Assembly (NCBI GenBank): GCA_020628915.1
Contig: JAHDEI010000003.1
Location: forward strand, 1,859 to 65,858
Source of the DNA: Minisyncoccota bacterium
Lineage (GTDB): Bacteria; Patescibacteriota; Minisyncoccia; Phycocordibacterales; GCA-2747955
DNA length: 64,000 bases
Direction: 5' to 3'
Both the position numbers and the translations under genes were made by a program. The notes beneath the pieces were generated by a model. That model was not told the DNA's origin. It worked only from the letters and a program-made list of their open reading frames with translations, and did not search any database. Each line of letters starts with the position of its first letter. The first letter of the stretch is position 1. Positions 1 to 64,000 of this stretch are shown piece by piece.

Positions 1-451
1 GGTTGAAGACCTTACTGATGACCAAAAAGATTCGTTACGAAACGTTTTAGAACATCCAAAATTCTTTTTACCAGAAATTGTTACTTGTGAGACAGTTTCA
101 GGTGAAACAGTTGAAAAACATATTAGTGAGGTTTCTGATACCGATAAGATTTATGATATCTCGCCTAGTTCCTTTAATGATATTAGGAACAAGATTGTTG
201 AAGCAAAATCAATTCTGTGGAATGGACCACTTGGTTACTACGAAGGCGGTTACGACGCTGGAACAAAAGCACTAGCAAATCTCGTTGGGGATTCTGATGC
301 ATTTTCAATTGCAGGAGGTGGAGACACGATTGATGCAATTTATGATATTCATCAAGAATCAAATTTTAGTTTTCTTTCAAGTGCTGGAGGAGCAATGATA
401 GATTTTCTTTCAGACGGAGACGTTCATGGAGTAAATGTTTTGACTCAGTAG
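1..451 (+). CDS. pgk: Phosphoglycerate kinase, C-terminal part. The 5-prime end is cut by the window edge. The reading frame is 2..451.
   Basis: Frame 2 translation ends with the motif ...FSIAGGGDTIDAI...SAGGAMIDFLSDGDVHGVNVLTQ*, which is typical of the PGK C-terminus. It is absent from the ORF track because the partial frame has no start codon. Confidence 0.8.
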   Translation, partial: VEDLTDDQKDSLRNVLEHPKFFLPEIVTCETVSGETVEKHISEVSDTDKIYDISPSSFNDIRNKIVEAKSILWNGPLGYYEGGYDAGTKALANLVGDSDAFSIAGGGDTIDAIYDIHQESNFSFLSSAGGAMIDFLSDGDVHGVNVLTQ

Positions 452-483
452 GTTACACAAGAAACGTTTCGTGTGAAACAAAA

Positions 484-511
484 TCGTAACGAATGTCGTT
501 ACGATTTTTTG
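484..511 (+). terminator. Rho-independent terminator after pgk.
   Basis: Perfect 9-bp stem tcgtaacga-atg-tcgttacga followed by tttttt. Confidence 0.7.
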
Positions 512-535
512 TTACTTGTGAAACAGTGATATAAT
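509..535 (+). promoter_or_regulatory. Putative sigma-70-type promoter for the CCA-adding enzyme gene.
   Basis: Extended -10 element TGaTATAAT at 527-535 and a weak -35 element TTGTTA at 509-514. It sits 7 nt upstream of the start codon. Confidence 0.35.
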
Positions 536-541
536 GCCTGC

Positions 542-2116
542 ATGACAAAGATCGACCTCCCTATTCCAGAAGAAGTTTCATATGTAACAAAGACACTGAT
601 TGAATCAGGTTATCAAGCGTATTTTGTTGGCGGTTGTGTTAGAGACTTGTTACTAAACAAAGAACCTAGTGACTGGGATGTAACTACCAATGCAACGCCT
701 GAGCAGATCCAAGAACTGTTTGAGCACACTTTTTACGAAAATGACTTTGGAACAGTTGGTGTTGTGAATGATTCAGTAACCGAAATTATCAATAAACTAG
801 AAACTGAAATCGATTACGACCCAAGTTCATATGAGGAAGTTTCAGATGAAACACTTGATTTACTTAAACAAAAAGTTACATATGAAACACTGCAAGTAGT
901 TGAAGTTACCCCATACCGTACAGAGTCAGTGTATTCTGATGGTAGAAGGCCTGATTCAATTGAATTCTCCGATACTCTTGAAGAAGACCTAAAAAGACGT
1001 GATTTTACTATGAACGCTCTTGCTTTTGACCCTGTTTCACGTGAAATCACTGATTTGTATGGTGGAATTAAGGATATCCAAAACAAGGTAATAAATACGG
1101 TTGGTGACCCAAATGAACGTTTCACGGAAGATGCATTAAGGATACTTCGGGCTGTACGTTTTGCAGCACAATTGGGTTTCACGATAAACAAAGAGGTGCA
1201 AGATTCCATAGTTACACACAAATCTTCATTGAGTAAAATATCACGTGAAAGAGTAAGAGATGAGTTTACAAAGATGTTACTCACAAACGATCCTCTACAG
1301 GCCTTATTTTTAGCCAAGGACTTACACGTGCTAGATTTTGTTTCACCAGATCTGTCACGTGGTATAGGCGTTACACAAAATGGTGCACACGTATACGATG
1401 TTTTTGAGCATAATGTACGAACAATGCAGCATGGCGCTGACAAGGATTGGCCGCTTGTAATCAGATTGGCTGGATTGTTTCACGATGTTTCAAAGCCTGA
1501 AACGAGGCGATATTCTAAAGAAAAAGATGATTACACATTTTATGGGCACGAGGTTGTTGGAGCACGTGTTACCAAAAAGGCACTAGAAGACCTTAAATTT
1601 TCGAAAAAAGTCGTAGACAAAGTCACAACTCTTGTTCGGTGGCACATGTTCTTTTCGGACCCTGATCAGATTACTCTTTCTGCTGTTCGTAGGATTATTC
1701 GAAATGTTGGCCCAGATAACGTTTGGGATCTTATCAGGCTACGCATCTGTGATCGTATTGGAATGGGACGGCCAAAGGAAAAGTCTTATCGTCTCAGGAA
1801 GTACGTTTCAATGATGGATGAAGCAATGAGAAGCCCTATTTCTGTCAAAGACCTTAAACTTAACGGTGATGAGATTATGGAAATGTTCGGATTAAAACCT
1901 GGAAGACAAATCGGATACCTTTTGAAGGCACTGATGAATATCACCCTTGAAACTCCAGAAAATAATAATCGTGATTTTTTAGTACAAAAGGTCAAAGAGT
2001 ATCTGCAGTTATCGGAACAAGAATTGATCGCTCTGTCTGAGGCAGGGGTAGACGCAATTGAACGTGCAGAGGCAGAAGAAATTAGAAAAATAAGACGCAA
2101 GCATAAGGTACAATAA
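542..2116 (+). CDS. cca: CCA-adding tRNA nucleotidyltransferase (poly(A) polymerase head domain plus HD domain).
   Basis: N-terminal FVGGCVRDLLL...DWD nucleotidyltransferase motif, RDFTMNA, and the HD motif LFHDVSKPET...YGHE. The protein is 524 aa. Confidence 0.8.
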   Translation: MTKIDLPIPEEVSYVTKTLIESGYQAYFVGGCVRDLLLNKEPSDWDVTTNATPEQIQELFEHTFYENDFGTVGVVNDSVTEIINKLETEIDYDPSSYEEVSDETLDLLKQKVTYETLQVVEVTPYRTESVYSDGRRPDSIEFSDTLEEDLKRRDFTMNALAFDPVSREITDLYGGIKDIQNKVINTVGDPNERFTEDALRILRAVRFAAQLGFTINKEVQDSIVTHKSSLSKISRERVRDEFTKMLLTNDPLQALFLAKDLHVLDFVSPDLSRGIGVTQNGAHVYDVFEHNVRTMQHGADKDWPLVIRLAGLFHDVSKPETRRYSKEKDDYTFYGHEVVGARVTKKALEDLKFSKKVVDKVTTLVRWHMFFSDPDQITLSAVRRIIRNVGPDNVWDLIRLRICDRIGMGRPKEKSYRLRKYVSMMDEAMRSPISVKDLKLNGDEIMEMFGLKPGRQIGYLLKALMNITLETPENNNRDFLVQKVKEYLQLSEQELIALSEAGVDAIERAEAEEIRKIRRKHKVQ

Positions 2117-2124
2117 TCTCGTAC

Positions 2125-2721
2125 ATGACAAACAGTGTACCAGAACATTTAGAAATCACTTCTGAGACAACTGATGTGGATTTAGTAGACCTTTCATTGA
2201 AGGACCCGCATTACTTTGGTTTCATCATTGATCGTTACGAATCAAAACTTCATGGGTACATGAAGTCTATTTCGGGTGCTCCATTTGATGACAGAGAAGA
2301 CCTTTTACAAGAGGTGTTTGTTTCTGTCTATCAAAATCTGCATGGCTACAACAGTTCAATTAAATTTTCATCTTGGATTTATCGAATTGCACATAACAAA
2401 ACCGTTTCTTGGTGGCGAAAGAATAAGAAAGGAAAGGACACCATTTCGATTGAAGACAACACGTCTTTTGTAGAGACAGTTTTTAATGAAAACAACGTTG
2501 AGCAAGGCCATGAGGCTGAACATATCAGATTGGGGACCGAATATGCACTTGGTCGTATGAAGGATCAGTACAGGCAGATTTTGGTGTTGAGGTTCTGGGA
2601 GGGGAAGTCGTATGAAGACATTGCAGATATTACGAATTCTTCTGTCGGGACAGTTGGTACACGTGTTGGTCGTGCAAAGAAACAATTTATTAAATTATTT
2701 AGCGAGTATGAGCAAACTTAA
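2125..2721 (+). CDS. ECF-type RNA polymerase sigma-70 family factor (copy 1).
   Basis: Region 2 shows IIDRYESKLHGYMKSI...FSSWIYRIAHNKTVSWWRK. Region 4 shows a helix-turn-helix SYEDIADITNSSVGTVGTRVGRAKKQF. Confidence 0.8.
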   Translation: MTNSVPEHLEITSETTDVDLVDLSLKDPHYFGFIIDRYESKLHGYMKSISGAPFDDREDLLQEVFVSVYQNLHGYNSSIKFSSWIYRIAHNKTVSWWRKNKKGKDTISIEDNTSFVETVFNENNVEQGHEAEHIRLGTEYALGRMKDQYRQILVLRFWEGKSYEDIADITNSSVGTVGTRVGRAKKQFIKLFSEYEQT

Positions 2722-3370
2722 ACACAAAGTCCTCGAGGACATTAAAGAAAAGAACATTACTCCAACATCCAAGTTCTATTTCGTTTCCAAAACGTATTTT
2801 TTCTGGCTGTTGTTTGTTAGTTCAATAATTATTGGGGCGATTGCTTTTTCTACAATTTTGTTTCAGTTGGTTATTGAAACAAATGTTTGGAAAGACCTGG
2901 CCACTTTTCATCGCCCCAGTCTTTTTGTCGAAGCAGTACCTTTGTTTTGGCTTGCTCTTGTTTCTTTGTTTACTATTTCAGCTTGGTATAACTTTAAGAA
3001 TATTCCAGGCACTCATCGAACCGAAAATGCGATCATTGTTCTTGCTTCTATTTTATTTTCACTTTTGTTTGGTTTATTGTTGTTCAAGGTTGGTACCGCA
3101 GAAAAATTGGAATACATTATGAGAGAAAATTTTAGTACATACCGCCAAGCAGTTGAACGTAATATGGAGAGAAAAGCAGAGTTTCTTATGCAAAGAGACA
3201 TTTCTCCACGAGAAATTATGTTGAAACGAGAAGAGCTCAGGACTCTTTGTCTTAATCAAGGCAGAGACGATTGTTTTGTCTCGATCGATGATCTTACAGA
3301 TGAACAAGTTATATCTGCAACAACTACAAAAGAAGTGAAAGAAATTGGGGTAATCGAAGGTAATAACTAG
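2708..3370 (+). CDS. Membrane protein, a putative anti-sigma or sigma-partner protein (copy 1).
   Basis: The ATG at 2708 overlaps the sigma-factor stop by 14 nt. The track ORF 2612.. is an out-of-frame upstream extension. The protein has 3-4 predicted TM helices (FFWLLFVSSIIIGAIAF..., LFWLALVSLFTISAWYNF). It is paralogous to the product of 3969..4541. Confidence 0.5.
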   Translation: MSKLKHKVLEDIKEKNITPTSKFYFVSKTYFFWLLFVSSIIIGAIAFSTILFQLVIETNVWKDLATFHRPSLFVEAVPLFWLALVSLFTISAWYNFKNIPGTHRTENAIIVLASILFSLLFGLLLFKVGTAEKLEYIMRENFSTYRQAVERNMERKAEFLMQRDISPREIMLKREELRTLCLNQGRDDCFVSIDDLTDEQVISATTTKEVKEIGVIEGNN

Positions 3371-3372
3371 TA

Positions 3373-3966
3373 ATGGAGCAAAACGCCCCACAGTTATCTG
3401 ATGAACAAATCATGTCACGCATCACGGCGGAGCCTGATTTATATGGAATTATTATTGATCGATATACAGATAAATTATCTCGTTATATCAAAAGAGTCTC
3501 GGGGCTTGTTGGTGACGAACTAGACGACGTACTACAGGATGTATTCGTCCGCGCATATCAAAAACATACCTCGTTTGACCCAAGCCTTTCTTTTAATTCT
3601 TGGATTTATCGGATTTGTCACAATACAACCATAAATTATTGGAAGAAAAACCGTAGATACAAAGAAGGAGTTTCGTTTGATGAAGAAACCTACACTAAGT
3701 CTGGCTTTCTAGATCATGTGTTGGCGGACGATACAACGTTTGAGGGGATTATGAGAGACGCTGATATTGCGATAATCCGAGATGCGTTGGGGGGCATCAA
3801 AGAAAAGTATCGATCGATTCTGGTCCTTAGATTTTTTGAAGAATTAGACTATGGGCAGATATCAGATGTTCTCAAGATTCCACCTGGAACTGTCGCAACC
3901 AATATTCATCGCGCCAAGAAGGCATTAGCCAAGGAAGTAACATTACTAGAACAACCTAAAAAATAA
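3373..3966 (+). CDS. ECF-type RNA polymerase sigma-70 family factor (copy 2, paralog of 2125..2721).
   Basis: IIDRYTDKLSRYIKRVSG...FNSWIYRICHNTTINYWKKNRR...LDYGQISDVLKIPPGTVATNIHRAKKAL. Confidence 0.8.
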   Translation: MEQNAPQLSDEQIMSRITAEPDLYGIIIDRYTDKLSRYIKRVSGLVGDELDDVLQDVFVRAYQKHTSFDPSLSFNSWIYRICHNTTINYWKKNRRYKEGVSFDEETYTKSGFLDHVLADDTTFEGIMRDADIAIIRDALGGIKEKYRSILVLRFFEELDYGQISDVLKIPPGTVATNIHRAKKALAKEVTLLEQPKK

Positions 3967-3968
3967 CC

Positions 3969-4541
3969 ATGAAAGATTTTAAAGACAACATCATACAAGG
4001 AATCAAATCAGGAGAGATACGTCCAGAATCTCGTATGCGTTTTTTGGCACATGATTATTTCTTTTGGATTTTGACGGGGATTTCGGTTGTATTGGGTGGG
4101 GTCGCAACCGCATCAATTATTTACAAGGTTGTTGTGGAACAAGTTAGGCCACTTCGTGGAATAGGCGGCGCAGAAGCAGTCCCGGTGTTCTTTCAAACCG
4201 CACCGTACATTTGGATACTTGTACTGTTGGTTTTGGTATTGGCAGCTTGGTTTAATTATAAAAAGACATCAAAATCCTATAGACGACATAACGGATTAAT
4301 TATTGCTGGGGTAGTTATATTATCGCTTTTATTCGGGATTGGTTTATTTGCGGCAGGAGCAGGAGCAAAGGTGGATGACCAAATGAGAAAGCGAGTCCCA
4401 GTATTTAAAAAAGAAATGGAACGAAGAGAAAAAATCAGAGATCGATTTATCCAAGAAAGACGCGAGCGACTACAAAATCGTACTGACCAAAATCGACCAC
4501 CTAGGCCGTATCCATTTGCCCCACAAGAGAGGGTTAGGTAA
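3969..4541 (+). CDS. Membrane protein, a putative anti-sigma or sigma-partner protein (copy 2).
   Basis: It starts 3 nt after the sigma-factor stop. The TM helix YFFWILTGISVVLGGVATASIIYKVV resembles YFFWLLFVSSIIIGAIAFSTILFQLV in copy 1. The C-terminus is basic. Confidence 0.5.
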   Translation: MKDFKDNIIQGIKSGEIRPESRMRFLAHDYFFWILTGISVVLGGVATASIIYKVVVEQVRPLRGIGGAEAVPVFFQTAPYIWILVLLVLVLAAWFNYKKTSKSYRRHNGLIIAGVVILSLLFGIGLFAAGAGAKVDDQMRKRVPVFKKEMERREKIRDRFIQERRERLQNRTDQNRPPRPYPFAPQERVR

Positions 4542-4545
4542 ATAT

Positions 4546-4574
4546 TGACTTATACACATTGAAATGTTATAATT
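4546..4574 (+). promoter_or_regulatory. Sigma-70-like promoter upstream of the SPFH gene.
   Basis: TTGACT at 4546-4551, a 17-nt spacer, then TATAAT at 4569-4574. An AGAGGAG ribosome-binding site precedes the ATG at 4618. Confidence 0.45.
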
Positions 4575-4617
4575 AAAAATAGCATTGTGCTTTTATTTTG
4601 TTCAAGAGGAGAAAAAA

Positions 4618-5610
4618 ATGAACAGATATGGAAATCAATTTGGTTCACAGCCCGAGCCGTCAATATGGGACAGTTTACTATCAAGCGCACCGCTCGTGGT
4701 GGGACTCGTTATTCTTTTGCTGTGGTTGTCTACCACTATCGTTATCACTCGCGGAATGCGAGCAAAAATCGTTGAAATACTAGGCCAGCCTGAAAAGAAG
4801 GCTCGCCTATCAGGTCTCAGTTTCAAACTGCCGTTTCCGTTTGCACGAGTTGTTGGAAATGTGAATCTTCAGCTTTGTGAAATCGGATCAGACGTGAAGG
4901 CCAAAACCAAAGACAACGCCTTCTTGACGTTGCCGGTTAAGGTTCAATACCGAGCAACGCGAACAGCGGAAGGTGCCTTATTGGCCCACTACGAACTTGA
5001 TGATCCAGAATCACAGATTGTCAATTACGTTTTGAACAATGTTTCTTCTACGGTCCCCAAAATGGATATGGAAACGCTGTTTCAGCAACGCGAACAGATC
5101 GAAACGGAAGTCCTGGGCTCTCTACAAGAGAAATTTGGAAAATCCGGGTATTCAATCGAAAATGTTTTGGTTGATGAGCCAGATCCTTCGGAGGAAGTCA
5201 AAAAGTCATTCAATGACGTAATTGCGTCAAAACGCGCAAAAGAAGCCGCTCAGAACATTGCTGATGCTGAAAAGATCAGACTTGTTGGGATAGCGAAAGC
5301 TGAAAAGGAGTCAAAAAAGCTCCAAGGTGAAGGCCTCGCAGATATGCGCAAGGCGATCGCGACTGGCATGGACGTCTCCATGGAGACGCTTATGAAGTCG
5401 GGCATCTCCAAAACAGAAGCCTTGGTGCTTCTAATGCACACGAACCACTTGGACACACTTGGTTCAGCTGCTGCAGGAGGGAACATGATCATTACAGATA
5501 TGGGTGCCGGAGCACTCGGAACGGATGATATTTTCGCCGCCACAGCTGCTGCCATGAAGGCGACACGTCAGGACGGTGGAGCATCCTCTAGCTCTGATAC
5601 AGAAACCTAA
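4618..5610 (+). CDS. SPFH/band-7 (stomatin, prohibitin, HflC/K-like) membrane protein.
   Basis: One N-terminal TM helix, then an SPFH-like domain (IVITRGMRAKIVEILGQPEKKARLSGLSFKLPFPF...) and a coiled-coil A/E/K-rich tail. Start chosen at the RBS-preceded ATG at 4618 (MNRYGNQ). The track ORF 4585.. is an upstream extension. Confidence 0.7.
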   Translation: MNRYGNQFGSQPEPSIWDSLLSSAPLVVGLVILLLWLSTTIVITRGMRAKIVEILGQPEKKARLSGLSFKLPFPFARVVGNVNLQLCEIGSDVKAKTKDNAFLTLPVKVQYRATRTAEGALLAHYELDDPESQIVNYVLNNVSSTVPKMDMETLFQQREQIETEVLGSLQEKFGKSGYSIENVLVDEPDPSEEVKKSFNDVIASKRAKEAAQNIADAEKIRLVGIAKAEKESKKLQGEGLADMRKAIATGMDVSMETLMKSGISKTEALVLLMHTNHLDTLGSAAAGGNMIITDMGAGALGTDDIFAATAAAMKATRQDGGASSSSDTET

Positions 5611-5617
5611 AATTTTG

Positions 5618-5649
5618 ACCGCGCCTTATTTGGCGCGGTTTTTCTTTTT
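5618..5649 (+). terminator. Rho-independent terminator after the SPFH gene.
   Basis: Stem accgcgcc-ttattt-ggcgcggt followed by a T-tract. Confidence 0.7.
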
Positions 5650-5650
5650 C

Positions 5651-5680
5651 AAAAAAGCTGCCTATACGGCAGCTTTTACT
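5651..5680. terminator. Second hairpin with A-tract and T-tract flanks. It acts as a terminator for the convergent minus-strand TIR-like gene.
   Basis: aaaaaa-gctgcc-tata-cggcagc-tttt. The stop codon of the minus gene lies inside the stem. Confidence 0.6.
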
Positions 5681-6063
5681 TTTTTATTTTGTTGGTCTGT
5701 GTAAACGAAATACGGTTTCATCCAGTCTCGCAGACCAATTCCTGGGTTAAATCGCAGGCCGGGCTTTTGGTCAATTTCTTGTGCGAGATCCAACTCCTTT
5801 TTCATTCCTGCACTTTCGACGCTTCCGGCGATAAAGACAAATAAAATACGATCGCATTTTTTTTGCTTGTCCAGGCAGTAGGCATAAATCTCTTCGTTCG
5901 ACATCCGCTTGGAACGAAAAAATTCTTCGTCATCAAGAGAACAATAATATGACTGCCCTTGGTCTTTCAGTTCTCGGGTAACCCCGTCGATTACCTGCTT
6001 GCGCAGTCCAGGATGGATGCCACTGTATTGATATGAGATAAACACATCAAATTCTTTTTCCAT
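5662..6063 (-). CDS. Small stand-alone TIR-like domain protein (133 aa).
   Basis: N-terminal FDVFISYQYS, a central acidic loop (SLDDEEFF), and a later CDRILFVFIAGSVESAGMKKELDLAQEI segment. This matches the TIR / TIR-like (DUF1863-type) pattern DVFISY ... S.WC..EL. Confidence 0.5.
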   Translation of the reverse strand: MEKEFDVFISYQYSGIHPGLRKQVIDGVTRELKDQGQSYYCSLDDEEFFRSKRMSNEEIYAYCLDKQKKCDRILFVFIAGSVESAGMKKELDLAQEIDQKPGLRFNPGIGLRDWMKPYFVYTDQQNKKVKAAV

Positions 6064-6197
6064 AAAGAGCCTCCTTTTTCTTCTGAGCCTATCATACCAA
6101 AAGTGAAAGAAATTGCTCTTTCAGCTGTAGTAATACATGTGAAGCAAACCGGTTTGCTCACAATCAATGCAATTAACATTAATTTAAAAATTAAAAC

Positions 6198-6731
6198 ATG
6201 AAACAAACTACTAGAAATATGCTCGCAGGAGGATTGATTGGAGCAACCTTGATGGTTGGGGCTTCGGCATTCGCGGCGATCCCACAAGAGGCAAAAGACG
6301 CTGTAAAGGCTGGAGACTTTGAAGCATTCCAAGCTGCTGTTGAGGGAACAAGAGCAGAGAACTTACCAGAAGAAATTTTTGATTTGAAGGTTGATCTCTA
6401 CGAAGCAAAGCAAGCTGGAGATGAAGATCAAATTGAGTCAATCAAGACTGAATTGAAGGAATACCGATCTGAGAAAAAGGCGGAGCGACAAGCAACCAGA
6501 GAGGCTAGACGTGATGCGGTAGAGTCAGGAGACTATGATGCATTTACTGCACTTGTTCCAGAAGGACGAGATGCGCCTTCTGAAGAGGTATTTGGACTGC
6601 TTGGCGACCTCCACCAGGCACGAGAGGCAGGCGATGATGAAGCAAAAGCAGAAATCAAAGCTGAACTAAAGGAGCTTGGGTTTGAAAAACCACAGCGTAA
6701 GAAAAAGGGTCACAGAGGAGGAAATCAATAA
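6198..6731 (+). CDS. Secreted protein with an internal tandem repeat. Function unknown.
   Basis: Signal peptide MKQTTRNMLAGGLIGATLMVGASAFAA. There are two repeats of about 60 aa (AVKAGDFEAFQAAVEG...IKTELKE and AVESGDYDAFTALVPEG...IKAELKE). The protein is strongly acidic and coiled-coil-like. Confidence 0.55.
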   Translation: MKQTTRNMLAGGLIGATLMVGASAFAAIPQEAKDAVKAGDFEAFQAAVEGTRAENLPEEIFDLKVDLYEAKQAGDEDQIESIKTELKEYRSEKKAERQATREARRDAVESGDYDAFTALVPEGRDAPSEEVFGLLGDLHQAREAGDDEAKAEIKAELKELGFEKPQRKKKGHRGGNQ

Positions 6732-6862
6732 AGTGACATAAAACAAGATTTGCTGCGTATTAATATATGTAGGCGACTGTTATGCAGTCGTTTACACAAA
6801 TAACAAAGCAAAAACATTCGCAAATATATAACTACTTATATATTTACTACAAAACTACTACC

Positions 6863-6890
6863 AAAACCGCCATATCGGCGGTTTTTGGTT
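6863..6890. terminator. Bidirectional rho-independent terminator between the secreted-protein gene and xth.
   Basis: aaaa-ccgcc-atatc-ggcgg-ttttt. Confidence 0.7.
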
Positions 6891-6915
6891 TGTTTGTCAG
6901 ATTTGTTGAATGAAT

Positions 6916-7713
6916 TTAGATATTCACCTCAATTGATACAGGGCAATGATCTGATCCATGAATATCATCGTGTATTTGGGCGGTTTTGAGTTTGCCCTTG
7001 AGTGATTCTGAAATGAGAAAATAATCAATGCGCCAGCCGGAATTGTTTTTCCGAGCATTAAATCGGTAGGACCACCATGAATATTTTTCGATGGTGTCTG
7101 GGTGCAAGTACCTGAATGTATCTATGAAACCTTGTGAAACGTAATTTGTGAAACCCTCGCGCTCTTTATCCGTGAAACCTGGATTTCCTGGATTTTTCTC
7201 TGTTGTTCTGTTGTTTTGTGGGTTTTTGAGATCAATTTCTGTGTGGGCAACGTTGAGATCGCCACAGAGAATAACAGGTTTCTTTTTCTCGAGTTTTTTG
7301 AGGTATTTAAGGAACAGTACATCCCACTCTTTGTGCCTATAATCGACACGTGCCAGATCAGGCTTTGAATTCGGAGTGTAGACGTTTACTAGATAATACT
7401 TTTTATATTCAGCGGTAATAACCCGACCTTCGTCATTTGCGAGATCAAGCCCTTTGATTTCATTTGAAATAGAAATTGGTTCTTGTTTTAAAAAAACTGC
7501 AGTTGAAGAATAACCCTTTTTAATTGCAGAATTAAAGTATTGATATCCATGTTTGGGAAATAGTTCCGCAGCAAATCCATTAATTTGTTCTGGCTGCGCC
7601 TTGGTTTCCTGTAGACAGATGATATCTGGGTCTTCAGACAATAAAAAGTCGACGGCTCCGTCTTTATCTTTCCATGCTCTGAATCCGTTCACGTTCCATG
7701 AGATTGCTTTCAT
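6916..7713 (-). CDS. xth: Exodeoxyribonuclease III / AP endonuclease (EEP family).
   Basis: MKAISWNVNGFRA...ICLQETKA...C-terminal SDHCPV. The protein is 265 aa, typical of ExoIII. Confidence 0.85.
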   Translation of the reverse strand: MKAISWNVNGFRAWKDKDGAVDFLLSEDPDIICLQETKAQPEQINGFAAELFPKHGYQYFNSAIKKGYSSTAVFLKQEPISISNEIKGLDLANDEGRVITAEYKKYYLVNVYTPNSKPDLARVDYRHKEWDVLFLKYLKKLEKKKPVILCGDLNVAHTEIDLKNPQNNRTTEKNPGNPGFTDKEREGFTNYVSQGFIDTFRYLHPDTIEKYSWWSYRFNARKNNSGWRIDYFLISESLKGKLKTAQIHDDIHGSDHCPVSIEVNI

Positions 7714-7856
7714 ATAGGCATTATATCACCACAAAGAAAAAGCCTGAGGCACTTTGTTGTCTCGAGGAGGAGCAGTGCTCACAGGATCTTAATAAATCAG
7801 AATACTTGACTTTATTCGCATACAAAGTATAATAATTTCCAGAAAAGGAGGATCTA

Positions 7857-8258
7857 ATGGGTTCATTTTTACTTGGCGTCTTAGCATTCATCATAATTAT
7901 ATTCATTCTGTTTCTCGGGCTATCTCTTTCCGGATTTATGGTTGCCGGCCCCGTCGTCTTTGGTAAGCACGTTAAAAATGTGCCTGAAGAATACAGGTGG
8001 CAATTTCGTCGCAGATGGTATCTCACCACAGGAATTGTCTTTGGAGTTGGCATGTTTATACACAATAAGATCATGTATATGCCATTCGATTTTTATGATT
8101 TCATTTCGGTCGTATTATTTTGGCCTTTAGGCATTTTTATTGCTGTGATTACTGCTGACATCGGTGGCATGATCTTTATGCTCGTTGCAGCAGCTGCATC
8201 TTTTCTGATATCAGAATTCTATGCGGCAACGTATCCGAATAGAGCTGGCTCTCCATAG
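7857..8258 (+). CDS. Hypothetical polytopic membrane protein.
   Basis: An AAAGGAGG ribosome-binding site 6 nt upstream. Four hydrophobic helices. A terminator hairpin (gctggctct-ccat-agagccggc-tttttt) follows at 8243-8276. Confidence 0.5.
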   Translation: MGSFLLGVLAFIIIIFILFLGLSLSGFMVAGPVVFGKHVKNVPEEYRWQFRRRWYLTTGIVFGVGMFIHNKIMYMPFDFYDFISVVLFWPLGIFIAVITADIGGMIFMLVAAAASFLISEFYAATYPNRAGSP

Positions 8259-8321
8259 AGCCGGCTTTTTTGTTGAAAATTCTTGGTAGTTGCAATTATT
8301 TTGCGTGCTATAATCTTTATT

Positions 8322-9650
8322 ATGAATATGCCATCGAGAAAAACGATTACGGCTTCTATTTTTATTGGATTTGTTCTTTTGTTTTTGGGAGCATTGGGTT
8401 GGTACTTTGGGGCACCCTTTTTTGATAATAATTCTAGCTCTGAATTTTCTGAAGAAGGTGAATCCCGAGGGTTTACTTTTTTTCCATTTGGGCGTGGCAG
8501 TGGCGATGTGCAACCAACGTTTCCGGTAACGGACCCAAATGAAAGTACAAATACAGGAGGTGACGTTTTGCCTAGTGGAGAGCAACCACAAATTCCAGTT
8601 GATCGTTTTCGAAACATTTCTTCTGAACCAACCGCCGGTGCATTTATTTTTAGAAGACAGGTTGGAGGTAATTCGGTATTTGATACAGGACGAACTATCG
8701 AAACTGCTATCCGGTATGTATTAGTTGAGTCAGGCCACGTATATGAAGCCGAGGAAGATACACAGATCGTAAAACGTATTTCGAATACAACTATCCCTAG
8801 AATTTCAGAAGCACATTTTGCTGATTTTGACTCAATCATTGTCCGGTATCTTGATCCAACCACTGATGTCGTAAGAACATTCTCAGGGTCATTAGTCTCT
8901 CGAGAAGAAGTAGAGGGAGAAGACGAAGGAGAACTGCAAAAACTTTCAGGAGTATTTTTGCCTGAAGATATTCAAGACATTAGTATTAATAAGTCAGGGG
9001 AAGTTTTATACACCCAAAAAACAGGTGCAGGTTCTGTTGCAATTGTTACAGACTTGAGCGGGCAAGAGAAGAAACAAATTTTTTCTTCTCCTTTGTCCGA
9101 ATGGAAACCTGATTGGTCCAGGCGTGACAATACTATTTCTTTAACACAGTACCCTTCTTACGTTTCTCACGGAGCGACTCAGTTGCTTAACAGAAGCACT
9201 GAGGTTGTTACTCCATTTATTTCGGGTAGACGAGGACTTGAGACTCTATTGTCTCCAGACGGGACTCAAGCCCTTGTTTCATTTAGGTCTAATGATGGGT
9301 TGTCGCTATTTGTCCGCAATCAAGACGGGCGGTTTATTGATACAGGCCTTAACACGTATGCACAAAAATGTGTGTGGTCGTCTGATAATGTTTTGGCTTA
9401 TTGTGCGGTTCCAAACAATTCAATTTCTAGCGAAGCCCCAGACCTGTGGTATCAGGGAGTAGAAACATATTCAGATGATGTCTGGCGTGTTCAGGCAACC
9501 GATGGTTCTACCAGAGAAGTATTCTCGCCATTTTCTGAAGCAAACGTAACATTGGATATATTTGATATTAAATTATCTGCTGATGAACGATATCTTTATT
9601 TTAGAGACAAGCAAAATTTATACCTGTGGTCGTATCTCTTGGAACTGTAA
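8322..9650 (+). CDS. Membrane-anchored periplasmic protein with a beta-propeller-like region (TolB/PD40-like). Function unknown.
   Basis: N-terminal TM helix, then repeated motifs such as LLSPDGTQALVSFRSNDGLSLFVRNQDGR. Start taken at the ATG at 8322, just after a TATAAT at 8309-8314. The track start 8283 lies upstream of that -10 element. Confidence 0.45.
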   Translation: MNMPSRKTITASIFIGFVLLFLGALGWYFGAPFFDNNSSSEFSEEGESRGFTFFPFGRGSGDVQPTFPVTDPNESTNTGGDVLPSGEQPQIPVDRFRNISSEPTAGAFIFRRQVGGNSVFDTGRTIETAIRYVLVESGHVYEAEEDTQIVKRISNTTIPRISEAHFADFDSIIVRYLDPTTDVVRTFSGSLVSREEVEGEDEGELQKLSGVFLPEDIQDISINKSGEVLYTQKTGAGSVAIVTDLSGQEKKQIFSSPLSEWKPDWSRRDNTISLTQYPSYVSHGATQLLNRSTEVVTPFISGRRGLETLLSPDGTQALVSFRSNDGLSLFVRNQDGRFIDTGLNTYAQKCVWSSDNVLAYCAVPNNSISSEAPDLWYQGVETYSDDVWRVQATDGSTREVFSPFSEANVTLDIFDIKLSADERYLYFRDKQNLYLWSYLLEL

Positions 9651-9679
9651 TTCACAGGATACTCACAGATTTAGCAAAA

Positions 9680-9715
9680 CAGCGGGGATAACCATCGGTT
9701 ATCCCCGCTGTTTTT
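9680..9715 (+). terminator. Rho-independent terminator.
   Basis: 13-bp stem cagcggggataac-catcg-gttatccccgctg followed by ttttt. Confidence 0.8.
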
Positions 9716-9815
9716 CAATGTAGTATTTGGTTTTTCTGGACAATATGTGGATTCCACAAATTATGCACAGTTTATTAGATATTTTTACCCACAATATTCG
9801 TGCTAACCTAAGGTT

Positions 9816-10058
9816 ATGAATATAAAAAAGGTAGTTTATCTTGCCGCAACAATTGTTTTCTTGGGGGTTCTCACTTTGTTGTTTGCAGGCCTTGCAGAAA
9901 TGTTTGTTTCAAAAGAGCTAGCAGAGTGTCTCAAGTTTGTGACCCCAGTTGTGATTGGGGGAATTGGTCTAGGTTCGCTTTGGTGGAACTGGTTGTATGA
10001 CAAAGACGGCAACCTTACATGTGACGGACTTTTTAAGAAAATGAGGAAAGAAAAATAA
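9816..10058 (+). CDS. Small membrane protein (80 aa), hypothetical.
   Basis: Two TM helices. A bidirectional terminator (aaaactcc-ttgt-ggagtttttt) follows at 10059-10087. Confidence 0.4.
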   Translation: MNIKKVVYLAATIVFLGVLTLLFAGLAEMFVSKELAECLKFVTPVVIGGIGLGSLWWNWLYDKDGNLTCDGLFKKMRKEK

Positions 10059-10077
10059 AAACTCCTTGTGGAGTTTT

Positions 10078-10722
10078 TTATTTTAAAACAAGATCTCGGA
10101 ACTCTTCATGATTAGTTACGACATAATCAGGTTTGTGACTCAGCACTTCTTCAAAATCATGAGTCAATTCGTTTTGAGGAGGGGTAAATGCACATGTTGC
10201 GATACCGGCTGCCTTCCCACCCAGAATGTCCGCGCGAGAATCACCAATAATGATAGCGCTTTCTTTTTCGAATCCAGCCAAGTCAATGACTTTTAAGATT
10301 GGTTCTGGATGAGGCTTGTGGTGTGTGATGTCATCTCCGGTAACTATTGTATGAAAGTATTTTTTTAAACCTGTCGAATGCAAACCATTTTCTAGCGCGT
10401 GCCTCGAACTTGATGTTACCAGAGCAATCGAGACACCTTCATTCAAGAGGGATTCGATCATGTCAGCTGACCCTGGGTAAGGTTTGGTCTCTTTGCTGTG
10501 TTCTTCAACATACGAAAAGAGGTTCTTCACAATATCTTCGAAATCTATTTCCGGGTACTTTAATTTTGCCTTATGGTGCTCGTAGAAAAAATCTGCGACG
10601 ATCGTTTCGTCGTCTAGGTCGTATCCAATTTTTGAAAGCTCTTGACGCCAGCCACGCAACCAAATATCAATAGTCATGCTTAGTGTTCCATCCCAATCAA
10701 ATAGCACATGTTTGTATTTCAT
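10078..10722 (-). CDS. HAD-superfamily hydrolase (phosphoglycolate phosphatase / beta-phosphoglucomutase-like).
   Basis: HAD motif I MKYKHVLFDWDGTL, motif II LVTSS, and the C-terminal GDSRADILGGKAAG motif. Confidence 0.75.
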   Translation of the reverse strand: MKYKHVLFDWDGTLSMTIDIWLRGWRQELSKIGYDLDDETIVADFFYEHHKAKLKYPEIDFEDIVKNLFSYVEEHSKETKPYPGSADMIESLLNEGVSIALVTSSSRHALENGLHSTGLKKYFHTIVTGDDITHHKPHPEPILKVIDLAGFEKESAIIIGDSRADILGGKAAGIATCAFTPPQNELTHDFEEVLSHKPDYVVTNHEEFRDLVLK

Positions 10723-10741
10723 AGACGTGAATTATATCAAC

Positions 10742-10773
10742 AAACACAAAAGCCTCTAGGAGGCTTTTGTGTT
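10742..10773 (-). terminator. Terminator hairpin downstream of tRNA-Gly (minus strand).
   Basis: caaacacaaaagcctc-tagg-aggcttttgtgtt. The stem has A/T-rich flanks. Confidence 0.6.
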
Positions 10774-10778
10774 ATGTG

Positions 10779-10849
10779 TGCGGGTGGGGAGAATCGAACT
10801 CCCGTCCTCTGCTTGGAAGGCAGATATTCTACCACTAAACTACACCCGC
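10779..10849 (-). tRNA. tRNA-Gly (anticodon TCC). The 3-prime CCA is not encoded.
   Basis: Reverse complement reads GCGGGTGTAGTTTAGTGGTAGAATATCTGCCTTCCAAGCAGAGGACGGGAGTTCGATTCTCCCCACCCGCA. It folds as a cloverleaf with an anticodon loop CUUCCAA and a T-arm GTTCGATTC. Confidence 0.85.
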
Positions 10850-10974
10850 AAGTAGAATAGCTGAGAGTATAGCAAAAATATATAAAAAGCAAAACATACA
10901 ACTAAATACTTTACTTTTTGTTATTTATATGTATAATATTTTCTAGATTGTTTACATTTACAGAGGAAAGAAGA

Positions 10975-12099
10975 ATGAAGAATCTTACTATAGCTTCAAA
11001 ATCAGAAAGCAAGAGTATCATCAATAACGATGGAATTCTTGTTGGCGAGATTATTCTCGATTATCGAGCACAAACCAAAACAGTGCTTGTGTGCGGCCCT
11101 GCTTCGACCGAAGAGCGATTAGCAATCTTGCGATTAGCGACCTCACATGCTTGTCAGTATTTAGTGGATCGTCAAACCTTTGCGTTTGGGGGTCTTATTA
11201 CTGTTAATCATGCAGATCGGTCTTTAACCCGTGCAGATTCAGAGCGTCTGATGGACTTCGCAAGAATTCCACCTCAGATTGCTTCTGCAAGCGAGGAAGT
11301 GCTCATCCAGCAGCTTTCTGAATTTTCGATTAAGGTATTGGATTTAGTGCATGAGTCATTTGTTGACGCAATGAATGAGATTTTTATATCTCAGCCTGGT
11401 TGTCAATGGGAGCTTCTTAATAAAGGAACCTGGCGAAATGATTTAGTGCATGTGAAATTAACTGCTCCTAAATCTCAAAAGTTTACATTTTGGACCGCTG
11501 CTGATAAGCCACGACCCGAAGGAGCGTTTGACCTGCATCTTGTTCCAGATTATCATCCAGTGATGAAGGACAAAGAAAGTTCGCATATGATTAATGGAGC
11601 CACTAATGCTCTCATTAGGTCAGATGTGATCGACTCAGTCTATGCCCCTGATGATTCAAGAACATCAGATGAATCTTTTGGCACGACCTGGAATCATGTT
11701 GAACATCCTTTTTATGCAACTGGAAAAACTTTTGAACTAACGGTTGATACGAGCCATGCTCGGACACAGTCAGGGATAGAAGAGCTTCAAATATTTCTGG
11801 CTTCAGTGTTAGGCGGAGATTCCTATGTTTGTGTTTCTGGCGGTTTCCGTGCTCCTATGAAGTGTGCACATAATCGTTTGTTAGAGATAGGTCGCCTTAA
11901 TGATTCACCTTGGCCGCAGGCCTCTCGTGATCATCGCAAAGGGCATGTTGCACGCGGCTCTGAAGAAAAGTGTGTCTGGGAATACCGCACCTTACAAGAA
12001 GAAGGAGCCCTTGATAAAGCCTATGTTCCAGATTGGTTTTTAAAAGAGGACTGGCTTGGAATATACGAAACCGCAGAAGTTCAACCTGGACTTTTTTAG
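10975..12099 (+). CDS. Hypothetical protein (375 aa).
   Basis: A TATAAT -10 element at 10932-10937 and an AGGAAAGAAG ribosome-binding site before the ATG at 10975. The track start 10918 is upstream of the promoter. No motif I recognise. Confidence 0.5.
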   Translation: MKNLTIASKSESKSIINNDGILVGEIILDYRAQTKTVLVCGPASTEERLAILRLATSHACQYLVDRQTFAFGGLITVNHADRSLTRADSERLMDFARIPPQIASASEEVLIQQLSEFSIKVLDLVHESFVDAMNEIFISQPGCQWELLNKGTWRNDLVHVKLTAPKSQKFTFWTAADKPRPEGAFDLHLVPDYHPVMKDKESSHMINGATNALIRSDVIDSVYAPDDSRTSDESFGTTWNHVEHPFYATGKTFELTVDTSHARTQSGIEELQIFLASVLGGDSYVCVSGGFRAPMKCAHNRLLEIGRLNDSPWPQASRDHRKGHVARGSEEKCVWEYRTLQEEGALDKAYVPDWFLKEDWLGIYETAEVQPGLF

Positions 12100-12106
12100 C
12101 GTATTT

Positions 12107-12141
12107 AGCTCGACATGCAACTTGTGTGTCGAGCTTTTTTG
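12107..12141 (+). terminator. Rho-independent terminator.
   Basis: agctcgaca-tgcaacttgtg-tgtcgagct-ttttt. Confidence 0.6.
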
Positions 12142-12155
12142 TTACAATCACAATC

Positions 12156-12959
12156 ATGAAAAAGAAAGCAGCATTGGTTTTGTCTGGCGGAGTCTCACTC
12201 GGGCTAGCACATTTAGGGGTAGTAAAAGTTTTGCAAGATGCAGAATATGAATTTGATGCCATTTACGGTGTGTCCGCTGGGTCAATCGTTGGGGCGGGTA
12301 TCGCCGCTGGAATGAATACAGATGAGATCTATGATGCGTATATTAATGCAGACTTTGTCGGATTTGGAAAAGACGTCTCAAAGATGAACACCGGACTGTT
12401 GCGAGGCGAGAGAATCAGAAACTATTTTAATGAAGTCTTTGAAAATAAAACTATTGACCAGTTACAGGTACGCTTTGTTGCAGGGGCAACGGATTTTGAC
12501 CGAGGAGAATTTATCACAATTGAAAAAGGGTTGGTGGGGGATGCACTGCGATGTTCCAGTGGACTACCCATGATCTTTGAGCCTTTTTTTCATCCTGAAT
12601 ACAACAAATATCTTGCAGACGGCGGGCTTACACAAAATCTACCTCTCAAGCAGGCTGTAGTAGAATACAAAGGAGACACCATTATCGCCGTGAATGTACA
12701 TTCACTGGACCCTCTGCCAAAAGATTTTCATAAAAAGAAATTATGGGGACTCAAAAAAGACGTAGTGAAATATCTTCTTCATTCTTTTAACATCATGATG
12801 AATAGCCAGTGGATTGATATCACTGATCCACGCGTCCAATTAATTGAGCCAGATTTGTCTCAATTTAATTTTTTGGCAATCAGAGAAAAAACCATGAAAG
12901 AAATTATTGAAAAAGGAGAAAAGTCTGCACTTGAACACTTAGCTAAATTAGAAAATTAA
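12156..12959 (+). CDS. Patatin-like phospholipase.
   Basis: Oxyanion GGVSLGLAHLGVVKVL and the serine lipase motif GVSAGSIVGA (GxSxG), with a later DGG catalytic Asp motif (LADGGLTQN). The track ORF 12033.. is an upstream extension overlapping the terminator. Confidence 0.75.
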   Translation: MKKKAALVLSGGVSLGLAHLGVVKVLQDAEYEFDAIYGVSAGSIVGAGIAAGMNTDEIYDAYINADFVGFGKDVSKMNTGLLRGERIRNYFNEVFENKTIDQLQVRFVAGATDFDRGEFITIEKGLVGDALRCSSGLPMIFEPFFHPEYNKYLADGGLTQNLPLKQAVVEYKGDTIIAVNVHSLDPLPKDFHKKKLWGLKKDVVKYLLHSFNIMMNSQWIDITDPRVQLIEPDLSQFNFLAIREKTMKEIIEKGEKSALEHLAKLEN

Positions 12960-13019
12960 TTTGACTGTATATCAAATATATAGTATTTTAAAAGCACATC
13001 AATTTTAGGGAGAAACGAT

Positions 13020-13463
13020 ATGAAAAAATTGATCCTTGCTCTTTTTGCAGCCACAGCATTAGCGGGATGTGATACTTACATGCTGCAAGGAGATTATGAA
13101 TGTGATAATTCCGTCGTGACCGGTCAGGTTGTAAATACAATCAACCAAAACTTAAAGAAAATTAACCAAGAGAAAAAGGCATTTTATCTTGAGCGTTCAC
13201 CAGGTCAGGTTGTCTACATCGAAACAGAAGACAGCGAACTGACTGAGTTGAATGATTCATACTACTTTACTACAGTAAAAGTTTGTGAAGCAATTGGCGA
13301 TTGTGCACCTAACCAAAACCTGGACGCATGCGTCTTCATTGAATCAGAGCTGCAGGGTTACACGCCGCGCTTCTGGACAGATTACGACGATGGGGTTGTG
13401 TCTGCGATGAGACAATTTATGACGAAAGATATTCGGTATCTTGTGCCAAAGCACAATTATTGA
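13020..13463 (+). CDS. Lipoprotein, hypothetical.
   Basis: Signal peptide with a lipobox, MKKLILALFAATALAGC. A terminator-like hairpin follows at 13473-13500. Confidence 0.55.
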   Translation: MKKLILALFAATALAGCDTYMLQGDYECDNSVVTGQVVNTINQNLKKINQEKKAFYLERSPGQVVYIETEDSELTELNDSYYFTTVKVCEAIGDCAPNQNLDACVFIESELQGYTPRFWTDYDDGVVSAMRQFMTKDIRYLVPKHNY

Positions 13464-13513
13464 AAAACAATAAAGCATTCGAATTAGAGTGCTTTTTATT
13501 TATAAAATGAATT

Positions 13514-13541
13514 TGACTTATTAACAAATAAATTGTAAATT
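13514..13541 (+). promoter_or_regulatory. Promoter that carries a conserved spacer motif (TTGACTtATTAACAAATAAAT) also found at 15525.
   Basis: TTGACT at 13514-13519, a 16-nt spacer containing ATTAACAAATAAAT, then TAAATT as the -10 element. Confidence 0.45.
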
Positions 13542-13570
13542 TATCTTTAGAAATTTTAGAGGAGAAAAAC

Positions 13571-15460
13571 ATGATTATTCCTATTACACAGGAAGATCTT
13601 AGTGTGCATCTTGAAAAAGCACAAAAGCTTATCAGCGACACCCGGTTTAACGGAGTGACTCTGGAAGATGTACTTGGTTCTTTGACAGACAATCAACCTT
13701 TTAATTCAGTTCCTGATCAAAGACTAATCCAGTCGGTATTACGAGGAGCACAAATTGCCCTTGAGGTGGCGCGACGCTATCATGCCGAGTCAGGTCTAGA
13801 TGAATTACATACAAGACCGAAACGAACGAGCACAATAAGGCAAGAATATTCACAAAAACTCAAGACTTCATCATCGATTTCTGGATTTGTATTTTCAAGT
13901 TACATTTTGGCGACTCTAGCAGAGCATGTTGACCATACTACTGCTGGTGAGATCAAATTAGACATCAGTGATTTGCCTTCGGGGGGCCCTTTTGAGACTC
14001 TTGTTGGTCTCATGACAGTCCTTGGTCAGGCGGTAAAATCGCTCTCACACGACGATCGTAAACCAACAGAAATTGCATATGCCTATTTCCGTCAGGTGGC
14101 AGAGTTGATCAAAGACTCTCACGAGGATCTGAAATATACTCGACCATTTGTTGATCATACATTTCAGTATGAAGAATCAGATTTTACGATCAATGGTTTT
14201 ACTGTCGATACCGTGATGTTGCGACCAAAGGTTTCTTTCAGACGTTTCGACATGGACAAGATCGTCAGTAATCGTCGTGCAAAAAACCAAACGGTGCGAA
14301 CGATTGATCACATGCTTTGCTACGATTTTCAGACCGGGAAAAATCCAGTCTTGGAATTGGGCGGCTTTGCTAGTCTCAGTATCATGGAATCAGAGCCGGG
14401 TTCTGGCAAGACATTGCTAGAGCGAGCAGGCAACACCATGTTTGTAGACAAAGCATCAGCTGTAGGTGTTCCACATCAAGTGGTTGCATTTACTGCGGAA
14501 GAAATTCTGAGCTCATATCAAGCAAAGTCTGGCGAACAAATGCGGGCGAGATTTGATCTTATTAATAATGCGCAACTTTTGACCCGGGCAACGATGGACG
14601 ATGCTGATCAGTTAGTTCTGGATCGTGGTTCCAGCGAAAGTAGTGAGGCAACACAAGGGGCAGTCAGCGTAGCGCTGACTCAACTAGACGGTGTCTTTTC
14701 TCAAAGAAATGGGAACTGGACACTCACCCTTTTGACGAACTTATTGCACCGTATTGATCCAGCAATAGTGTCTCGTGCAGACAATATTGTTTCAATGCCG
14801 GGCCCTGAGACCAAAGAAGACATGATGGATTTGGCAAAAATCTTGATTGGTGACGATTTTGTTGATTCAGGCATTGCTGATCCTGAGGGGTACGAATACT
14901 TTGCTACGCAAAAAATTCAAAGCCTTTCGGGCGGCAAGGATACGTACGCCAAACCAAAACATCCAGTGATTCTCGAGGCCTTTGAGGAAGCTTTGAGGTT
15001 ATCCGGATTTGGTCCAGACGAACTCATTACATTTATTGGCAACTGGTTTGTTGCAATTAAAGAGAGGCATTCGTCATTTCAAGGCCGAAATATCCAAAAG
15101 ATATTTGGTTCTGCCAAACGTCGTACAATGGATTTTGATTTCCCATCCGATCTATTTTCTGACCGAAAGCATTTTATTGATTACGGTTATGACAAGCGTC
15201 TGGCAATGATCAAAGAGTGGCGGAAAGAAAACATGAAAGGACAAAGCTATACGGAAATTATCATTGAAGAAGCTTGTCATCATCTCGACACCATGATGAA
15301 CATTAGTGAAAATCAATTCAGTAAGGACGTCGAAGAGGCTACGTATCGTATGCGCGTTAATGAACAGGCTCAGAGAAATAGTTTTTCGGATGATGAATTG
15401 AAAGAAACGTACGAATTTCTTAAAGAAAAGTTCGAGAAAGATGAGCACGCTCCAGCGTGA
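13571..15460 (+). CDS. AAA+ family ATPase domain protein (629 aa), with unknown N- and C-terminal regions.
   Basis: Walker A ESEPGSGKT, Walker B-like DDADQLVLD, and a sensor region LTNLLHRIDPAIVSRAD that resembles the classical AAA motif TNRPD.LDPAL.RPGRFD. A GGAG ribosome-binding site is present. Confidence 0.55.
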   Translation: MIIPITQEDLSVHLEKAQKLISDTRFNGVTLEDVLGSLTDNQPFNSVPDQRLIQSVLRGAQIALEVARRYHAESGLDELHTRPKRTSTIRQEYSQKLKTSSSISGFVFSSYILATLAEHVDHTTAGEIKLDISDLPSGGPFETLVGLMTVLGQAVKSLSHDDRKPTEIAYAYFRQVAELIKDSHEDLKYTRPFVDHTFQYEESDFTINGFTVDTVMLRPKVSFRRFDMDKIVSNRRAKNQTVRTIDHMLCYDFQTGKNPVLELGGFASLSIMESEPGSGKTLLERAGNTMFVDKASAVGVPHQVVAFTAEEILSSYQAKSGEQMRARFDLINNAQLLTRATMDDADQLVLDRGSSESSEATQGAVSVALTQLDGVFSQRNGNWTLTLLTNLLHRIDPAIVSRADNIVSMPGPETKEDMMDLAKILIGDDFVDSGIADPEGYEYFATQKIQSLSGGKDTYAKPKHPVILEAFEEALRLSGFGPDELITFIGNWFVAIKERHSSFQGRNIQKIFGSAKRRTMDFDFPSDLFSDRKHFIDYGYDKRLAMIKEWRKENMKGQSYTEIIIEEACHHLDTMMNISENQFSKDVEEATYRMRVNEQAQRNSFSDDELKETYEFLKEKFEKDEHAPA

Positions 15461-15473
15461 AGATTGTTTGATT

Positions 15474-15502
15474 TAAACCCCCATTACATGGGGGTTTTTT
15501 CT
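15474..15502 (+). terminator. Rho-independent terminator.
   Basis: aaaccccca-ttaca-tgggggttttttc. Confidence 0.8.
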
Positions 15503-15524
15503 TTAAAATAATTATAAATTAATA

Positions 15525-15553
15525 TTGACTCATTAACAAATAAATGCTATTAT
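15525..15553 (+). promoter_or_regulatory. Promoter of the 9-gene operon. It carries the same spacer motif as the promoter at 13514.
   Basis: TTGACT at 15525-15530, a 17-nt spacer cATTAACAAATAAATgc, then TATTAT at 15548-15553. Confidence 0.5.
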
Positions 15554-15624
15554 TAATTCAATTCGCACGTTTTGTGTGAAGGAACGTTCTTTGACAACAA
15601 AATAGGAGAAGAAAGGAACAAAAA

Positions 15625-17397
15625 ATGAAAAACTCAATTTTCAAAACAGTGGGAGTTGCACTTGCAACACTCACGTGCTTTTTAGCTGTGTCTCCGGCTG
15701 CACACGCAGGTGTGCAAACAGAGACACCAAAACCCTTGTCTGAGCAATCGATGCCGACAACGGGAAACTACAATACCGATAACGTACAGCGCATGCCGGT
15801 TATTGCATGGGGTGCTGATTTGGCAACCATTCATGCTAACGGTGGTGCAACCACAGCGAGTGGATCGTATATGGATCGTGCAGGGCTTGATATAAAGCTC
15901 TATCGCCAAGACGACTTTGCTCAACAGGTTCGGGATTTTAAATCCGGCAAAACAAATTACCTGCGAGGAACCGCCGGTATGATTTTTGCAGCCTCAGATG
16001 TGTTATGTGATGACAACCGGACATGTCCGGAAGTCATTTATAATATGTCACGTTCAGCCGGCGGTGACGCTTTGGTTGTGCGAGGTGGAATAAATAACAT
16101 CTCAGATTTGCGTGGAAAGACTATTGGTCTCCAGCTATACGGTCCCCACCAGAGGCTTCTGACAGAAGTCCTGGCGTTGGGTAATCTCAAGCCAAGTGAT
16201 GTAAATGTTAAATGGTATCGGGATCTTGACGTAAATGGTCAACGCTCAGCAAGTCATGCTTTCGAAGCAGGCGAAGTTGACGCGGCATTCGTGATTATTC
16301 CGGATGCGTTACTGTTCACTGAGGGTGATGCAGCAATTCGTGGAGCAAAAACGGTCTTTTCGACCAAGTCTCTCGACTATATCATTTATGATTTGATTGC
16401 TGTTCGGCCTGATTATGCAAAAGCGCAACCTGAAAAGATCGCCGCGGTTACTTCAGCTCTGCTGAAAGCCAACGAAGATCTTCGAAGTGTCATCTCGAAC
16501 AAAAATAGTTCGGGTTATGACAAGATTGTGCGCGATGGAGCAGACCTGCTTTTAGGAGCCGGTAATGATCCAGAGATGCAGGCAATTGTAGCCGACATGT
16601 ATATGTTTGATGCCAAAATGCAGGGATGGACAGGGAATGTTCGATTCCTTACAGGTGAGTCAGATGGTAAACGCGAGTCAATTTCTCTGCAGTCAATTGC
16701 AGGACCAACTGGCCAAACATTTGCTCAACTGAATTTGGTTGAAAACGCATCTGCGCCTAAGCAGGTAACTGTATACAATCATAACTGGAAAGCATTGCAG
16801 TCGGGTCTTTCTGAGAAGTTTGGTGTTACCGCACCAACACTCAATAAGACTGTGGTTACTCGTGTTATTCAAAATCGTTCTAAGAGCGGCACATTGGATA
16901 ATGACAAAATCGTAGAATTTCCTATCTTTTTTGGAGCTAACCAAACAGAATTTTCGGCAAACCAGTATGCATCTGATTTTGACCGCGTGATGGAACTTGC
17001 CTCTCGAGGCAGTGGTATTGCGATTGTCATGGAGGGTCATTCTGATCCAGTCGAATACTTGCGTAAAAAACACAAAGACGGCGTTGCGCCATCTCAGTAT
17101 AAGCAAATTCAGCAAGCTGCTAAGAATCTTTCTCGGGAGCGTGCAGAATCTGTGAAGCAAGCAATTCTGGACTATGCAAAATCACAGGGTGTTCGGATTT
17201 CATTCGAAGACGCAGTGATTATTGGTCACGGCGTGGCAAAGCCTGTTAATGGCACATGCCAGTGGGACTATAATGGTCGTTCGGTTTCTGATCCGTGTAA
17301 GCCTGAAAACCAAACTATGTTTGAGCAAAATCGTCGAGTCGAGTTTTCACTCGTTGTAGTGGAAGCCGAATCTGACGTATTTATCGATGACTTTTAG
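15625..17397 (+). CDS. Exported protein. It fuses a periplasmic substrate-binding-like domain (NMT1/SsuA/TauA-like) to a C-terminal OmpA/MotB peptidoglycan-binding domain.
   Basis: Signal peptide ending AHA. The middle region resembles SsuA-type binding proteins. The C-terminus (FFGANQTEFSANQYASDFDRVMELASRGSGIAIVMEGHSDPVEY...NRRVEFSLV) matches the OmpA_C pattern. Confidence 0.6.
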   Translation: MKNSIFKTVGVALATLTCFLAVSPAAHAGVQTETPKPLSEQSMPTTGNYNTDNVQRMPVIAWGADLATIHANGGATTASGSYMDRAGLDIKLYRQDDFAQQVRDFKSGKTNYLRGTAGMIFAASDVLCDDNRTCPEVIYNMSRSAGGDALVVRGGINNISDLRGKTIGLQLYGPHQRLLTEVLALGNLKPSDVNVKWYRDLDVNGQRSASHAFEAGEVDAAFVIIPDALLFTEGDAAIRGAKTVFSTKSLDYIIYDLIAVRPDYAKAQPEKIAAVTSALLKANEDLRSVISNKNSSGYDKIVRDGADLLLGAGNDPEMQAIVADMYMFDAKMQGWTGNVRFLTGESDGKRESISLQSIAGPTGQTFAQLNLVENASAPKQVTVYNHNWKALQSGLSEKFGVTAPTLNKTVVTRVIQNRSKSGTLDNDKIVEFPIFFGANQTEFSANQYASDFDRVMELASRGSGIAIVMEGHSDPVEYLRKKHKDGVAPSQYKQIQQAAKNLSRERAESVKQAILDYAKSQGVRISFEDAVIIGHGVAKPVNGTCQWDYNGRSVSDPCKPENQTMFEQNRRVEFSLVVVEAESDVFIDDF

Positions 17398-17422
17398 GTT
17401 AATGGAATTACGGAGAAAAAAC

Positions 17423-18193
17423 ATGAAACGTTATACATCATTTGCAATTATTGCATCACTTGCTCTTGGAGCCTGTGAAGCAAAGCAAGTTGAAGGAACG
17501 CCACCCAGTCCGTCATACTCGGAAGCCCCAGTTATTGATACTGGTATTCCGATTTGGCCTTCGGTTATCGAAGATGCACAGCTTACATCAGGACCGGACT
17601 TTAGTTTATCTAAAGATCCATTCACGACAAATATCGTTGTTGCCGTTGATACAAGCGGCTCAATGGGTGGTGAGTGTTCTGGTTCCCGGAAGATTGATTC
17701 TGCAAAAACTGCTATTCGCACGTTTTTGCGATCACTTCCTGCTGATGCAGCAATCGGAGTCGTCGAGTTTGGTAACTCAACCGGTGTGGTTGAACCTTTA
17801 GCTTTTGACAACATCGAGCTCGTCTCGAGTTCTGTTAATGCCTTGAGTTCTGGTGGGGGAACCCCCATGACGAATGGCATTCAGATTTCATACAACGAAT
17901 TAGTTCGTCGTGGGGTCAAACAGCAAGGGTACGGGTATTATCATTTGATAGTGCTCGGTGATGGTGCTCCAGATAACACTCGGTCTACCGTTAAGGAATT
18001 AGATCGTATTGCAATGGAAACACCTATCAATGTCCACACGATTGGTTTTTGTGCTGATTTGGGTGTCCTCGACCGTGAGGGCGTCCAATACCGCGAAGCC
18101 AGCAATGCAAAAGACTTGGTTTCCGCATTTTCTGCGGTCCTTGCTGAATCAACGGTAACATTTACCGGCAGCGGAGGATTCCAAGACTTTTAA
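17423..18193 (+). CDS. von Willebrand factor type A (vWA) domain lipoprotein.
   Basis: Lipobox LALGAC. MIDAS motif VVAVDTSGSMGG...GGGTPMTNG...VLGDGAPDN. GGAG ribosome-binding site before the ATG at 17423. The track start 17387 overlaps the upstream gene. Confidence 0.7.
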   Translation: MKRYTSFAIIASLALGACEAKQVEGTPPSPSYSEAPVIDTGIPIWPSVIEDAQLTSGPDFSLSKDPFTTNIVVAVDTSGSMGGECSGSRKIDSAKTAIRTFLRSLPADAAIGVVEFGNSTGVVEPLAFDNIELVSSSVNALSSGGGTPMTNGIQISYNELVRRGVKQQGYGYYHLIVLGDGAPDNTRSTVKELDRIAMETPINVHTIGFCADLGVLDREGVQYREASNAKDLVSAFSAVLAESTVTFTGSGGFQDF

Positions 18194-18251
18194 TTCAGTG
18201 AATTGGATTCGGGCTGTGCCCGAATCCGCCACAGACATTAGGAGAAACAAA

Positions 18252-19832
18252 ATGAAACCTATCCATATTTTTGGTGTGGTTATATTTGCCCTCATTATTG
18301 TCTCTGGTGTGATATTTGGTGCTCGTCTCTTTTTAGAAGATGAACATCGAGGAGCAACCAGCGACAGAGGGAAAACTAAAACCGAATTTGTTGTCGGGAT
18401 GGACTCGTGGCCTGGTTACATGCCACTTTGTTCAGACAGATTGCAACACCAATTATATAAATCTGAGAAGATCGACATACGATGCGTCTCAGATGGCGGT
18501 AATTATGCAGAGCGCATGGAAAAATTGGCCTCAGGTGAATTAGATTTTGCGGTTACAACTGTAGACGCACATCTTTTGACTGGGCCCCAAGAAAAATTTC
18601 CAGGCGCAATTGTCATGGTTATCGATCAATCAAAAGGTGGTGACGCCATTGTGGCGTGGCCAGACAAAGTTAACGGTATTAACGATCTTGGAACAACTGA
18701 TGGTTGGAAAGTGGCGTTTACGCCTGATTCCCCATCACATCAACTACTGCGAAGCGTTGGAAACGATTTCGGTATTTCAACACTCTTATCTGACGGAAAC
18801 TGGAAAGTAGAAGCAGATGGAGCAGGTGATGCATTACAAAAATTTCTCAAGCGAGAAGTGGATGTAGCAGTTGTTTGGGAGCCACATGTCACAGCAGCAG
18901 TTGCCGCTGGAGCAAAGGTGATTCATTCATCTGATGCAACAGACAAGGTAATTGTGGACGTACTATTGGTCAATCGTGACTTAGTACGCCCGAGCACGAA
19001 AGAATACGCCCAAGTCCAATCGGTCTTGCGCGAATATTTTTCTGCTTTGCGCGATATTCGTGATGACAGCAACATTATGTTGAAAGAAGCGCGATCATTC
19101 GTTAAGACATATGGCGGTCAAAGACTCTCTGATTCAGAACTCCAATCGATGCTCGATGGTGTTCAATGGATTAATCTTCGTGATAACGGAGAGTCTTGGT
19201 TTGGTATCGGGGGTGAATCCCCATACTACGGGCTTCGTGAAGCACATGAGTTTGCTCTGACTATTATTCGGTCTGAAAAAGGTGAAGATTTTCTTTCCCT
19301 CTTCAGAGCTGAACAAGTCATCCTGAGTGATCTTATATCTACCCTCTATAAAGATGGTGGATATCTTGGTGAGGCAGGCACAACCGAAACTGATCCATTA
19401 CGGAAAGCTTTTGGTGGCCTGACGGAAACTGAGTGGAATCGTCTACGGACGGTTGCATCTCTAAAGTCACGCCCTGTTATCTTTAGATCAGGAACAACTG
19501 ATTTAGATGAGGGCTCGCGTCGTGCACTTGCTGAGGCCATGGAAGATTTTAAGCGTTATCCAAAATCTCGCTTAGAACTTCGTATTGGATATCGTACTGG
19601 GGCAACCCAAGACGAGACACAAGTCGCACAAGATCGTTCTCAAGAGCGAGCACTAGCGGTACAAAACTACATCATTGATACATTTGGGGTCGACCCAGAT
19701 CGTATTCGTGTGTATGTACCTGCACCACAAGACCTGCGTTCTATGATTCGGCAACGAAGTGGCGAAAGTCGCCGGGCCTATATGGCTCGTCTGAGGCAGG
19801 TGGAACTGGTGTTAAAAGCAACACCACTGTAA
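18252..19832 (+). CDS. Membrane-anchored paralog. It has a substrate-binding-like domain and a C-terminal OmpA-like domain.
   Basis: N-terminal TM helix, an SsuA-like segment (FVVGMDSWPGYMPL...DFAVTTVDAHLL), and an OmpA-like C-terminus (RPVIFRSGTTDLDEGSRRALAEA...RALAVQNYIIDTFGVDPDRIRV). Start at the AGGAGA-preceded ATG at 18252. Confidence 0.55.
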   Translation: MKPIHIFGVVIFALIIVSGVIFGARLFLEDEHRGATSDRGKTKTEFVVGMDSWPGYMPLCSDRLQHQLYKSEKIDIRCVSDGGNYAERMEKLASGELDFAVTTVDAHLLTGPQEKFPGAIVMVIDQSKGGDAIVAWPDKVNGINDLGTTDGWKVAFTPDSPSHQLLRSVGNDFGISTLLSDGNWKVEADGAGDALQKFLKREVDVAVVWEPHVTAAVAAGAKVIHSSDATDKVIVDVLLVNRDLVRPSTKEYAQVQSVLREYFSALRDIRDDSNIMLKEARSFVKTYGGQRLSDSELQSMLDGVQWINLRDNGESWFGIGGESPYYGLREAHEFALTIIRSEKGEDFLSLFRAEQVILSDLISTLYKDGGYLGEAGTTETDPLRKAFGGLTETEWNRLRTVASLKSRPVIFRSGTTDLDEGSRRALAEAMEDFKRYPKSRLELRIGYRTGATQDETQVAQDRSQERALAVQNYIIDTFGVDPDRIRVYVPAPQDLRSMIRQRSGESRRAYMARLRQVELVLKATPL

Positions 19833-19848
19833 AGAAAGGAGAGTGTGT

Positions 19849-20640
19849 ATGTCGAAAAATCTTTCGACAAACCCATTTTCACAACGTTCAATCAGTAAGC
19901 ATGTCAAAACAAAGGCAACAAATAATGTCGTTACCCTTGGTTCCGGAGCATTTGCTTTGGGAATTGTGGGGATAACGGCTGCTGCCACCGGAGGGTTACC
20001 TCTCTGGGCATTGCTTGCTGCTGGCGGTTGTGGATTGGTGAGTGTCGGTAGTCTAACTAACGACCTCACTGCCAGAAAGCATTCGATTGTCAGTCGGTAT
20101 TTGCAAGAGGCTAAACAGTTTCTTGCAGAGAAAGCTGATCGTCATGCACAATCTCTCTTGGTTCGCGCGGAAGACTCAGGTAATGAAAAAGCTATACAGC
20201 AGATTCAAGAACTAGAGACTTCCTTCCGTGATTTTCGAGAATTAGTAGACGGCAAGTTACAAGACTCAGGTTTTGCACATGCTCGTTTTATTGGTTCTGT
20301 TGAACAAGCTCGTGAAGAAGCACTTTCAATGATCGAAGAAATTCTCGATAGCCTTGATGCTATTGAGAGTATCCCCGATGACTTAGGTGATCGGGTTGAT
20401 TCGTCAAATGATCGTGTCTCTGAGCTACGACGAGAGAGGTTGGGACATAAAGACAGGGTATATGCTCGAATTGACGAGCTATATGCCGGGGTCGAACACT
20501 GCCTGACAAAAATTTCAGAGTTGTCTATCAAAATTCCCCGCATAGGGAAGGGTGATAATTCTGATGCTGTATATCAGCGCAGTTTAAGAGAGTTAGAGAG
20601 TCTAGGCTCTCTTGCACAAACAATCAACAGAGAAACATAG
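19849..20640 (+). CDS. Membrane protein with two N-terminal TM helices and a coiled-coil C-terminal domain. It may be the XpaC-like partner of TelA.
   Basis: TM region VVTLGSGAFALGIVGITAAATGGLPLWALLAAGGCGLVSV, then a helical acidic domain. AAGGAGAG ribosome-binding site. It lies immediately upstream of the TelA-like gene, as xpaC lies upstream of yaaN in Bacillus. The homology is only inferred. Confidence 0.35.
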   Translation: MSKNLSTNPFSQRSISKHVKTKATNNVVTLGSGAFALGIVGITAAATGGLPLWALLAAGGCGLVSVGSLTNDLTARKHSIVSRYLQEAKQFLAEKADRHAQSLLVRAEDSGNEKAIQQIQELETSFRDFRELVDGKLQDSGFAHARFIGSVEQAREEALSMIEEILDSLDAIESIPDDLGDRVDSSNDRVSELRRERLGHKDRVYARIDELYAGVEHCLTKISELSIKIPRIGKGDNSDAVYQRSLRELESLGSLAQTINRET

Positions 20641-20651
20641 AAAGGTATATT

Positions 20652-21875
20652 ATGGTTTCTACAGCAATGGCCGCCGATGTGGCGGCTCAGGAAATCCAAT
20701 CGGTTCAGCCCAAGAAATTTACACTTGATGTGAATAGAATTGAGTCTGAAACAAAGCCGGTTGTGGTTGCCGATCCGGAAATGCATGAACGTGCAAACGG
20801 TTTGATTGAGTCGCTTTTGGCGATGGATCTTGATGCAGATCAAGAGGCAATCAAAACCGAAGTCTCACGTGCTGGCTCTAATTTGTTGCGAGGTGGAGGA
20901 CGCAAAAGCGAACTTCTCAGTGCAAAAATGAAAGAGCTAATGCAAGACAAAACTGGTGGCGAAAACGTTGCCAACGATTTGATTGCACTTCGAGATGAGG
21001 TTTCAAAACTTGATCCGGGCCGTGTGAATTTTTCGCCGGGCGGGATCGGTCGATTTGTCGAAAAAATGCCAATTATTGGTGGGAGAGTGAAAAAATATCT
21101 CAACCAGTATGAACGCGGTGATGTGGTTATTAACCAAATCGCTGACGGCCTGCGGGCTGGCCAAGCCAGACTCGAAAATGACAATGTGATCTTGCGTGAT
21201 GACCAGGCTGAATGGCGGATGGCCTCTATTGCCTTGAAAAAGGAAGCAGAGTTCCTCAAGTTAGTCAGCGATCAGTTGCAGTCTCGTATTGCAACTATGG
21301 AAAATCAAGAACATAAAGGTTTTCTGCAACGTGAAGTGGTATTCCCACTGATGAAGACTCACAGTCGGCTTTTAACTGCAGCAGCAGTTGATCAGCAGGG
21401 TGTTTTGTCCGCAGAAGTCCTGGTTCGTGCAAACACGGCACTAATCGAAGGCATCGAAGATGCGCTCTACGTGACCATCCGTGCACTACGCATCGGTGTC
21501 ACTCTTGCCGTCGCTCTTGCTCACCAGAAAAAAGTTCTAGGTGGGCTTGAAAAGACGCAAGACATGACCAACAAAATGCTGGAACGTAACGCAGACATGC
21601 TTGGTACTCAAGCAGCTGACGTTTATAAACGTGCTAGTGGTGTTGGTGTCAATGTTGATACATTGCAAGCAGCAATGGACAAATCCATTGCGGCCATCAA
21701 GTCTTTGGATGATTTCCGTATGGAAGCCATTCGAACAATGTCAGGCCAGATCAAGCAACTTGAGCAGGTTACTGACAATGGTGAAAAAGCAATTCGTGAG
21801 ATGGAAGCAGGCAACAAGATTGCCGATGACGTCTCTACAGCAGGCTTCTTTGCATATGCGCAGAAGGCTGCCTAA
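20652..21875 (+). CDS. TelA/KlaA (toxic anion resistance) family protein.
   Basis: Length of 407 aa and motif series (LRDEVSKLDPGRVNF...GRVKKYLNQYERGDVVINQIADGLRAGQARLENDNVILRDDQAEWRMASIALKKEAEFLKLVSDQL) that follow the TelA family pattern LDP...KY...Y...Q..I..I...L......L..DN..L......LW. Confidence 0.6.
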   Translation: MVSTAMAADVAAQEIQSVQPKKFTLDVNRIESETKPVVVADPEMHERANGLIESLLAMDLDADQEAIKTEVSRAGSNLLRGGGRKSELLSAKMKELMQDKTGGENVANDLIALRDEVSKLDPGRVNFSPGGIGRFVEKMPIIGGRVKKYLNQYERGDVVINQIADGLRAGQARLENDNVILRDDQAEWRMASIALKKEAEFLKLVSDQLQSRIATMENQEHKGFLQREVVFPLMKTHSRLLTAAAVDQQGVLSAEVLVRANTALIEGIEDALYVTIRALRIGVTLAVALAHQKKVLGGLEKTQDMTNKMLERNADMLGTQAADVYKRASGVGVNVDTLQAAMDKSIAAIKSLDDFRMEAIRTMSGQIKQLEQVTDNGEKAIREMEAGNKIADDVSTAGFFAYAQKAA

Positions 21876-21941
21876 CACTCTATTCTGCAGCCTTCGTGGC
21901 TGCCGAAACCTCATTACGTAATTTTTGAGAAAGGAAAAAAA

Positions 21942-23066
21942 ATGAAACGTAATTTTCTGTTGACTACAACAATGGCGATCACTCTAGCACTTGGTGCTTG
22001 TGGTGATTCTTCGAAACCGGCAACTCAAACTCCGGCCCCTGCTGCGACATCGTCAAATGTTGTGATGGGTAGTGGAGATACTTGTCGTTTCGCTTGGTCG
22101 CATTACACCGGCTGGGAACCAGTCTACATGATGCAATCAGAAGGGATCGCAGAACGAATGGGCGCGAAATATAATGTAAATATTACGATTTCGCCGCCAA
22201 TGGACTATGTCGAATCGTTGACGCAGTTCGCTGCGGGAACATTTGATTTTGTGACTTCAACCGGCATGGACGCATTGACGATTCCTGCCGCCGGAGGCAC
22301 AGTCACTGACTATATCGTTGCAGGTGATTTTTCAAATGGCAACGACGCAATCGTGGTAATCGATCCAGCCGGCTCGATCCAATCTGTTGCTGACCTGAAA
22401 GGCAAGGAGGTTATCCTTGTTGAAGGATCAGTGTCAGACTTCATGCTTTCGAAAGCTTTGGATGATTATGGCTTATCTGGGTCAGATGTTGTTCGCAAGA
22501 ACACAAGTGATGCAGATATCGGTTCTATTCTGGCTACTGCTTCTGACGGAACAGTTGCTGTGACATGGAACCCGATCGTACTACAAACACTCGAAGCTCG
22601 GAAAAATGATGGCGCCCGAAGTGTCTTTGATTCATCACAGACACCTGGCCTTATCATGGATGGTATTCTGGCAAACGATGGTGCCACTGAAGCCTGTCGT
22701 TATGCAGTTACTGCAGCCTGGTATGAAGCCGTCTCTCTGATTCCGCAGTCGCGCTCAGCAAATGCTGATCCGGCGGCATATGAAAGAATGGCCCGCTTTG
22801 CCTCTGGTAATGCGGCAAACTCAGTTGAGCTCTTTGATGCCCAGCTGGGGACGACCCGGATGTTTTACACACCAATGGACGGTATTTCTGTAATGGAAAG
22901 CCAGCAGCTAAAAGACAACATGGAATTCATCCGTGAGTTCGCAGCTGGTTCTGGGTTGATTGACAGCGCAGACGTCGTCGGTGTTTCGTTCCCGGACGGT
23001 TCCGTTCAAGGGGGTTCAAACGTAAAATTACGTTTTACTTCCAAATATATGAACGGCGTTCGTTAA
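21942..23066 (+). CDS. ABC transporter substrate-binding lipoprotein, NitT/TauT (nitrate / sulfonate / bicarbonate, SsuA-like) family.
   Basis: Lipobox LALGAC followed by the SsuA/NMT1-like sequence GWEPVYMMQSEGIAERMG...FDFVTSTGMDAL. It is genetically linked to the permease and ATPase of the same family. Confidence 0.7.
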   Translation: MKRNFLLTTTMAITLALGACGDSSKPATQTPAPAATSSNVVMGSGDTCRFAWSHYTGWEPVYMMQSEGIAERMGAKYNVNITISPPMDYVESLTQFAAGTFDFVTSTGMDALTIPAAGGTVTDYIVAGDFSNGNDAIVVIDPAGSIQSVADLKGKEVILVEGSVSDFMLSKALDDYGLSGSDVVRKNTSDADIGSILATASDGTVAVTWNPIVLQTLEARKNDGARSVFDSSQTPGLIMDGILANDGATEACRYAVTAAWYEAVSLIPQSRSANADPAAYERMARFASGNAANSVELFDAQLGTTRMFYTPMDGISVMESQQLKDNMEFIREFAAGSGLIDSADVVGVSFPDGSVQGGSNVKLRFTSKYMNGVR

Positions 23067-23100
23067 TTTTTCTCCTATGAGGACTCCCTTTCTGGGGGTC

Positions 23101-23155
23101 CTCAGCGTCACAGGATGTGTGTCCTGTCTGATGAGTCCAAAAGGACGAAACGCAG
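23101..23155 (+). ncRNA. Type III hammerhead self-cleaving ribozyme (copy 1).
   Basis: Helix III 5-prime strand and GUC cleavage triplet at 23104-23109 (predicted cleavage after C23109). Helix I hairpin acagga-ugugug-uccugu (23110-23127). CUGAUGA (23128-23134). Stem II gucc-aaaa-ggac (23135-23146). GAAA (23147-23150). Helix III 3-prime strand cgcag (23151-23155). A 10-bp hairpin (gaggacuccc...gggggucctc) lies immediately upstream. Confidence 0.75.
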
Positions 23156-23197
23156 TTGTTCATTTACATACAATATACGACAATGTTTTTAATGTAT

Positions 23198-23252
23198 GTG
23201 AAACGATATTGTGTAGGGCAGATATGGTCTTCACAATATCGTTTCACATGAG
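23198..23252 (+). repeat. Perfect 17-bp inverted repeat with a 20-nt loop, downstream of the ribozyme in the 5-prime UTR of the permease gene.
   Basis: atgtgaaacgatattgtg ...(20 nt)... cacaatatcgtttcacat. Confidence 0.7.
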
Positions 23253-23292
23253 GCGATTTTAAAACTCGCCTTAACGATAGAGAGGAGTTAAT

Positions 23293-24123
23293 ATGAGAAA
23301 AAAATCTATCTTTGGTCTTTATGGCCACATTAAACAGCCGTGGAATTTCCTGTTAGGGGTAATTCCAATTGCATTTTTATTCATAGGATTTCAGGTTTTG
23401 AGCTGGAATTATCTTGCTGATAATCCTGACGGAAAACTATTCCGTGGGTGGGAAAACGTATTTGCAGCTTTGCATCGGATGGCAACAGTCAAAGATGTTA
23501 TGTCTGGTGAATATTTGTTATGGAGCGACATGTTCGTGACATTAAAGCGCCTACTCGTCGGGTTAGGGTTAGCAGTTTTCTCTGCTGCTTTGCTCGGGGT
23601 TCATATGGCGTTCTTCCCATGGATTCGGGCAATCTTTTTGCCGTTTATCCGTCTTGTTTCCAATCTGCCGGTCATCATTGTGATCTCAATTGTCTTGCTA
23701 CTAGCAGGTACAGGAGAGTTCTTTAAGGTGGCGATGGTATTTCTTGGAACTGTGTTTTTGTTGAGTCGTGACATCTTTCGATCAGCTGATGCTGTATCAA
23801 GACAACGGGTTACCAAAACATTGACACTTGGTGCATCGCCGCTTGGTGTTATTTACCGAGTGATGCTGCCTAGGTTGGCACCAGATATCATTGCCGCAAT
23901 CAGACTTGCTTTGCCAGGCGCATGGATTTATGCATTGGTGAGCGAGATGACGATTTCTACTGATGGTCTTGGCTATCGAGTCGCAGTCATGCGTCGGCAC
24001 ATGGAAATGGACGTCATTATTGGGTACGTATTGGTGGTTTCACTACTGGCGATACTTATCGATTTTGTCTTAAAGACAATTTCTGAGAAACGTTATCCAT
24101 GGCACAACCCGGAGGGTAAATAA
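23293..24123 (+). CDS. ABC transporter permease, NitT/TauT (SsuC-like) family.
   Basis: Six TM helices. EAA-like loop (GASPLGVIYRVMLPRLAPDIIAAIRLAL). AGAGGAG ribosome-binding site. Confidence 0.75.
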   Translation: MRKKSIFGLYGHIKQPWNFLLGVIPIAFLFIGFQVLSWNYLADNPDGKLFRGWENVFAALHRMATVKDVMSGEYLLWSDMFVTLKRLLVGLGLAVFSAALLGVHMAFFPWIRAIFLPFIRLVSNLPVIIVISIVLLLAGTGEFFKVAMVFLGTVFLLSRDIFRSADAVSRQRVTKTLTLGASPLGVIYRVMLPRLAPDIIAAIRLALPGAWIYALVSEMTISTDGLGYRVAVMRRHMEMDVIIGYVLVVSLLAILIDFVLKTISEKRYPWHNPEGK

Positions 24124-24125
24124 CA

Positions 24126-25079
24126 ATGACCACCACAGATAAACTTGAAAAATTGATCGATGATTTAGATCAAAAAACAGTTGGTTCACCTAGAGAATAT
24201 GTTTTACATCTATTAGATGTACACAAATCTTATGACGATGGTCGTGTCCAGGTTTTACATGATCTTGATCTCAAAATTACCGAAGGCGAATTTGTAACTC
24301 TTGTTGGTCCATCTGGATGCGGCAAGTCAACACTTTTGCGAGCGGTTTTGGGTGAAGAAGATGTTACCGAAGGCACTGCGACAATTCGTGGTTCTGCAAT
24401 TAAGACGCCGGATGTGACACGAGGAATTGTCTACCAAGACCATTCTTTGTTCCCGCATTTAACAGCATGGCAAAATGTCATGATGGGTCCGAAATTGCAG
24501 CAGTCGTGGTGGAAATTCAAAAAAGTTTCTGAGGCAGACAAGCAGTTGGCACGAGAATACCTCGAGCGAGCAGGTATGTCTGAACACCTCGACAAGAAAC
24601 CATATGAGCTTTCCGGCGGTCAAAAACAACGTATCGCGATCATTCAAGCATTGATGGCTAAACCAGAAATTTTATTGATGGACGAACCATTTTCTGCGCT
24701 AGATGAGACAACTCGTGAAGATATGCAGCTGCTGCTGCTTGAGCTATATGAACAGACTGGCATGACCATTTTGTTTATCACTCATGATCTGACTGAGGCG
24801 TTATATCTTGGAACCAGAAACATTGCTTTGTCCCAATACTATGTTGACGGACGAGGTGATGAAACAAAAGGGGCCAGGATAGTTTCTGATATTCGGCTGC
24901 GTGAAATTGGTACAGCGATTTCTCCAAGTGAGAAGTCGTCACCGAAATTACATGCATTGAAAGATAAAATCCGTGCTGAGGCATTTGATCCTGACCATAT
25001 TAGACATGCAAAGGACTTTACGTTGACTCATCCGGATTCATTTCAAACACTAACCGAGCGCGAAGCCGCTGTCGTATAG
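24126..25079 (+). CDS. ABC transporter ATP-binding protein, NitT/TauT (SsuB-like) family.
   Basis: Walker A GPSGCGKST, signature LSGGQKQRIAI, Walker B LLMDEPFSALD. It overlaps the permease stop by the sequence ATAACAATGA. Confidence 0.85.
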   Translation: MTTTDKLEKLIDDLDQKTVGSPREYVLHLLDVHKSYDDGRVQVLHDLDLKITEGEFVTLVGPSGCGKSTLLRAVLGEEDVTEGTATIRGSAIKTPDVTRGIVYQDHSLFPHLTAWQNVMMGPKLQQSWWKFKKVSEADKQLAREYLERAGMSEHLDKKPYELSGGQKQRIAIIQALMAKPEILLMDEPFSALDETTREDMQLLLLELYEQTGMTILFITHDLTEALYLGTRNIALSQYYVDGRGDETKGARIVSDIRLREIGTAISPSEKSSPKLHALKDKIRAEAFDPDHIRHAKDFTLTHPDSFQTLTEREAAVV

Positions 25080-25085
25080 AACCAT

Positions 25086-25110
25086 AAACCCCACCTTGGT
25101 GGGGTTTTTT
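25086..25110 (+). terminator. Rho-independent terminator of the 9-gene operon.
   Basis: aaacccca-ccttgg-tggggtttttt. Confidence 0.8.
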
Positions 25111-25120
25111 CTTTGGTAAA

Positions 25121-25150
25121 GCAAAAACGATGCGTTCACATCGTTTTTGC
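25121..25150 (-). terminator. 12-bp hairpin downstream of tRNA-Arg (minus strand).
   Basis: gcaaaaacgatg-cgttca-catcgtttttgc. Confidence 0.5.
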
Positions 25151-25153
25151 CTT

Positions 25154-25228
25154 TGGTGCACCCGCCAGGACTCGAACCTGGAATGACGGTTCCGAAGACC
25201 GTAGTGATATCCATTTCACCACAGGTGC
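25154..25228 (-). tRNA. tRNA-Arg (anticodon TCG). The 3-prime CCA is encoded.
   Basis: Reverse complement reads GCACCTGTGGTGAAATGGATATCACTACGGTCTTCGGAACCGTCATTCCAGGTTCGAGTCCTGGCGGGTGCACCA. Anticodon stem ACGGT/ACCGT, loop CUUCGGA, T-arm GGTTCGAGTCC. Confidence 0.8.
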
Positions 25229-25282
25229 ATGTTCGGTTGAAATAGCTTCCTAATAATGAGTGCAAATTTTTTAACGGTCTGT

Positions 25283-25384
25283 GACCGTAGTGACTATGGT
25301 TTTATTTGCATTTCACCACAGGTGCATATTTCGGTTTTTTGATCGCACCTGTTATTTACATTTTTCGTAGGTGCATATTCAGTT
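25283..25384 (-). repeat. Degenerate partial copies of the tRNA-Arg 5-prime half plus its upstream flank (pseudo-tRNA fragments).
   Basis: gaccgtagtgaCtatGG...catttcaccacaggtgcatatttcggtt (25283-25336) matches gaccgtagtgatatccatttcaccacaggtgcatgttcggtt (25198-25239). A third fragment, cgtaggtgcatattcagtt, lies at 25366-25384. Confidence 0.5.
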
Positions 25385-25443
25385 GTGCGCGCATTATACA
25401 TAGTTTTAAAAATAAAGAAAAGCTTGTATGATGAACTATACTC

Positions 25444-25821
25444 ATGGGAAAGAAATACACAAAGCATCTGCAAATTGGGCAGATGGGTGAAAATATTGCC
25501 TGCGAATTCTTAAAGAACAAAGGGTTTTTGATAGTTGAGACAAACGCGAGGCAAAAGTGGGGAGGACTCGACATTGTTAGTAAGAACAAAAAGACAGGGA
25601 TAACTCACATTGTTGAGGTCAAGACAGTGCGTGGCGCCAAAGGCGCCACGCTGGTATCCCCGTCAGAAAACCTTACTCGCGCAAAATTAGAAAAACTAGA
25701 GAGGGCAGCAATATTATATTGTCAGGAGAATTGTATACAGGATTGGCAACTAGATATGGTCCTTGTTTGGCTTGATGAAGATAACCGTAAAGCAGAAATT
25801 AGACACGAACAAATTTTTTGA
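25444..25821 (+). CDS. YraN/UPF0102 family endonuclease-like protein.
   Basis: GENIACEFLKNKGFLIVETNARQKWGGLDIVSKNK...HIVEVKTVRG matches the G.xGE..A...L...G..I...N.R...GE.D....FVEVK.R pattern of the YraN family. Confidence 0.55.
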   Translation: MGKKYTKHLQIGQMGENIACEFLKNKGFLIVETNARQKWGGLDIVSKNKKTGITHIVEVKTVRGAKGATLVSPSENLTRAKLEKLERAAILYCQENCIQDWQLDMVLVWLDEDNRKAEIRHEQIF

Positions 25822-25874
25822 CAAATACTAAATTTTTCCGTATTATTCTTTTTAGAAAAGAGTGGAGAATAAAC

Positions 25875-26498
25875 ATGTCTCAAAAAAATGATGACAGTCA
25901 GACAAATTTATTGATTGAGTTATTACAACATCGCCTCGATAACTATGGATGGGCACCACCCAAATATCGTAGGAATAAGATGGTTATTGCAAAGCATTTT
26001 AGATCAATGATTGAGAATCAAGATTTTGATCTCACGGCCCACGCTCGGGGATGTAGTGTCGCAACCCCATGTTACAAGTGCTCCTTTTTTGCTGAGGTGC
26101 GTTCAAGTCGGTTAGATGCGTTTGAAATTATTAGACTGTGTTCAAAAATTGCTGGAAGTGATTTGGCCAAAATCTTTTCAAGAACGAAGGGAGTTCGAAT
26201 TACGCACTATGATGTTCGTTATGCATATAATCTCGTGCGAGCAACATTAATTCACCGAGCTAATTTTTTAGAAGATTTTGCAGAAATGACAAAGGAAGAA
26301 TTCATGACTCCTAGCGGTCTGGCACTTTCTTCGTATTTAGATGTATCAAATTTGCTGGCTGCTCATGGACTGGTTTTCAAGGGAGAAGATCGTCCCTGGA
26401 TTATCGAGTCAGCTGATGCCTTGAAAGACGATGATATAGCTGCCCTTGCCTTTGTTTCAAAAAAGCTTGGGATCCAACCAAGACAAATCGCCCAGTAA
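25875..26498 (+). CDS. Hypothetical protein (207 aa).
   Basis: GAGTGGAGAA ribosome-binding site before the ATG at 25875. The track start 25818 overlaps the yraN stop (ATGA), so the two genes may be translationally coupled. A terminator (cgccc-agtaa-gggcg-atttttt) follows at 26489-26510. Confidence 0.45.
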   Translation: MSQKNDDSQTNLLIELLQHRLDNYGWAPPKYRRNKMVIAKHFRSMIENQDFDLTAHARGCSVATPCYKCSFFAEVRSSRLDAFEIIRLCSKIAGSDLAKIFSRTKGVRITHYDVRYAYNLVRATLIHRANFLEDFAEMTKEEFMTPSGLALSSYLDVSNLLAAHGLVFKGEDRPWIIESADALKDDDIAALAFVSKKLGIQPRQIAQ

Positions 26499-26508
26499 GG
26501 GCGATTTT

Positions 26509-26703
26509 TTAATGACATTGAATTGGTCCGACCAGAAAATCTGATCGCATGGTCCGGGCGATGTTTTCATCAATGGCTCGATTTTCTCTGATAGTTTTTT
26601 CAGACAATTCCCATCCGGGAATATTAGATTGTTCAATCATTTTTGCAGTAACGTGGACGACATTTGGAAAATCCGCAATTGACCCGTAACGCTGTTTTGA
26701 CAT
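26509..26703 (-). CDS. Small hypothetical protein (64 aa).
   Basis: Good AAAGGAG ribosome-binding site 5 nt upstream of the ATG at 26703. Nothing else supports it. Confidence 0.35.
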   Translation of the reverse strand: MSKQRYGSIADFPNVVHVTAKMIEQSNIPGWELSEKTIRENRAIDENIARTMRSDFLVGPIQCH

Positions 26704-26776
26704 AAGAGCTCCTTTTCTTTGCTTTTTGTATCATAACAAAAACGCGAGCCGGTCGGCTCGCGTTTTTATTTTGGTT

Positions 26777-27370
26777 TTAGATTTTTCCAACCAAATCAAT
26801 CCCCGGCTCAAGAGTATCTTTTCCTGGTTCCCACGATGCAGGACATACCATTCCGTCGTTTTCTGCTACAAATTTTGCAGCTTTAACTTTTCGTAATAAT
26901 TCTTGTGCTGATCGTCCGATTGAGTTGTCATTTACTTCTGATAGTTTCAGGACTCCTTCTGGGTCGATAACAAATGTTCCACGGAGAGACATCCCTTCGT
27001 CTTCGATGTATGTGTCAAAAGTCATACACATCTCACCTGTTGGGTCTGCTGCCATTGGGTAGGTAATTTTTTTGATCGCCTCCGAGTGATCATGCCATGC
27101 CTTGTGTGTGAATACTGTATCTGTTGAGACAGAGATGACTTCTGCTCCTTCGGCTTTGAATAGTTCATAGGCATTTGCCATTTCTTCTAATTCCGTGGGA
27201 CACACAAATGTAAAGTCTGCAGGGTAGAAAAATAGAATTAACCATTTTCCTTTGTAATCTGAGATTTTTGCTTTTTTAAATTCGTTATTGTGAAAATATT
27301 CGAATTCTAAATCTGGTACCGGGAACCCAACATGTGCGTGCATCGGTGCTGTTTTTTCTGAATGTTCCAT
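26777..27370 (-). CDS. Peroxiredoxin (typical 2-Cys, AhpC/TSA family).
   Basis: FYPADFTFVCPTEL peroxidatic Cys motif. A C-terminal resolving Cys lies in GMVCPASW. A bidirectional terminator (aaaacgcgagccg-gtcg-gctcgcgttttt) lies downstream at 26737-26768. Confidence 0.85.
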   Translation of the reverse strand: MEHSEKTAPMHAHVGFPVPDLEFEYFHNNEFKKAKISDYKGKWLILFFYPADFTFVCPTELEEMANAYELFKAEGAEVISVSTDTVFTHKAWHDHSEAIKKITYPMAADPTGEMCMTFDTYIEDEGMSLRGTFVIDPEGVLKLSEVNDNSIGRSAQELLRKVKAAKFVAENDGMVCPASWEPGKDTLEPGIDLVGKI

Positions 27371-27407
27371 AATAATGTTTCAGTTATTTTTCTTTTAATC
27401 TAACGTT

Positions 27408-28370
27408 TTGCATTATATCATTGGCATATATATGAAGCTACGAAATATCTTACCCACTTTATTCACAAAAAAGAAGAAGGCCCTGGTAATTGTGGGACCA
27501 ACTGCGTCAGGAAAATCTTCTTTGGCTATTGAGGTTGCAAAGAAATACAATGGTGAGATTATTTCATGTGACTCGAGGCAAATATACAAAGGGCTCGAAA
27601 TCTTTTCAGGTGCAGTTACTGATGAAACATCTGATGGTGTGAAACACCATATTGTTTCACTAGTAGAGCCAGGCGAAACATTTTCGGCTGATTGTTTCAC
27701 AAAAGAGGCGCTCAGATATATTGATCAAATAACAGAAAAAGAAAAATTACCAATAGTTGCTGGAGGTACAGGGTTTTGGGCGCAGTCATTGTTGTATGAA
27801 TCAGTGTTCCCTCAGGTTGAGCCAGATTATGCGTTTCGTGAAACACTAGAGAGTTACACAATAAAAGATTTGTTAGAAATGTTGAAACAACAAGACCCAG
27901 AACGTGCCAAGACTGTTGACCCTCAGAATAAAAAGCGGATCATTCGTTCATTAGAGATAGTGCGCGCGGTTGGTAAGGTGCCACGTGCCAAGCATGTTTC
28001 ACGCAAAGGTTACACATTTGTTTTGGTTTATCTTAGTCCAGAAAAAGAAATTTTAGACAAGAGGATAAGAAACAATGTTTCGGCAAGGATGGACCAAGGA
28101 TTGATCAAAGAATCAGAGCAAGCTTTGGCTAATTTGAACGAACAACAAATAATCGAATTGGGCCTTGGATTTAAACATGTTTTAGATTTGCAAAGTGGTA
28201 AAATCAGCCGAGCTGATTTTGCCGCCCTCATGGTTCAGCAAGAGATTGGTTATGCCAAGCGCCAGAAAACTTTTTTTAAAAAACTTTTTAAAAAATACCG
28301 GGGACCAAAAATTCACATAACAGATATGGATTCACATGTGCGCCTGAAAAAAACAGAGTCTCTGTTATAA
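27408..28370 (+). CDS. miaA: tRNA dimethylallyltransferase.
   Basis: P-loop VIVGPTASGKSSLAIEVAKK..EIISCDSRQIYKGLEI..AGGTGFW. The start may instead be the ATG at 27429 (MKLRN...). Confidence 0.8.
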   Translation: MHYIIGIYMKLRNILPTLFTKKKKALVIVGPTASGKSSLAIEVAKKYNGEIISCDSRQIYKGLEIFSGAVTDETSDGVKHHIVSLVEPGETFSADCFTKEALRYIDQITEKEKLPIVAGGTGFWAQSLLYESVFPQVEPDYAFRETLESYTIKDLLEMLKQQDPERAKTVDPQNKKRIIRSLEIVRAVGKVPRAKHVSRKGYTFVLVYLSPEKEILDKRIRNNVSARMDQGLIKESEQALANLNEQQIIELGLGFKHVLDLQSGKISRADFAALMVQQEIGYAKRQKTFFKKLFKKYRGPKIHITDMDSHVRLKKTESLL

Positions 28371-28443
28371 TTAGACCTTAGAGGACCTTTGCAGCAGCAC
28401 TGGTCTTTTCTCTTGCAAAAATGAAACAACAAGGAGACAAGAC

Positions 28444-28812
28444 ATGCAGCAAGATATACAAACAATGGAAGATGTTTACAATATTGAATTAGGAGAGTTT
28501 CACCCTTTTGCTTCTTTTGCAGAAAGTTCAGGGATGGTGAGATGTTACATCGAAGACGCTTCGGTAACCGAAGGCGGGACCGAACCTTGGAACAGTCCGC
28601 ACCTGTTTGAAACAGGGAGAAAGAATCATTTGCCCGATGGTGCGCGCGAGTATGTTGCTTTATTATTTTGGACAAATGGAGTTGTGCCAAAAGTAGGAGA
28701 GCTAGTAGGTGATTTTCTTGCAAGATTACAAATTCATAATCGTAGGCTCAGACAATTACCTGAGGGCTTGATAGAGAAATTCTCTCAGCTGGAGATATCT
28801 CACGGCGTTTAG
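28444..28812 (+). CDS. Hypothetical protein (122 aa).
   Basis: ACAAGGAGACAAGACATG ribosome-binding site. A terminator (caactggcacc-aataa-ggtgccagtttttt) follows at 28816-28846. Confidence 0.45.
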   Translation: MQQDIQTMEDVYNIELGEFHPFASFAESSGMVRCYIEDASVTEGGTEPWNSPHLFETGRKNHLPDGAREYVALLFWTNGVVPKVGELVGDFLARLQIHNRRLRQLPEGLIEKFSQLEISHGV

Positions 28813-28884
28813 GTACAACTGGCACCAATAAGGTGCCAGTTTTTTGTTGATTGCTGCGAACAGAAAGGGTGATATACTTTTTAT

Positions 28885-29919
28885 ATGAAAAGACTAGCAA
28901 TTGTTTTGTGTTTTGTTTTTGCGCCAGCATTTGTTTCAGCACAACTGGTGCAACAAGACGTTTCAGTTGATATCACTCCTTCATCTCCTGAGCCGGGGGA
29001 TCGTATTTCTATTGTTATTGAATCATTTGCCGTCAGCCTTGATCGATCTCAGATTTCGTGGGTTCTGGATGGGGCTGTTGCTCAAAAGGCAGTCGGAGAT
29101 AAAGACTTTGGTTTTACCGCTGGTGCAATAGGAACTACACATGATTTAAAAATCGTAATTGAGACACCTGCATCCGGAACTATCACCAAAGAGGTGACCA
29201 TCAGGCCAGCGAGTGTTGATCTATTGTGGGAAGCCATTGATTCATATGTCCCACCTTTATATAAAGGAAAAGCATTAAATGCGCACGACAGTGGAGTTCG
29301 TGTTGCAGCCCTGCCGTATTTTGTTGATGGCGCCGGGAGACAAATAAATCCAGAATCACTTATTTATACATGGACCGTGAACAAAAAAGTTCAACAAAGT
29401 GCATCCGGATTTGGGAAAAATACATTTTCATTCCCTGGGCCTTCATTGTACCGAGATTCACTTGTAACCGTTGACGTTGAATCACCAGATGGATCGTGGA
29501 CAGCCAGGAGGTCTCTTAATTTAGAAGCACAACCTCCAAAAATTTTGTTTTATCAAAAAAATCCACTGTTTGGAATTGCACTACTGCGACCTTTTGATTC
29601 AGGGATAACTACACTGACCGAAGACGAGATGGTGGTCCGTGCAGAACCATATTTTTTCTCAGACATAACCAACAGGCAAGATGTTGATTATGATTGGCGA
29701 ATTGATGGAAAAGAAATTTTAACTATTGGAAACAGAAACGAAATTAACGTTCGGCGGCCTGAGGTTGGATCAGGGCGGTCAAGCATCTCACTTGAAATCA
29801 AACACATCAGAAAAATTCTACAGTTTGCAAGAAATTCATTCACCATGTTCTTTGACGATAGAGAGCCATCAGAACAGCCATCTGAAAATCTCGGAGACGT
29901 AAACTTCTTTGGAAACTAA
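28885..29919 (+). CDS. Secreted hypothetical protein (344 aa).
   Basis: Signal peptide MKRLAIVLCFVFAPAFVSAQ. Beta-rich composition. Confidence 0.5.
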   Translation: MKRLAIVLCFVFAPAFVSAQLVQQDVSVDITPSSPEPGDRISIVIESFAVSLDRSQISWVLDGAVAQKAVGDKDFGFTAGAIGTTHDLKIVIETPASGTITKEVTIRPASVDLLWEAIDSYVPPLYKGKALNAHDSGVRVAALPYFVDGAGRQINPESLIYTWTVNKKVQQSASGFGKNTFSFPGPSLYRDSLVTVDVESPDGSWTARRSLNLEAQPPKILFYQKNPLFGIALLRPFDSGITTLTEDEMVVRAEPYFFSDITNRQDVDYDWRIDGKEILTIGNRNEINVRRPEVGSGRSSISLEIKHIRKILQFARNSFTMFFDDREPSEQPSENLGDVNFFGN

Positions 29920-29946
29920 AAAAGCGCGCCACGGGCGCGCTTTAAT
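29919..29946. terminator. Bidirectional terminator. A near-identical copy lies at 30595-30622.
   Basis: aaaaagcgcgcc-acgg-gcgcgcttta. It is embedded in a longer palindrome that includes the stop codons of both convergent genes (ttggaaactaaaaaa ... ttttttagtttccaa). Confidence 0.75.
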
Positions 29947-29949
29947 TTT

Positions 29950-30537
29950 TTAGTTTCCAACAAACATGAATTGGAACATTTGTTGCCAGCTTTCTTTTTT
30001 AAATATCCATTTAATACTCGCTATTGCAACAAACATGCTCAAGCTTATCAAGCCTACAACAGTAGCCGTCACAGTGTTTACGAAAATACATATCACTCCA
30101 CAGAGGATTGTTGTTAACAAAACAGCCTCACGAGAGTTTAGTCCACCGAATATGCTGAAGGCTAGTATGGGTATCGCTGCACAGAAGCCGCCAACATAAA
30201 TACCAAATATTGCCATCAGTCCAATTGGAATTCCAAAGCAGATAAAAAGAATCCTATCTTTTGGGTTTACTTCGTTGGTGATTAATCCAAATTGATACCC
30301 CAAGAGAAACAAGCAGACGAAGCTCATGACTAGGTCAGCTGCCCAATTGTACGGAACCGGAGATGTGAACCAAATTTCACCATCAGCCACAAATGGGCTG
30401 TGTGCGGCAATATCAAACCCGGCTCTTTTTCCGATAAGAATCAATGCGAGGATTATAATTGATCCAAAGATAGACCAACGAACACCAAGGGTGCTTTCGC
30501 TGTTTTTTAGTTTCAAAAAGGTCATCATTCTCTCCAT
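29950..30537 (-). CDS. Polytopic membrane protein, hypothetical (195 aa).
   Basis: Five to six hydrophobic helices. Flanked by the two near-identical GC-rich terminator hairpins. Confidence 0.5.
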   Translation of the reverse strand: MERMMTFLKLKNSESTLGVRWSIFGSIIILALILIGKRAGFDIAAHSPFVADGEIWFTSPVPYNWAADLVMSFVCLFLLGYQFGLITNEVNPKDRILFICFGIPIGLMAIFGIYVGGFCAAIPILAFSIFGGLNSREAVLLTTILCGVICIFVNTVTATVVGLISLSMFVAIASIKWIFKKESWQQMFQFMFVGN

Positions 30538-30594
30538 TTATGACTGATTTAATTATACCTTTAATAAGTATATTGTCAATAAATAAATCAATTA

Positions 30595-30622
30595 AAAAAG
30601 CGCGCCATGAGCGCGCTTTTAT
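30595..30622. terminator. Terminator hairpin, the second copy of the aaaaagcgcgccaNNNgcgcgctttt motif.
   Basis: aaaaagcgcgcc-atga-gcgcgctttta. Confidence 0.7.
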
Positions 30623-30925
30623 CTACAAAATCATACTACCGTTCCATCCAGCCGCAGCAAAGCACAGTGTAGTAAGAATCACCTCGGAGAGATTTTCTTC
30701 TAGATCCTTCCGTAATCTCTCTTTTGTTGTGGAAACCAAGAATACGAGACCGATTATTAATCCAAGACTCATCCCAATTATCTGAAACATTAGTTTATTG
30801 TCTGCTGTGATTTCAATCGAGTTTATATTATAAGCAGTAGAGAGCACCGCGCTAAAAAAGAATGTCATGATTGCAAACATTGCCATGTAATAGAGCGTAC
30901 CTTTTAGTATTCGAGCCATCTTCAT
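30623..30925 (-). CDS. Small membrane protein, hypothetical (100 aa).
   Basis: Three TM helices. GGAG ribosome-binding site upstream. Confidence 0.4.
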   Translation of the reverse strand: MKMARILKGTLYYMAMFAIMTFFFSAVLSTAYNINSIEITADNKLMFQIIGMSLGLIIGLVFLVSTTKERLRKDLEENLSEVILTTLCFAAAGWNGSMIL

Positions 30926-31015
30926 CTCCTTTCATCTGGTTGCTATCATATTGCTGTAAATACACTTTGTCAATCAATTGGTTTTGATGATCTTTTAATT
31001 TATACTTAATCTACT

Positions 31016-33829
31016 ATGCCTCCGGGAGCTCCAAAATTTAACAAAGCAGAACGAATCAATACACCAAAACAAGAATTAGAGGTGTTTAAACAATCTGTCC
31101 AAGATACGATGGATCAAGTGTACGGACGCTCTTTTGAGGAGACTCCGGCGTCTATTCAACACGATGTTGTTAAAAAGGCATTGGACGAACACTTTGATGC
31201 GTTTATAGATAACAAATTCTCTAATCCATTTGATAAGCAAAAGCAGGCTGAAAAAATTGTTCTTGAGCTAACTCCAGATGAAGATGATGACAAGATGGGA
31301 GAACTTTTGGGATTAATTCATGAGGTAGGAATTATCTCAACACTCAAGGTAATCGAAAAGACTGCGTCATTTCATGTCAAAGATGACCTGCACAGAATGC
31401 TAGTTCAATACATTAAAGAAGGGTATCCAGTCAAAGACCTTTCTGAAAAATCTCCTATCACACCAGGGCTCAACATGACGTTGTTCGAGATTTATCTTCC
31501 TGAAAAAGAACAAGATCCTGAAGAAAAAAAGAAGGACCTGAAAACCCTCCTTTCTTCGATGGAGCAGTTTTACGCTGGGATGCGTTCGGTTGCTGATGCG
31601 AAACATCCTGACAACTATCTCTCTGTAGAGGTTGCCTTGCCGCAGGGTCGTGACGAAATTGTTTTTTATTGTGCTGTGCCTGACTCAAAGGTGTCTATTT
31701 TGCGCAGTCAACTGATTGCTATTTTCCCAGGAATCAAAATCATCGAATCAACAGATGACTATAATATTTTTAATAAAAAAGAACACATTGCCGCATCCGT
31801 TGCTGAATTAAAAAAAGTGGACCTGCTGCCAATCAAATTGTACGAAGAATTTGATTATGATCCACTTAACATTATCTTAGAGTCGTTTTCTTCGTTGCAG
31901 CGTGAAGAAGGGGCATCGGTGCAGATCATGCTTTCCCCTGATGAAGAACAAATCTCAGATCGAATTTACAAAGCAATCGAACGGCTAGAAAAGGGTGAGC
32001 CTATCGAAGACGCACTGGTACTCAAAGATTCAATGTTCCGTGGTTTTTCAAAGGCGATGTCTGGTGCATTTGATAACAGATCAAAAGAACAAAAAGAAAA
32101 AGACGAAATCAAGAAAAAAGAACTAGCTGGCCGGACCGACAGGCGCGAATTAATTGACGCACTGCAGAAGAAAAATTCAGGATCACTATTTAGAACAAAC
32201 GTGCGGATTATCACAGCGGGTAATTCAGATGCCCACGCAGAAGCAATCCTTTCCGGGATCGAATCGTCATTTAATCAGTTCGAAAACACAACAGGAAACC
32301 GATTTGTATTTGATAGAAAGAAAAAAGGAGAGTTGCGTCGAGTGATCCAAAACTTTACGTTCCGTGTGTTTAATAAGCGTGATCTGATGCATCTCAACAC
32401 AAGAGAGCTGACTACTATGCTTCACTTCCATGCGAAACCAGAATCAGGGTCTGATCTTCTTAAGACCTCGAATTCATCTAGTTCAGGTGCTTCGGTTAAA
32501 ACCATTTCTCAATCAACTGATACTCATGGGCTGGTTACTCCTGGAAAAATTTTGTTGGGAATCAACAAGCACCAAGGATCCGAGAACAGAATTTTTATGA
32601 ACGCCAAGGATCGTGTCAGGCATATGTACATCATCGGACAAACTGGTACAGGTAAGTCTGGTCTTTTGCAGAACATGGTGATCCAAGACATTAAAAATGG
32701 AGACGGGTGTTGCTTCATCGACCCCCATGGATCTGATGTCCAAGATATTTTGGCAAATATTCCTCCTGAACGGTATGAAGACGTGATTTACTTTGATCCT
32801 GCAGATCTTGACCGACCAATGGGCATGAATATGCTCGAGTACGACCCAGCATACCCAGAACAAAAGACGTTTGTTGTAAACGAACTCCTTTCGATCTTCA
32901 GGAAACTGTATGGCTCAGTTCCAGAATCTATGGGTCCAGCATTTGAGCAATATTTCCGAAACGCAACAATGCTTGTGATGGAGGATCCAGCATCTGGAAA
33001 TACCATGTTCGAAATTTCTCGCGTACTGTCTGATCCTGCATTCCGTGCACTCAAATTGGCTCGATGTAACAACATGGTTGTGAAACAATTTTGGGAGAAA
33101 ATTGCGACTCAGGCAGGGGGGGACGCTGCTTTGGAAAATATTGTTCCGTACATCACTAACAAATTTGATGTATTTATGGCGAATGATTTTATGCGACCAA
33201 TTATCGCGCAAGAGCAATCGGCGTTTAATTTCCGCGATATTATGGACAATAAAAAGATCTTGTTGGTGAACCTTTCAAAGGGTCGATTAGGCGAGCTAAA
33301 CTCGAATATGATTGGTCTGATCATTGTTGGAAAGATTTTGATGGCAGCGCTGTCTCGGGTAACCTCGCTTGACCAAGACCTGCCACCGTTCTATTTATAT
33401 ATTGATGAGTTCCAAAACATTACAACCGATTCGATTTCTCAGATTCTGTCTGAAGCTCGGAAATACGGACTCTCGCTCAACGTTGCTCACCAGTTTATTA
33501 AACAGTTGGACGAAGGAATTCGGGATTCTGTATTTGGTAACGTTGGATCAATGGCGTCATTCCGTATCTCAGCCGAAGATGCAGAATTTATGGAAAAATA
33601 TTTTGCACCAGCATTCACAGCAAAAGATATTATGAATATCGAGAACTTTAACGCGTATGTAAAAATGCTTGTTAACGGGTCTCCTGAGAAACCATTTAAT
33701 ATCGCAACCATCGCACCACCACAAGGTAACCCAGCAATTCGTGACGAGATCAAGAAACTCTCAGCTCTCAAATATGGAAAACCACGCGCAGAAATTGAAG
33801 CACTGGTCCAAAAGAAATTTATGCTTTAA
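31016..33829 (+). CDS. Large ATPase of the TraD/TraG/VirD4 coupling-protein type (TrwB_AAD_bind / AAA_10-like), with a unique N-terminal domain of about 500 aa.
   Basis: Walker A MYIIGQTGTGKSGLLQNM...CCFIDPHGSD, Walker B LYIDEFQNI, and a TraG-D_C-like segment SEARKYGLSLNVAHQFIKQLDEGIRDSVFGNVGSMASFRIS. The protein is 937 aa. Confidence 0.55.
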   Translation: MPPGAPKFNKAERINTPKQELEVFKQSVQDTMDQVYGRSFEETPASIQHDVVKKALDEHFDAFIDNKFSNPFDKQKQAEKIVLELTPDEDDDKMGELLGLIHEVGIISTLKVIEKTASFHVKDDLHRMLVQYIKEGYPVKDLSEKSPITPGLNMTLFEIYLPEKEQDPEEKKKDLKTLLSSMEQFYAGMRSVADAKHPDNYLSVEVALPQGRDEIVFYCAVPDSKVSILRSQLIAIFPGIKIIESTDDYNIFNKKEHIAASVAELKKVDLLPIKLYEEFDYDPLNIILESFSSLQREEGASVQIMLSPDEEQISDRIYKAIERLEKGEPIEDALVLKDSMFRGFSKAMSGAFDNRSKEQKEKDEIKKKELAGRTDRRELIDALQKKNSGSLFRTNVRIITAGNSDAHAEAILSGIESSFNQFENTTGNRFVFDRKKKGELRRVIQNFTFRVFNKRDLMHLNTRELTTMLHFHAKPESGSDLLKTSNSSSSGASVKTISQSTDTHGLVTPGKILLGINKHQGSENRIFMNAKDRVRHMYIIGQTGTGKSGLLQNMVIQDIKNGDGCCFIDPHGSDVQDILANIPPERYEDVIYFDPADLDRPMGMNMLEYDPAYPEQKTFVVNELLSIFRKLYGSVPESMGPAFEQYFRNATMLVMEDPASGNTMFEISRVLSDPAFRALKLARCNNMVVKQFWEKIATQAGGDAALENIVPYITNKFDVFMANDFMRPIIAQEQSAFNFRDIMDNKKILLVNLSKGRLGELNSNMIGLIIVGKILMAALSRVTSLDQDLPPFYLYIDEFQNITTDSISQILSEARKYGLSLNVAHQFIKQLDEGIRDSVFGNVGSMASFRISAEDAEFMEKYFAPAFTAKDIMNIENFNAYVKMLVNGSPEKPFNIATIAPPQGNPAIRDEIKKLSALKYGKPRAEIEALVQKKFML

Positions 33830-33866
33830 GATAGTCTTCCAAAAGGGCTATTTTATTATATAAGTT

Positions 33867-33896
33867 TGACGATACGTCAATAAAATTATATTATGC
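33867..33896 (+). promoter_or_regulatory. Sigma-70-like promoter for the 565-aa orphan gene.
   Basis: TTGACG, a 17-nt spacer, then TATTAT. A CAAGGAGAATAGA ribosome-binding site precedes the ATG at 33928. Confidence 0.45.
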
Positions 33897-33927
33897 GTTA
33901 AGCTTAGATCATTACAAGGAGAATAGA

Positions 33928-35625
33928 ATGACACAAAGTATTCCAAGAGCGCTCGCATTTCATCACCAAGGTGGCGTAATGGAGCAGTTCAGGGTCGCCA
34001 AGAAATTTGGTGGACCAAACGGACGTGTAGCTACTGTTGAAGACATAGTTGATGCACGAATTGCTACTAAAGACCGGTGGGGTTTCCCATGGACAGGTAC
34101 ATTCGTTACTGGGTCACGCGTATATAGTGGGACTAGTAAAGCCGGTGTTCCTTTGTTGGTATTTGCCCATAAAAAGCAGCCAGAACTTGATTCGTACCAT
34201 GAACTTAATCGTTTAGATTGGGAAAATGATGACGTGGGGACTATTAAAGATTGGGCCATCTCACAAGATAAATTTGAGGACTTGATTAATGGTGTCTATG
34301 GTGATGTACATATTGTCGATCTCTCGACATACAAAAATAATTCTGTAGGTAATTCCGCATCAAATCGTTATAAATTTGCTGAAGCCATGGAAAACCCAAT
34401 TATTTTAGGTTTTCTCGGCAGCAAAGCAAAAGAATTTTTGATGACACTACATCAAATGCAACAATCTTGGCTATCGAGACAAAAGCAGGAAGTGCGGGAT
34501 AGTACCGTTATTATGTGCTCTCGCTTATATGATTTCTATATGCGTCATACTAATGCAGGTGAAAAGTATTTCGCATCTAGTGGATATGCAAAGGTGAGAC
34601 CTTTGACGTTTGAAGATGCAGTATTCTACATACCTGATAATAGACATGGTGAACGAATAAATCGGACGACATACGGTCCTGATTTCGGTTGCGCCACTAG
34701 TAGTGGCATTGATGATCTCATATTCAGTCCGTATTACGTCGTGGGAGTTAAAGGCTCTGATCCGATTACTTCAATCGAGCGGCCATTCATTCAGGTCGTT
34801 GGAAATGTGAAAGAGCAGTGGGAACACTTTGTGGAACCAGTTCCAGAAGGTATAGATATTATTGATACGTATACAGGAGTTCAACCCGATGGTTCCAGAG
34901 ATAGACCTTATTACCTGCCTTTTCGTTGGGGAGGTGGAGCACTTGCTTCGTCTCGGATAACAGAGAATGGTGCTGCATCAAACATTCCAGAGTTTCGCCT
35001 TCTCAAAAAAGAAAGAGTAAAATCTAAAGAGGTGGAGTATTCTTGTTCTAGTCGAGAGTATCAGTACCCTTATGTAGATATGTGGGATGCGTGTGTTAAG
35101 GCCATGCCGGAAGAAGCTAACGCAATGAGCTTTGGAGGATCACGAGGAGGAGGTAGTACTCATGGTGTGAATGCGACCAGTACTATCTTTTGGAATGTTG
35201 AGGTAGAAGAGAATCCCTTTAAATTTCTTATGAAATGTGGAGACCGTTTGTTTACTCAGTATTCAGATGAAGACAAGTTAACAAGTCAACCTTGTCAGCT
35301 TGTTGAAAAGAGTCGAGTGATTAAAAGACGCAAAAGATGGGAAATTCCTGAAGAAATTTATCGCTTGACTGATGGGTGCAGAGATATGTGGCCTGTGTAT
35401 GCATATCTTATGGATCAATCTCCAAAAGAAGCAAATTCAGTTTACATTGAAGATAAGTCGGTAGGTTGGGTTGAAAAAAAGAGCAGAAATGTAATGAAAG
35501 TTACAGTCGCTTATTATTATTCAATTTACGGTGACGTTTATTTTCGTCCATTCTCTGTTATTCGTGAAGATGCTGATTGGCAGCTCGAGAGACGCGCGCA
35601 AGCAGGGCTACTCGAAGCAGCTTAG
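33928..35625 (+). CDS. Hypothetical protein (565 aa) with no recognisable motif.
   Basis: Own promoter and ribosome-binding site. A strong terminator (aaaccgacact-cgtat-agtgtcggttttt) follows at 35635-35665. Confidence 0.5.
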   Translation: MTQSIPRALAFHHQGGVMEQFRVAKKFGGPNGRVATVEDIVDARIATKDRWGFPWTGTFVTGSRVYSGTSKAGVPLLVFAHKKQPELDSYHELNRLDWENDDVGTIKDWAISQDKFEDLINGVYGDVHIVDLSTYKNNSVGNSASNRYKFAEAMENPIILGFLGSKAKEFLMTLHQMQQSWLSRQKQEVRDSTVIMCSRLYDFYMRHTNAGEKYFASSGYAKVRPLTFEDAVFYIPDNRHGERINRTTYGPDFGCATSSGIDDLIFSPYYVVGVKGSDPITSIERPFIQVVGNVKEQWEHFVEPVPEGIDIIDTYTGVQPDGSRDRPYYLPFRWGGGALASSRITENGAASNIPEFRLLKKERVKSKEVEYSCSSREYQYPYVDMWDACVKAMPEEANAMSFGGSRGGGSTHGVNATSTIFWNVEVEENPFKFLMKCGDRLFTQYSDEDKLTSQPCQLVEKSRVIKRRKRWEIPEEIYRLTDGCRDMWPVYAYLMDQSPKEANSVYIEDKSVGWVEKKSRNVMKVTVAYYYSIYGDVYFRPFSVIREDADWQLERRAQAGLLEAA

Positions 35626-35733
35626 TTATCTATTAAACCGACACTCGTATAGTGTCGGTTTTTCTTTTATGGGAAAAGTTGGCAGCGTTAATTTTTTGCT
35701 GAATGCTATAATGCTCAAAATTAGAATCTACTT

Positions 35734-37710
35734 ATGAAACTTAATCCCAAGCAGCAAGAGGCAGCATCAATCCTATCCGGCCCCGTTTTGGTATTGGCTG
35801 GTGCCGGCGCAGGAAAAACAAAGACACTAACCGAGCGAATTATTCGCTTGATTGAGTCAGGGGTCATGCCACAACATATTTTGGCGATTACATTTACTAA
35901 TAAGGCGGCTATGGAAATGAAAGATCGGGTACACACTGCAATCAAAAACAATCCCAAACTACAGTTTCCAGTATTTGAAGAAGGCTTTGTCCCATTTGTT
36001 TCTACCTTTCATGCACTCGGGGTAACAATTCTTCGCGAGCAATACAAAGTTTTGGGTGTTTCAAAATATTTTTCAATTTATGACAGACAAGACTCACGTC
36101 GTGCCATCAAAGAGGCGGTGAAGAAAAACGATCTTGATCCAAAGGCGTGGGACACAAAAAAAATTCTTTCATTTATTTCAAAAAACAAAGGGAACGGAAA
36201 GAGGCTGGCAGATATAAACATGGAGGAAGATTCGTCATATCACCGGGATACCATGATTGCCATTTGGCGATCCTACGAAGCGATCAAGAGAGAGGATAAT
36301 GCGTATGATTTTGATGACCTCTTGCTTGAGACGGCGTATTTACTCAGAACAAACGAGCAAGTCAGAGAGCATTATCTGCGTCGGTGGAGCCATATCCACA
36401 TTGATGAATACCAGGATACAAACAAGGTTCAATATCAGATTGTTCGTGCTCTCACCAACAAGGAAACTAACGACATTTTTGCAGTAGGAGACCCAGACCA
36501 GCTGATTTATGGATGGCGAGGGGCAAAGATTTCAAATATTATGCGATTTGAAAAAGACTTTCCGGGAACCGTATCCGTAATCCTCGAGCAAAATTATCGT
36601 TCTACTAAATACATTATTGATGCATCAAACGCGGTTATTGAGAAAAATGAAAATAGGTTTCCTAAAAAGTTGTTTACTGAAAATGATCAAGGAGATTCGG
36701 TTGGAGTATATGCGGCATACGATGCAGCAGAAGAGGCAACATGGATTACTGAGAATATTCAAAATAAAATTAACGAGGGCGTAGATCCGGGTGAGATTGC
36801 GGTTTTGTATCGAGCAAATTTCCAGTCTCGAATTTTGGAAGAAGCATGTCTTAAAAATGATATTCCTTATCAAGTGTTAGGAACAAAATTTTATGATCGA
36901 GCAGAGGTAAAAGATGTTCTCGCCTATGTCCAGGCTGCATTGAGTCCAGATTCATTGATTCACGTAAAGCGTGTGATTAACATGCCAAAGAGGTCGCTTG
37001 GTAAGACTTCAGTTTTGAAAATTTTTGCTGGCAAAGAAGATGAATTAACACCACGAGCAAAAAAATCTCTTGAGCAGTTTAGAGAAATTCTCTCAAACAT
37101 TAAACAATTTATTGATAATGGCTATCCTCCTAGTGAGGTCATCTCACATGTAATTGCAGTTTCTGGGATGGAAAAAATGTTCCGCGACTCTAAAAAGGAG
37201 GAAGACCTCGAGAGGATCGCAAACATGTATGAGCTTTCTGAAGTTGCATCAAAATACGATACGTTTCCTCCAGAAGATGGCCTTATGAGATTTTTAGAGG
37301 AGGTTGCTCTTGCTTCAGACCAGGATTCAAAAGATGATTCCAAGCCAATGGTCAAACTGATGACCATTCATGCTGCCAAAGGACTTGAGTTTGATACTGT
37401 TTTTGTTTCAGGATGTGAAGAATCTTTATTCACGCCGCAACCTGGTTTGGATCAAAAAGCTAGCGATGAAAAAGCCGAAGAAGAAAGGAGGCTTTTCTAC
37501 GTAGCAATGACACGAGCAAAAAACAAATTATATTTGTCGTGGGCGTCAGTCCGTATGGTATATGGATCTCAAGAAGTCAATTTAATTTCATCATTTATTT
37601 TAGATATTCCAGAAGAATGTTTAAGTGAAGAAAACGTTGGATTCTCATTTACCAATAATCGACTGATGGGTGACGATGACGAAGAGGCGATCATCTATCT
37701 TGATTTTTAA
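35734..37710 (+). CDS. UvrD/PcrA/Rep-family ATP-dependent DNA helicase.
   Basis: Motif I LVLAGAGAGKTKTLTERI and the ILAITFTNKAAMEM box. DEYQDTN (Walker B / motif II), VGDPDQLIYGWRGA, YRS, and C-terminal TIHAAKGLEFDTVFVSG plus LFYVAMTRAK. Confidence 0.85.
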   Translation: MKLNPKQQEAASILSGPVLVLAGAGAGKTKTLTERIIRLIESGVMPQHILAITFTNKAAMEMKDRVHTAIKNNPKLQFPVFEEGFVPFVSTFHALGVTILREQYKVLGVSKYFSIYDRQDSRRAIKEAVKKNDLDPKAWDTKKILSFISKNKGNGKRLADINMEEDSSYHRDTMIAIWRSYEAIKREDNAYDFDDLLLETAYLLRTNEQVREHYLRRWSHIHIDEYQDTNKVQYQIVRALTNKETNDIFAVGDPDQLIYGWRGAKISNIMRFEKDFPGTVSVILEQNYRSTKYIIDASNAVIEKNENRFPKKLFTENDQGDSVGVYAAYDAAEEATWITENIQNKINEGVDPGEIAVLYRANFQSRILEEACLKNDIPYQVLGTKFYDRAEVKDVLAYVQAALSPDSLIHVKRVINMPKRSLGKTSVLKIFAGKEDELTPRAKKSLEQFREILSNIKQFIDNGYPPSEVISHVIAVSGMEKMFRDSKKEEDLERIANMYELSEVASKYDTFPPEDGLMRFLEEVALASDQDSKDDSKPMVKLMTIHAAKGLEFDTVFVSGCEESLFTPQPGLDQKASDEKAEEERRLFYVAMTRAKNKLYLSWASVRMVYGSQEVNLISSFILDIPEECLSEENVGFSFTNNRLMGDDDEEAIIYLDF

Positions 37711-37762
37711 AAAGAGCCAAGGTATCATTTCGCCTTTGGTTCTTTAAAAACAAGAGGAAAGT

Positions 37763-38194
37763 ATGCCTAAAATGAAAAGAAGTCCGTCTGTGCACGATTC
37801 ATATGCACGTGTACTACGTTACACTTCGAACCATCCTGAATTTGGTGACATGACCCAAATGCAACAGGATAGGCAATTCGTGCCCGGCGGCTATTATTTG
37901 TGTGAGACCTTCAAAGGAGAGCCAGATATGGTTGGCCTTCGTCTCAATCAACATGCGCGCGCACAAATTTTTGCCAGCGAAGACGTTTGTCTCTTCAAAT
38001 CTGGTGAGACTGTAGTATTGAACATCGAGGCAGGCACAGAGCAATCTTTTAGAAAAGGAGAGCAGTACGTGATCAGTGGTTTTAATTACCGTACGGGCCT
38101 TGTTGAGCTTAGAAATAGTGGAGGCGAACGAGGATGGTATCCGTTTACTGGTGTCGTTCTCCCTCAAAAAGAAGTTGCGCAAGAAGTAGCCTAG
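37763..38194 (+). CDS. Hypothetical protein (143 aa).
   Basis: GAGGAAAG ribosome-binding site. A terminator (agctcccc-gcga-gggagctttt) follows at 38197-38226. Confidence 0.45.
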   Translation: MPKMKRSPSVHDSYARVLRYTSNHPEFGDMTQMQQDRQFVPGGYYLCETFKGEPDMVGLRLNQHARAQIFASEDVCLFKSGETVVLNIEAGTEQSFRKGEQYVISGFNYRTGLVELRNSGGERGWYPFTGVVLPQKEVAQEVA

Positions 38195-38520
38195 TAAAAG
38201 CTCCCCGCGAGGGAGCTTTTTAAATTTAAATTTTTTTTTGTATAGTGAATAATAGAACGTTACGGGAGACACGAATGTTTCGTACTTTATTATCCAAAAT
38301 GCGTGCTGCCAATGACCAGGGTGAGTCAAGCGACTCTTATAAAAAAATGACGGTCATTAAAGAGCAACAGTTTGATTTTGAGTTGCCAGTGGGTAGTGTC
38401 GTATATGCGCGTAAAATTAAGGGTGGGTATGATGTTATGGGTTATCAAGAGCCATTCCCATCCTCTTCACTTAAACAATGCCCCTCTTAGGGGTATTTTT
38501 TGTTGGTATAATCGTGACTA

Positions 38521-39331
38521 TATGAAGTACGCAAAAAAGCATTTAGGGCAGAATTTTCTTAAATCAAAGCGAGCAGTTGACGCAATGATTGATGCGGTTG
38601 CTGTACTGCCAGGGGAAACAGTCTTAGAAATTGGTCCAGGTCGCGGAGCACTGACAGGTCCGATCTTAGAAACAGGCGCGCGTGTTGTAGCGATTGAGAA
38701 AGATCCAGAGATGATTCATTTGTTGGAAGAAAAATTTTCGACAGAAATTGCTGGCGGACAATTGGTCATAATAGAAGGAGATGTCCTGCAGGATTCATTA
38801 TCAGATCACGGACTCGTTCATCAGGAATATTCTGTGATCGCAAACATCCCGTATTACATTACGGGGGCAATCATTCGGATGCTTCTTGAGTCAGATAGTC
38901 ACCCTCGTGCAATATCACTTTTGGTCCAAAAAGAAGTTGCTGAACGTATTACGGGAAGAGAGACGAAAAAACAAAAAGAGAGCATTCTGTCACTTTCTGT
39001 TAAAGCGTACGGGACAGCACAATATGTTATGAGCGTTGGTGCCAAATCATTTTCTCCACCGCCGAAAGTTGATTCAGCTATTATTGCGATCAGAGATATC
39101 TCGAAAGAACAATTTGTTCAGTCGGGGGTATCTGAGAATCAATTTTTCTCGCTAGTAAAACAAGGATTCGCTCAAAAAAGAAAAACACTATTAAATAACC
39201 TGAAGCAAGCTGGGTATGACACAGAACCAATAAAGGCATTTTTGTCTGAGCAGAATCTGGATTCAAGAATCCGAGCTGAAGACCTCCAGATAGACCATTG
39301 GTTTTGGTTAGCAAAACATTTAGGAAAATAA
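38521..39331 (+). CDS. rsmA: 16S rRNA (adenine1518/1519-N6)-dimethyltransferase.
   Basis: KKHLGQNFL...SAM-binding motif VLEIGPGRGALT...NIPYYIT. Start at the ATG at 38521, after a TATAAT at 38506. The track ORF 38372.. is an upstream extension. Confidence 0.85.
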
Positions 39332-39333
39332 AA

Positions 39334-39370
39334 AGTCCGCCACCAAAGGGAGCGGACTTATTTTTATCGC
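39334..39370. terminator. Bidirectional terminator between rsmA and the convergent lipoprotein gene.
   Basis: aaaagtccgcc-accaaagggag-cggactt-atttttat. Confidence 0.7.
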
Positions 39371-39945
39371 CTGTGCATTGCCTGTGTTGCTCGGACCTTC
39401 GTTACACCATCTTTGATAAAGACGGTGACATAAACCGAGAATGCCGGATTGGTGACCCGATTGTTCTCGGGACAAATTGGCATCTGGTACGGTAGCACGA
39501 ACGGTTCAGATACGCCTGCAACAGTTGTTGCCTCTATACCTATCCGGTCGCCCGGATTTGCATATTGTATGGCTGCTTCGTTGCGGCCATCTCCGTACGG
39601 CGGCTGGTTATAGCCCGGACCAAAATTATCATCAAATCCACCCCGAACCGGACGTAGACCACGATTAATCTCATTGACGTGGAGATTTGCATCACCAGGA
39701 GTGGCGATGTTCACCTCACGTATAAAGTACGGACAGCGTCCGTTACGAACGTGGTCGTTCAGTCCCCGGTTGCTGTAGCGCTCAAAACCGTAAGGCTTGC
39801 CGCTGGGCGAGGGATCAAAATTCTTGGCGTCTTTGTATCCGAATCCTGCTGACTTTGTCCCATCCGAATTTGGATCAGGTGGGGTTGCGCATGCAGATAT
39901 TGTCAACGCAAGCGTTGCACAAATCAATAGTTTTTTAGATGTCAT
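39364..39945 (-). CDS. Lipoprotein, hypothetical (193 aa).
   Basis: GAAAGGAGG ribosome-binding site. Signal peptide with lipobox LTISAC. Confidence 0.55.
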   Translation of the reverse strand: MTSKKLLICATLALTISACATPPDPNSDGTKSAGFGYKDAKNFDPSPSGKPYGFERYSNRGLNDHVRNGRCPYFIREVNIATPGDANLHVNEINRGLRPVRGGFDDNFGPGYNQPPYGDGRNEAAIQYANPGDRIGIEATTVAGVSEPFVLPYQMPICPENNRVTNPAFSVYVTVFIKDGVTKVRATQAMHRR

Positions 39946-40039
39946 GAGACACCTCCTTTCAAATTATTGCCTTAATAAAAAAGACAGATTGCAAACTGTC
40001 TAAATTATATTTATTTTATACAGTATTGTCAAATTGTAC

Positions 40040-40597
40040 TTAAATAGCACTAGACCCGTGAAACAAAATCAATAGTCCAGATGGTACAGCAGGGTGAGGA
40101 CATGCCCCCGCTGGACAAGGAACCATACATGGGATTGGTGTTACAGCGGCTTTTCCAAGCATGCTTTGTCCTAGAGTACGAGGTGGTCCTGCGCTAAAAG
40201 AAATTGAACCTGGTCCATACAAGAACGCTCCGCCGCGTGGAGGTCCAATAATAAGAGGGTAGTGTCCGGAAACACAACCAGCCGGAGGAGGAGAAATAAA
40301 AGTGATTTTGCCACCAAAGTCATAGGTTGTTGGGTTAGGGGCACCACTGAGGATGAGGCTCCCAATTGCAATACCTGCTCCAATTCCAAGAACCACGTCT
40401 CCGGTATCGATCCCGCCACTAGAATTATTTTCTGTATTTTGGTTAGAGTTTGGTGTGGTTGTGGCCGTTGTTGTGTCGTTTTGTTCGTCTTCTGTGAGTA
40501 TCGGCTCTACAATAGATTGTGCAACTAGAGATAGTGGAAAAAAGACAAGCAAGAGAGATGCTATTAAAGAGAATAGAGGTGACGTCATCGACTTCAT
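40040..40597 (-). CDS. Secreted Gly/Pro-rich hypothetical protein.
   Basis: Signal peptide MKSMTSPLFSLIASLLLVFFPLSLVAQS. A T/N-rich linker. A Cys-containing Gly/Pro-rich C-terminus. Confidence 0.45.
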   Translation of the reverse strand: MKSMTSPLFSLIASLLLVFFPLSLVAQSIVEPILTEDEQNDTTTATTTPNSNQNTENNSSGGIDTGDVVLGIGAGIAIGSLILSGAPNPTTYDFGGKITFISPPPAGCVSGHYPLIIGPPRGGAFLYGPGSISFSAGPPRTLGQSMLGKAAVTPIPCMVPCPAGACPHPAVPSGLLILFHGSSAI

Positions 40598-40631
40598 ACG
40601 AAAATTCTAGCACACATGCTACAATTTTTTT

Positions 40632-41561
40632 ATGAAGTACTCCAAAGAAGAAGAAATTTACGACCGAGTAAAACGAAAGGAAAAGACAAGTGCCTTTCTT
40701 AGACCTCTAATGAAATTTTTATTGTGGGCAGCTTTTGTCTGTATTTGTCTTTGGGGGCTCTACTACTGGTTCTCTTCTTTTAAGAACACTAAAACATATA
40801 CCCCTAGTGAGGAAACTGTGTTGACTGTTGCTGAGCAAAGAGTGCTGGATTCAGATGGAGATGGACTCGAAGATTGGCAAGAAGATTTATATGGCACTAG
40901 TAATAAATTGCGTGACACTGATGGAGATGGTTTGTTGGACGGTCAAGAGGTTGCACTGGGTTATGACCCAAATTATTACGGAGAAGGTCTTCTTGATGGA
41001 GATGTTTTGCCGCAAAAAAAAGTTTTTGAGGACTATGTTTTTGAGTCTACAAATTCACAAAGTTCATTTAATTTTGATCCTGTGACTAATAGCTTTTTAC
41101 AAAATTCTGGAGACGATGAGGTAAAAAAAATCATCAAACAGTCAGTGAATGTGCTTGGTGCGATCATTGGAAAACACTCGTTTGCAGACATGCAGAATGT
41201 AGATTTATTTGGCTCTCTGTTTGTTAAAGATCTGACAACTTCACAAATCTCTGATTTACGTTCTGTGGTTGATGCATACCGTACTATTGCTGAGGAGATT
41301 GGGTCACTTAATTATCATGTCACAGTTGACATGGAGGCTCGGAGACTGCAACAAAGTTACGAAAATGTTGCGGGGTTACTCGAAAAGCTGATTGACGGAC
41401 AATCAATAAGTTCCCAGCAATACCAAGACCTTCTATTGGCATACACAACAGCGGTTACCGAGCAGCAAAATGCATTAGTTGCAGTCCATAGGATCGTGAC
41501 CGCACATGGCATTAAATATATTTCTACTGAACCAGGCTCTTTCTTTCTCTTTGAATTGTAG
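40632..41561 (+). CDS. Membrane-anchored protein with thrombospondin-type-3-like calcium-binding repeats (DxDxDG). Paralog A.
   Basis: N-terminal TM helix, then DSDGDGLEDWQED and DTDGDGLLDGQEVALGYDP motifs. Confidence 0.5.
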   Translation: MKYSKEEEIYDRVKRKEKTSAFLRPLMKFLLWAAFVCICLWGLYYWFSSFKNTKTYTPSEETVLTVAEQRVLDSDGDGLEDWQEDLYGTSNKLRDTDGDGLLDGQEVALGYDPNYYGEGLLDGDVLPQKKVFEDYVFESTNSQSSFNFDPVTNSFLQNSGDDEVKKIIKQSVNVLGAIIGKHSFADMQNVDLFGSLFVKDLTTSQISDLRSVVDAYRTIAEEIGSLNYHVTVDMEARRLQQSYENVAGLLEKLIDGQSISSQQYQDLLLAYTTAVTEQQNALVAVHRIVTAHGIKYISTEPGSFFLFEL

Positions 41562-41615
41562 TGTGCACAAATATGCTTTGTTTAGCTAGGTAGTTTTGGG
41601 TATGATAGATACATC

Positions 41616-42557
41616 ATGAATGATTTTTTGCCAAGCAGAAAGGTTATTGCTTTTGTGCTCATTCCTATCCTCACTATTTTTGCGGTGTGGAGTGTTATTG
41701 AATTCTACAAGACACCAATTACCGTTGTTCCTGATGAGAACCCGCTACAGGTAGCATTACTTGAAGGTCAAATTGAATTTCAAAACCAAGACACTGACGG
41801 CGACGGCCTTAAAGACTGGGAAGAATTTTTATACCAAACTGACGAGACCAATCCCGACACTGATGGGGATGGATCAACAGACGGGGCAGAAGTCCAAAAA
41901 GGGTTTGATCCACTTTTTGCGGGTAACGGAACGAGTACCGAAGGTGTAACGGCGAGCTCAGAGAGCGGGTTTGTGTTTTATAAAGACGACCCTACCTTGA
42001 ACAAAACAGATGTCTTGGCCCGAGATTTGTTTATTGGTGTTACTGAGTTATCAAAAGCAGAAGCAGTAGGAACAAATATCCAAGATGGTGTTATTCAGCG
42101 CATCATTGACGAGACCACAACAGCAGACAGTATTTTAAAATATGATCGAGAAGATTTGTCGATAGTTGCTGACTCTTTTTCTGCAAAAAACTTATACAGA
42201 CAACAATACCAAGCGGCAACCCAGACGCTTTCAGGGGTATCTTTTTATGAACTGGAATTGATGTCTCGTGCAGTTGAAGAGGGGGATGAGACAGCATTAG
42301 TTGAGCTGGGGAAGAATGGAGCGGCATATGTTGCATTTGCAGAAGCGCTTCGCGGAGTGAAGGTCCCAGAGTCAATTTCGCAAGTACACTTAGAGCTAAT
42401 AAACAACCTCTTAATCATGGCTGAATCCATCTCTCAGATGCAAGGTGTAGAAGAAGACCCTCTTAACGTAATTGTTTACTCAGACAAATTCTTGGAGGAC
42501 GAAGGATTAGTAGAAAAGAACTTGGATGCGATTTCATTGTATTTTAATCGCAATTAG
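41616..42557 (+). CDS. Membrane-anchored protein with TSP3-like repeats. Paralog B.
   Basis: N-terminal TM helix, then DTDGDGLKDWEEFLYQTDETNPDTDGDGSTDGAEVQKGFDP motifs. Same architecture as the product of 40632..41561. Confidence 0.5.
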   Translation: MNDFLPSRKVIAFVLIPILTIFAVWSVIEFYKTPITVVPDENPLQVALLEGQIEFQNQDTDGDGLKDWEEFLYQTDETNPDTDGDGSTDGAEVQKGFDPLFAGNGTSTEGVTASSESGFVFYKDDPTLNKTDVLARDLFIGVTELSKAEAVGTNIQDGVIQRIIDETTTADSILKYDREDLSIVADSFSAKNLYRQQYQAATQTLSGVSFYELELMSRAVEEGDETALVELGKNGAAYVAFAEALRGVKVPESISQVHLELINNLLIMAESISQMQGVEEDPLNVIVYSDKFLEDEGLVEKNLDAISLYFNRN

Positions 42558-42574
42558 CTATAATCGAATTATCT

Positions 42575-44284
42575 ATGGCCCTATCATTTAAACATGCAAT
42601 TATCGGATTAATTATTGCTGCGGTGGCAGGTGCTTCTATTTTTGTATTAAGACCAACTCCGGCAAGTGCTGGATTTTCAGAGTGTTTGACTGCAGCAGGT
42701 CTAGGTAAGGTTGTCTCAATTGCAGGGAAAGCAACAAAGGTGCAAACACAGGATGATGTCACCAACATCGCAACGACAGGTTCAGTCGCAAAAGAGTGTG
42801 TTTTAGACGGTATTGGGCTTGCTCTTCGTGAGGCGCTTATTCGAAAAATTACTTCTTCGACGATTGAGTGGATCAACTCTGGATTTGAAGGGTCTCCTGC
42901 CTTCGTCACTGATGTAGATGATTTTCTGGTTGATGCAGCCGATGAGGCATTTGGTGATTTCATTTATCAAGACGCAAACTTTGCACATCTTTGTTCGCCA
43001 TGGGAATTTGACATTAGATTTGCCTTAGCCCTTTCGTACTCACAGGTTGAGAGACCGCGTTGTACACTCTCTGACATTGTAGATAATGTCGAGACTGCTA
43101 TTGATGATCTGTCAGTTGAATGGGATTGGGAAGTATTCCAAGCAGTGACAACCGAATCAGGTGGAAACCCGATTACATCATTTATTCAGGTGTCTGAAGA
43201 TCTATCGAACGTAATCGAATCAACTACCGGACAAAAGGTTGATGACCTCAACCGGGGTGGAGGGTTCTTGTCGTTCCAACACTGTAAAGACGCAAATGAT
43301 CGATATAATCTTTATTCATCACAACAAGACTTGTCAGGTTTTTCACCCGAAGATTGTGAAATTGCCACACCAGGTTCAATTATTAGGCAGGGATTGTCTG
43401 ATAACTTGAACGCTGATCTAGAACGACTGACTATTGCAGATGAGTTTGACGAGATTATTGGTGCTTTGATGGGGCAATTGTTCCAACAGGCACTTGGTCG
43501 TGATGGTGTTCGTGGACTTTCCGCACGAAGTGGGGGTTCAACTTCTTTTATTGATCAATACCGACAAGATGCTGCAGGGGCTGGCCAACAAGGAGCTCAA
43601 GACCTTGGTTCAGCTGTTGGATCATTCTCAGAGAATGCTACTCAATACATAGGACTGCAAAATACAAAAATTCAAGAATTGCTTGCTGCAAAAATCGCGG
43701 TGTCTGAGGCATATAATTGTTATGACTCAAAATACAATACATGGGTAGACGCAACAGGAACAGTTATTGATCCACAAAACGTAGTAAATGTTCCAGAGGC
43801 AGATCGTGCACGGGCAACATTCTTGTCACAAGTTCCCCTACAATTTAGAGGATTTACATATAATGTTCTTACGCCTGAGACCTCACTGGCAAAATCACAA
43901 GAGTTTAAAGCAATTTTGGATCGAATTGACGCTGACCTTCTCACTACCGAGTCAGAATTGAATCAAGCACAACAGACTCTTGCTTTGACACAAAATTATG
44001 AAAATAGGCTTGCAGCAACGACAGATGTGGCGCAGACACAACTAATTTACCAAGAGTTCTCAAACGCAATTGGAAATCAAAACGTTGATCCAGTTCTTGC
44101 ACAAGTATCCCTTGAAAACATTCGAGCATACATCGACCAGGCCGTTAATGGCAGCATCACTTTTGTTGGCGGATCACAGGTTAGACAAGGAGGAGCAACC
44201 CAAGAACTAGCAACATGTCAGAGCTACAATCAAGTTTCGATTCCGAATTTAACAGCCACAACATCTACAACAACTAGTCCGTAA
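42575..44284 (+). CDS. Secreted hypothetical protein (569 aa).
   Basis: Signal peptide ending ASAG. Acidic and rich in Q/S/T. No recognisable catalytic motif. Confidence 0.5.
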   Translation: MALSFKHAIIGLIIAAVAGASIFVLRPTPASAGFSECLTAAGLGKVVSIAGKATKVQTQDDVTNIATTGSVAKECVLDGIGLALREALIRKITSSTIEWINSGFEGSPAFVTDVDDFLVDAADEAFGDFIYQDANFAHLCSPWEFDIRFALALSYSQVERPRCTLSDIVDNVETAIDDLSVEWDWEVFQAVTTESGGNPITSFIQVSEDLSNVIESTTGQKVDDLNRGGGFLSFQHCKDANDRYNLYSSQQDLSGFSPEDCEIATPGSIIRQGLSDNLNADLERLTIADEFDEIIGALMGQLFQQALGRDGVRGLSARSGGSTSFIDQYRQDAAGAGQQGAQDLGSAVGSFSENATQYIGLQNTKIQELLAAKIAVSEAYNCYDSKYNTWVDATGTVIDPQNVVNVPEADRARATFLSQVPLQFRGFTYNVLTPETSLAKSQEFKAILDRIDADLLTTESELNQAQQTLALTQNYENRLAATTDVAQTQLIYQEFSNAIGNQNVDPVLAQVSLENIRAYIDQAVNGSITFVGGSQVRQGGATQELATCQSYNQVSIPNLTATTSTTTSP

Positions 44285-44393
44285 TAATCAACAAAAGCCG
44301 GCCCTATGGGCCGGCTTTTATGCTACGATAAATCTATCGAATACAGGTGGTATATTTGACATATATCAAATTATTTATATAATATAATTAGCT

Positions 44394-44660
44394 ATGGATG
44401 AAAAACAATTGCAAGCATATGGACAAAGAATAGGTGCGGCACTCTCCGAGTGGGATGTTCCAGAAGATTTTAAATTAGCGTTTTTAGAACTATTGCCTTC
44501 ACTCACCATTGATCAAATTGATTCATTGCGTGAATCAATCGAAGAAAGAGTTGTTGAACAAACAGCAATTGAACAAACATCAGAGTACCAAGCGAGTATG
44601 GTTGAACTAAATAAAGCAGCAATCAAAGATATTGATAATTTATTAGCTGATATTAAATAA
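44394..44660 (+). CDS. Small acidic hypothetical protein (88 aa).
   Basis: Promoter with TTGACA (44357) and TATAtAAT. It ends 2 nt before the start of the 806-aa gene, so the two are probably co-translated. Confidence 0.4.
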   Translation: MDEKQLQAYGQRIGAALSEWDVPEDFKLAFLELLPSLTIDQIDSLRESIEERVVEQTAIEQTSEYQASMVELNKAAIKDIDNLLADIK

Positions 44661-44661
44661 T

Positions 44662-47082
44662 TTGTATATGAAACAAGGAACATTGAAAAACTGGCCACCT
44701 CAAAATACTTCTTCAGATGAATCTGAAGACAAGAAATCTCTTTTTGAGGGTGTAGTTGATGTGGTTAAGAACGCGCCAAGTATCCTCAAGACTGTTGGTA
44801 AAGAGTATGCAAAAACAGCAATTGGGTTAAATGCGTATCGTGGGTGGAAACAGTATGCAAAATCGCGTACTGCTTTTAACCGTAGTGAAGATGTTTTGGC
44901 GGAGCTACTTGAGAGCAGAAAGTCTTTTTTAGAAAAAACGGCTGACAATATCGATATGTCTGGTACAGAATCTTATCTTTCGAGTAAAGATGATTTTCGC
45001 TCAAAGCTTGCAGAGCTGCGCGAATTAAACAAATCTTTAGATAAAGAAAAATACGCAGATCAACGATCACGTATCGCATCTGTTTTGGCTGAATATAGAT
45101 CGCATAAAGAATCAGTACGAAATGATGTAGCTGAACGCCTATCTGACGAAAAAAGAAAAGACGCATTAGAAGCAGGGCGTCAGACTGCTTCGTTTGGCTT
45201 GTCTGCTGCTGTACTAACAGGATTTGGTGGTGCTGGAACAATAGCAGCGGGCCTCGGTTCACGTGCGGGATTTGATGGACTCATTAGACAAACAAAACTA
45301 GCGATGGAAAAAGGAGATACAGGCTGGAAAAATGTATTTATCGGGGGTGTGCAAGAGACGTTCAAGGCGGCTAAAGAGGGAGATACAACAGCAATCGCAA
45401 GAATCGCTGGGTATGGTATTTCCGGAACCATGCTTGCTGATGCGGCTGGGTTGGATGGTGCAATCAGAGAAAGTGTGGTCAAAGGCGTCTCAGGTGTTCT
45501 TGGTGGGGCTGCAGACGTCATCACTCCTTCTGCTCATGCAGCCAGCCCAGAAGATTTTATGCCAGGGCAGCACACAAAACAATTTGAAACAAGTACGAGC
45601 GGAGATCCAATTGCGTCAGTGCCTGACGCAGAGGTTGCACAAGCAACGAAGGGTCCAGCACCTGAGGTGGCACCAGATGCAGCTCCATCTGCTAGACCAG
45701 AAAATACTCCATTCTCTACTGATCTAGCCGGGTATCAAGACCCTCTTGAATCAAGACTAGATAACGGATATGTTCCTGAGTCGGAGACTCCAGAATCAGC
45801 TGACGCTGCTGCAGAAATCTCATCAGAAGACGCGGCTCAGATAGAGCAATTAGCAAAACTCGACGATATCTCAGTTGAGATTCCTAAGGGCGAGGGAGGT
45901 GTCATGCTTGTAAAGATGTTGCGAGCAGATTTAGCCGAAGCATATGGATTTGAACTAGGCGATGACATGCAGGTTCCAGACGACGCCCCAGATGTTGTTA
46001 AAGAACTATTTAAAGACGACCTTCTAAAAACAGCAGAAAAGCTTGGTTTTTATGATCCATCAGGCATGGGCAATGACGGAGCTGAGAGTTTTATGTTTAA
46101 TGAAAAAGCAACTCTTTCTTTCCAAGAAGGGCAATTAAAATTGGTAAACCCAGACGATGGAGACTATTTGCTAACAAGACCTGGCGAGGACGGAGAAGTT
46201 GTGTTTGAAAAAGACGACCTAAAGGCTCGAATGTTTGATTACGAGAGAAATCTTAAGGTACCAGATGTCGATCCCGTAATTAGTGAAGGGAGGGTGGTTT
46301 CGAGCGAAGGAGTTCTTGTGGACTCAGGATTGAGTACAAGAGACGTTTTTGAAGCTCCAGCCTATGGTTCTTCTAGGTATGCACCTGGCACGTATTATGT
46401 CGACGGAGACACGGGACAAGAATTTTTGTATGCAGACAAAGGAGGTCCATCTGGGAACCTGTATAGTCCGGAATTCCAATCTAGTCCAGCAAGTAATCCG
46501 TCTCCACTTGAGCAAACTAGCGGCAATACAAGTGCACAAGAATATATAAAACCAAACCCAACACAATCAGCTATCCCTGAGCAACCTCAGACCGTGAGAC
46601 AACAAGTTATCCAAGGTGCCATTGAGGGCTCACGCGACAATTTTAATGAAGGCATTAATACCATTCGAGATGCGGGAGAAAGGGTTATTGAAGAAGGTAA
46701 AACGTTGTTTGATAGGTATGACGTACCTGATCGCATGCGTGGCGCTGCAGAATACATTCAGAATCACACGACAGATAGGAACTTCGTGATGTTTGATGAG
46801 ACTCAGTTGCCAAAAGAGCATTTTGGAAACGTGGAGAAGGTTATCAATAATCAGACCCAATATTTGAAATTTACTACCTCCGACGGTTCTCGAATTGGGC
46901 TGACCTCGTTTGTTGACCCAACTGGTCGACCAGGGTTTGATGTATTTGAATTTCCTTCTACATACAGTCAGCAAGATATCGCTGAAAAAGGACCATTAAA
47001 ATTAGGTGAATTTTTTGATTCAGATCCAAAGATCGGACTCTATTCAGCACTTGATACAGTAGCCTTAAGACTAGGAAGATAA
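44662..47082 (+). CDS. Large hypothetical protein (806 aa) with a Gly-zipper-like hydrophobic segment.
   Basis: Long ORF. Segment GLSAAVLTGFGGAGTIAAGLGSRAGFDGL and later GYGISGTMLADAAGLDGAI. Acidic and Pro-rich middle region. Confidence 0.5.
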   Translation: MYMKQGTLKNWPPQNTSSDESEDKKSLFEGVVDVVKNAPSILKTVGKEYAKTAIGLNAYRGWKQYAKSRTAFNRSEDVLAELLESRKSFLEKTADNIDMSGTESYLSSKDDFRSKLAELRELNKSLDKEKYADQRSRIASVLAEYRSHKESVRNDVAERLSDEKRKDALEAGRQTASFGLSAAVLTGFGGAGTIAAGLGSRAGFDGLIRQTKLAMEKGDTGWKNVFIGGVQETFKAAKEGDTTAIARIAGYGISGTMLADAAGLDGAIRESVVKGVSGVLGGAADVITPSAHAASPEDFMPGQHTKQFETSTSGDPIASVPDAEVAQATKGPAPEVAPDAAPSARPENTPFSTDLAGYQDPLESRLDNGYVPESETPESADAAAEISSEDAAQIEQLAKLDDISVEIPKGEGGVMLVKMLRADLAEAYGFELGDDMQVPDDAPDVVKELFKDDLLKTAEKLGFYDPSGMGNDGAESFMFNEKATLSFQEGQLKLVNPDDGDYLLTRPGEDGEVVFEKDDLKARMFDYERNLKVPDVDPVISEGRVVSSEGVLVDSGLSTRDVFEAPAYGSSRYAPGTYYVDGDTGQEFLYADKGGPSGNLYSPEFQSSPASNPSPLEQTSGNTSAQEYIKPNPTQSAIPEQPQTVRQQVIQGAIEGSRDNFNEGINTIRDAGERVIEEGKTLFDRYDVPDRMRGAAEYIQNHTTDRNFVMFDETQLPKEHFGNVEKVINNQTQYLKFTTSDGSRIGLTSFVDPTGRPGFDVFEFPSTYSQQDIAEKGPLKLGEFFDSDPKIGLYSALDTVALRLGR

Positions 47083-47164
47083 ACAAATCCTTAGACTTGA
47101 CAAGTAGTCAAATTTAGTATAGAATACTCCCATAAGTTCTTTGAGAAATTTATGGTTAAGAGTA

Positions 47165-47216
47165 CGAAATGACTGTTTTGCATAGCATGATGCTAGACAA
47201 AACAGTCATTTCGTAT
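47165..47216. repeat. Near-perfect 52-nt palindrome in the leader of the lipoprotein gene.
   Basis: cgaaatgactgttttg-catagcat-g-atgctag-acaaaacagtcatttcg. The outer 16-bp arms match perfectly. A second inverted repeat, cacacgga...tccgtgtg, follows at 47221-47252. Confidence 0.7.
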
Positions 47217-47285
47217 AAATCACACGGATATGGCGTAAACGTGTCCGTGTGACACATCAATCTTGAAAAAACAGAGGAGTTCATC

Positions 47286-47699
47286 ATGAACATCAAGAAA
47301 ACTATTATGATATTGGCAGCTGTTGGCATGACAGTTTCAACAACAGCATGCAAAACGATGGAGGGAGGCACCTATCAGGTTGCTGCTCGCCAAGCTAAGG
47401 ACGGTGCAACGGTTGCCCAGCAAGGTAGTCAAACTGTTCAGGAAGCCGACAAGGCAGAATCATCTTCTCGGCAGAATTCTCGGCAGCGATGGTTGAAAGA
47501 TGGCAAGGCACCAGCTACCGCTTCTCGCGAAGCAGCATATCTGGATATGGCCGAAGACAACTTTGACCATGCTCGTGACGCTGGGTTTGCCGCAATCATT
47601 GCGGGTAAGGCTCTGGGAATGGATGCCTTGCGCGATCTGTGCGACAAGAAAGACGATCAAATGGCATGTGCAGCCTTGGCAACTATGCAGCCAGAATAA
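47286..47699 (+). CDS. Lipoprotein, hypothetical (137 aa). Locally higher GC.
   Basis: AGAGGAG ribosome-binding site. Signal peptide with lipobox VSTTAC. A terminator-like hairpin (ggaccc-agtcaaat-gggtcc) follows at 47714-47733. Confidence 0.55.
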   Translation: MNIKKTIMILAAVGMTVSTTACKTMEGGTYQVAARQAKDGATVAQQGSQTVQEADKAESSSRQNSRQRWLKDGKAPATASREAAYLDMAEDNFDHARDAGFAAIIAGKALGMDALRDLCDKKDDQMACAALATMQPE

Positions 47700-47735
47700 C
47701 TCTTAACCAGTTTCGGACCCAGTCAAATGGGTCCG

Positions 47736-47788
47736 TTCTGTCTGAAGATGTGTATCTTCACTGATGAGTCCAAAAGGACGAAACAGAA
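47736..47788 (+). ncRNA. Type III hammerhead self-cleaving ribozyme (copy 2).
   Basis: Helix III 5-prime strand uucug (47736-47740), then U47741 and the cleavage nucleotide C47742 (GUC). Perfect 7-bp helix I ugaagau-gugu-aucuuca (47743-47760). CUGAUGA (47761-47767). Stem II gucc-aaaa-ggac (47768-47779). GAAA (47780-47783). Helix III 3-prime strand cagaa (47784-47788), fully complementary. Confidence 0.8.
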
Positions 47789-47941
47789 TGTTCTTTGAAA
47801 TCATAAACAAGTATAGAGTTTATGAATCGGCCCCCATGTACATTGATGTGTATATAGGAGCCGATTCAATGTAGTCCGATCGGCATCGCCCAATCGGGCT
47901 ACTCAAAACTTATATTTAGCTTAGAAAAGAAGGAGACGCAC

Positions 47942-49135
47942 ATGCGTATTTCAAAATTTATCACAGCATCAGTTCTTGCAACGACACTGTCAGCACAAGC
48001 CTTTGCTAACACGGTTTGGTGTGATCCAACACCAAACGCTGTTCCTGATTTGGCCGGGAAGGTACTTCCTGGCGAAGTCGAGCTTGAAATCACAGGTGTT
48101 GATGCATGGGTTACCATGTCACCAACAACGGCTGCGAATCAACGTCAAAACGGTGGTTGCACACTTCGCGCAGGCGAACGTGTTGCAGCGATCGACGCGC
48201 CAAACATGCCTGGTTTCTGGAAAGTTACCCGGGTCTTAAAGTGCGGAAACACTGTTGTTACTGACCTGTATATTCCGAAACCTCAGGTTGAGCAAACATT
48301 CACATGTGCGCCTAACCAAACCCGGATTATCGTTGATGGCCGAAAAGAGTGTGCTCGTGTTGAAGACGTTGTGGCTACGCCGCAATATACTCAACAAACG
48401 TATGCTCCAGCTCCAGCTGCTCCAGTTTACGCTCCAGCTCCAGCTCCAGTCGCACAATCGTGTCAAGGCGGTCTGTTCTCAGACTGTTACGATTCGACTG
48501 GAGACCATGAAGCTATGAGAATGGAAGTCGGAACAACCGGAACCCTTGATGGTACTATCATCTCAGGATATCGTTACCAATTCTTGGGCCAAGTTGTTCA
48601 GACAATTGGTACGGTTGCTTCTGCGGTTGTTGTCGCTAGGAAACTCGGCGGAAATAATCACAGCCACCAACCTCGTCATCACGATCGACCCGTTGATGGT
48701 GAAGACGGCCCAACATTGGGCGGTACCTCAAACGGAACGATGCCTGGTAACAACGGCGGGACACTTGGTGGTACTTCAGGTACAACCGGTAGTCAAGTTG
48801 GCGGCGGCTCTCAAATCATTGGTGGTGGTCAAACATTGCCTCCGAGCGTAGGAACAGGAACCGAGCAACGATTCGTTCTCGGCCCTAATGGCGAATATAT
48901 CTACAATAACGCCGGTCAGATTAATGCTGGCCAAGTGATTGATCCCAATCACGGTAATATTGTCGGTACAATTGCTACTTATCCAAACGGCGTGAGCTAT
49001 GGCAACAACACCGTGTCTGGTAGCTTCACAAGTGGGTCTTATACCCACACTGTGACTGCACCAGCTGGCGCGAGCTACGGAACAGGGACCGCTAGTGGAG
49101 GCTCAACAGGGCCAACACTTGGTGGATCCGATTAA
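47942..49135 (+). CDS. Secreted Gly/Thr-rich hypothetical protein (397 aa). Higher GC.
   Basis: AGAAGGAG ribosome-binding site. Signal peptide MRISKFITASVLATTLSAQAFA. Cys-containing N-terminal domain, PAPAAP linker, and a C-terminal G/T/S-rich low-complexity region. Confidence 0.55.
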   Translation: MRISKFITASVLATTLSAQAFANTVWCDPTPNAVPDLAGKVLPGEVELEITGVDAWVTMSPTTAANQRQNGGCTLRAGERVAAIDAPNMPGFWKVTRVLKCGNTVVTDLYIPKPQVEQTFTCAPNQTRIIVDGRKECARVEDVVATPQYTQQTYAPAPAAPVYAPAPAPVAQSCQGGLFSDCYDSTGDHEAMRMEVGTTGTLDGTIISGYRYQFLGQVVQTIGTVASAVVVARKLGGNNHSHQPRHHDRPVDGEDGPTLGGTSNGTMPGNNGGTLGGTSGTTGSQVGGGSQIIGGGQTLPPSVGTGTEQRFVLGPNGEYIYNNAGQINAGQVIDPNHGNIVGTIATYPNGVSYGNNTVSGSFTSGSYTHTVTAPAGASYGTGTASGGSTGPTLGGSD

Positions 49136-49194
49136 TATGTGCTGGGTGGCGTCACTGACGTCACCCACACAATTCTTGTTTATGAAGTACTTAA

Positions 49195-49220
49195 GACACC
49201 CATGAGGGTGGCTTTTTTAT
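49195..49220 (+). terminator. Rho-independent terminator.
   Basis: acaccc-atga-gggtg-gcttttttat. A second imperfect GC-rich hairpin containing TGACGTCA lies at 49144-49170. Confidence 0.65.
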
Positions 49221-49400
49221 TTCAAAACTTTTTGAAAGCCTTTATTCCTAGCCATTTTTTGCCTTTTTTCTGTGGAAAACTTTGTTTATAACTAAATTAG
49301 GAATGTTCCTTGACTTTATGTCAAATTCAGTATAAAATAGTCAAGATTTTTGTGTAGATTTTGCCGCATACAGGCTTGTTTGACAAAACCGTAAAGGTAT

Positions 49401-49428
49401 TGACATATATTATATTTCTGGTATAATG
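49401..49428 (+). promoter_or_regulatory. Strong sigma-70-like promoter of the giant surface protein gene, with additional promoter-like elements upstream.
   Basis: TTGACA at 49401-49406, a 17-nt spacer, then TATAAT at 49424-49429. Upstream there is a TTGACT-N17-TATAAA element (49310-49338) containing the short palindrome ttgac-tttat-gtcaa. Confidence 0.45.
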
Positions 49429-49485
49429 ATCTCACAATTATTGTTAATTGTATTGATTATAAATAAATTTTTAAAACAAAATTTT

Positions 49486-52389
49486 ATGAAAAGCATTATT
49501 AAATCACTAATCGTTCTTGCAGCAGGAGCATCAATGGCGTTTGCGTCTATTGCTTCAGCAGCTGCATTTAACGGTTTCGCAAATGACCTTGATGTTTTGC
49601 ACGTAACAACTACTCGTGCTTCAAACTCATCTTGGGCAAAAACTGCAACAGTGAATGACGGGGACATCGTAAGTTTCAACATTTACTACCATGTTACTTC
49701 ACAAGATGCAGCAAACGATGTAAAGGCGCGAATTACGAATCTTACATCAGGAACTGTAAATGGTTCTAAAACAGTTACAGGTACTATGTCAGCTGCAAAC
49801 GCTGCATCAGTATCAGGATCTGTTTCGATCAACACTTCAGAAGAAATGGAATTCACTTTGTACAAAGTGATGTGGCAACCAAACAAATGTAACGTTGCTA
49901 GCTGTGCACAACAAGTGCTAAATAGTCCATCTTCTGTACTATCATCTGGTGCATCAATTGGAACAATCCAAGGTGTAGCAGGACTTGATTCATCAAACAA
50001 CTTTAAATACCAAGGTAACGTAGTTGTTGAATTCAAGGCAAACGCTGTCGAAGACACACCAGTATTCGTAGCACCAACAGTAGATACTCGAACTGAATCA
50101 AACGTTACTACTACATCAGGAGTAATGAACGGATCAGTTGACCTATCTACATCAGTAGATTCAGGAATTGTGTACTTTATCTGGGGAACTTCTTCAAGCA
50201 ACCTACAATACACAACTCCTTCACAATCAGTTTCATCTGACCAAAACTTCAATCAAGCAGTTTCAGGTCTACAAGATGACACTACTTACTACTACCGAGC
50301 AGTTCTACGAGGAGATGACGGACAAACTTATACAGGTGACCTAGAATCTTTCCGAACTGACGCTGATTCAGTATTCGTGGCTCCAACCGTGGACACACGA
50401 ACAGAATCAAACGTAGATACAGATTCAGCTACTCTTAATGGATCAGTTGACCTATCTACATCAGTAGATTCAGGAATTGTGTACTTTATCTGGGGAACTT
50501 CTTCAAGCAACCTACAATACACAACTCCTTCACAATCAGTTTCATCTGACCAAAACTTCAATCAAGCAGTTTCAGGTCTACAAGATGACACTACTTACTA
50601 CTACCGAGCAGTTCTACGAGGAGATGACGGACAAACTTATACAGGTGACCTAGAATCTTTCCGAACTGACGCTGATAACCCAACTTCAAACAACGTTGAT
50701 ATCGACACAAACGCTGCATCATCAATTGATGACGACTCAGCTCGACTAAACGGTGATGTTGAGGAGGGAGATAACCAAGATGTATGGTTCGCGTTCTCAC
50801 GAACAGACTCTACACCTTCATGTTCATCTTCATCACAACGAGTTGACGTATCAGGAGTATACGATTCAAACGAAGATTTCTCTGCAATTGTACGAAATCT
50901 AATTGCGAACGAAACGTACTACTTCCGAGCTTGTACTCTTGATGAAAACGGAGAGGTACTTTCAGCGCAAATTCGACAGTTTACAACTGACGAAGAAGAC
51001 AACGGGAATAATAATGATCCTGCAGCAGAAGTTGATACTAATGCAGCAACATCAGTGGATGAAGATTCAGCACGACTTAATGGTGATCTAGAAGAAGGAG
51101 ATAATGCAACTGTATGGTTCGCAATCTCATCTGTAGACACTACACCTTCATGTTCATCTTCACTACAACGAGTATCTGTTTCTGGAGTATACGACCAAGG
51201 AGATGATTTCTCACGAATCGTAACTGGACTTTCAGAAAACACTAAATACTACTTCCGATCATGTGCATTGGGAGAAGATGGGGACACAGTATCAGGTTCA
51301 ATCCGAACATTTGTTACTGACGAGGATGATAATCCTACAAACCCACCAACATCAGTTAACCCTGACACTATTACACGATTACCTTCAGGAATTACTTCTA
51401 GCACGGCTACACTTAATTCATATGTAATCGGTAACGGAACAGGAACATGTTACTTCCAATACGGTACTTCTGCTGGATTTGGATCAGTAACTCCGGCTCA
51501 AACGGTTAACCTTGATAACACTTCAACATGTTCATCAACCCGGTTTAATCTACAGCCGAATACAACATACTACTACCGATCAGTACTAGTAGATGGAGGT
51601 CAAACTTACTACGGTCTAACACGTTCATTCCGAACAAATGCGAACGCAGTAGTTACTACTCCTTCTACTCCTACAGTTGTCACTACTCCTACACGAGTAA
51701 TCACACGAACTGTAACAGCACCTGCTGCACCGGTTGTGGACGACACAGTAACAGTACGAGTTGTTGAAGAAACTACACGAGTAGCTGACCAACCACTTGA
51801 AATTACTAAATGGGTATCTGCGGAAACTGATCCAGAATTTGTACGAGTTACAGAAGCTGATCGAGACGAAGCAGTATTCTACAAAGTACGAGTAACTAAC
51901 AATACTGACGAAGACCTTGAAGATGTTGTAGTTATCGACCGAATTCCATTTGATCTAGAATTGGATGGACAAGAATCACTTGATGATGATTCATACAAGG
52001 AAGTTCGATGGAACATCCGATCTCTAGAGGCTGGAGAATCAAAAACATTCATTACTGAAATGCGAGTACGTGATGACGTTGACTTCGGAGACCGAATCGA
52101 CTCATACGCAACAGCATTCAATGATGAATACAATGTAGATTCAAACAATGTAGTGATCGAAATTGAAGAAGAACGAGTAGCATCTGCTTCTGACGAAGAA
52201 GTTGATGGATCTCAAGCAGCTTCAATCTTCGGTGCTGGGTTCTTCCCAACGACACTACTAGGATGGTTGATTCTACTAGCGATCGTATTGGCAATTGCAT
52301 ACCTAGTTTCTCGAATTTTCTTCTCTCGAAATGAGAATGAGCGAGTTCTAGCAGAACTACGAGCAATGCAACAAGTAAATCGAGGATAG
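49486..52389 (+). CDS. Large cell-surface protein (about 968 aa). It has a signal peptide, tandem Ig/Fn3-like repeats, a DUF11-like conserved repeat domain and a C-terminal TM anchor.
   Basis: Signal peptide MKSIIKSLIVLAAGASMAFASIASAAA (ATG at 49486, in frame within track ORF 49426). Repeated modules of about 100 aa (..NGSVDLSTSVDSGIVYFIWGTSSSNLQYTTPSQS..TTYYYRAVL..SFRTD). A C-terminal DUF11-like segment (EITKWVSAETDPEFVRVTEADRDEAVFYKVRVTNNTDEDL). Terminal hydrophobic anchor LLGWLILLAIVLAIAYLV. Confidence 0.65.
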   Translation: MKSIIKSLIVLAAGASMAFASIASAAAFNGFANDLDVLHVTTTRASNSSWAKTATVNDGDIVSFNIYYHVTSQDAANDVKARITNLTSGTVNGSKTVTGTMSAANAASVSGSVSINTSEEMEFTLYKVMWQPNKCNVASCAQQVLNSPSSVLSSGASIGTIQGVAGLDSSNNFKYQGNVVVEFKANAVEDTPVFVAPTVDTRTESNVTTTSGVMNGSVDLSTSVDSGIVYFIWGTSSSNLQYTTPSQSVSSDQNFNQAVSGLQDDTTYYYRAVLRGDDGQTYTGDLESFRTDADSVFVAPTVDTRTESNVDTDSATLNGSVDLSTSVDSGIVYFIWGTSSSNLQYTTPSQSVSSDQNFNQAVSGLQDDTTYYYRAVLRGDDGQTYTGDLESFRTDADNPTSNNVDIDTNAASSIDDDSARLNGDVEEGDNQDVWFAFSRTDSTPSCSSSSQRVDVSGVYDSNEDFSAIVRNLIANETYYFRACTLDENGEVLSAQIRQFTTDEEDNGNNNDPAAEVDTNAATSVDEDSARLNGDLEEGDNATVWFAISSVDTTPSCSSSLQRVSVSGVYDQGDDFSRIVTGLSENTKYYFRSCALGEDGDTVSGSIRTFVTDEDDNPTNPPTSVNPDTITRLPSGITSSTATLNSYVIGNGTGTCYFQYGTSAGFGSVTPAQTVNLDNTSTCSSTRFNLQPNTTYYYRSVLVDGGQTYYGLTRSFRTNANAVVTTPSTPTVVTTPTRVITRTVTAPAAPVVDDTVTVRVVEETTRVADQPLEITKWVSAETDPEFVRVTEADRDEAVFYKVRVTNNTDEDLEDVVVIDRIPFDLELDGQESLDDDSYKEVRWNIRSLEAGESKTFITEMRVRDDVDFGDRIDSYATAFNDEYNVDSNNVVIEIEEERVASASDEEVDGSQAASIFGAGFFPTTLLGWLILLAIVLAIAYLVSRIFFSRNENERVLAELRAMQQVNRG
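50061..50666 (+). repeat. Tandem direct duplication (2 x about 306 bp) inside the surface-protein gene. The 3-prime 225 bp of each unit is 100% identical.
   Basis: Sequence from ggatcagttgacctatctacatcagtagattcaggaattgtgtactttatctgg ... to ttccgaactgacgctgat occurs twice (about 50135-50365 and 50441-50666). This is mirrored by two antisense track ORFs with identical N-termini. Confidence 0.8.
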
Positions 52390-52429
52390 AAATATTTATC
52401 GAATCAATACAATTGCAAAACTAAACTAG

Positions 52430-52460
52430 AAAACCGCGACGGCATAGCCGTCGCGGTTTT
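52430..52460 (+). terminator. Rho-independent terminator.
   Basis: aaaaccgcgacgg-cata-gccgtcgcggttttcgtttt. Confidence 0.8.
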
Positions 52461-52498
52461 CGTTTTGTTATAATAGACAAACTAATAAATAAACGCCT

Positions 52499-53098
52499 AT
52501 GTTAATACCAACAGTTATCGAAAAAACACACGCAGGGGAACGCGCATATGATATCTATTCGCGGCTACTCAAAGATCGAATTATTTTTTTAGGTTCTGGG
52601 GTAAATGACGATGTAGCAAATTCAGTAATTGCACAACTATTGTTTCTAGAATCAGAAGACCCAAACAAAGATATTACAATGTACATTAATTCTCCAGGAG
52701 GATCAGTGTTTTCAGGATTAGCGATCATCGACACGATGAATCATGTAAAGCCTGATGTGTCTACCGTATGTATGGGGATGGCAGCCTCTATGGGGGCAAT
52801 GCTGCTCTCAGCAGGTGCAAAAGGAAAACGATACGCGCTACCAAATGCTGAGGTAATGATTCATCAACCATTGGGTGGAGCAGAAGGTCAAGCTTCTGAT
52901 ATCGAAATTACTGCACGACACATTATCCGCATTAAGGAACAACTAACAGACATGTTGGTTGCAGCAACAGGACAATCAAAGAAGAAAATTTCAGAAGACA
53001 TGGATCGAGATTATTGGATGACAGCAGATGAGGCAAAGAAATATGGTCTCGTTGACAAAGTTATTGTCAAAAAACCAACGCCAAAGAAAAAGAAATAA
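52499..53098 (+). CDS. clpP: ATP-dependent Clp protease proteolytic subunit.
   Basis: [42 protein letters not shown]...GMAASMGA (catalytic Ser)...MIHQP (catalytic His). Confidence 0.9.
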
Positions 53099-53146
53099 TG
53101 GAAGAGCTCCAGACTAATCTCTGGTTTTCTTTTTAAAAATAAACAT

Positions 53147-53845
53147 ATGAACAAAAGAATTTTAATTAAACTCTCGGGTGAGGCACTCTCTGACGGAGAA
53201 AATAAATATGCAGAAGCAGTCTTGGCTGACATTGCAGACAAGATTCAAAAATTATTAGATCAAGGCACACAAATTTGTTTGGTAGTTGGGGGAGGTAACC
53301 TGTTTCGGGGGGCTGAATTATCAGGTAACCTAGACATTAGACGTCCGACGGCTGACTATATTGGGATGCTTGCGACAGTGCAAAATGCACTAGTTGTTCG
53401 TGATTATTTTAGAGCACGTGGAGTTGATGCACGTGTGTTGTCGGCAATTTCAATGAACCAGGTATGTGAGCCATATGTTCCTGGACGAGCAATTAGACAT
53501 ATGGAAAAAGGACGCGTAGTGATCTTTGGCGGAGGGTTAGGGAATCCGTTTTTTACAACAGATTCTGCCTCAGCACAACGTGCTCTCGAAATGAGCTGTG
53601 ATTTGCTTGTTATGGCAAAGAACGGTGTAGACGGGGTTTATACTGCAGATCCGCGAACTGATGATTCAGCAGAAAAAATTGTACATATTAGTGGGTCAGA
53701 TGTTCTTGAGAAAAATCTTCGCGTCGTCGACGGCTCAGCGATCTCTGTCGCTCGAGATAATGGATTGCCAATCAGGATTATTGGTATGGATGACTTAGAG
53801 CACATTTCAGATGAGACATATGGAACAACAGTGACCCCTGAGTAA
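53147..53845 (+). CDS. pyrH: Uridylate (UMP) kinase.
   Basis: RILIKLSGEAL...VVGGGNLFRG...GNPFFTTDSAAALRA-like motifs. The protein is 232 aa. A terminator (aaaagcgtg-acccaaagggcc-acgcttttt) follows at 53856-53885. Confidence 0.9.
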   Translation: MNKRILIKLSGEALSDGENKYAEAVLADIADKIQKLLDQGTQICLVVGGGNLFRGAELSGNLDIRRPTADYIGMLATVQNALVVRDYFRARGVDARVLSAISMNQVCEPYVPGRAIRHMEKGRVVIFGGGLGNPFFTTDSASAQRALEMSCDLLVMAKNGVDGVYTADPRTDDSAEKIVHISGSDVLEKNLRVVDGSAISVARDNGLPIRIIGMDDLEHISDETYGTTVTPE

Positions 53846-54009
53846 GATAAATTAAAAAGCGTGACCCAAAGGGCCACGCTTTTTATTCTACTTTTTAATA
53901 ATTAATATGTGAGATGAGATACGAGGAAGAGAGGAATATTTTTTTGAGGTGTATGCTTTATACAGCGACAAAAAATATGACGAATCTGACAAAGTAGATC
54001 GCTTACATA

Positions 54010-54909
54010 TTAGTTATTATGAAATTTTTTGTGAATTTCTTTCAGGTGTTTGTCGGACAGATTGGTGTATACCTGGGTGGTATTAATAGATGCATGACCG
54101 AGCAGCATTTGCACGGATCTGATGTCTGCGCCATTTTGCAGCAAATCTGTTGCAAAATAATGTCTCATGGTATGAGGAGTCACATGTTTAGTGATTCCCG
54201 CTTGGACAGCTCGTTTTTTTAAAATGCGCTGAACCATACGAGGGTAGATGCGTTCACCGGAGGAAGAGACAAATAGTGCTTCAGAGAGGACTTTCTTTTT
54301 CCCTTCATGGCGCTTTTTTAGATATCGCGTAACTGTAGATTTTGCTGCTTCGGAGAGAAATACGATGCGTACTTTTTCACCTTTCCCCCTGATAGAGAAT
54401 TCATCTGAAGAAAGATCAAGATCTTCATTAAGTGAGCATAGCTCAGAGACACGCAAACCTGTTGAATACAGCATTTCTAATATTGCTTTGTCACGCAGGT
54501 CTTCGATTTCAGATCCAGATGGTGCAATCATGAGTCTTTGAAATTCAGTGCGCGAGATTAAGTCTAGTTCGCGTTGTGCAGTTTTTGCAAGCTCAATTTT
54601 TTCAGGAGCTAACGTTGAGATGTCATTTTTTGCCAAGAATTTAAGGAACGATCTGAGTGCAATCAAGTGATAATTTTGTGTACGTCGAGACATGGTATCA
54701 CCTCGTTTGTTTACTGTTTGCCTATTGAGCCACAGTCTATATTCACGTACCAAAGGCAGGGTGATGTCTCCGGGAGACGCAATTTCAGCATGAGAGAAAA
54801 ACTTGGATAAATAACGATCATAATTCTCAATTGTTTTTAAAGAACGACCTTTTTCAATCTCAAGATATTCTAGAAATTCTCGTTTATGGCCAGTAATATT
54901 GTGCGACAT
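54010..54909 (-). CDS. Tyrosine site-specific recombinase, XerC/XerD-like.
   Basis: N-terminal core-binding domain (FLEYLEIEKGRSLKTIENYDRYL). Catalytic RHRY tetrad with C-terminal HTMRHYFATDLLQNGADIRSVQMLLGHASINTTQVYTNL. Start taken at the ATG at 54909 (MSHNITGHK). The track ORF extends further into a hydrophobic out-of-context N-terminus. Confidence 0.8.
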   Translation of the reverse strand: MSHNITGHKREFLEYLEIEKGRSLKTIENYDRYLSKFFSHAEIASPGDITLPLVREYRLWLNRQTVNKRGDTMSRRTQNYHLIALRSFLKFLAKNDISTLAPEKIELAKTAQRELDLISRTEFQRLMIAPSGSEIEDLRDKAILEMLYSTGLRVSELCSLNEDLDLSSDEFSIRGKGEKVRIVFLSEAAKSTVTRYLKKRHEGKKKVLSEALFVSSSGERIYPRMVQRILKKRAVQAGITKHVTPHTMRHYFATDLLQNGADIRSVQMLLGHASINTTQVYTNLSDKHLKEIHKKFHNN

Positions 54910-54988
54910 TAACAGTAAGTATACCAGGCAAACATTTTGAAAAACAAATATTTTTACATATAGTAATACATAGATAGTTTTATGGAGC

Positions 54989-55450
54989 ATGGTTATGGCT
55001 AATGTCACTGATATAACAGACACCTTAAAAGAAAAGAAACGGAATAGAGATAGTGTTTTTTTTCATATGGCCATGGATATTAAGGCGGGCAGATCAGTTG
55101 ATCCAAAAAAAAGAAACAGGGTTGCTCTTGCTTTGAGCTGCTCTGTAGATATTGGGGATCAGCTGTCGGTTTCGCTTGATGTGTTTAACGATTTGAAAAG
55201 TGGAATTGTAGACATCATCAAAATGCCAGAGAGCTTGGTGGGAGGCAATTTTCGATATATTCCGTTCATGCAAGTAGAAACAGTTGTTTGCGAGGTCCTA
55301 AATTTTCCAAATGACAAAGAGAAAAGAGATGCTTTTGAGACACTTTTTCTGCAAGTAAAAGACAAGCATAAAGACAAGGTGAAGAATTTTTGGTTTTCGT
55401 TTGATCCACTCACTGATGATCAAATTAAAAGACCACAAACTGACACATAA
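54989..55450 (+). CDS. Hypothetical protein (about 150 aa), divergent from the recombinase gene.
   Basis: A terminator (actgacac-ataacg-tgtcagttttt) overlaps its stop codon at 55438-55466. Confidence 0.4.
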   Translation: MVMANVTDITDTLKEKKRNRDSVFFHMAMDIKAGRSVDPKKRNRVALALSCSVDIGDQLSVSLDVFNDLKSGIVDIIKMPESLVGGNFRYIPFMQVETVVCEVLNFPNDKEKRDAFETLFLQVKDKHKDKVKNFWFSFDPLTDDQIKRPQTDT

Positions 55451-55492
55451 CGTGTCAGTTTTTCTTTATTATCAGAATTGTTATACTAGTTC

Positions 55493-56533
55493 ATGGATAA
55501 AAAAATATACATAACTTTTGATGATGTTCTCATCAAGCCAGCGGCGAGTAATATTGAGCCGCGACAAAGCAATACTGGCATGTCTGTAATTCGAGGCGTG
55601 CCTTTTTTAGTTCCAGTATTATCAGCTGCAATGGATACGGTGACAGACGACAGAATGGCCATTGCGATGGCCAAGGTGGGCGGAATAGGCGTTATACATA
55701 GAAATTGTACAGTTGAGCAGCAGTGCGAAATGGTCGAGGGTGTTGTGTCTCAAGGGCTCATAGTTGGGGCGGCATGTGGTCCATTTGATCAAGAGCGAGC
55801 GCTCGCATTAGATAAAATTGGCGTGACTGCAATTTTTATTGATTGCGCACACGGCCATAATCAAAAAGTAATCGAGTCAGCCAAAAGAATTAAAAACAAG
55901 CTAACAAATGCCAAATTAGTTGTTGGGAATATTGTGACCAAAGACGGCGCACGAGATCTAGTTTCTTTTGTGGACGCAATTAAGGTTGGGGTAGGTCCTG
56001 GATCAATTTGCACAACAAGGGTAATTAGTGGAGTTGGAATGCCTCAGCTTTCAGCAATTATGGATGTTGCTCAGGTTGCACAAGAGCACGGTATTCCAGT
56101 TATCGCTGACGGGGGAATAAAAGAGTACGGAGATATCGTAAAGGCGCTTGCCGCAGGGGCTTCGGGAGTCATGCTTGGAGGAATGTTGGCAAGATGCGAA
56201 GAAAGTCCTGGCAAAAGAATAGAATGTACAGATGGGTCTATTCACAAGGTATATCGAGGTATGGGGTCAAGGCAGGTTCTCGAGCAAGGAAAGTCTTCAG
56301 ATAGGTATTTAAATAAAAATCTAGCAATTGTTCCTGAAGGGGTTTCTGGAATTGTTCCAGTTGAGGGGACTGTGAAAGAAATTATTTCTGAGGTGCAATC
56401 TGCTCTCCAGATTGGTATGGGGTATGTTGGAGCAAGAGATATTCAGGAGTTGTGGGGACGTGCCCAATTTATTCGCATCAGCAGCCTTAGCCAAAAGGAG
56501 AACAACCATCATAATATTCATGTGAATACTTGA
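55493..56533 (+). CDS. IMP dehydrogenase / GMP reductase family oxidoreductase (a short form of 346 aa that lacks the CBS subdomain).
   Basis: PVLSAAMDTVTDDRMAIAMAKVGGIGVIH...GVGPGSICTTRVISGVGMPQLSAIMDV...IADGGIKEYGDIVKALAAGASGVMLGGMLA (catalytic Cys loop and IMP-binding motifs). Confidence 0.8.
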   Translation: MDKKIYITFDDVLIKPAASNIEPRQSNTGMSVIRGVPFLVPVLSAAMDTVTDDRMAIAMAKVGGIGVIHRNCTVEQQCEMVEGVVSQGLIVGAACGPFDQERALALDKIGVTAIFIDCAHGHNQKVIESAKRIKNKLTNAKLVVGNIVTKDGARDLVSFVDAIKVGVGPGSICTTRVISGVGMPQLSAIMDVAQVAQEHGIPVIADGGIKEYGDIVKALAAGASGVMLGGMLARCEESPGKRIECTDGSIHKVYRGMGSRQVLEQGKSSDRYLNKNLAIVPEGVSGIVPVEGTVKEIISEVQSALQIGMGYVGARDIQELWGRAQFIRISSLSQKENNHHNIHVNT

Positions 56534-56587
56534 CTTTAATATTATATTAAGTATAATATAGTTAGGAAAAATTGAGAGGAAATTCAA

Positions 56588-56902
56588 ATGCAAAATCCAG
56601 TAGTGACGGTGATGTCATTAAACATAGAAAAAGCAACGACAGTTGCAACCGTTGTTGCATCTATTGTGGCAGGCGAGTGCGCCAAAGGTCTGTCTTATGA
56701 AGACGTCCTGCGCAATGTTGTTACGCAACAGCCCAACGTTGTTCAGATGACAAATCCGAGTGAGTCTATCTCAGTTACGATCGCCCTTAATGGGCACCGT
56801 CTCAGGTCTGTCTGGAGCAATGAAGATAAGATGGATCGACTGATCCGTCATGCTCAAAACTTTTTAAAAGCACTTAATGTGCACATAACAGTTGAGCAGT
56901 AA
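56588..56902 (+). CDS. Hypothetical protein (104 aa).
   Basis: GAGAGGAAAT ribosome-binding site. A terminator (aggtcagc-tttcga-gctggcctttatctttt) follows at 56911-56940. Confidence 0.4.
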   Translation: MQNPVVTVMSLNIEKATTVATVVASIVAGECAKGLSYEDVLRNVVTQQPNVVQMTNPSESISVTIALNGHRLRSVWSNEDKMDRLIRHAQNFLKALNVHITVEQ

Positions 56903-56975
56903 AAGAATTTAGGTCAGCTTTCGAGCTGGCCTTTATCTTTTGACACTTTTCAAAGAACCTGATAATATACCGCTC

Positions 56976-57239
56976 ATGTCAAAACAAGCACTAATTAAAA
57001 AAGCTTTAGATACAGCAGGAGCAGCAGGTAATCCTGGCTCTACTGCAGCGCAAATTGCTATCCTTTCTGAACGAATTGCATCTTTGCAGGCACATCTTGA
57101 TGTGAACAAAAAAGACAAGCATTCTAGACGAGGATTGCTGCAAATGGTTGCAGACCGAAGAAAGCTCATTAAATACATGAAAAGAAAAGATCCATCTGGT
57201 TGGGCAGATCTTGCACCAAAAGTTGGTCTTAAAGGTTAA
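56976..57239 (+). CDS. rpsO: 30S ribosomal protein S15.
   Basis: MSKQALIKK...AAQIAILSERIASLQAHLDVNKKDKHSRRGLLQMVADRRKLIKYMKRKD matches the S15 signature HKKDHHSRRGLL.MV..RRKLL.Y. The track start 56940 lies inside the upstream terminator. A terminator (aaaacgatatc-tccaa-gatatcgttttttt) follows at 57245-57273. Confidence 0.8.
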   Translation: MSKQALIKKALDTAGAAGNPGSTAAQIAILSERIASLQAHLDVNKKDKHSRRGLLQMVADRRKLIKYMKRKDPSGWADLAPKVGLKG

Positions 57240-57296
57240 TCAGAAAAACGATATCTCCAAGATATCGTTTTTTTGATTTGATATAATTGAATCAAT

Positions 57297-57890
57297 ATGA
57301 CAATCATTAAACATGAAAATCAGCGCGTTGGTGTCTTGATCGATGCGCAGAATCTCTATCACTCAGCCAGAAATTTATATGGCAAACGAGTGAACTTTAC
57401 AGCGGTACTACAAGAGGCTGTAGCAGGTCGATCACTTATTCGTGCAATTGCGTATGTAATTACCTCTGAGGCAGGAGATGAAAAAGGATTTTTTGAAGCT
57501 TTAGAAAAAGCAGGAATCGAGACAAAAACAAAAGACTTACAAGTATTCTTTGGCGGCGCAAAAAAAGCGGACTGGGATGTGGGTATTGCAGTAGACGCTA
57601 TTAAATTAGCACCAAAATTAGACGCACTTATTATTGCATCCGGAGACGGTGATTTTGTTCCAATGGTCGAATATGTACAACAAAACGCAGGATGTCAGGT
57701 TGAAGTAATTTCGTTTGGAAAATCTTCATCGTCAAAACTGATCGAAGCGGCAGATGACTTTATTGATATGTGTGAAGACACCAAAAGGTACTTAATGAGT
57801 TCTCGTGTAGCAACAGCAAATCGACGTAGACGAGCAACAGCAAAACGAAAAACAACAACTAGCAGAACACGAAAAACAACAAAGAAATAA
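57297..57890 (+). CDS. NYN-domain (LabA/DUF88-like) protein with a basic, Arg/Thr/Lys-rich C-terminal tail.
   Basis: VGVLIDAQNLYHSA...DWDVGIAVDAI...LIIASGDGDFVPMV is the NYN ribonuclease-like fold pattern. The tail RRRRATAKRKTTTSRTRKTTKK suggests nucleic-acid binding. Confidence 0.65.
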   Translation: MTIIKHENQRVGVLIDAQNLYHSARNLYGKRVNFTAVLQEAVAGRSLIRAIAYVITSEAGDEKGFFEALEKAGIETKTKDLQVFFGGAKKADWDVGIAVDAIKLAPKLDALIIASGDGDFVPMVEYVQQNAGCQVEVISFGKSSSSKLIEAADDFIDMCEDTKRYLMSSRVATANRRRRATAKRKTTTSRTRKTTKK

Positions 57891-57891
57891 T

Positions 57892-58896
57892 ATGGCTGGC
57901 GAACCAAACAATTTTAATAATGATCCCAACAAACCACACGTTGATGCGGATTCTTTTGGTAAACAATATGAACAACAAAAAGAAGCAGTCGCAGAAAAAA
58001 CAGGGGATGAACTATTAAGAGAAAAACAACAACAAAAGAAACAAAAAAAGGTTGGTATTAAAACCTATCGAGATTACGCGTCAGAAGAATTAAGAAAGGG
58101 GGGTGGTTCGTTAACCAAGATGATTATTAAAGAGCGAGAACGCGAGCGTGAGCAGAAAAGACATTCGGTCAAGAACTCAAAAAATTTACTGATGACCTTT
58201 TTAGCGATCCTTTTCATTGTTATTGGTATTGGAATCGTTGGGCTCTCGTTTGTTCTCGTGTCGCAGAAAAAGGCTGAGCTAGATGAAAAGTCTTCGATCG
58301 TGATTACACCTGATCCATTACTCATTAACGACTTTAGAAAAGAAATTTACATCCCTAAGCCAACTAAATCAAAATTGATTCGCGCAACAACCGATGAAGT
58401 TGAAGAAACCAGTATCCCTATTGGTGCGGTAAAACATATTTATTTTGTTGAAGATAATAGCGATGGGTTTAAGGAGTTAATTGATACAACAGAGTTTATG
58501 AGATTACTAGAGGCAAAGGTGCCTGGCTCTTTATATCGAACGCTCGATAGTAATTTTATGTATGGTGTGCATTCCAGGGCAGATGGAAATTCTCCGTTTA
58601 TGATTTTCAAAGTCTCTTCTTATTCGACAGCATATTCAGCGATTTTGACATGGGAGGCATCGTTAGCACGTGATTTTGAAGACATTTTCAATCGAGATTT
58701 CTCAGACACTTCTAGATTCTTTTTTGAGGACATTGTGTTGTACAACACGGATGTTCGAGCTCTTCTGAATGACCAAGGGGAGGTAATCTTCGGATATGCG
58801 TTCTTGCAAGACAAAAATACTCTTGTAATTTTTGAAAACAAGCTCTCTCTGCGTGAGATAATTACAAGAATGCAAAGGAATACTATTAAGCAATAG
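57892..58896 (+). CDS. Hypothetical membrane protein (334 aa) with a Lys/Glu-rich N-terminus and one TM helix.
   Basis: Starts 2 nt after the NYN gene stop. TM helix LLMTFLAILFIVIGIGIVGLSFVLV. Confidence 0.45.
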   Translation: MAGEPNNFNNDPNKPHVDADSFGKQYEQQKEAVAEKTGDELLREKQQQKKQKKVGIKTYRDYASEELRKGGGSLTKMIIKEREREREQKRHSVKNSKNLLMTFLAILFIVIGIGIVGLSFVLVSQKKAELDEKSSIVITPDPLLINDFRKEIYIPKPTKSKLIRATTDEVEETSIPIGAVKHIYFVEDNSDGFKELIDTTEFMRLLEAKVPGSLYRTLDSNFMYGVHSRADGNSPFMIFKVSSYSTAYSAILTWEASLARDFEDIFNRDFSDTSRFFFEDIVLYNTDVRALLNDQGEVIFGYAFLQDKNTLVIFENKLSLREIITRMQRNTIKQ

Positions 58897-58964
58897 ATAC
58901 AAAAAATTGCCAGTTTAGAAACTTTGTTGCAAAAATATTTTTGATGTGATAATCTTTCGGAATT

Positions 58965-59678
58965 ATGACAAGCAACAACGGACAAACTATCTACGAACTT
59001 GGGTTTTTGTTAGTTCCATCTCTAACCGAAAACGAAGTTGCGACAATGGTAGGAACACTTAAAGATACGATTTCAAAAGATGGATCAATCCTTTCTGAAG
59101 GATCGGTAGTTTTTATTGATTTAGCATACGAAATGGTTAAGAAAATTAAATCAAAGAACGAACGATTTGATCAGGCACATTTTGGATGGATTAAATTTAC
59201 TATGGACGGCTCTTCAGTTTCTGGACTTGATAAGGCGTTAAAAGCTCATGATGACTTGCTACGATTCTTGGTCATTAAAACAGTAGAAGATGATGCTGTG
59301 ACTGATTTGTTTGAGCTTGAGGATACAGAAGAATCAGCGCCAGTTGATCTTAATAAAGGTGTTGATATGGGAGATGACAAGGCAGATGACAAGACAGATA
59401 AGAAAGAAGAGGTATCTGAAGAAAAAGTAGAAGGAGACGACCTAACAAAAATCGAAGGAATCGGTCCAAAAATCGCAGAAACACTAACGGCAGCAGGAGT
59501 ATCTACATTTGCTGAACTATCAAAAACAGATTCAGATAAAATCCAAGAAATCATTGCAGATGTACGAGGAAACCACGTATCAGATACATGGCCAAAACAA
59601 GCATCTATGGCAGCAGAAGGTAAATGGGATGAACTGAAGGCTTGGCAAGATGAGATGGACGGGGGTCGTGAATCTTAG
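58965..59678 (+). CDS. rpsF: 30S ribosomal protein S6 with a C-terminal extension of about 130 aa. The extension is an acidic linker followed by a helix-hairpin-helix-like domain.
   Basis: N-terminus YELGFLLVPSLTENEVATMVGTLKDTI...RFDQAHFGWIKFTM...LRFLVIK follows the S6 pattern. The C-terminus LTKIEGIGPKIAETLTAAGVSTFAELS is HhH-like. Confidence 0.65.
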   Translation: MTSNNGQTIYELGFLLVPSLTENEVATMVGTLKDTISKDGSILSEGSVVFIDLAYEMVKKIKSKNERFDQAHFGWIKFTMDGSSVSGLDKALKAHDDLLRFLVIKTVEDDAVTDLFELEDTEESAPVDLNKGVDMGDDKADDKTDKKEEVSEEKVEGDDLTKIEGIGPKIAETLTAAGVSTFAELSKTDSDKIQEIIADVRGNHVSDTWPKQASMAAEGKWDELKAWQDEMDGGRES

Positions 59679-59759
59679 TTTGTAAACCAAACATAGATTC
59701 TGATGTCGATGTAAGGAAGTAAAAGGACTATAAAGAAAAAACACGACGCATGTCGTGTT

Positions 59760-60155
59760 TTATAGTTCTCCTCGCTTTTTGTGTTTAGGGCCTCGAAAGT
59801 ACCTTTTTACACCAAAAACAATGGTCATGTCTTTGTCGTAAAAGCATAAAAATTTAGATTCAACATTTGATTTAAAATCAGATGGATGTGCGAATCCTTC
59901 TACAAAGATGGCCTCTGGATTTTCCTCAACTAAAGTACGAATAATTACAGTGCGCTCCTTGTTGTTAACTTCAGTCACCGCTTTCTCAAGTATCTCTGCG
60001 GTTAAGTCTGTGCACTCACATGGTGTGGGGCACCGGACGTCTCTAGAAGTTTTTTTACCCATAGAGAAACTTGAAATAAGTTCTTTGTGGTTGGTTATTC
60101 CATGATACCCAAGAAGAAGTAACAGACAAATGATACATGTCTTAAATGATTGCAT
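59760..60155 (-). CDS. Secreted Cys-containing hypothetical protein (131 aa).
   Basis: Excellent TAGGAGG ribosome-binding site. Signal peptide MQSFKTCIICLLLLLGYHG. A bidirectional terminator (aaaaaacacgac-gcat-gtcgtgtttt) lies at 59737-59765. Confidence 0.5.
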   Translation of the reverse strand: MQSFKTCIICLLLLLGYHGITNHKELISSFSMGKKTSRDVRCPTPCECTDLTAEILEKAVTEVNNKERTVIIRTLVEENPEAIFVEGFAHPSDFKSNVESKFLCFYDKDMTIVFGVKRYFRGPKHKKRGEL

Positions 60156-60243
60156 AACGACCTCCTAATGTAACTATACATTAAATTTTGTAAAAGTATA
60201 TATTGTTGGAGAATAAAACTGATCAAGATATAATGTAGCAACT

Positions 60244-60687
60244 ATGAATGTAAACAAAGCAATTATTGTGGGTCGAATCACAAACGATTTGGAACTAAAA
60301 ACCACAACAACAGGGAGAGAAGTAGTCTCATTTGGGGTGGCTACAAACAGAACATGGAAAGACCAGTCTGGTCAAAAGCAAGAAAAGACTGAATACCACA
60401 ACATTGTTGCGTGGGGAGCACAGGCAAAGACAGTTGCACAATACTTTGTTAAAGGACAAGAAATTTATGTAGAAGGACGTCTTGAGACAAGAAACTGGGA
60501 CGATGAAGGATCTGGTAAAAAGATGTACAGAACTGAAATCGTTTTAGAACGATTCGAGTTCGGAGCAAAACCAGGAGGATATGGAGGAGGTGGATCAGCT
60601 GCAGCTGCACCAACGCCGAGTGAAAATAAGGTTCCTGAAATTCAGTACCCAACTGAAGAAATTAATCCCGACGACATCCCATTCTAA
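60244..60687 (+). CDS. ssb: Single-stranded DNA-binding protein.
   Basis: OB-fold NKAIIVGRITNDLELKTTTTGREVVSFGVATNRTWKD...TEYHNIVAWG. Gly-rich linker. Acidic C-terminal tip DDIPF. Confidence 0.85.
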   Translation: MNVNKAIIVGRITNDLELKTTTTGREVVSFGVATNRTWKDQSGQKQEKTEYHNIVAWGAQAKTVAQYFVKGQEIYVEGRLETRNWDDEGSGKKMYRTEIVLERFEFGAKPGGYGGGGSAAAAPTPSENKVPEIQYPTEEINPDDIPF

Positions 60688-60833
60688 ATATATTGGCAAA
60701 TTTCTTTGTTGATTTTGAAAAAATTCCACTCACTGTACAAGATGTATACCTTCGTGGAATTTTTTCTTATTCCTTGGAAATTAACTCAATGTATTGAGAA
60801 TGAAAAATAGGAATTTTGTTATACTTCGTTTCA

Positions 60834-61469
60834 ATGAAAGCAATTATTTTTGATGTAGACGGGGTTTTGCTCGATTCATTACCTGCTCATTTGGCTATCT
60901 GCAGAGACTTAGCACGAAAATACGAGTTAGATCTAGATATTCCTGATAAAGATGTGTTTGTTAAGGATATTGTAAGTAAAGGGGTCAAAATTAGCCCTAT
61001 GGAGGATTTTTTTAAGGCTGTTGGATTTCCAGACAAACAGGCTCAACAAGCAAATGAATATTACAGTCAGCACTTTTCTACCGAATATGAAGTGTTCCCT
61101 TTCGTTTTTGTACCTGAAGCAATTAAAAAATTACGGCAGGAGGGCTATGTGTTAGGAATTGTTACCTCAAACGTTTTAAAAAATATTAAAGTGCCACTGG
61201 AGGGTATATTTGATTTTTTTGACGAAAATCTTGTGTTTGCTAAAGACTCATTTTCAAACTACACAAAAGACAAAGCACTTCGCATGGCCGCTGTTAGGCT
61301 GGGATGCGCACCCAAAGATCTTTTATACATAGGGGATCAGCTTGCAGATTACAAAGCTGCACATCAAATAGGCACACTGTTTGTGGGAACTACTTATGGA
61401 TGGGGAATTACGAAAGATGATAGAAAATTTAAAATAATTGATTCACTAGACGAGTTGTTAGAAATATAA
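60834..61469 (+). CDS. HAD-superfamily hydrolase.
   Basis: MKAIIFDVDGVLLDS (motif I) and GDQLADYKAAHQIG (motif IV). The track start 60816 is a TTG codon upstream. I prefer the ATG at 60834. Confidence 0.65.
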   Translation: MKAIIFDVDGVLLDSLPAHLAICRDLARKYELDLDIPDKDVFVKDIVSKGVKISPMEDFFKAVGFPDKQAQQANEYYSQHFSTEYEVFPFVFVPEAIKKLRQEGYVLGIVTSNVLKNIKVPLEGIFDFFDENLVFAKDSFSNYTKDKALRMAAVRLGCAPKDLLYIGDQLADYKAAHQIGTLFVGTTYGWGITKDDRKFKIIDSLDELLEI

Positions 61470-61526
61470 TTTTGCAATATAGTTTGTAAACTGTAAAAAC
61501 TGTTGCGAGAGTAGAATCAATTTGTT

Positions 61527-61745
61527 ATGATACCGGGCATGAAAAACAAGACATGTCACTTTGAGGAAAACAATATCACTCACATTGATTACAAAGACGT
61601 AAAAACTTTAAAAAAGTTTACAAATGCGCACGGTCGAATGATTGCGGCACGACACACAGGGGTTAAGGCAAAATCACAACGGCAGTTGGCAAGAGCAATC
61701 AAAAATTCACGATTTCTTGGACTACTACCATTTGTTCAATCTTAA
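61527..61745 (+). CDS. rpsR: 30S ribosomal protein S18.
   Basis: C.FEENNITHIDYKDVKTLKKF...TGVKAKSQRQLARAIKNSRFLGLLPF. A terminator (aaaataacgac-taccct-gtcgttattttt) follows at 61754-61785. Confidence 0.85.
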   Translation: MIPGMKNKTCHFEENNITHIDYKDVKTLKKFTNAHGRMIAARHTGVKAKSQRQLARAIKNSRFLGLLPFVQS

Positions 61746-61957
61746 ATATAATAAAAATAACGACTACCCTGTCGTTATTTTTATTACGTCCCCACAGTTA
61801 TTCTTTGTGTAGTCCGCCCCCACTATCTAAATCTGTAAGAAGTAAATATTGTAGTCAGAAAATATAAAGAGGGTTATCCAGTAAGCTATCAAGGTAAAAA
61901 TGACACAAAAAGTTGTAGCTACCAAAATTGATTTTAGAAGATTTAGTAATTTCATTG

Positions 61958-62530
61958 CTATTCCTTAAATCTCTCTACATATTCGCCCTTTTCAGTATTA
62001 ACAACCAGCTTCTCTCCCTCTGTTATAAACAATGGGGTAGTGACTTCCAGTCCATTTTCTAGAACCACTTTCTTGGTGGCACCAGTTGCAGTGTTTCCTT
62101 TGACTGCAGGGGGAGCCTCAACCACAGTGAGAACTACTTTAATTGGAATTTTAATGCCAATCACCTCCTCATCGAAGTAAACTCCTTTGACTACATCGTT
62201 TTCTTTTAAATATTGGAGCTTGTCTTCCAAAACGTTTTGAGAAAGCATAAATCGATCTTTCGGATCTCCATCAACACAAAACCAAATTTCTGACCCTTTT
62301 TGGTATAGGTATTTAATGTCTTTGTTTTCAATCTCTGCTTCGGCAACTGAGTCAGATGCATGAAACGTTTTTTCGATAGTTTTACCTGAAATAAGAGATT
62401 TGATTTTAGTTTGGTTGTGAGGTTTCCCTCGGTTCTTTTTTGCGATATTAGATTCTTGTACTTCGTATGGCTCTCCGTCCAGCACAATGTATTTTCGCGG
62501 TTTAATTTCATTGTAATCTAGCATAATCAA
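61958..62530 (-). CDS. efp: Elongation factor P.
   Basis: Length of 190 aa, three-domain EF-P pattern, KPGKG-like loop NRGKPHNQTKIKSLISG. Confidence 0.8.
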   Translation of the reverse strand: MIMLDYNEIKPRKYIVLDGEPYEVQESNIAKKNRGKPHNQTKIKSLISGKTIEKTFHASDSVAEAEIENKDIKYLYQKGSEIWFCVDGDPKDRFMLSQNVLEDKLQYLKENDVVKGVYFDEEVIGIKIPIKVVLTVVEAPPAVKGNTATGATKKVVLENGLEVTTPLFITEGEKLVVNTEKGEYVERFKE

Positions 62531-62633
62531 AAGATTTTAACATAACAAAAATTATATTAGATCATAAAAATAGTATTTGACAAGTAAAACTAACGTACTA
62601 TATACTATATATGTAAAATAAGTATTTAATATT

Positions 62634-63239
62634 ATGTTTTCATCAAAAGAATCTGCTGCTCAAGAAAGGTATACAAAACAAGAATCAAACATGACTAATA
62701 AAGTGGCAAAGGCTCTTAATTTGTATCAACAGCAGCTTGATGAACAATACATTAAAACACAAGGGGTTGAAAATATTTTTGATGACTCTGATTTAATGGA
62801 AAAAACTACATATCACAAAGATGGAACTGAATCCCAAGAAATAAGAAAGGCAAGTGAAGTCCTGAAAAATGATATTGAACGAGAGTATGATGATAAATAC
62901 AATCGAGACATTTTGGCATTGTACGACACGATGTCATCAGAAGAGAAAGACCTGTTTGATAAAGCAGCACGACTTCAGGAACAGTATCAACCTGAATTGT
63001 CGGAAGAAGAAATAGAGAGAATCAAAGAGAATGGACTTCATGAGGCAGTTAGTATTGCAAGAGATATTGAAGATCAAGATGGTGGATTTTTAAGAAGTAT
63101 AAATAGGGTTAGAGAAAATCTTGCAAAAATTAGTAAAAGTTCTCGACAGGAATCAGCGAGCAAGAACTTTCAGGTAATAGCAGAGGATGAAAGATTTGAA
63201 ATTGACGCTAGAAGCACCGACATCGGGAGTAATTCATAG
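62634..63239 (+). CDS. Hypothetical acidic coiled-coil protein (201 aa).
   Basis: ORF with an A/T-rich promoter region. Followed by a bidirectional terminator (aaaagtccgcaattgcggactttt) at 63248-63272. Confidence 0.4.
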   Translation: MFSSKESAAQERYTKQESNMTNKVAKALNLYQQQLDEQYIKTQGVENIFDDSDLMEKTTYHKDGTESQEIRKASEVLKNDIEREYDDKYNRDILALYDTMSSEEKDLFDKAARLQEQYQPELSEEEIERIKENGLHEAVSIARDIEDQDGGFLRSINRVRENLAKISKSSRQESASKNFQVIAEDERFEIDARSTDIGSNS

Positions 63240-63272
63240 AAAATAATAAAAGTCCGCAATTGCGGACTTTTA

Positions 63273-64000
63273 TTATTTTTCTTCTCGCATGCCTTTCCTG
63301 ATTGCTTTAAGGATATCGTTTCGGTCTTTCTTGTTTTCTTTGAGCCACTGTCTGGTTTTATCGTACCCAACGGCCATTTTGGTTTCACCGTAGTAGTATG
63401 TTGCTTTTTGTTTTTCGATGATTCCAAATTTTTCTCCCAGTGCAATAATTTCTCCCTCTTGAGAGATACCCTCGTTATACATGAGATCAAATTCAGTCTT
63501 TTTAAACGGTGGGGCAACTTTGTTTTTTACAACCTTTACTCGTACTCTACCCCCAACTACTTCTTCACCTTTCTTAATCTGTGCGATTCGGCGAACGTCT
63601 AGACGAACTGACGAGTAGAATTTGAGTGCTTTTCCACCAGGTGTTGTTTCCGGTGACCCAAACATAACTCCAATTTTCATTCTCAGCTGGTTAATAAAAA
63701 TTACTGTTGTGTTTGATTTAGCCACAATCGCCGTCAGTTTTCGTAAAGCTTGAGACATCAATCGTGCTTGTTTCCCAACATGGTGTGCACCCATTTCTCC
63801 TTCGATCTCATCTTTCGGGGTTAGTGCAGCAACCGAGTCGATCACAACAATGTCTACTTTTCCAGATCGCACGAGAGATTCTGTGATCTCAAGTGCTTGT
63901 TCTCCAGTATCTGGTTGTGATACTAGTAGCTCATCGGTTTTAACACCTATGTTCTTTGCGTAGATCGGGTCCAACGCATGCTCTGCGTCAATAAATGCAC
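63273..64000 (-). CDS. recA: Recombinase RecA, C-terminal two thirds. The 5-prime end lies beyond the window end.
   Basis: [10 protein letters not shown]...[39 protein letters not shown]...[39 protein letters not shown]. The reverse frame continues to the window edge with ...IDAEHAL. Confidence 0.9.

Follow-up and report, generated by a model that had tools for sequence, protein, structure and literature searches.

The window, a stretch of 64,000 nucleotides from a Minisyncoccota (Patescibacteria) genome, contains a small gene whose product was described in an initial annotation as a stand-alone TIR-like protein, possibly linked to Thoeris or another anti-phage system. The question raised by this locus is whether the 133-aa protein belongs to TIR-type immunity, to the nucleoside 2'-deoxyribosyltransferases (NDTs) and related nucleotide hydrolases, or to neither of them. 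The evidence discussed below indicates that its family is most likely a divergent, uncatalogued branch of the TIR-DrHyd(NDT)-SLOG class, which is located nearer to the NDT/DNPH1/MilB side than to TIR proper.

The open reading frame has an ATG start and a TAG stop, and the N-terminus MEKEFDVFISY is confirmed by the sequence. It is a real gene and not a chance ORF, since it is preceded by a strong Shine-Dalgarno sequence, has about 90 clusters of homologs and yields a confident structure model. The positions of the gene, its motifs and its flanks are listed in Table 1. The convergent orientation towards an SPFH/Band_7 gene was annotated correctly; the gap is 51 bp, and the second of two terminator-like hairpins overlaps the stop codon of the 133-aa gene. 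The neighbor on the other side, encoding a 177-aa protein, is retained with 62-69% identity in the syntenic relatives L005, L006 and L008. The intergenic block TTACTACA...TTTCTTTCACTTT between these two genes is kept in L006 and L008 and the adjacent coding sequence is not, with blastn homology to relatives stopping at ~6091-6099. This intergenic region probably contains the promoter. A 16-bp palindrome at 6143-6158 was considered as a conserved operator and rejected, as it is missing from L006 and L008. The ExoIII-family nuclease has 83% identity in L005, where it is found directly upstream of the family gene in the same direction.

Table 1. Features of the 133-aa gene and its surroundings (positions in the window)
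Feature	Position	Strand	Basis
TIR/NDT-superfamily (TDS-clade) gene, 133 aa, stand-alone	5662..6063	-	ORF list, sequence, homologs, AF2 model
Strand-1 motif DVFISYQYSG, residues 6-15	6019..6048	-	Translation, alignments A1-A3, model
Cys63 codon; the residue is family-conserved	5875..5877	-	Position computed from start at 6063; alignments A2 and A3
Putative active-site motif S84-A-G86-M-K-K-E90	5794..5814	-	Translation, alignment A1
Shine-Dalgarno sequence AAGGAGG	6070..6076	-	6 nt 5' of ATG, read directly from minus-strand sequence
Two terminator-like hairpins, in or adjoining the 51-bp convergent gap	5617..5677	.	Terminator scan and sequence
Divergent intergenic region, common to the 133-aa and 177-aa genes	6091..6197	.	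blastn, intergenic comparison
Context: SPFH/Band_7 gene, convergent	4585..5610	+	Pfam Band_7, E=4e-23
Context: 177-aa predicted secreted protein with internal repeat	6198..6731	+	Conserved syntenic neighbor
Context: ExoIII-family (Exo_endo_phos) nuclease	6916..7713	-	Pfam; syntenic comparison

An exhaustive HMMER search gave 91 cluster representatives at E<1e-3 and 14 at E<1e-10. Four of the 91 matches (P0015, P0058, P0083 and P0088), which are long and aligned in multiple stretches, were discarded as low-complexity or repeat false positives. A word-indexed homolog search with the single protein as query returned only the query, and a protein scan of the genome contigs found no relative. Wherever the organism could be identified, from adjacent genes or from the titles of records, it is a host-dependent member of the CPR bacteria or the DPANN archaea. 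The distribution is sporadic, as none of the 80 loci around the CCA-adding-enzyme gene of other Paceibacteria genomes carries the gene. Sequence searches of IMG/VR and the GenBank phages gave no family member, and a viral origin was rejected on these grounds, while viral NDT-like proteins of similar structure are known. A 141-aa gene upstream of the family gene in L009 shows no similarity to it and is not a tandem paralog. Public records label the family inconsistently as 'TIR', 'NDT' or 'hypothetical'.

The AlphaFold (AF2) model of the protein has a pLDDT of 94.3 and a pTM of 0.88 and predicts the flavodoxin-like fold of the TIR/NDT type, as the initial annotation had anticipated, with strand 1 at residues 5-11, strand 3 at residues 70-77 and the next helix at residues 85-96. 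The TDS (TIR-DrHyd-SLOG) clade of Rossmannoid domains is defined with five strands (PMC9503650); the model agrees with this definition except in strand number, with only four strands and a C-terminal helix predicted in this short protein. S10 and G15 are located after strand 1, and the S84-to-E90 motif lies in the loop following strand 3 and the first turn of the next helix. The acidic loop that had been proposed corresponds to a DDEEFF stretch at residues 44-49, which is indeed acidic but is modeled as a helix.

Foldseek matches to TIR structures include SNC1 (3e-3), RUN1, RPS4, BcThsB (3.1-3.8 Å), EcThsB2, AbTir, TLR1 and MyD88. The plant TIRs superpose with TMq 0.52-0.54 at 6-8 Å, a poorer geometry than that of the NDT class, where MilB (TMq 0.64 at 3.8 Å), a Desulfotalea NDT (0.65), DNPH1 (0.59 at 3.0 Å), CtNDT (0.58 at 3.7 Å) and BcmB are matched. 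Superposition on a TIR fold does not discriminate between the two, as the fit to NDT-class structures is as good or better. In the viral Foldseek library, most of the top 50 matches are phage NDT, DUF4406, DUF7768 or CMP-hydrolase proteins, and the best one is a giant-virus protein labeled as TIR domain-containing (TMq 0.76). The nearest predicted structures are Satyrvirus A0A3G5AE05 and Hokovirus A0A1V0SFM2 (E=7e-8 and 3e-7, TMq 0.76 and 0.69, rmsd 2.4 and 1.4 Å, respectively). These giant-virus and phage NDT-like proteins are stand-alone and similar in size to the 133-aa protein, but the sequence identity is only ~20%.

Sequence profiles separate the two sides better. The protein itself matches TIR_2 (PF13676) with 15.8 bits (E=0.021), below the Pfam gathering score of 28, and the PADLOC ThsB models at E=0.003-0.005, so the TIR profiles do respond, but weakly. 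Its best NDT-clan match is DUF4406 at E=0.12, with no match to PF05014 at E<=1 and none to PF13271. Among 73 relatives, PF05014 is matched by 45 (best 4e-13), PF15891 by 24 and DUF4406 by 19, compared to 10 for TIR_2, counted at a permissive E<=0.1-1, and two for ThsB_TIR; PF13271 (DUF4062) is weakly matched by 10. For the 11 closest relatives, NDT-clan models match five, three, three and two members, with PF05014 accounting for two, and TIR_2 matches only this sequence. The family profile searched against the PDB recovered CtNDT (7e-6), BcmB (2e-3) and LlNDT (5e-3), and a TIR chain at 0.057; the profile of the closest subfamily gave no significant PDB sequence match. The affinity of the family profile is thus stronger to the NDT clan than to TIR.

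The putative active site combines features of both. The strand-1 consensus of the family is (V/I)F(L/I)SYxFTG with a nearly invariant G15, and the loop that follows is predicted to contact the nucleotide. The initial annotation pointed to the segment CDRILFVFIAGSVESAGMKKELDLAQEI, which is present, and to a TIR-type pattern within the protein. The resemblance is partial: DVFISY and S-x-x-x-x-x-E-L are found, but 'W-C' is 'G-M', with the TIR Trp position occupied by near-invariant Gly86 and the Cys position by Met87. The Ser and Glu of the TIR motif are represented by S84 and E90, the latter being equated with the TIR Glu by motif and fold. A candidate for the catalytic Glu raised at the outset is located at the expected position, with E90 invariant in 73 of 73 sequences and S84 and G86 present in at least 90% (alignment A1). 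In the HMM alignment, E90 corresponds to E88 of CtNDT, the nucleophile of that enzyme, in which D62 lies near C1'/3'-OH, D82 binds the 5'-OH and Y7 is hydrogen-bonded to the nucleophile; the counterparts in LlNDT are E98, D72 and D92 (PMC10913048). In the same alignment, Cys63 takes the position of the NDT/DNPH1 Asp (CtNDT D62, DNPH1 D80) and near-invariant Ser84 that of CtNDT D82, so that both NDT-type Asp residues are replaced. Strand 1 falls outside the HMM alignment, and ungapped extrapolation places the equivalent of CtNDT Tyr7 at Ser10; the adjacent Tyr11 is not invariant, being Phe or His in several relatives.

The S84-x-G86-x-x-x-E90 spacing is identical to Ser98-x-Gly100-x-x-x-Glu104 of DNPH1, in which the Ser hydroxyl and Gly amide bind the 5'-phosphate (PMC10483697), suggesting that the two motifs may be structurally equivalent. 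The main group's strand-1 loop is acidic (FTGED) and not obviously phosphate-friendly; it resembles the FRGED motif of plant TIRs. The protein does not appear to be a bona fide TIR, because TIR_2 stays sub-threshold, the relatives match mostly NDT-clan models and the TIR Trp is a near-invariant Gly. Judged by the replacement of both Asp positions (C63 and S84 in the HMM alignment to CtNDT), it does not appear to be a classical NDT or DNPH1 either.

In comparison with known systems, the NDTs (PF05014; CtNDT 8pqp/9emx, LlNDT 1f8x) share the fold, the E90 position and x-G-x-x-x-E-L-x-x-A, whereas the 133-aa protein is shorter and reaches no NDT-clan threshold. DNPH1/Rcl and the CMP N-glycosidases MilB/BcmB, small stand-alone enzymes that sanitize or process nucleotide monophosphates, have the same Ser-Gly-Glu spacing and superpose well, but their sequence similarity to the family is marginal (E=0.7-2). 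In contrast to DNPH1, the equivalent of Asp80 is missing, that of Tyr24 is not conserved, and the strand-1 loop is SYxFTG(ED) and not a GSIRGG-type phosphate loop (Y-F-C-G-S-I-R-G-G in DNPH1; PMC10483697). TIR proteins (PF13676, PF01582) and Thoeris ThsB (PF08937) have DVFISY and the Ser and Glu of S-x-W-C-x-x-E-L in common with the protein, which is however much smaller. DUF4062 proteins (Swarozyc; human TEP1) have been described as TIR-like NADases between TIR and NDT (bioRxiv 10.64898/2026.05.01.722283). These are likewise placed between the two clans and have a conserved catalytic Glu, but are usually fused to sensor or oligomerization modules (STAND/NACHT, helical stalks) in defense islands, whereas the present family is stand-alone.

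The genomic context is that of housekeeping genes. Around 60 homologous loci in CPR and DPANN have heterogeneous neighbors such as RpoD, gyrase, UvrD, methyltransferases and aIF5B/NIP7, and the family gene is often only 1-3 bp away from them, indicating constitutive co-expression. The ThsA, SIR2, SLOG or macro partner that had been suggested was not found in the 64-kb window, nor was a NUDIX or TM partner; among 150 neighbors of 60 homologs, no ThsA-type effector was found, apart from one LOG-like SLOG gene in a single lineage. PADLOC gave only generic matches for the neighbors, with no defense island in the window or the ~60 loci. Accordingly, the context gives no positive support to a Thoeris setting. 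The initial annotation had also noted that SPFH proteins recur in defense neighborhoods; the adjacency of the SPFH gene carries no functional signal, because it is absent at this position in L005, L006 and L008, and a functional linkage was rejected for the same reason. In one protein (P0037), the family domain is fused to a NUDIX domain, and one operon combines NUDIX, LOG-like and family genes. Patatin, HAD, NUDIX and LOG-like genes were each found next to the family gene in only one to three lineages, so that a general linkage to any of them was rejected. In another locus (L161), the family gene borders a variable islet with Bro-N, and ParE is located further downstream.

Two independent sets of syntenic loci show the family gene to be hypervariable or mosaic. 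In one comparison, its identity is 33-37% against 48-83% for the syntenic neighbors; in another, where a mosaic breakpoint falls within the family gene, it is 48% against 79-97%. In 27 of 41 locus pairs, no other gene diverges more. The variability is located in the N-terminal two-thirds of the protein, and a C-terminal segment with DW..PF is conserved. This hypervariability was unexpected and would be expected of a conflict gene more than of a housekeeping enzyme. An origin of the variability in a diversity-generating retroelement was considered and set aside, as the variable region is N-terminal and the differences seem, by impression, not to be adenine-restricted; no reverse transcriptase was detected by Pfam, either in the window or among the top 25 neighbor families.

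The reading that we tentatively prefer, with a probability of about 0.45, is that the protein is a soluble enzyme of the TIR-DrHyd(NDT)-SLOG class, small and stand-alone, acting as a Glu-dependent N-glycosidase on a nucleotide, in pool sanitation or salvage. The substrate would be of nucleotide type and its N-glycosidic bond would be cleaved through a covalent mechanism, with Glu90, early in the helix that follows strand 3, as the nucleophile on C1' of the (deoxy)ribose, and Ser84 and Gly86 holding the 5'-substituent, probably a phosphate, as in DNPH1. The enzyme would be constitutively expressed, need no partner protein, and release base and sugar phosphate in a host-dependent cell. The window belongs to the Patescibacteria/Paceibacteria, a group that depends on nucleotide salvage. 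Several points argue against this reading: the NDT/DNPH1 triad appears incomplete (Asp is Cys63 and the Tyr is Ser10 or Tyr11), the FTGED loop is acidic, the NDT-clan match of the protein itself is weak, the gene is mosaic and sporadically distributed, and links to NUDIX and LOG are limited to two to three lineages.

The main rival is a TIR-like NADase acting in conflict or immunity, with the variable N-terminal two-thirds under diversifying selection from phages. This is possible but unlikely. The weak TIR_2 and ThsB matches, the DVFISY and S...E-L motifs, the TIR structures among the top Foldseek matches, the TIR label of the best viral match and the DUF4062 matches are all compatible with it, and some DrHyd members are NADases (PMC9503650). 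The hypervariability of the gene and its Bro-N-bordering copy also point this way, and the defense flavor of the initial annotation may still hold because the gene is hypervariable. The NUDIX domain of P0037 has PDB matches solely to ADP-ribose pyrophosphatases, but these are weak (E=4e-3). The sub-threshold TIR profile, the Gly in place of Trp and the missing sensor or effector partner speak against an NADase, and the frequent translational coupling to essential genes (RpoD, NIP7) would make one hazardous unless it is tightly gated. A more speculative variant, which we regard as distinctly unlikely, sees the family as a minimal immune or conflict module of CPR/DPANN made up of one gene. Its product would be a TIR/DrHyd-type N-glycosidase working alone, either as an NADase or on phage-specific modified nucleotides as a hydrolase. 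The N-terminal two-thirds, which would face the substrate or trigger, would be exchanged repeatedly through recombination, with the chromosomal site fixed and the promoter and C-terminal segment constant. If true, this would be a cassette-like enzyme diversification undescribed for TIR or NDT proteins.

A classical nucleoside 2'-deoxyribosyltransferase (EC 2.4.2.6), swapping bases between deoxynucleosides for salvage, would suit the salvage-dependent host lineage, the PF05014 matches of many relatives and their NDT annotation in some sources, and the NDTs with aligned Glu nucleophile as the best sequence matches to solved structures. It is improbable given the loss of D82 and D62, the uncertain Tyr7 equivalent and the protein's own lack of a PF05014 match. 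A catalytically inert nucleotide-binding or scaffold protein, using the conserved Glu for ligand binding only, is very doubtful: inactive sensor versions occur in the TDS clade (PMC9503650) and, apart from the Glu, the NDT catalytic apparatus is missing, but inactive versions typically lose the Glu, and here E90 is retained throughout, with S84 and G86 near-invariant, despite extreme divergence elsewhere. It is hardly credible that the protein is a Thoeris-type ThsB signal generator with a ThsA-like effector elsewhere in the genome. The ThsB model hits and the BcThsB and EcThsB2 fold matches would fit, but the near-absence of ThsB_TIR matches among relatives, the lack of effectors nearby and the length of 133 aa, compared to 164-195 aa in solved ThsB chains, do not.

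TIR and NDT-like enzymes form one N-glycosidase continuum across immunity and nucleotide metabolism, and this family, which the curated models do not capture, fills a gap between them. It has the TIR-like strand-1 and Ser motifs together with the NDT-like Gly-x-x-x-Glu, and lacks the NDT Asp as well as the TIR Trp. Its conserved flanks and divergent mosaic coding region offer a concrete, testable case of localized diversification of a small enzyme. In CPR and DPANN, both the nucleotide economy and phage defense are poorly understood. An NADase, if true, would mean that immunity of the TIR type reaches down to the smallest known cells, and a nucleotide hydrolase, if true, would supply a missing salvage or sanitation step for CPR/DPANN metabolism.

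The open reading frame described in the initial annotation was recovered exactly in position, length, start and quoted segments, both in the ORF list and in the sequence. Its product, referred to here as the family protein, carries DDEEFF at residues 44-49 as well as the segment CDRILFVFIAGSVESAGMKKELDLAQEI. A canonical AAGGAGG Shine-Dalgarno-type sequence lies 6 nt 5' of the ATG, and the gene (G+C 0.425) differs little in base composition from the whole window (0.414). The 51 bp between this gene and the SPFH gene contain terminator-like hairpins, as found by a terminator scan. The divergent intergenic region holds a perfect 16-bp palindrome, AGCAAACCGGTTTGCT, present in one copy in the window. 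In an intergenic comparison, it was not kept in the homologous loci L006 and L008, which have in common a block, TTACTACA...TTTCTTTCACTTT, nearer to the family gene than the palindrome position.

Coordinates of the family gene and other features of the window
Feature	Position	Strand	Remarks
Two tandem ECF-type sigma and membrane-protein pairs	2125-4541	+	Block conserved in homologous loci L005 and L006
SPFH/Band_7 gene	4585..5610	+	Pfam E=4e-23; convergent with family gene
Family gene	5662..6063	minus	ORF, 133 aa, N-terminus MEKEFDVFISY
Palindrome	6143-6158		
177-aa protein gene	6198-6731	+	N-terminal signal-like segment; internal duplication AGDFEAFQAAVEG... / SGDYDAFTALVPEG...
Patatin-like phospholipase gene	12033-12959		
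VirD4/TraG-like gene and large orphan ORFs	31016-49135		
Orphan ORF	47286-47699		
Type III hammerhead ribozyme	47735-47789	+	Rfam 51.6 bits; gathering score 48.5
Tyrosine recombinase (Phage_integrase)	54010-55023		

A word-indexed homologue search with the family protein returned only the self-match. Exhaustive HMMER searching of 1.84 billion cluster representatives gave 91 matches at E<1e-3, including 14 at E<1e-10, and almost all of these are stand-alone proteins of 125-145 aa. Four long matches were discarded as low-complexity false positives. In the alignment of 73 family sequences, E90 is the one invariant residue, G15, C41, S84 and G86 are near-invariant, and the consensus reads (V/I)F(L/I)SYxFTGED ... 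VFCS ... SxGMxxELxxA; the 11 closest relatives also have Y60, C63 and a DW..PF motif at the C-terminus in common. The AlphaFold2 model built from the larger alignment is very confident (pLDDT 94.3, pTM 0.88) and comprises strand 5-11, helix 18-34, strand 39-41, helices 42-51 and 56-68, strand 70-77, helix 85-96, strand 100-105 and helix 113-132. This layout places S84, G86 and E90 in the loop and first helical turn after strand 3.

The initial annotation had regarded the protein as TIR-like. The query matches TIR_2 (E=0.021, 15.8 bits, cut-off 28), DUF4406 (E=0.12) and the PADLOC ThsB models (E=0.003-0.005) below threshold, and NCBIfam gave no match. Among the 73 aligned members, 45 match PF05014 (Nuc_deoxyrib_tr, best 4e-13), 24 Nuc_deoxyri_tr2, 19 DUF4406, 14 DUF7768, 10 DUF4062, 10 TIR_2 and two ThsB_TIR. 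Models of the nucleoside 2-deoxyribosyltransferase (NDT) clan are matched by five, three, three and two of the 11 closest relatives and TIR_2 by one, the query itself; no profile match in this group reaches its gathering score. Against PDB sequences, the family profile matches Chroococcidiopsis NDT (CtNDT, 7e-6), BcmB (2e-3) and Lactobacillus leichmannii NDT (5e-3), whereas the TIR chain BcThsB reaches only 0.057. Foldseek returned a mixed list of TIR and NDT-class structures from the PDB (E ~3e-3 to 1e-1), with TMq 0.49-0.57 for the TIRs SNC1, RUN1, RPS4, ThsB and AbTir (rmsd 6-8 A for plant TIRs) and 0.50-0.65, typically at 3-4 A, for NDT, DNPH1, MilB and BcmB. Viral models matched better than PDB structures, including a Satyrvirus 'TIR domain-containing protein' (E=7e-8, TMq 0.76), and a Hokovirus 'NDT' (3e-7, rmsd 1.4 A), with dozens of NDT, DUF4406, DUF7768 and CMP-hydrolase proteins from phages ranking after them. 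Public labels of the relatives are likewise divided, some reading 'toll/interleukin-1 receptor domain-containing protein', some 'nucleoside 2-deoxyribosyltransferase' and some 'hypothetical'. These split annotations and matches are consistent with the literature, in which TIR, DrHyd (NDT/Rcl) and SLOG form a single 'TDS' clade (PMC9503650) and DUF4062, placed between the TIR and NDT clans, has lately proved to be a TIR-like NADase (bioRxiv 10.64898/2026.05.01.722283).

In the HMM alignment, E90 corresponds to the CtNDT nucleophile E88, but S84 occupies the position of D82, which contacts the 5'-OH, and C63 that of D62, a residue close to C1' and the 2'/3'-OH (residue roles from PMC10913048). 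CtNDT Tyr7 falls outside this alignment; ungapped extrapolation leads to Ser10, and the adjacent Tyr11 varies among relatives. In DNPH1, Ser98-OH and Gly100-NH bind the 5'-phosphate upstream of the nucleophile Glu104 (PMC10483697), and this S-x-G-x-x-x-E spacing matches S84/G86/E90; however, Tyr24, Asp80 and the phosphate loop of DNPH1 are not matched. The Ser and Glu of the TIR motif S-x-W-C-x-x-E are present, but a near-invariant Gly stands where it has Trp. Given these mismatches, the family protein lacks defining features of each of TIR, NDT and DNPH1, but has those of the umbrella TDS clade. The initial annotation is thus partly supported: the TIR-type fold holds and a Glu occupies the expected catalytic position, but TIR membership does not hold, with TIR_2 below cut-off and Trp changed to Gly.

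The family gene is unusually variable. Compared with the syntenic loci L005, L006 and L008, the family protein is 33-37% identical, whereas its neighbours are 48-83% identical (CCA enzyme 77%, ExoIII 83%, sigma factors 64-67%, membrane protein 48-49%, and the 177-aa protein, which stands beside the family gene in all three and matched no family in a Pfam scan, 62-69%). DNA homology with the relatives stops ~30 bp upstream of the start codon, and a block upstream of the gene, next to its presumed promoter, is conserved. In the independent pair L009 and L161, the family protein is 48% identical, against 96% for LepA, 97% for AspRS, 92% for an adjacent 141-aa protein, 85% for PPIase, 83% for NUDIX and 79% for a 297-aa protein. 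Here, ~82% DNA colinearity ends at the family gene start and returns for just 110 bp near the 3' end. The gene is a mosaic: over the last ~30 residues the two proteins are 100% identical, although their codons carry synonymous differences, and over the N-terminal ~100 they are 25-55% identical. Immediately downstream lie DUF5680 and methyltransferase genes in L009, and Bro-N and a 258-aa gene in L161. The variable islet (L009 6156-7836, L161 7404-9524), where replacement affects the 5' two-thirds of the family gene as well as the genes that follow it, sits amid otherwise 77-86% identical DNA, and a ParE toxin gene is found farther downstream in L161. In 27 of the 41 locus pairs that have homologous neighbours in common, all of these neighbours are better conserved than the family protein, and in 31 the protein falls below median conservation; in some tight clades it is conserved normally. 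The pattern points away from uniform drift and towards episodic allele replacement or recombination, or diversifying selection.

The window is an unremarkable stretch of chromosome, encoding RecA, SSB, EF-P, S6, ClpP, UMP kinase, IMPDH/GMP reductase, KsgA, MiaA, UvrD, a CCA-adding enzyme (best match 76% identity, in a 'Ca. Pacebacteria' MAG; 51-59% in other Paceibacterota and Parcubacteria) and two ECF sigma/membrane-protein pairs. By its CCA enzyme, the window belongs to Patescibacteria/Paceibacteria. In L005, L006 and L008, the family gene likewise lies within a block of CCA enzyme, sigma/membrane pairs, 177-aa and ExoIII-family genes. The SPFH gene is absent from all three blocks, so its adjacency is not conserved and the linkage proposed earlier does not hold. 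L005, the closest syntenic relative, has a different arrangement around the 177-aa gene: an ExoIII-family nuclease gene immediately precedes the family gene in the same direction, with a 185-bp gap (1096-2543); in the window, the 177-aa gene lies between the two. A possible reading of the L005 arrangement would be an N-glycosidase/AP-endonuclease pairing. The family gene is missing from all 80 CCA-gene loci of more distant Paceibacteria, indicating a sporadic distribution.

Other relatives occupy archaeal (DPANN-type) and CPR housekeeping neighbourhoods, such as Trm5/TYW2 with proteasome ATPase, aIF5B with NIP7, RtcB/archease, LepA...AspRS and GluRS. Among 60 non-identical loci with 150 neighbours, the gene upstream runs in the same direction as the family gene in 40 of 52 cases, and tight couplings with 1-3 bp gaps recur, involving a ~415-aa protein, probably an RpoD-type sigma-70 given the Sigma70 domain matches among the neighbours, a ~242-aa protein and others. 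The neighbours match 133 Pfam families, with methyltransferases, sigma-70, gyrase and UvrD at the top, and PADLOC gave only generic matches on them. Links to nucleotide enzymes are limited to three. In P0037, a metagenomic protein of 328 aa, the family domain (residues 1-126, with a DLPWVRPF motif) is naturally fused to a NUDIX domain whose sole PDB sequence matches are ADP-ribose pyrophosphatases (weak, E=4e-3). A single lineage (L012 6895-8423, also L013) has a tightly packed co-directional trio of MutT/Ap4A-type NUDIX, LOG-like SLOG (Pfam LDcluster4; PDB 6y01 at 4e-15) and family gene, spaced 16 and 9 bp apart. In the L009/L161 lineage, a NUDIX gene lies 5 kb away. The NUDIX and LOG-like links are not general features of the family. 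A patatin-like phospholipase gene is found at a distance of 4-6 kb from the family gene in each of three loci: the window, L012 (1908-2849) and L160 (3059-3883). These loci are unrelated, one being archaeal, and the proximity is probably coincidence, as no more cases occur among 82 family-bearing loci.

Elsewhere in the window, the hammerhead ribozyme, located shortly after the end of an orphan ORF, has a complete catalytic core (CUGAUGAG...CGAAAC...GUC). It belongs to a region in which a 937-aa VirD4/TraG-like coupling-protein homologue is followed by many large orphan ORFs without Pfam matches and two TSP3-repeat proteins; together with the tyrosine recombinase, this region may represent an integrated element or a surface/secretion locus. 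The sigma/membrane pairs are paralogous (sigmas ~37-38%, membrane proteins ~25-32% identical, judged through L005 and L006), and their membrane proteins are possibly anti-sigma factors.

The best-supported mechanism, by analogy with the common chemistry of the TDS clade, would be Glu90-dependent cleavage of the N-glycosidic bond in a nucleotide-type substrate. The leading but tentative reading (probability roughly 45%) is a constitutive nucleotide N-glycosidase that a salvage-dependent cell would use for pool sanitation or salvage, favoured by the S-x-G-x-x-x-E motif, the better NDT/DNPH1/MilB affinity, the lack of partners and the often close coupling with housekeeping operons. The main rival, markedly less probable, is a TIR-like NADase or conflict enzyme, which would fit the motifs shared with TIR, the precedent of DUF4062, the ADPRase-type NUDIX fusion and the hypervariability; it is weakened by the absence of a defence context in the window and the 60 loci and by co-transcription with essential genes. 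The remaining readings are less likely than these two. A classical NDT, which shares the aligned nucleophile but differs at D82 and D62, is improbable, and an inert binder, which the invariant E90 speaks against, is slightly more so. The Thoeris role raised in the initial annotation found no backing in the window, where Pfam searching of essentially all plausible genes in the 64 kb revealed no SIR2, SLOG, macro, NUDIX or second TIR/NDT gene, and a ThsB with a distal partner, for which the ThsB matches are sub-threshold, is very improbable.

The family is an uncatalogued CPR/DPANN-associated branch that falls between the TIR and NDT families and whose localised diversification is unusual.

Follow-up and report, generated by a model that had tools for sequence, protein, structure and literature searches.

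An eight-gene operon of a CPR bacterium joins predicted wall-binding solute-binding proteins, a TelA-family protein and an ABC importer in a widespread putative envelope system

Within a 64,000-nucleotide stretch of DNA (the window), a run of genes places solute-binding domains fused to OmpA-like domains beside a vWA lipoprotein, a small membrane protein, a TelA-family protein and an ABC importer. The host is a CPR/Patescibacteria bacterium. Such a mixture raises two questions: whether these genes constitute a functional system at all and, if they do, what that system might accomplish at the cell envelope.

Transcription unit and conservation

Positions 15525-25107 form one transcription unit of eight protein genes (g1 to g8, all on the + strand), and it is a real operon. 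The promoter-like site at 15525-15553 (+) is of the sigma-70 type (TTGACT, 17-nt spacer, TATTAT, extended -10 TG; 10/12 matches), and the intrinsic terminator at 25086-25107 (+) consists of the stem-loop AAACCCCACCTTGGTGGGGTTT and a T-run. The latter is much like the terminator of the upstream gene (15475-15497), which lies 5' of the operon promoter, so that the upstream gene terminates separately. With start codons picked by their ribosome-binding sites, the gaps between successive genes from g1 to g8 are 25, 58, 16, 11, 66, 226 and 2 nt. The promoter, the terminator and the shared orientation had all been proposed in a preliminary description of this DNA, and each was found as proposed, as was a candidate ribozyme in the sole large gap: the 226 nt at 23067-23292 hold a predicted type III hammerhead. 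The same description had counted nine genes, one more than we find. The only candidate for a ninth, a 61-aa ORF at 23077-23262, overlaps the ribozyme and a long hairpin, has no family match and was rejected.

Conservation was counted over 48 related loci with enough flanking sequence. All of them contained g2, 47 contained g3 and 43 a positional orthologue of g4; TelA (g5) was present in 36, or 37 if the divergent TelA of locus L046 is included, and g6, g7 and g8 in 35, 38 and 38, respectively. The seven partners of g1 occurred together in 28/48 loci. Gene order is the same or circularly permuted (g7-g8-g1..g6; g5..g8-g1..g4), so that the importer stays beside the core. At least 558 GTDB species genomes contain relatives, the cassette spans at least seven phyla, and the same gene set is carried by mobilizable Vibrio megaplasmids and by metagenome scaffolds. 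The presence of the proposed folds, together with co-location in dozens of unrelated genomes, indicates a real functional system; the adjacency of these genes is not chance, and the operon is one copy of a widespread conserved putative envelope system. The preliminary description did not recognise the combination as a described system. Two checks that it suggested came out in favour of a real system: neighbourhood analysis found the co-location just described, and HMM and fold searches upheld the assignments of g1, g2, g3, g5, g6, g7 and g8, with no unrelated folds.

Some loci contain only part of the set. The g1-g5 core lacks a nearby importer in L004, L027 and L070, while L022, L050, L056, L076 and L002 have the core and importer without TelA, which suggests that the three modules can work apart.

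Origin of the operon

The operon has a GC content of 0.457, against a lower 0.414 for the remaining genes of the window, a difference that could be expected if a proteobacterial fragment had been mis-joined into a CPR contig during assembly, or if the adjacency were accidental. This explanation is largely refuted and retains a very slight probability. Besides the co-occurrence of the same eight genes in dozens of genomes, the operon hammerhead shares its 24-nt core CTGATGAGTCCAAAAGGACGAAAC with a copy at 47761, 24 kb away in the window, and the operon promoter and terminator resemble those of neighbouring genes. The same GC step is present in another CPR-labelled contig, and with no more than 47-53% identity to the top-scoring homologues there is no sign of a recent donor. 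The elevated GC content and the acidobacterial affiliation of the nearest relative (49%, a MAG) instead make it look as though the operon came to its host by horizontal transfer.

Diderm Proteobacteria, Desulfobacterota and Nitrospinota account for the majority of carriers. The OmpA-anchored proteins had been suggested to serve as peptidoglycan-tethered receptors in a cell that lacks an outer membrane. The CPR host probably does lack one, but because most carriers are diderm, tethering to the wall did not arise as an adaptation to that lack.

Binding proteins with predicted wall-binding domains

The first gene, g1 (15625-17397, +; 590 aa), encodes a Sec signal peptide (cleavage between AHA and G), an SsuA/TauA-fold domain, a helical linker and an OmpA-like domain with the motifs EGHSD...NLSxxRA...NRRVE. 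It matches NMT1 (5.6e-9) and OmpA (1.6e-3) in Pfam and SsuA_fam (6e-13) in NCBIfam. The OmpA score of 19.2 bits is under the Pfam cut-off of 27.2; a profile of the C-terminal family, compared with the wall-binding domain of A. baumannii OmpA (3TD3), gave an E-value of 5.8e-5, with EGHSD aligned to EGHTD. The aspartate of GH(T/S)D and the arginine of LSxxRA are presumably the peptide-stem contacts in A. baumannii OmpA. The structure of g1, for which a model had been recommended, was predicted with confidence by AF2 (pLDDT 88, pTM 0.84), and Foldseek ranked TauA and SsuA at the top (5e-15; TauA 6ssy at 5e-15). CmpC, also among the fold matches of the model, is a precedent for an SBP-like domain acting as a regulator. 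Judged from these features, g1 is a secreted binding protein with predicted peptidoglycan attachment.

Its distant paralogue g3 (18252-19832, +; 526 aa; 24% identity), preceded by a ribosome-binding site, is predicted to be anchored by an N-terminal membrane helix (residues 6-24, the only TM helix) and likewise to bear an SsuA-like binding domain (SsuA_fam 7e-12, NCBIfam) and a wall-binding domain. Its OmpA match (4.4e-8; 33.8 bits) is above the Pfam cut-off of 27.2, and its C-terminus matches PDB OmpA chains at 2.4e-4. The conserved GHTD aspartate is missing across the g3 family, however, making the predicted wall binding of g3 less certain than that of g1. Thus both fusions of a binding domain to an OmpA-like domain, as first described at these positions, are supported by HMM and profile searches and, for g1, by a fold search. 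The binding domains of g1, g3 and g6 are distantly paralogous members of the SsuA/TauA/NrtA class and have in common a W-loop and the motif S-x-G-[GN]-D-A.

Between the two fusions lies g2 (17423-18193, +; 256 aa), also preceded by a ribosome-binding site. Its lipobox (LALGAC), its vWA domain (Pfam VWA_2 8e-13, VWA 1.8e-9) and its complete MIDAS motif DTSGS...T...D (DTSGS, GTP and GDG all present) mark it as an exported lipoprotein with a predicted metal-ion adhesion site, in agreement with its initial description. D.SGSM, TP and DG are kept at 70-90% or more in 80 g2 orthologues.

Two predicted wall-binding domains, the MIDAS adhesion domain of g2 and the MotB-like layout of g3 (N-terminal TM helix, C-terminal OmpA domain) could together point to a purely structural role, in which these proteins staple membrane to wall (cf. 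Pal, YiaD, MotB), the SBP folds are non-binding scaffolds and operon inertia keeps the importer, an unrelated neighbour, in place. We regard this as improbable. Among 30 g1 homologues (~40% identity), W62, G63, D65, S144, G146, D148, Q170, G173, P174 and H175 are invariant; the polar residues are of the cleft type, and the invariant polar and aromatic positions, together with the motifs common to g1, g3 and g6, suggest that the binding domains are probably still functional. In addition, three paralogous binding domains, including one that is a genuine partner of a transporter, are kept together, and the importer stays adjacent through circular permutations across phyla, which argues against an accidental neighbour.

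The ABC importer

Together, g6, g7 and g8 encode all components of a type I ABC importer of the NitT/TauT type with its own lipoprotein binding protein, and HMM matches confirmed the binding protein, permease and ATPase named earlier. The binding protein, g6 (21942-23066, +; 374 aa), has the lipobox LALGAC and an NMT1 match of 3.9e-8. It is closest to TIGR03427 (E 3e-86), the 'urea-carboxylase-associated' family, an equivalog whose members are named as binding proteins of a 'putative urea ABC transporter'. At 289.5 bits it falls below the curated cut-off of 333.9, which makes it a near relative of that family and not one of its certified members, and leaves the substrate of the importer a guess. 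The Vibrio plasmid orthologue bears the PGAP name 'putative urea ABC transporter substrate-binding protein', and neither a urea carboxylase nor a guanidine hydrolase gene adjoins the operon. The permease g7 (23293-24123, +; 276 aa) matches BPD_transp_1 (2e-15) and is TauC-/SsuC-like in NCBIfam; the ATPase g8 (24126-25079, +; 317 aa; ABC_tran 1.8e-33) has Walker A (GPSGCGKST), LSGGQ signature and Walker B motifs.

In three-part make-up and fold class, g6-g8 resemble TauABC, SsuABC, NrtABCD/CmpABCD and GimABC, a NitT/TauT importer that binds guanidine with nanomolar affinity (PMC12704784). An ordinary NitT/TauT system has a single binding protein, either free or anchored by a lipid, whereas this operon adds two paralogous binding domains fused to wall-binding domains and joins its importer to a vWA protein, a two-TM protein and TelA.

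TelA and its membrane partner

The g5 product (20652-21875, +; 407 aa), cytoplasmic, is the TelA/KlaA-family protein it had been taken for: it matches PF05816 at E 1.3e-44 (153.1 bits; cut-off 30) over profile positions 32-331 of 332. Its upstream neighbour g4 (19849-20640, +; 263 aa) has two glycine-rich TM helices (~residues 29-72) and a ~190-aa helical cytoplasmic part, with no family match in Pfam or NCBIfam and poor sequence conservation across loci. The structure model is of low confidence (pLDDT 46) and all-helical from residue 69. An XpaC-like identity had been proposed for g4, and its layout does fit, with a pair of TM helices at the N-terminus, a cytoplasmic part that is helical and a position 11 nt 5' of telA. 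Sequence homology does not bear this out: the Pfam XpaC model (PF10112) gave no match to g4 at E<=0.1, and there was no XpaC hit in NCBIfam at E<=0.01 or among eight g4 orthologues at E<=0.05.

A small two-TM protein gene directly 5' of telA is also the arrangement of Firmicute XpaC-TelA (YaaN) pairs, such as B. subtilis xpaC-yaaN, L. monocytogenes lmo1966-lmo1967 and E. faecium xpaC-telA. There, TelA and its two-TM partner act on membrane and envelope stress (PMC12791056, PMC6811118), and loss of xpaC matters only with intact telA and shifts phospholipid domains (PMC6811118). The Firmicute pair stands alone, however, without binding proteins, vWA, OmpA domains or importer, and its XpaC has no PF10112-matching counterpart in g4. 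PspBC-PspA and LiaI-LiaH, the anchor-and-effector pairs of envelope stress systems, also set a small membrane protein beside a soluble all-helical protein at the membrane and offer an analogy of working.

The likeness to Ter neighbourhoods noted in the preliminary description stands for TelA and for the presence of a vWA protein, but goes little further. TerB, TerC and TerD domains are absent from the eight proteins (Pfam, NCBIfam), and TerY of the Ter clusters (terZABCDEF / TerY-P) is a cytoplasmic vWA protein with kinase and PP2C phosphatase partners, whereas g2 is an exported lipoprotein without these. TelA and ter genes have historically been linked to phage and colicin resistance. The operon might thus represent a Ter/TelA-type defence island, mobile and directed against phages or colicins, and its occurrence on mobilizable Vibrio megaplasmids and the signs of horizontal transfer are in keeping with this. 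We nevertheless find a defence role very doubtful, given that no system-specific PADLOC-DB 2.0 model matched the operon proteins (only generic ABC-ATPase matches of g8 were returned), that the operon lacks a nuclease, an NTPase effector and any abortive-infection component, that the non-TelA parts are all solute-binding, transport or wall-binding proteins, and that ordinary genes flank the related loci inspected.

A closer precedent is computational. Comparative genomics by Anantharaman, Iyer & Aravind in 2012 (Mol Biosyst 8:3142) reportedly placed TelA in neighbourhoods with PBP-II and OmpA domains and predicted membrane-associated sensory complexes. The present operon shares with these complexes, which are known computationally, both the association of TelA with PBP-II and OmpA domains and the prediction of a membrane-linked sensory or stress role. 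The present analysis documents the complete set of eight genes and how it is permuted, together with its TIGR03427-like importer, its occurrence on Vibrio plasmids and in CPR bacteria, and the putative ribozyme inside the operon.

Proposed function

The reading that we favour, if tentatively, is a module that captures or senses a solute in the wall zone and feeds an importer, with TelA as a membrane-protection arm, the whole being a widely conserved and horizontally mobile system. Tethered to the wall, g1 and g3 would capture or sense a small polar solute, for which urea, guanidine or another small nitrogen compound is the best guess, owing to the resemblance of g6 to TIGR03427. The same solute would be brought into the cell by g6 and the importer (g7-g8), while the g2 lipoprotein may bind the outer components together via its metal site. 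As a matter of pure inference, the single TM helix of g3 could pack against the TM hairpin of g4. Solute occupancy or envelope strain would then be relayed through g3-g4 to the g4-TelA pair at the cytoplasmic face, which might protect or reorganise the membrane, or restrain the importer once the solute becomes toxic.

Alternatively, g1 and g3 could sense a periplasmic solute or oxyanion that harms the cell and trigger TelA membrane defence, the ABC transporter acting as co-sensor or regulator (cf. PstSCAB-PhoU, BceAB-BceS) and nutrient gain being secondary. TelA-linked phenotypes all concern tolerance (tellurite, nisin, daptomycin, cationic peptides; PMC12791056, PMC6811118), the g1-g5 core exists without the importer in some genomes, and nitrate, bicarbonate, sulfonates and other anions are, going by the fold matches, frequent ligands of NitT/TauT binding proteins. 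We consider such a stress sensor less likely: the importer is complete, of the ordinary type I uptake kind and equipped with a dedicated binding protein; the conserved gene set includes no kinase, transcription factor or sigma factor; and several loci have dropped TelA and retained the importer. Our literature search found no ligand, interaction or phenotype for any cassette member, and the original wording, 'envelope-stress or nutrient-scavenging complex', still describes the system fairly.

A putative hammerhead ribozyme in the g6-g7 spacer

The capture-and-import reading acquires one further element in this CPR genome, where the hammerhead would cut the mRNA between g6 and g7. Should it do so, the sensor/binding-protein part and the permease/ATPase part may differ in RNA stability. 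The ribozyme was missing from all related loci checked, and thus lies outside the general mechanism of the system. The putative type III element (RF00008; 23102-23156, +) scores 44.1 bits against a gathering score of 48.5 (E 1.8e-8 in a 501-nt local search) and has the full core CUGAUGA...GAAA, three stems and the GUC triplet, after which cleavage is predicted between 23109 and 23110. A second hammerhead at 47735-47789 exceeds the gathering score, with 51.6 bits, and is identical to the first in core and stem II.

Folding of the whole g6-g7 spacer gives z = -9.4. Two hairpins, one long (23196-23251) and one short (23252-23274), occupy 23196-23274 (+), 5' of the g7 ribosome-binding site. Directly 3' of the g6 stop codon and 5' of the ribozyme is a 10-bp hairpin (23079-23103, +), which after cleavage would become the 3'-terminal stem-loop of the upstream RNA; the second hammerhead is likewise preceded by a similar hairpin.

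Organisation of the operon and its proteins

Between 15.5 and 25.1 kb, the window holds eight long open reading frames, all on the plus strand (g1 to g8: 15625..17397, 17423..18193, 18252..19832, 19849..20640, 20652..21875, 21942..23066, 23293..24123 and 24126..25079). The terminator of the preceding gene (15475-15497) is followed by a sigma-70-type promoter on the plus strand at 15525-15553 (TTGACT-17-TATTAT with a TG extension), and a strong terminator at 25086-25107 closes the operon. Judged by their ribosome-binding sites, g2, g3 and g4 start at 17423, 18252 and 19849, and with these starts the intergenic gaps from g1 to g8 are 25, 58, 16, 11, 66, 226 and 2 nt. The extent, promoter, terminator and single large gap of the preliminary description are thereby borne out. 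Its count of nine genes falls to eight protein genes, given that the sole extra frame, a 61-aa ORF at 23077-23262, overlies a predicted ribozyme and a hairpin and had no family match.

The g1 protein (590 aa) carries a cleavable signal peptide and an NMT1/SsuA-type binding domain. A model built from 30 homologues was confident (pLDDT 88, pTM 0.84) and showed the expected binding fold, with TauA, SsuA, ThiY/Thi5, NrtA/CmpA and the CmpC regulatory domain as its best structural matches. The C-terminal domain of g1 scored under the Pfam OmpA cut-off; a PDB sequence search with this single C-terminus returned no match, and it took a family profile of the last 170 residues to match the peptidoglycan-binding domain of A. 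baumannii OmpA (3TD3, E 5.8e-5), with EGHSD aligned over EGHTD. Its partner g3 (526 aa) has one N-terminal transmembrane helix, an SsuA-like domain and an OmpA domain over the Pfam cut-off. The g2 lipoprotein, whose lipobox reads LALGAC, contains a vWA domain with a MIDAS motif kept across 80 orthologues, and g5 is a near-full-length match to TelA (E 1.3e-44). Thus, of the domains first read from the sequence, NMT1/SsuA, vWA, TelA and the OmpA domain of g3 were recovered by HMM, that of g1 was supported by the family profile, and the XpaC assignment of g4 was lost. The latter protein has two glycine-rich transmembrane helices and is otherwise all-helical, but resembles XpaC in layout only: it had no family match, XpaC included, a word-indexed homologue search returned g4 itself as the sole match, and a single-sequence AF2 model was poor (pLDDT 46.5).

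The last three genes (g6-g8) encode a NitT/TauT-type ABC importer typical of its family, with an ordinary permease (g7) and an ordinary ATPase (g8). The g6 product is a lipoprotein binding protein nearest to TIGR03427 (289.5 bits against a cut-off of 333.9). PDB sequence searches with TelA and with g6 gave no match. The binding domains of g1, g3 and g6 are distant paralogues of 24-27% identity, and all three have a tryptophan loop and an S-x-G-[GN]-D-A motif.

Conservation of the cassette

Many full-length homologues of g1 exist, and when GTDB was scanned with one genome for each species, at least 558 of the 599 matched stretches listed were confirmed as relatives. The ORFs of 80 retrieved loci were searched with the window proteins and then with family HMMs, and the partner genes were counted in the 48 loci whose sequence reaches 2.5 kb or more upstream of g1 and 8.5 kb or more downstream of it. 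The vWA lipoprotein gene g2 was present in all 48, g3 in 47, g4 in 43, the TelA gene in 36 (37 including the divergent TelA of locus L046), g6 in 35, and g7 and g8 in 38 each. All seven partners occurred together in 28 of the 48 loci. The adjacency is thus meaningful. The most frequent gene order, g1 to g8, is identical to that of the window; where the order is circularly permuted (g7-g8-g1...g6 and g5...g8-g1...g4), the importer still lies beside the core genes g1-g5. The invariable part of the cassette is g1-g2-g3, with g4 usually added.

Carriers among the matches listed include Gammaproteobacteria, Alphaproteobacteria, Desulfobacterota (cable bacteria among them), Nitrospinota, Acidobacteriota, Myxococcota, Bdellovibrionota and at least four CPR-labelled MAGs. 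The set occurs in the same order on metagenome scaffolds. It is also carried by mobilizable Vibrio megaplasmids, where the PGAP names are generic; the whole cassette lies, for example, at ∼234.6-244.4 kb of pSEA2 of Vibrio alfacsensis (NZ_AP019851.1), a 306-kb MOBH mobilizable plasmid, and in V. rotiferianus and V. penaeicida matching TelA genes are found on plasmids related to it. Together with this Vibrio plasmid, Rheinheimera baltica DSM 14885, Zooshikella harenae, Pleionea sediminis and an Arenicella strain provide cultured, tractable carriers. A TelA homologue of 26% identity was also seen on an archaeal plasmid, pNP174 of Methanosphaera sp. ISO3-F5, after a gene for a 410-aa hypothetical protein; this locus held no other cassette genes.

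Two kinds of reduced cassette occur. In Bacterioplanoides (L001) the core stands without an importer nearby, and after it come a small protein that matches SHOCT weakly (16329-16808 of that locus) and a GGDEF protein. TelA is missing from a second variant, which retains the rest of the core and the importer, in Desulfomonilaceae and Rhodospirillaceae (L022, L050, L056, L076) and in an acidobacterial locus (L002). A longer ORF occupies the g4 position in L022 and L076 (in L050 by first-pass calls), with g6 directly after it; in L002 a tricorn-type protease follows the g4 gene, and the importer lies upstream in divergent orientation. Two CPR-labelled copies are interrupted, one (L078) by reverse-strand ORFs at 12845-14446 (533 aa) and 19896-20885 (329 aa), between g2/g3 and g6/g7, and the other (L067) by a gap at 12451-13660 between g2 and g3; these interruptions may be mobile elements.

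Relation to known systems

The combination had been presented as one not previously described and as resembling tellurite-resistance gene neighbourhoods. The system is indeed real and envelope-associated, but neither of these points holds: TelA is all that the operon shares with classical Ter clusters, and Anantharaman, Iyer and Aravind reportedly proposed in 2012 that TelA and TerB act in membrane-associated sensory complexes, which are said to possibly also contain periplasmic binding-protein-II and OmpA domains. We therefore rate the operon as belonging to a kind of system already noted computationally. Full-text literature searches found no other account of the cassette and no experiment on it. 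Nor is the system special to cells without an outer membrane, seeing that Proteobacteria, Desulfobacterota and Nitrospinota carry it. Two things stand out locally in the window operon, its CPR host and its internal predicted hammerhead.

Possible function

The cassette is almost certainly a real, conserved and functional system. Judged from the protein sequences, the binding domains of g1 and g3 should lie outside the membrane and hold peptidoglycan; the g2 lipoprotein with its MIDAS motif is exported, g4 is a membrane protein whose helical part is cytoplasmic, TelA is cytoplasmic, and the importer is complete, its own binding protein being the third of the paralogues. The homologues of g1 have invariant polar residues of the cleft type; these residues, and the retention of three paralogues together, suggest that g1 and g3 still bind a ligand, presumably of the same chemical class as that of g6. 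This argues for a receptor role over a structural tether, in which the wall-held domains would serve as anchors and which we consider less likely. Given the affinity of g6 to TIGR03427, small nitrogen compounds are the most plausible ligand class; a cyanobacterial NitT/TauT importer takes up guanidine with nanomolar affinity (PMC12704784).

We favour a capture-and-sense module tied to uptake and to a membrane-protection arm. As g3 has almost no cytoplasmic residues, an inward signal from it would need to pass through transmembrane packing with g4, which in turn would hold TelA. Tolerance of tellurite, bacteriocins and daptomycin has been linked to TelA, a widespread protein with a mechanism stated as unknown (PMC12791056); where TelA has a two-TM partner, the data describe tolerance phenotypes and altered phospholipid domains, and the partner matters only if TelA is present (PMC6811118, PMC12791056). 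The main rival to the capture-and-sense module is a pure stress sensor, for which nutrient gain would be secondary. A role in phage defence is less likely, as no specific PADLOC match was obtained. The specific mechanism of the cassette is put forward tentatively, and is somewhat more apt to be wrong than right.

A bolder proposal is that the cassette represents a hitherto unstudied class of trans-envelope machine, in which wall-fixed binding domains would be ligand-gated receptors controlling both the importer and a membrane-remodelling arm formed by TelA, and which in CPR would give an acquired uptake of a small nitrogen compound from the host surface with ribozyme-tuned expression. We consider this unlikely; if true, it would give a defined input and a tractable context to a protein whose mechanism has been unknown for some thirty years. 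In any case, TelA stands here in constant association with putative ligand receptors, a wall anchor and an importer, and this partnership suggests concrete experiments on ligand, contacts and membrane effects.

A predicted hammerhead ribozyme in the g6-g7 spacer

Shuffled controls fold much less well than the 226-nt spacer that separates g6 from g7 (z = -9.4 for the spacer). Directly 3' of the g6 stop codon is a 10-bp hairpin, followed by a predicted type III hammerhead at 23102-23156 with three stems, a GUC triplet and a complete conserved core, a long hairpin at 23196-23251 and a short hairpin 5' of the g7 ribosome-binding site. The hammerhead scored slightly below the Rfam gathering score (44.1 against 48.5 bits), and its predicted cut lies at 23109/23110. 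A second type III hammerhead, at 47735-47789 (+), exceeds the gathering score (51.6 bits) and lies in the spacer 5' of the gene at 47942-49135. A 24-nt stretch of core and stem II, CTGATGAGTCCAAAAGGACGAAAC, is identical in the two, and each has a hairpin immediately upstream; hairpin and ribozyme together look like a small repeated unit between co-oriented genes.

No hammerhead or other Rfam family reached the gathering threshold in six related loci, and a strict pattern of the hammerhead core was absent from 81 loci. A relaxed pattern gave scattered matches in related loci, none of them in a g6-g7 spacer, and the one examined (L057) lay inside g6. The ribozyme is thus a trait of this genome and not of the system. 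It would offer a clean natural case of ribozyme-driven processing of a bacterial polycistronic mRNA.

Host and origin of the operon

Genes for a CCA-adding enzyme, MiaA, KsgA, PcrA and an IMPDH-like enzyme, along with two tRNAs, indicate that the window is chromosomal, and a search of a phage collection with the operon gave no match. The named relatives of PcrA among the matches listed are mostly Patescibacteria, headed by a ‘Patescibacteria group’ genome at 62% identity, with Pacebacteria, Campbellbacteria, Parcubacteria and Zambryskibacteria after it, and they point to a CPR host. The operon genes, by comparison, are raised in both GC (0.457 against 0.414 for the other window genes, p = 0.0002) and GC3 (0.389 against 0.338, p = 0.004), and the nearest relatives of this cassette, judged by pairwise identities, are on a 5-kb contig (53%) and in an acidobacterial MAG (49%). 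The other CPR-labelled copies cluster with Desulfobacterota or with a Rhodospirillaceae copy, apart from the window, and one of them has the same GC step. The flanking genes of the window have no counterpart in the related loci, so there is no larger conserved island. This composition, the unshared flanks, the nearest relatives and the scatter of CPR copies point to horizontal acquisition of the operon, and the scatter suggests several separate transfers into CPR, with the reservation that MAGs may be mislabelled. The assembly is unlikely to be chimeric, as the ribozyme copy in the operon matches one 24 kb away and the operon terminator resembles those of its neighbours. Nothing in the operon analysis is at odds with current understanding. 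A reduced genome has here acquired an unusual system, and the presence there of an envelope and uptake system of ∼9.6 kb hints at a solute of importance to the symbiont.

Several features of the surroundings may be recorded. Near-twin terminators flank the operon (AAACCCCCATTACATGGGGGTTT at 15475-15497 and AAACCCCACCTTGGTGGGGTTT at 25086-25107, each then TTTCTTT), and could reflect a genome-wide terminator style or be a trace of island insertion. A tRNA-Arg(TCG) gene lies on the opposite strand ∼50 nt past the operon terminator (25154-25228, -), and a tRNA-Gly(TCC) gene ∼4.8 kb upstream of the operon (10778-10849, -); a tRNA beside a GC-shifted island is compatible with integration at a tRNA gene. 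The operon is immediately preceded by genes for a patatin-like phospholipase (12033-12959, +) and a 629-aa AAA ATPase (13571-15460, +), neither of which is kept beside the cassette in other loci. Further downstream, a 937-aa protein (31016-33829, +) that matches phrog_5156 strongly (E 8e-77) and TrwB/VirD4 coupling proteins weakly is probably part of a type IV secretion or conjugation-like machinery of Patescibacteria. Two tandem paralogues with bacterial TSP3 calcium-binding repeats (40632-41561 and 41616-42557, +) and a 987-aa protein with a purple-acid-phosphatase/PhoD N-terminal domain and DUF11 (49426-52389, +) are likely CPR cell-surface proteins.

What the first reader, a model, noticed from the sequence alone, without database searches (positions are those of the whole stretch)
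23080..23160. Complete type III hammerhead ribozyme inside an ABC-transporter operon, between the binding-protein and permease genes.
Seen directly in the sequence. 5-prime ..cagcgUC^ acagga-ugugug-uccugu CUGAUGA gucc-aaaa-ggac GAAA cgcag.. contains every invariant hammerhead nucleotide. Those are the CUGAUGA box, the GAAA box, G10.1/C11.1 closing stem II, the A15.1-U16.1 pair, and a GUC cleavage triplet. Helix I is closed, and the 5-prime and 3-prime ends meet in helix III, which is the type III topology.

It sits 35 nt after the stop of the SsuA-like gene, right after a 10-bp hairpin (gaggacuccc/gggggucctc), and about 135 nt before the permease start. Self-cleavage would split the polycistronic mRNA. 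The upstream fragment would end in a hairpin plus a 2-prime,3-prime-cyclic phosphate. The permease/ATPase fragment would begin with a 5-prime-OH on a stable helix I hairpin.

That would be a built-in mechanism for differential stability or stoichiometry of binding protein versus membrane components. Hammerheads are known in bacteria and phages, but an intra-operon position in a transporter locus of a small-genome bacterium is unusual.
Basis: partly seen in the sequence, partly recalled or inferred. Interest (0 to 1): 0.85.

Follow-up and report, generated by a model that had tools for sequence, protein, structure and literature searches.

The report
Hammerhead ribozyme splitting a transporter operon
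A genuine self-cleaving hammerhead RNA sits between two genes of a transporter operon in a tiny-genome (CPR) bacterium, one of many such ribozymes placed at gene junctions in these bacteria, where they probably cut long messages into separate mRNAs.

Summary
Window 23102-23156 (+) is a complete type III hammerhead with every core nucleotide; GUC cleavage falls after C23109. It lies 35 nt after the binding-protein stop and 136 nt before the permease start. Rfam RF00008 gives 44.1 bits, below the 48.5 gathering score.

A second copy at 47735-47789 scores 51.6 bits. It shares the same 24-nt core but has compensated helices I and III. A family model built from 72 relatives scores the two copies 71.9 and 77.3 bits. 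All three helices covary.

The host is a Patescibacteria (CPR) bacterium, and this subfamily is abundant there. Copies typically follow a same-strand gene. A GC hairpin often abuts helix III on the 5' side, and about a third are followed by a boxA-like box (GYUCUUUR) on the 3' side.

The site-2 copy is kept, with compensatory changes, at the orthologous junction in two of three close relatives. The reported copy is absent from five distant syntenic ABC loci, so it is a lineage-specific gain.

The ribozyme is a new member of a known kind, and polycistron processing is already the standard hypothesis. The CPR-wide hairpin|ribozyme|box layout appears unreported. Cleavage is untested.

The parts
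21942..23066 (+). Upstream cistron: NitT/TauT-type (NMT1/phosphonate-binding fold) substrate-binding protein, 374 aa
   Evidence: ORF list. Pfam PF09084 and PF12974. Homologues are named NitT/TauT or putative urea ABC substrate-binding protein.
23078..23104 (+). 11-bp GC-rich hairpin (TGAGGACTCCC / GGGGGTCCTCA, loop TTTCT) ending directly at the 5' strand of helix III. No U-tract follows. It is the proposed 3'-end protector of the upstream cleavage fragment.
   Evidence: Family-wide, a stem of at least 6 bp with at least 3 G-C pairs ends within 20 nt of U16.1 in 55 of 108 copies, against 70 of 560 random positions. The 3' end of the hairpin peaks 3-5 nt before U16.1. The terminator scan does not flag it.
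23102..23156 (+). Type III hammerhead ribozyme, the reported copy. Helix III is 23105-23108 with 23150-23153. The GUC triplet is 23107-23109, with cleavage between 23109 and 23110. Helix I is 23110-23115 with 23122-23127, loop UGUGUG. CUGAUGA is 23128-23134. Helix II is GUCC-AAAA-GGAC, 23135-23146. GAAA is 23147-23150.
   Evidence: RF00008 44.1 bits. Family model R1 71.9 bits. Covariation in the family.
23157..23168 (+). Degenerate boxA-like box, UGUUCAUUUACA, starting 4 nt after helix III. Position 6 is A instead of U.
   Evidence: Position 6 is one of the positions where transversions are not tolerated in lambda boxA (PMC3177189), so this copy is probably weak.
23196..23249 (+). Long near-perfect hairpin (21-nt arms, 95% complementary) in the leader of the permease gene, followed by a second hairpin at 23251-23271 and the RBS GAGAGGAG. 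Function unknown.
   Evidence: the weak miRNA-type Rfam hits only reflect the hairpin. Equivalent long hairpins follow the box at 47163-47215 and 47823-47868.
23293..25079 (+). Downstream cistrons: permease (23293-24123) and ABC ATPase (24126-25079)
25086..25107 (+). Intrinsic-terminator-like site closing the operon: a 9-bp stem followed by TTTCTTTGGT
47714..47735 (+). 8-bp GC hairpin (CGGACCCA / TGGGTCCG) abutting the second hammerhead, 15 nt after the stop of the 137-aa ORF (47286-47699)
47735..47789 (+). Second type III hammerhead of the window. The core and helix II are identical to the first copy over 24 nt. Helix I is UGAAGA/UCUUCA and helix III is 7 bp. The GUC triplet is 47740-47742, with cleavage after C47742.
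   Evidence: RF00008 51.6 bits, above the gathering score. R1 77.3 bits. Orthologous copies in L124 (70.4 bits) and L122 (64.9 bits) carry compensatory changes.
47789..47800 (+). BoxA-like box UGUUCUUUGAAA directly after the second hammerhead. It leads into hairpins (47801-47825 and 47823-47868), the RBS and the 397-aa ORF (47942-49135).
   Evidence: The box is conserved at this junction in all four relatives, whether or not the ribozyme is present.
47097..47144 (+). Promoter-like site of the site-2 operon (TTGACA-17-TAGAAT, 47097-47125) with the same box (GTTCTTTGA, 47136-47144) starting 10 nt after the -10 hexamer
   Evidence: The promoter, the spacing and the box are all conserved in L124 and L125.

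Best explanation
Window 23102-23156 is a genuine, probably active, cis-cleaving type III hammerhead ribozyme, transcribed as part of the binding-protein/permease/ATPase mRNA of a Patescibacteria (CPR) bacterium.

**Proposed mechanism (inferred, not shown).** When RNA polymerase has passed the ribozyme, it folds and cuts after C23109.
- The upstream binding-protein mRNA then ends in an 11-bp hairpin plus a 5-nt tail with a 2',3'-cyclic phosphate.
- The permease/ATPase mRNA begins with a 5'-OH whose first nucleotide is already paired in helix I. The rest of the ribozyme scaffold follows, then a boxA-like leader box, long hairpins and the RBS.
- The short 4-bp helix III lets the two products separate quickly.
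- The cut uncouples the fate (decay, and possibly translation and transcriptional polarity) of the two halves of the operon without needing a terminator, a promoter or a protein RNase.

**Wider pattern.** This is one instance of a subfamily that is common in CPR genomes. At these junctions the ribozyme takes the position that a promoter (with or without a preceding terminator) takes at ordinary junctions of the same genome: 3' hairpin | ribozyme | box | hairpin | RBS.

**Shown by computation:** the motif, its family membership, covariation, gene context and orthologous retention of the sister copy.
**Inferred:** cleavage in vivo, the role of the hairpin, the role of the box, and the direction of any stability effect.
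For: **Identity**
- All invariant core nucleotides and the type III topology are present.
- A second copy at 47735-47789 passes the Rfam gathering score. It shares a 24-nt identical core (0.00 expected) with different, compensated helices I and III.
- In 72 gap-free relatives, all 6 helix I pairs show double-sided changes.
- Helix III pairs 16.3-15.3 and 16.4-15.4, which my selection did not constrain, are paired in 71 and 70 of 72 copies with 4-5 pair types each.
- Helix II covaries in pattern-independent hits.
- Loops 1 and 2 are more conserved than the stems. That fits the loop-loop contacts natural hammerheads need at physiological Mg2+ (PMC6155905).

**Context**
- The operon has no internal promoter-like site and a terminator only after the ATPase gene.
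- In the family, co-directional junctions hold the ribozyme in sense orientation 36 to 9. It starts a median of 71 nt after the upstream stop codon.
- A GC hairpin abutting helix III is about 4-fold enriched.
- The box follows within 3-12 nt of the GAAAC in 36 of 112 copies. The 6-mer GTTCTT occurs 24 times downstream against 0 in the control stretch.

**Selection**
- The orthologous site-2 junction keeps the ribozyme in L124 and L122, whose helicase is 77-79% identical to the window's. Helices I and III are compensated, including a G-C to A-U switch at 16.2-15.2.

**Precedent**
- Bacterial hammerheads flanking genes cleave polycistronic transcripts in vitro (PMC3088659).
Against: - No cleavage data exist for this or any CPR copy.
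- The RF00008 score of the reported copy is 4.4 bits below the gathering score.
- Helix III is only 4 bp, and the upstream hairpin competes for the two positions that could extend it.
- Minimum-free-energy folding recovers the hairpin and helices I and II but not helix III.
- The ribozyme is absent from all five syntenic TelA/binding-protein/permease/ATPase loci found (L121, L127/128, L129/130, L131). It is also absent from one of three close relatives at site 2 (L125). It is therefore dispensable and easily gained or lost.
- The box at the reported site has a transversion at a critical boxA position.
- The direction of the stability effect is unknown. From general knowledge, a 5'-OH end marks the glmS product for RNase J1 decay in Bacillus, so cleavage could destabilise rather than protect the downstream half.
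Confidence: 0.7

Rival explanations
1. The ribozyme is an active but essentially selfish or neutral insertion. It would be a small repeat that spreads to hairpin/box joints in CPR genomes and is tolerated there, with no adaptive role in setting the binding-protein to permease ratio.
For: - It shows presence/absence polymorphism at otherwise conserved junctions. It is absent in L125 at site 2 and in five syntenic ABC junctions.
- Up to 6-7 copies lie on one strand within 8 kb among small unannotated ORFs next to a MazF-like toxin gene (L006).
- Copies within one genome are often near-identical (L101, L002, L099).
- The ABC block has a higher GC content than its surroundings (0.45-0.47 against about 0.40). 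The ribozyme therefore entered after, or independently of, acquisition of the operon.
Against: - Placement is precise, with sense orientation favoured 36 to 9.
- Orthologous copies are kept with compensatory changes across relatives whose helix I sequences have diverged, which indicates purifying selection on the fold.
- The two window copies differ at 5 of 6 helix I pairs, so they are not recent duplicates.
- No transposase, reverse transcriptase or paired ribozymes are seen at either window site.
- Target-site duplications were not tested systematically.
Confidence: 0.2
2. The main purpose is transcriptional rather than mRNA stability. Co-transcriptional cleavage would sever any Rho (or other factor) tracking along the upstream RNA from the polymerase. 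The box just downstream would be a boxA that loads NusB/NusE, keeping transcription processive into the distal cistrons. This would make the element an anti-polarity module.
For: - The box matches the boxA core. UGUUCUUUG at site 2 keeps G2, C5, U6 and U8, the positions contacted by NusB/NusE (PMC3177189).
- It lies immediately after helix III in about a third of copies.
- It is enriched about 4-fold in sense orientation upstream of genes: 30 against 8.
- It is conserved at four orthologous junctions, and exactly 10 nt after the -10 hexamer of conserved promoters.
- Hammerhead-less junctions show a hairpin directly followed by the box, as in rrn boxB-boxA.
- The idea that RNA processing can uncouple Rho from the polymerase has been raised for CRISPR arrays (PMC7665894).
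Against: - The reported site has a degenerate box (A at position 6).
- The only rRNA leader available from a CPR genome (L049) has near-matches only, not the box itself.
- The presence of NusB and Rho in this genome was not tested.
- About two thirds of family members have no box.
- The box could equally be a translation or stability element of the leader.
Confidence: 0.25
3. The motif is an inactive relic or a chance resemblance, and the junction is processed, if at all, by protein RNases acting on the hairpins.
For: The RF00008 score is below the gathering score. Helix III is short. Thermodynamic folding does not predict helix III.
Against: - Every invariant core position is intact.
- The family model gives E about 1e-19, and nothing else in 64 kb scores above 11 bits.
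- The 24-nt core is identical to a copy that passes the Rfam threshold.
- A 4-bp helix III is the family norm and is supported by covariation.
Confidence: 0.04

Closest known systems
Rfam RF00008 Hammerhead_3: type III hammerheads of bacteria and prophages (Perreault et al. 2011, PMC3088659)
   Same: - Same catalytic core, type III topology and GUC site.
- Lies in an intergenic position between co-transcribed genes.
- Several copies can flank single genes or short gene blocks.
- The proposed role is cutting polycistronic RNA into gene-length mRNAs.
   Different: - Published bacterial cases are mostly tied to prophage or integrase contexts.
- The two window copies sit in chromosomal operons (one conserved in synteny across relatives) of a CPR bacterium, a group for which I found no hammerhead report.
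- This subfamily has a fixed compact geometry: 6-bp helix I with a UGUGUA loop, a GUCC-AAAA-GGAC helix II and a 4-5 bp helix III.
- It also has recurrent flanks, a 5' hairpin and a 3' box, that are not part of the Rfam model.
Twister and hammerhead ribozymes in bacterial 3' UTRs and polycistrons (reviewed in PMC6765202)
   Same: [quoted passage not shown]
   Different: That idea rests on reporter constructs and gene neighbourhoods. No natural case has a defined purpose. Here the flanking hairpin and box give a concrete, testable architecture.
Intercistronic stabiliser hairpins in ABC operons, such as the REP hairpins between malE and malF in E. coli
   Same: - The junction lies between a binding-protein gene and membrane-component genes.
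- A hairpin at the 3' end of the upstream fragment protects it from 3' exonucleases.
- The outcome is more binding protein than permease.
   Different: There the cut is made by protein endonucleases. Here an RNA would cut itself, leaving cyclic-phosphate and 5'-OH ends.
RiboJ-type synthetic insulators: a hammerhead plus a hairpin placed upstream of an RBS
   Same: A type III hammerhead cleaves off the upstream RNA so that the downstream gene gets a defined, structured 5' end regardless of what precedes it.
   Different: RiboJ is engineered. The element here is natural, and is combined with an upstream 3' hairpin and a conserved leader box.
boxA of rrn operons, lambda nut sites and CRISPR leaders: the NusB/NusE binding site (PMC3177189, PMC7665894)
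   Same: The box GYUCUUUR(A) matches the boxA core, including G2, C5, U6 and U8. It lies early in transcripts and is often next to a hairpin.
   Different: - It is found here in ordinary mRNA leaders and after ribozymes.
- Binding is untested.
- An exact match is not seen in the one CPR rRNA leader examined.
- The copy at the reported site is degenerate.
glmS ribozyme (general knowledge; mentioned in PMC6765202)
   Same: It is a cis-cleaving ribozyme inside a bacterial mRNA whose cut changes the fate of the downstream coding part through its 5'-OH end.
   Different: glmS is metabolite-dependent, lies in a 5' UTR, and has an unrelated fold. No ligand-sensing element is evident here.

Membership tests
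Hammerhead ribozyme, type III (RF00008) | Invariant catalytic core: C3 U4 G5 A6 N7 G8 A9, G12 A13 A14, the A15.1-U16.1 pair and a cleavable N-U-H triplet | tested here: met
   CUGAUGA is 23128-23134, GAAA is 23147-23150, U23108 pairs with A23150, and GUC is 23107-23109. The same holds at 47735-47789.
Hammerhead ribozyme, type III (RF00008) | Three helices around the core, with helices I and II capped by loops and helix III open; G10.1-C11.1 closes helix II | tested here: met
   See the Rfam alignment and the R1 alignment. Helix I has 6 bp, helix II has 4 bp with G10.1-C11.1, and helix III has 4 bp.
Hammerhead ribozyme, type III (RF00008) | Helices supported by compensatory changes in related sequences | tested here: met
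   - Helix I: 6 of 6 pairs show double-sided changes.
- Helix III: pairs 6-52 and 5-53 are paired in 71 and 70 of 72 copies, with 4-5 pair types each.
- Helix II: 3 of 4 pairs covary in pattern-independent hits (this alignment is fitted to the model).
- Orthologous copies in L124 and L122 are compensated.
- Caveat: helix I pairing of at least 5 bp was a selection criterion for alignment A1.
Hammerhead ribozyme, type III (RF00008) | Score at or above Rfam's curated gathering threshold (operational rather than defining) | tested here: inconclusive
   The reported copy scores 44.1 against 48.5 bits and the sister copy 51.6 bits. The deficit comes from the short helix III and the short loop 2. The family-specific model gives 71.9 bits.
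Hammerhead ribozyme, type III (RF00008) | Loop 1 to loop 2 tertiary contacts that give fast cleavage at physiological Mg2+ | not testable with these tools
   Indirect evidence only. Loop positions are more conserved than the stems: T16 and A42 are invariant, and A40 and A41 are at least 90% conserved. The requirement is described in PMC6155905.
Hammerhead ribozyme, type III (RF00008) | Site-specific self-cleavage giving 2',3'-cyclic phosphate and 5'-OH ends | not testable with these tools
   This needs in vitro transcription or end-specific RNA-seq.
boxA (NusB/NusE binding site) | Single-stranded core of about 8-9 nt matching UGCUCUUUA, with G2, C5, U6 and U8 | tested here: inconclusive
   The site-2 box UGUUCUUUG and the promoter-proximal boxes at 15586, 37739 and 47136 fit. 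The site-1 box UGUUCAUUU has A at position 6. Critical positions are taken from PMC3177189.
boxA (NusB/NusE binding site) | The same box present in rRNA operon leaders of the same lineage | tested here: inconclusive
   Only one CPR 16S leader was available (L049). It holds GAACTTTGAAAA and AATCTTTCTTC 170-230 nt upstream of the 16S start. These are near-matches, not the box itself.
boxA (NusB/NusE binding site) | Binding by NusB/NusE and an effect on termination; nusB present in the genome | not tested
The window was not fully annotated for nusB or rho.
Intrinsic (Rho-independent) terminator, considered for the hairpin upstream of the ribozyme | A GC-rich stem-loop followed directly by a U-tract | tested here: not met
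   The 23078-23104 hairpin is followed by GCGUCACAGG and is not flagged. The site-2 hairpin is flagged only marginally, with tail TTCTGTCTGA. Genuine terminators in the window have clean T-runs (15476-15500; 25086-25107).

The most novel reading that the evidence does not exclude
In Patescibacteria, hammerheads may be a standard, promoter-free way of marking a cistron boundary.

The proposed composite RNA module is: a 3'-protecting hairpin stacked on helix III, then a self-cleaving ribozyme, then a boxA-like leader box. It stands where a promoter followed by the same leader box stands at ordinary junctions.

Each cistron of a long transcript would then be released as its own mRNA with defined ends, while the polymerase (possibly Nus-modified through the box) carries on. 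In genomes with reduced RNase and regulator sets, self-cleaving RNA would have taken over a job done elsewhere by protein RNases and by extra promoters and terminators. That would give bacterial hammerheads a concrete physiological role.
Probability: 0.35. Interest if true: 0.75.

Novelty: new member of a known kind. Interest (0 to 1): 0.55.

Why it matters
What genomic hammerheads do in bacteria is still described as an open question (PMC6155905, PMC6765202).

This locus, and the CPR subfamily it belongs to, offers unusually clean material for addressing it:
- The ribozyme sits inside ordinary chromosomal operons rather than prophages.
- It has recurrent flanks that suggest what each cleavage product is for.
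- Natural presence/absence variants exist at orthologous junctions (window, L124 and L122 against L125).
- One small operon (47097-49210) has the same leader design fed once by a promoter and once by the ribozyme.

Saccharibacteria have recently become genetically tractable (PMC10633639), so the hypothesis could be tested in vivo.

If the box is a true boxA, it would also link self-cleaving RNA to processive antitermination, which has not been described.

For the narrower claim handed to me, the result is mostly confirmatory: a real hammerhead, of a known class, in a known kind of position.

Tried and rejected
1. **Source record.** Exact look-up of the window's binding protein returned nothing. 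Cluster look-up gave only 'NCBI, 78-kb contig, unnamed'. Taxonomy was therefore inferred from helicase relatives, all of which are Patescibacteria/Parcubacteria where named.
2. **Closest relative at site 1.** The closest binding-protein relative (L120, 50% identity) sits on a contig that ends 11 nt after the stop codon, so it is no use for the junction.
3. **Box as a -35 promoter element.** Rejected. At four promoters it lies 10 nt downstream of the -10 hexamer. In several loci it is immediately followed by the RBS and start codon, leaving no room for a -10 hexamer and a leader.
4. **Box as the U-tract of a terminator.** The scan flags hairpin-plus-box in L121 and L125 as terminator-like. However, the conserved G2 and C5, the box's position after promoters, and the clean T-runs of real terminators in this genome all argue against it.
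5. **Another ribozyme in L125.** I asked whether L125 carries another known ribozyme class where its relatives have the hammerhead. No Rfam family fits; only hairpin-driven miRNA noise appears.
6. **More copies in the window.** None were found with filters off. The other CUGAUGA...GAAAC strings lack the helices.
7. **rRNA-leader test of the boxA idea.** Only one leader was available and the result is ambiguous.
8. **Gene context.** My ORF-based statistics are noisy, because short spurious ORFs overlap intergenic regions: 46 of 137 copies were called 'inside an ORF'. Only the orientation ratio and the distances are used.
9. **Unused scans.** The metagenome and viral-contig scans were not used, because the genome collection and the protein-anchored loci already answered the questions they could have addressed.
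Full report
**1. The observation**

- An 11-bp hairpin (23078-23104) comes first, followed by cagcGUC^ACAGGA-UGUGUG-UCCUGU-CUGAUGA-GUCC-AAAA-GGAC-GAAA-CGCag.
- The GUC triplet is 23107-23109, so cleavage would fall between C23109 and A23110.
- The upstream ORF (21942-23066) is an NMT1/phosphonate-type substrate-binding protein. The downstream ORFs are a BPD_transp_1 permease (23293-24123) and an ABC ATPase (24126-25079).
- The ribozyme begins 35 nt after the stop codon and ends 136 nt before the permease ATG.

A default Rfam scan of the window does not list this site, but it does list a Hammerhead_3 at 47735-47789 (51.6 bits, gathering score 48.5). A sensitive scan of 22950-23350 gives RF00008 at 23102-23156 with 44.1 bits, E 1.4e-8. 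The lost bits come from two non-canonical outer pairs of helix III and a 4-nt deletion in loop 2.

The two sites share an identical 24-nt stretch, CTGATGAGTCCAAAAGGACGAAAC, against 0.00 expected by chance. They differ in helices I and III in a compensated way.

**2. Is it a real hammerhead?**

I searched one genome per species (GTDB representatives) for CTGATGAGTCC-N3-6-GGACGAAAC. By record title, about 83 of these are Patescibacteria/CPR (Saccharibacteria, Paceibacterota and others).
- Of 130 pattern matches, 112 have a full type III architecture at the expected geometry.
- Seventy-two distinct copies align without gaps over 58 nt. On that alignment all six helix I pairs show double-sided changes.
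- Helix III pairs 16.3-15.3 and 16.4-15.4, which my selection did not constrain, are paired in 71 and 70 of 72 copies with four to five pair types. The next positions are paired in only 47 and 27 of 72.
- Helix III in this subfamily is therefore 4-5 bp. The reported copy (U-A, G-C, C-G, G-C) is typical, and its C-G/G-C pairs are a double compensation relative to the U-A/C-G consensus.

A covariance model built from this alignment (R1) scores the two window copies at 77.3 and 71.9 bits, and nothing else in the 64 kb scores above 11 bits (filters off). In the fetched loci it finds 171 matches, many with a different helix II sequence that my search pattern could not have selected. On 76 of them, helix II pairs switch U-A/C-G and C-G/U-A in 15-16 sequences while G10.1-C11.1 stays constant (this alignment is fitted to the model).

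Loop positions are more conserved than the stems. That fits the loop-loop contacts natural hammerheads need for fast cleavage at cellular Mg2+ (PMC6155905).

Thermodynamic folding recovers the upstream hairpin and helices I and II, but not the short helix III.

I conclude that this is a genuine member of the type III hammerhead class. Activity itself cannot be tested here.

**3. The host and the operon**

The window's proteins are singletons from one unnamed NCBI 78-kb contig. Every named relative of its UvrD/PcrA helicase is from Patescibacteria/Parcubacteria, and unnamed relatives reach 79% identity. The host is therefore a CPR bacterium.

Between the binding-protein and permease genes there is no sigma-70-like site. 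The only clean terminator (25086-25107) follows the ATPase gene. Both points are consistent with co-transcription across the ribozyme.

The second ribozyme lies inside a compact unit:
- a promoter-like site (TTGACA-17-TAGAAT, 47097-47125);
- a 137-aa ORF;
- a hairpin (47714-47735);
- the ribozyme;
- a 397-aa ORF;
- a terminator-like site (49197-49210).

**4. What surrounds the ribozyme**

Two flanking features recur.

*Upstream hairpin.* A GC-rich hairpin abuts the 5' strand of helix III.
- A stem of at least 6 bp with at least 3 G-C pairs ends within 20 nt of U16.1 in 55 of 108 copies, against 70 of 560 random positions.
- Its 3' end peaks 3-5 nt before U16.1, which is right where helix III begins.
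- Neither window hairpin is followed by a proper U-tract.

*Downstream box.* A short box follows the 3' strand of helix III.
- GTTCTT occurs within 30 nt downstream in 24 copies against 0 in a control stretch, and TTCTTT in 26 against 1.
- The box starts 3-12 nt after GAAAC in 36 of 112 copies.
- Site 2 has UGUUCUUUGAAA and the reported site has the diverged UGUUCAUUUACA.

The box is not tied to the ribozyme.
- Across all loci it is about four-fold enriched in sense orientation upstream of genes: 30 against 8, with a coding background of 0.05-0.10 per kb.
- In the window it also occurs just downstream of three promoter-like sites (15586, 37739, 47136).
- In the window and two close relatives, the promoter of the site-2 operon is followed by the box exactly 10 nt after the -10 hexamer.
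- Both cistrons of that operon therefore have the same leader design (box, long hairpin, RBS), once behind a promoter and once behind the ribozyme.

The box matches the boxA core recognised by NusB/NusE, including G2, C5, U6 and U8 (PMC3177189). The site-1 copy has a transversion at position 6 and is probably weak. The one CPR rRNA leader I could examine (L049) has only near-matches, so the boxA reading remains a hypothesis.

**5. Comparative evidence at the two junctions**

*Site 2.* Three relatives whose helicase is 77-79% identical are syntenic over more than 20 kb.
- The orthologous junction carries a hammerhead in L124 (70.4 bits) and L122 (64.9 bits).
- Their helix I sequences differ, and helix III is compensated down to the 16.2-15.2 pair (G-C in the window, A-U in both relatives, giving AUC and AUA triplets).
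- L125 has no hammerhead there. An unrelated insert of about 95 nt, folding into extra hairpins (z = -6.8), matches no known ribozyme family.
- The 3' hairpin, the box, the long leader hairpin and the RBS are present in all four.

*Site 1.* The close relatives do not have the ABC block next to the UPF0102 gene.
- Five more distant syntenic loci exist with the order TelA, binding protein, permease, ATPase (permease 35-43% identical). One is from a Kaiserbacteria MAG and others are probably not CPR.
- None has a hammerhead at the junction.
- The Kaiserbacteria junction has a short hairpin directly followed by TGTTCTTTACA.
- The block from about 15.6 to 25 kb also has a higher GC content (0.45-0.47) than the rest of the window (about 0.40).
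- The reported copy is therefore a lineage-specific gain, in an operon that may itself have been acquired.

**6. Family-wide gene context**

I used a descriptor that does not depend on the helix II sequence, with crude ORF calls.
- Junctions with both neighbours called are mostly co-directional. There the ribozyme is in sense orientation 36 times against 9.
- Eighteen copies lie between convergent genes and ten between divergent genes.
- The ribozyme starts a median of 71 nt after the upstream stop codon (IQR 48-108).
- Some loci carry 6-7 copies on one strand within 8 kb, one after almost every small ORF. An example is L006, where the array lies next to a MazF-like toxin gene.

**7. Mechanism**

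The best-supported reading is intercistronic self-processing. The cut leaves the binding-protein mRNA ending in a hairpin plus a 5-nt tail with a cyclic phosphate. The permease/ATPase mRNA then starts with a 5'-OH that is already base-paired in helix I.
- The short helix III favours rapid product release.
- The abutting hairpin may stack on helix III before cleavage and protect the 3' end afterwards.

These steps are inferred. The direction of any stability effect is unknown, because a 5'-OH can be either protective or a decay signal depending on the RNase set (general knowledge, from the glmS/RNase J1 case).

A variant reading gives the cut a transcriptional purpose: it would uncouple Rho from the polymerase, with the box reloading Nus factors. 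This has precedent only as a suggestion for CRISPR arrays (PMC7665894).

A selfish-element reading fits the gain/loss pattern and the multi-copy arrays. It fits less well with the sense bias, the precise placement and the compensated orthologues.

**8. Comparison with what is known**

Bacterial hammerheads flanking genes, and their cleavage of polycistronic transcripts in vitro, were reported in 2011, mostly in prophage-like contexts (PMC3088659).

Reviews still call the role of prokaryotic hammerheads open, and they cite differential stability of processed polycistrons as the working idea (PMC6765202, PMC6155905).

In the held literature I found no paper linking hammerheads to Patescibacteria, Saccharibacteria or Parcubacteria, and none linking natural hammerheads to boxA. 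The one paper holding both words is about rRNA antitermination and I did not open it. Subscription journals are not covered.

**9. Verdict**

- The element is a new member of a known kind.
- Its abundance in CPR genomes, the hairpin|ribozyme|box layout, the parallel with promoter-fed leaders, and the natural presence/absence variants at orthologous junctions are the parts worth following up.
- Interest is 0.55.

Noticed in passing
window 15586-15594, 37739-37747, 47136-47144 (also 47790 and 23158): A boxA-like box, G[CT]TCTTT[AG]A, lies at the very start of predicted transcripts. It sits 10 nt after the -10 hexamer at 37724-37729 and at 47120-47125, and 32 nt after the one at 15548-15553. On the + strand, 4 of 8 strict matches fall in the 11.6% of the window that is intergenic.
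   Followed up: yes
window 23196-23249, 47163-47215, 47823-47868: Long near-perfect hairpins (20-26-nt arms) follow the box in three different 5' leaders, between the box and the RBS. Equivalent hairpins occur in the relatives L124, L122 and L125. Their function is unknown; they could be boxB-like, stabilisers or attenuators.
   Followed up: partly
L125 20978-21125: Where its relatives have the hammerhead, this close relative has an unrelated insert of about 95 nt. Together with the 3' hairpin it folds into four consecutive hairpins (z = -6.8). No Rfam family matches, so it could be an undescribed functional substitute.
   Followed up: partly
L006 3300-6450 (also L040, L043, L071, L115): Dense same-strand arrays of 4-7 hammerheads lie within 3-8 kb, one after almost every small unannotated ORF. 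In L006 the array lies just upstream of a MazF/PemK-like toxin gene (6655-7038). The layout is reminiscent of cassette arrays.
   Followed up: partly
window about 15600-25100: The block holding an NMT1-like 590-aa protein, TelA and the ABC transporter has a GC content of 0.45-0.47 against about 0.40 around it. It is missing from the corresponding place in close relatives (L122, L125) but syntenic in distant, partly non-CPR contigs (L121, L127, L129, L131). It is probably a horizontally acquired island.
   Followed up: partly
L020, L024, L029, L064, L103, L119 (Acetobacteraceae, Nitrosovibrio, Asaia): The same core string occurs in GC-rich proteobacterial contigs as ...GCCGC-CTGATGAGTCC-NGAA-GGACGAAAC-CGC..., without the type III helix I geometry. 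R1 gives them only 25-40 bits. They are probably hammerheads of another topology or subfamily.
   Followed up: no
L025 7269-7326 compared with L066 5315-5372: A contig binned as Polynucleobacter carries a hammerhead almost identical to one in a Saccharimonadales MAG (same ribozyme, flanks differ at a few positions). Some 'non-CPR' hits may therefore be mis-binned CPR contigs.
   Followed up: no
window 25157-25228 (-) and 10779-10849 (-): Two tRNA genes lie on the minus strand. The first sits right after the ABC operon's terminator, at the edge of the higher-GC block, which is a typical island boundary.
   Followed up: no
L049 about 299-770 (- strand): This is a Saccharibacteria 16S rRNA leader. 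It has a TTGACA/TAAAAT promoter-like site about 430 nt upstream of the 16S start, and two near-matches to the box (GAACTTTGAAAA and AATCTTTCTTC) 170-230 nt upstream. Two hammerheads lie further upstream on the same strand.
   Followed up: partly
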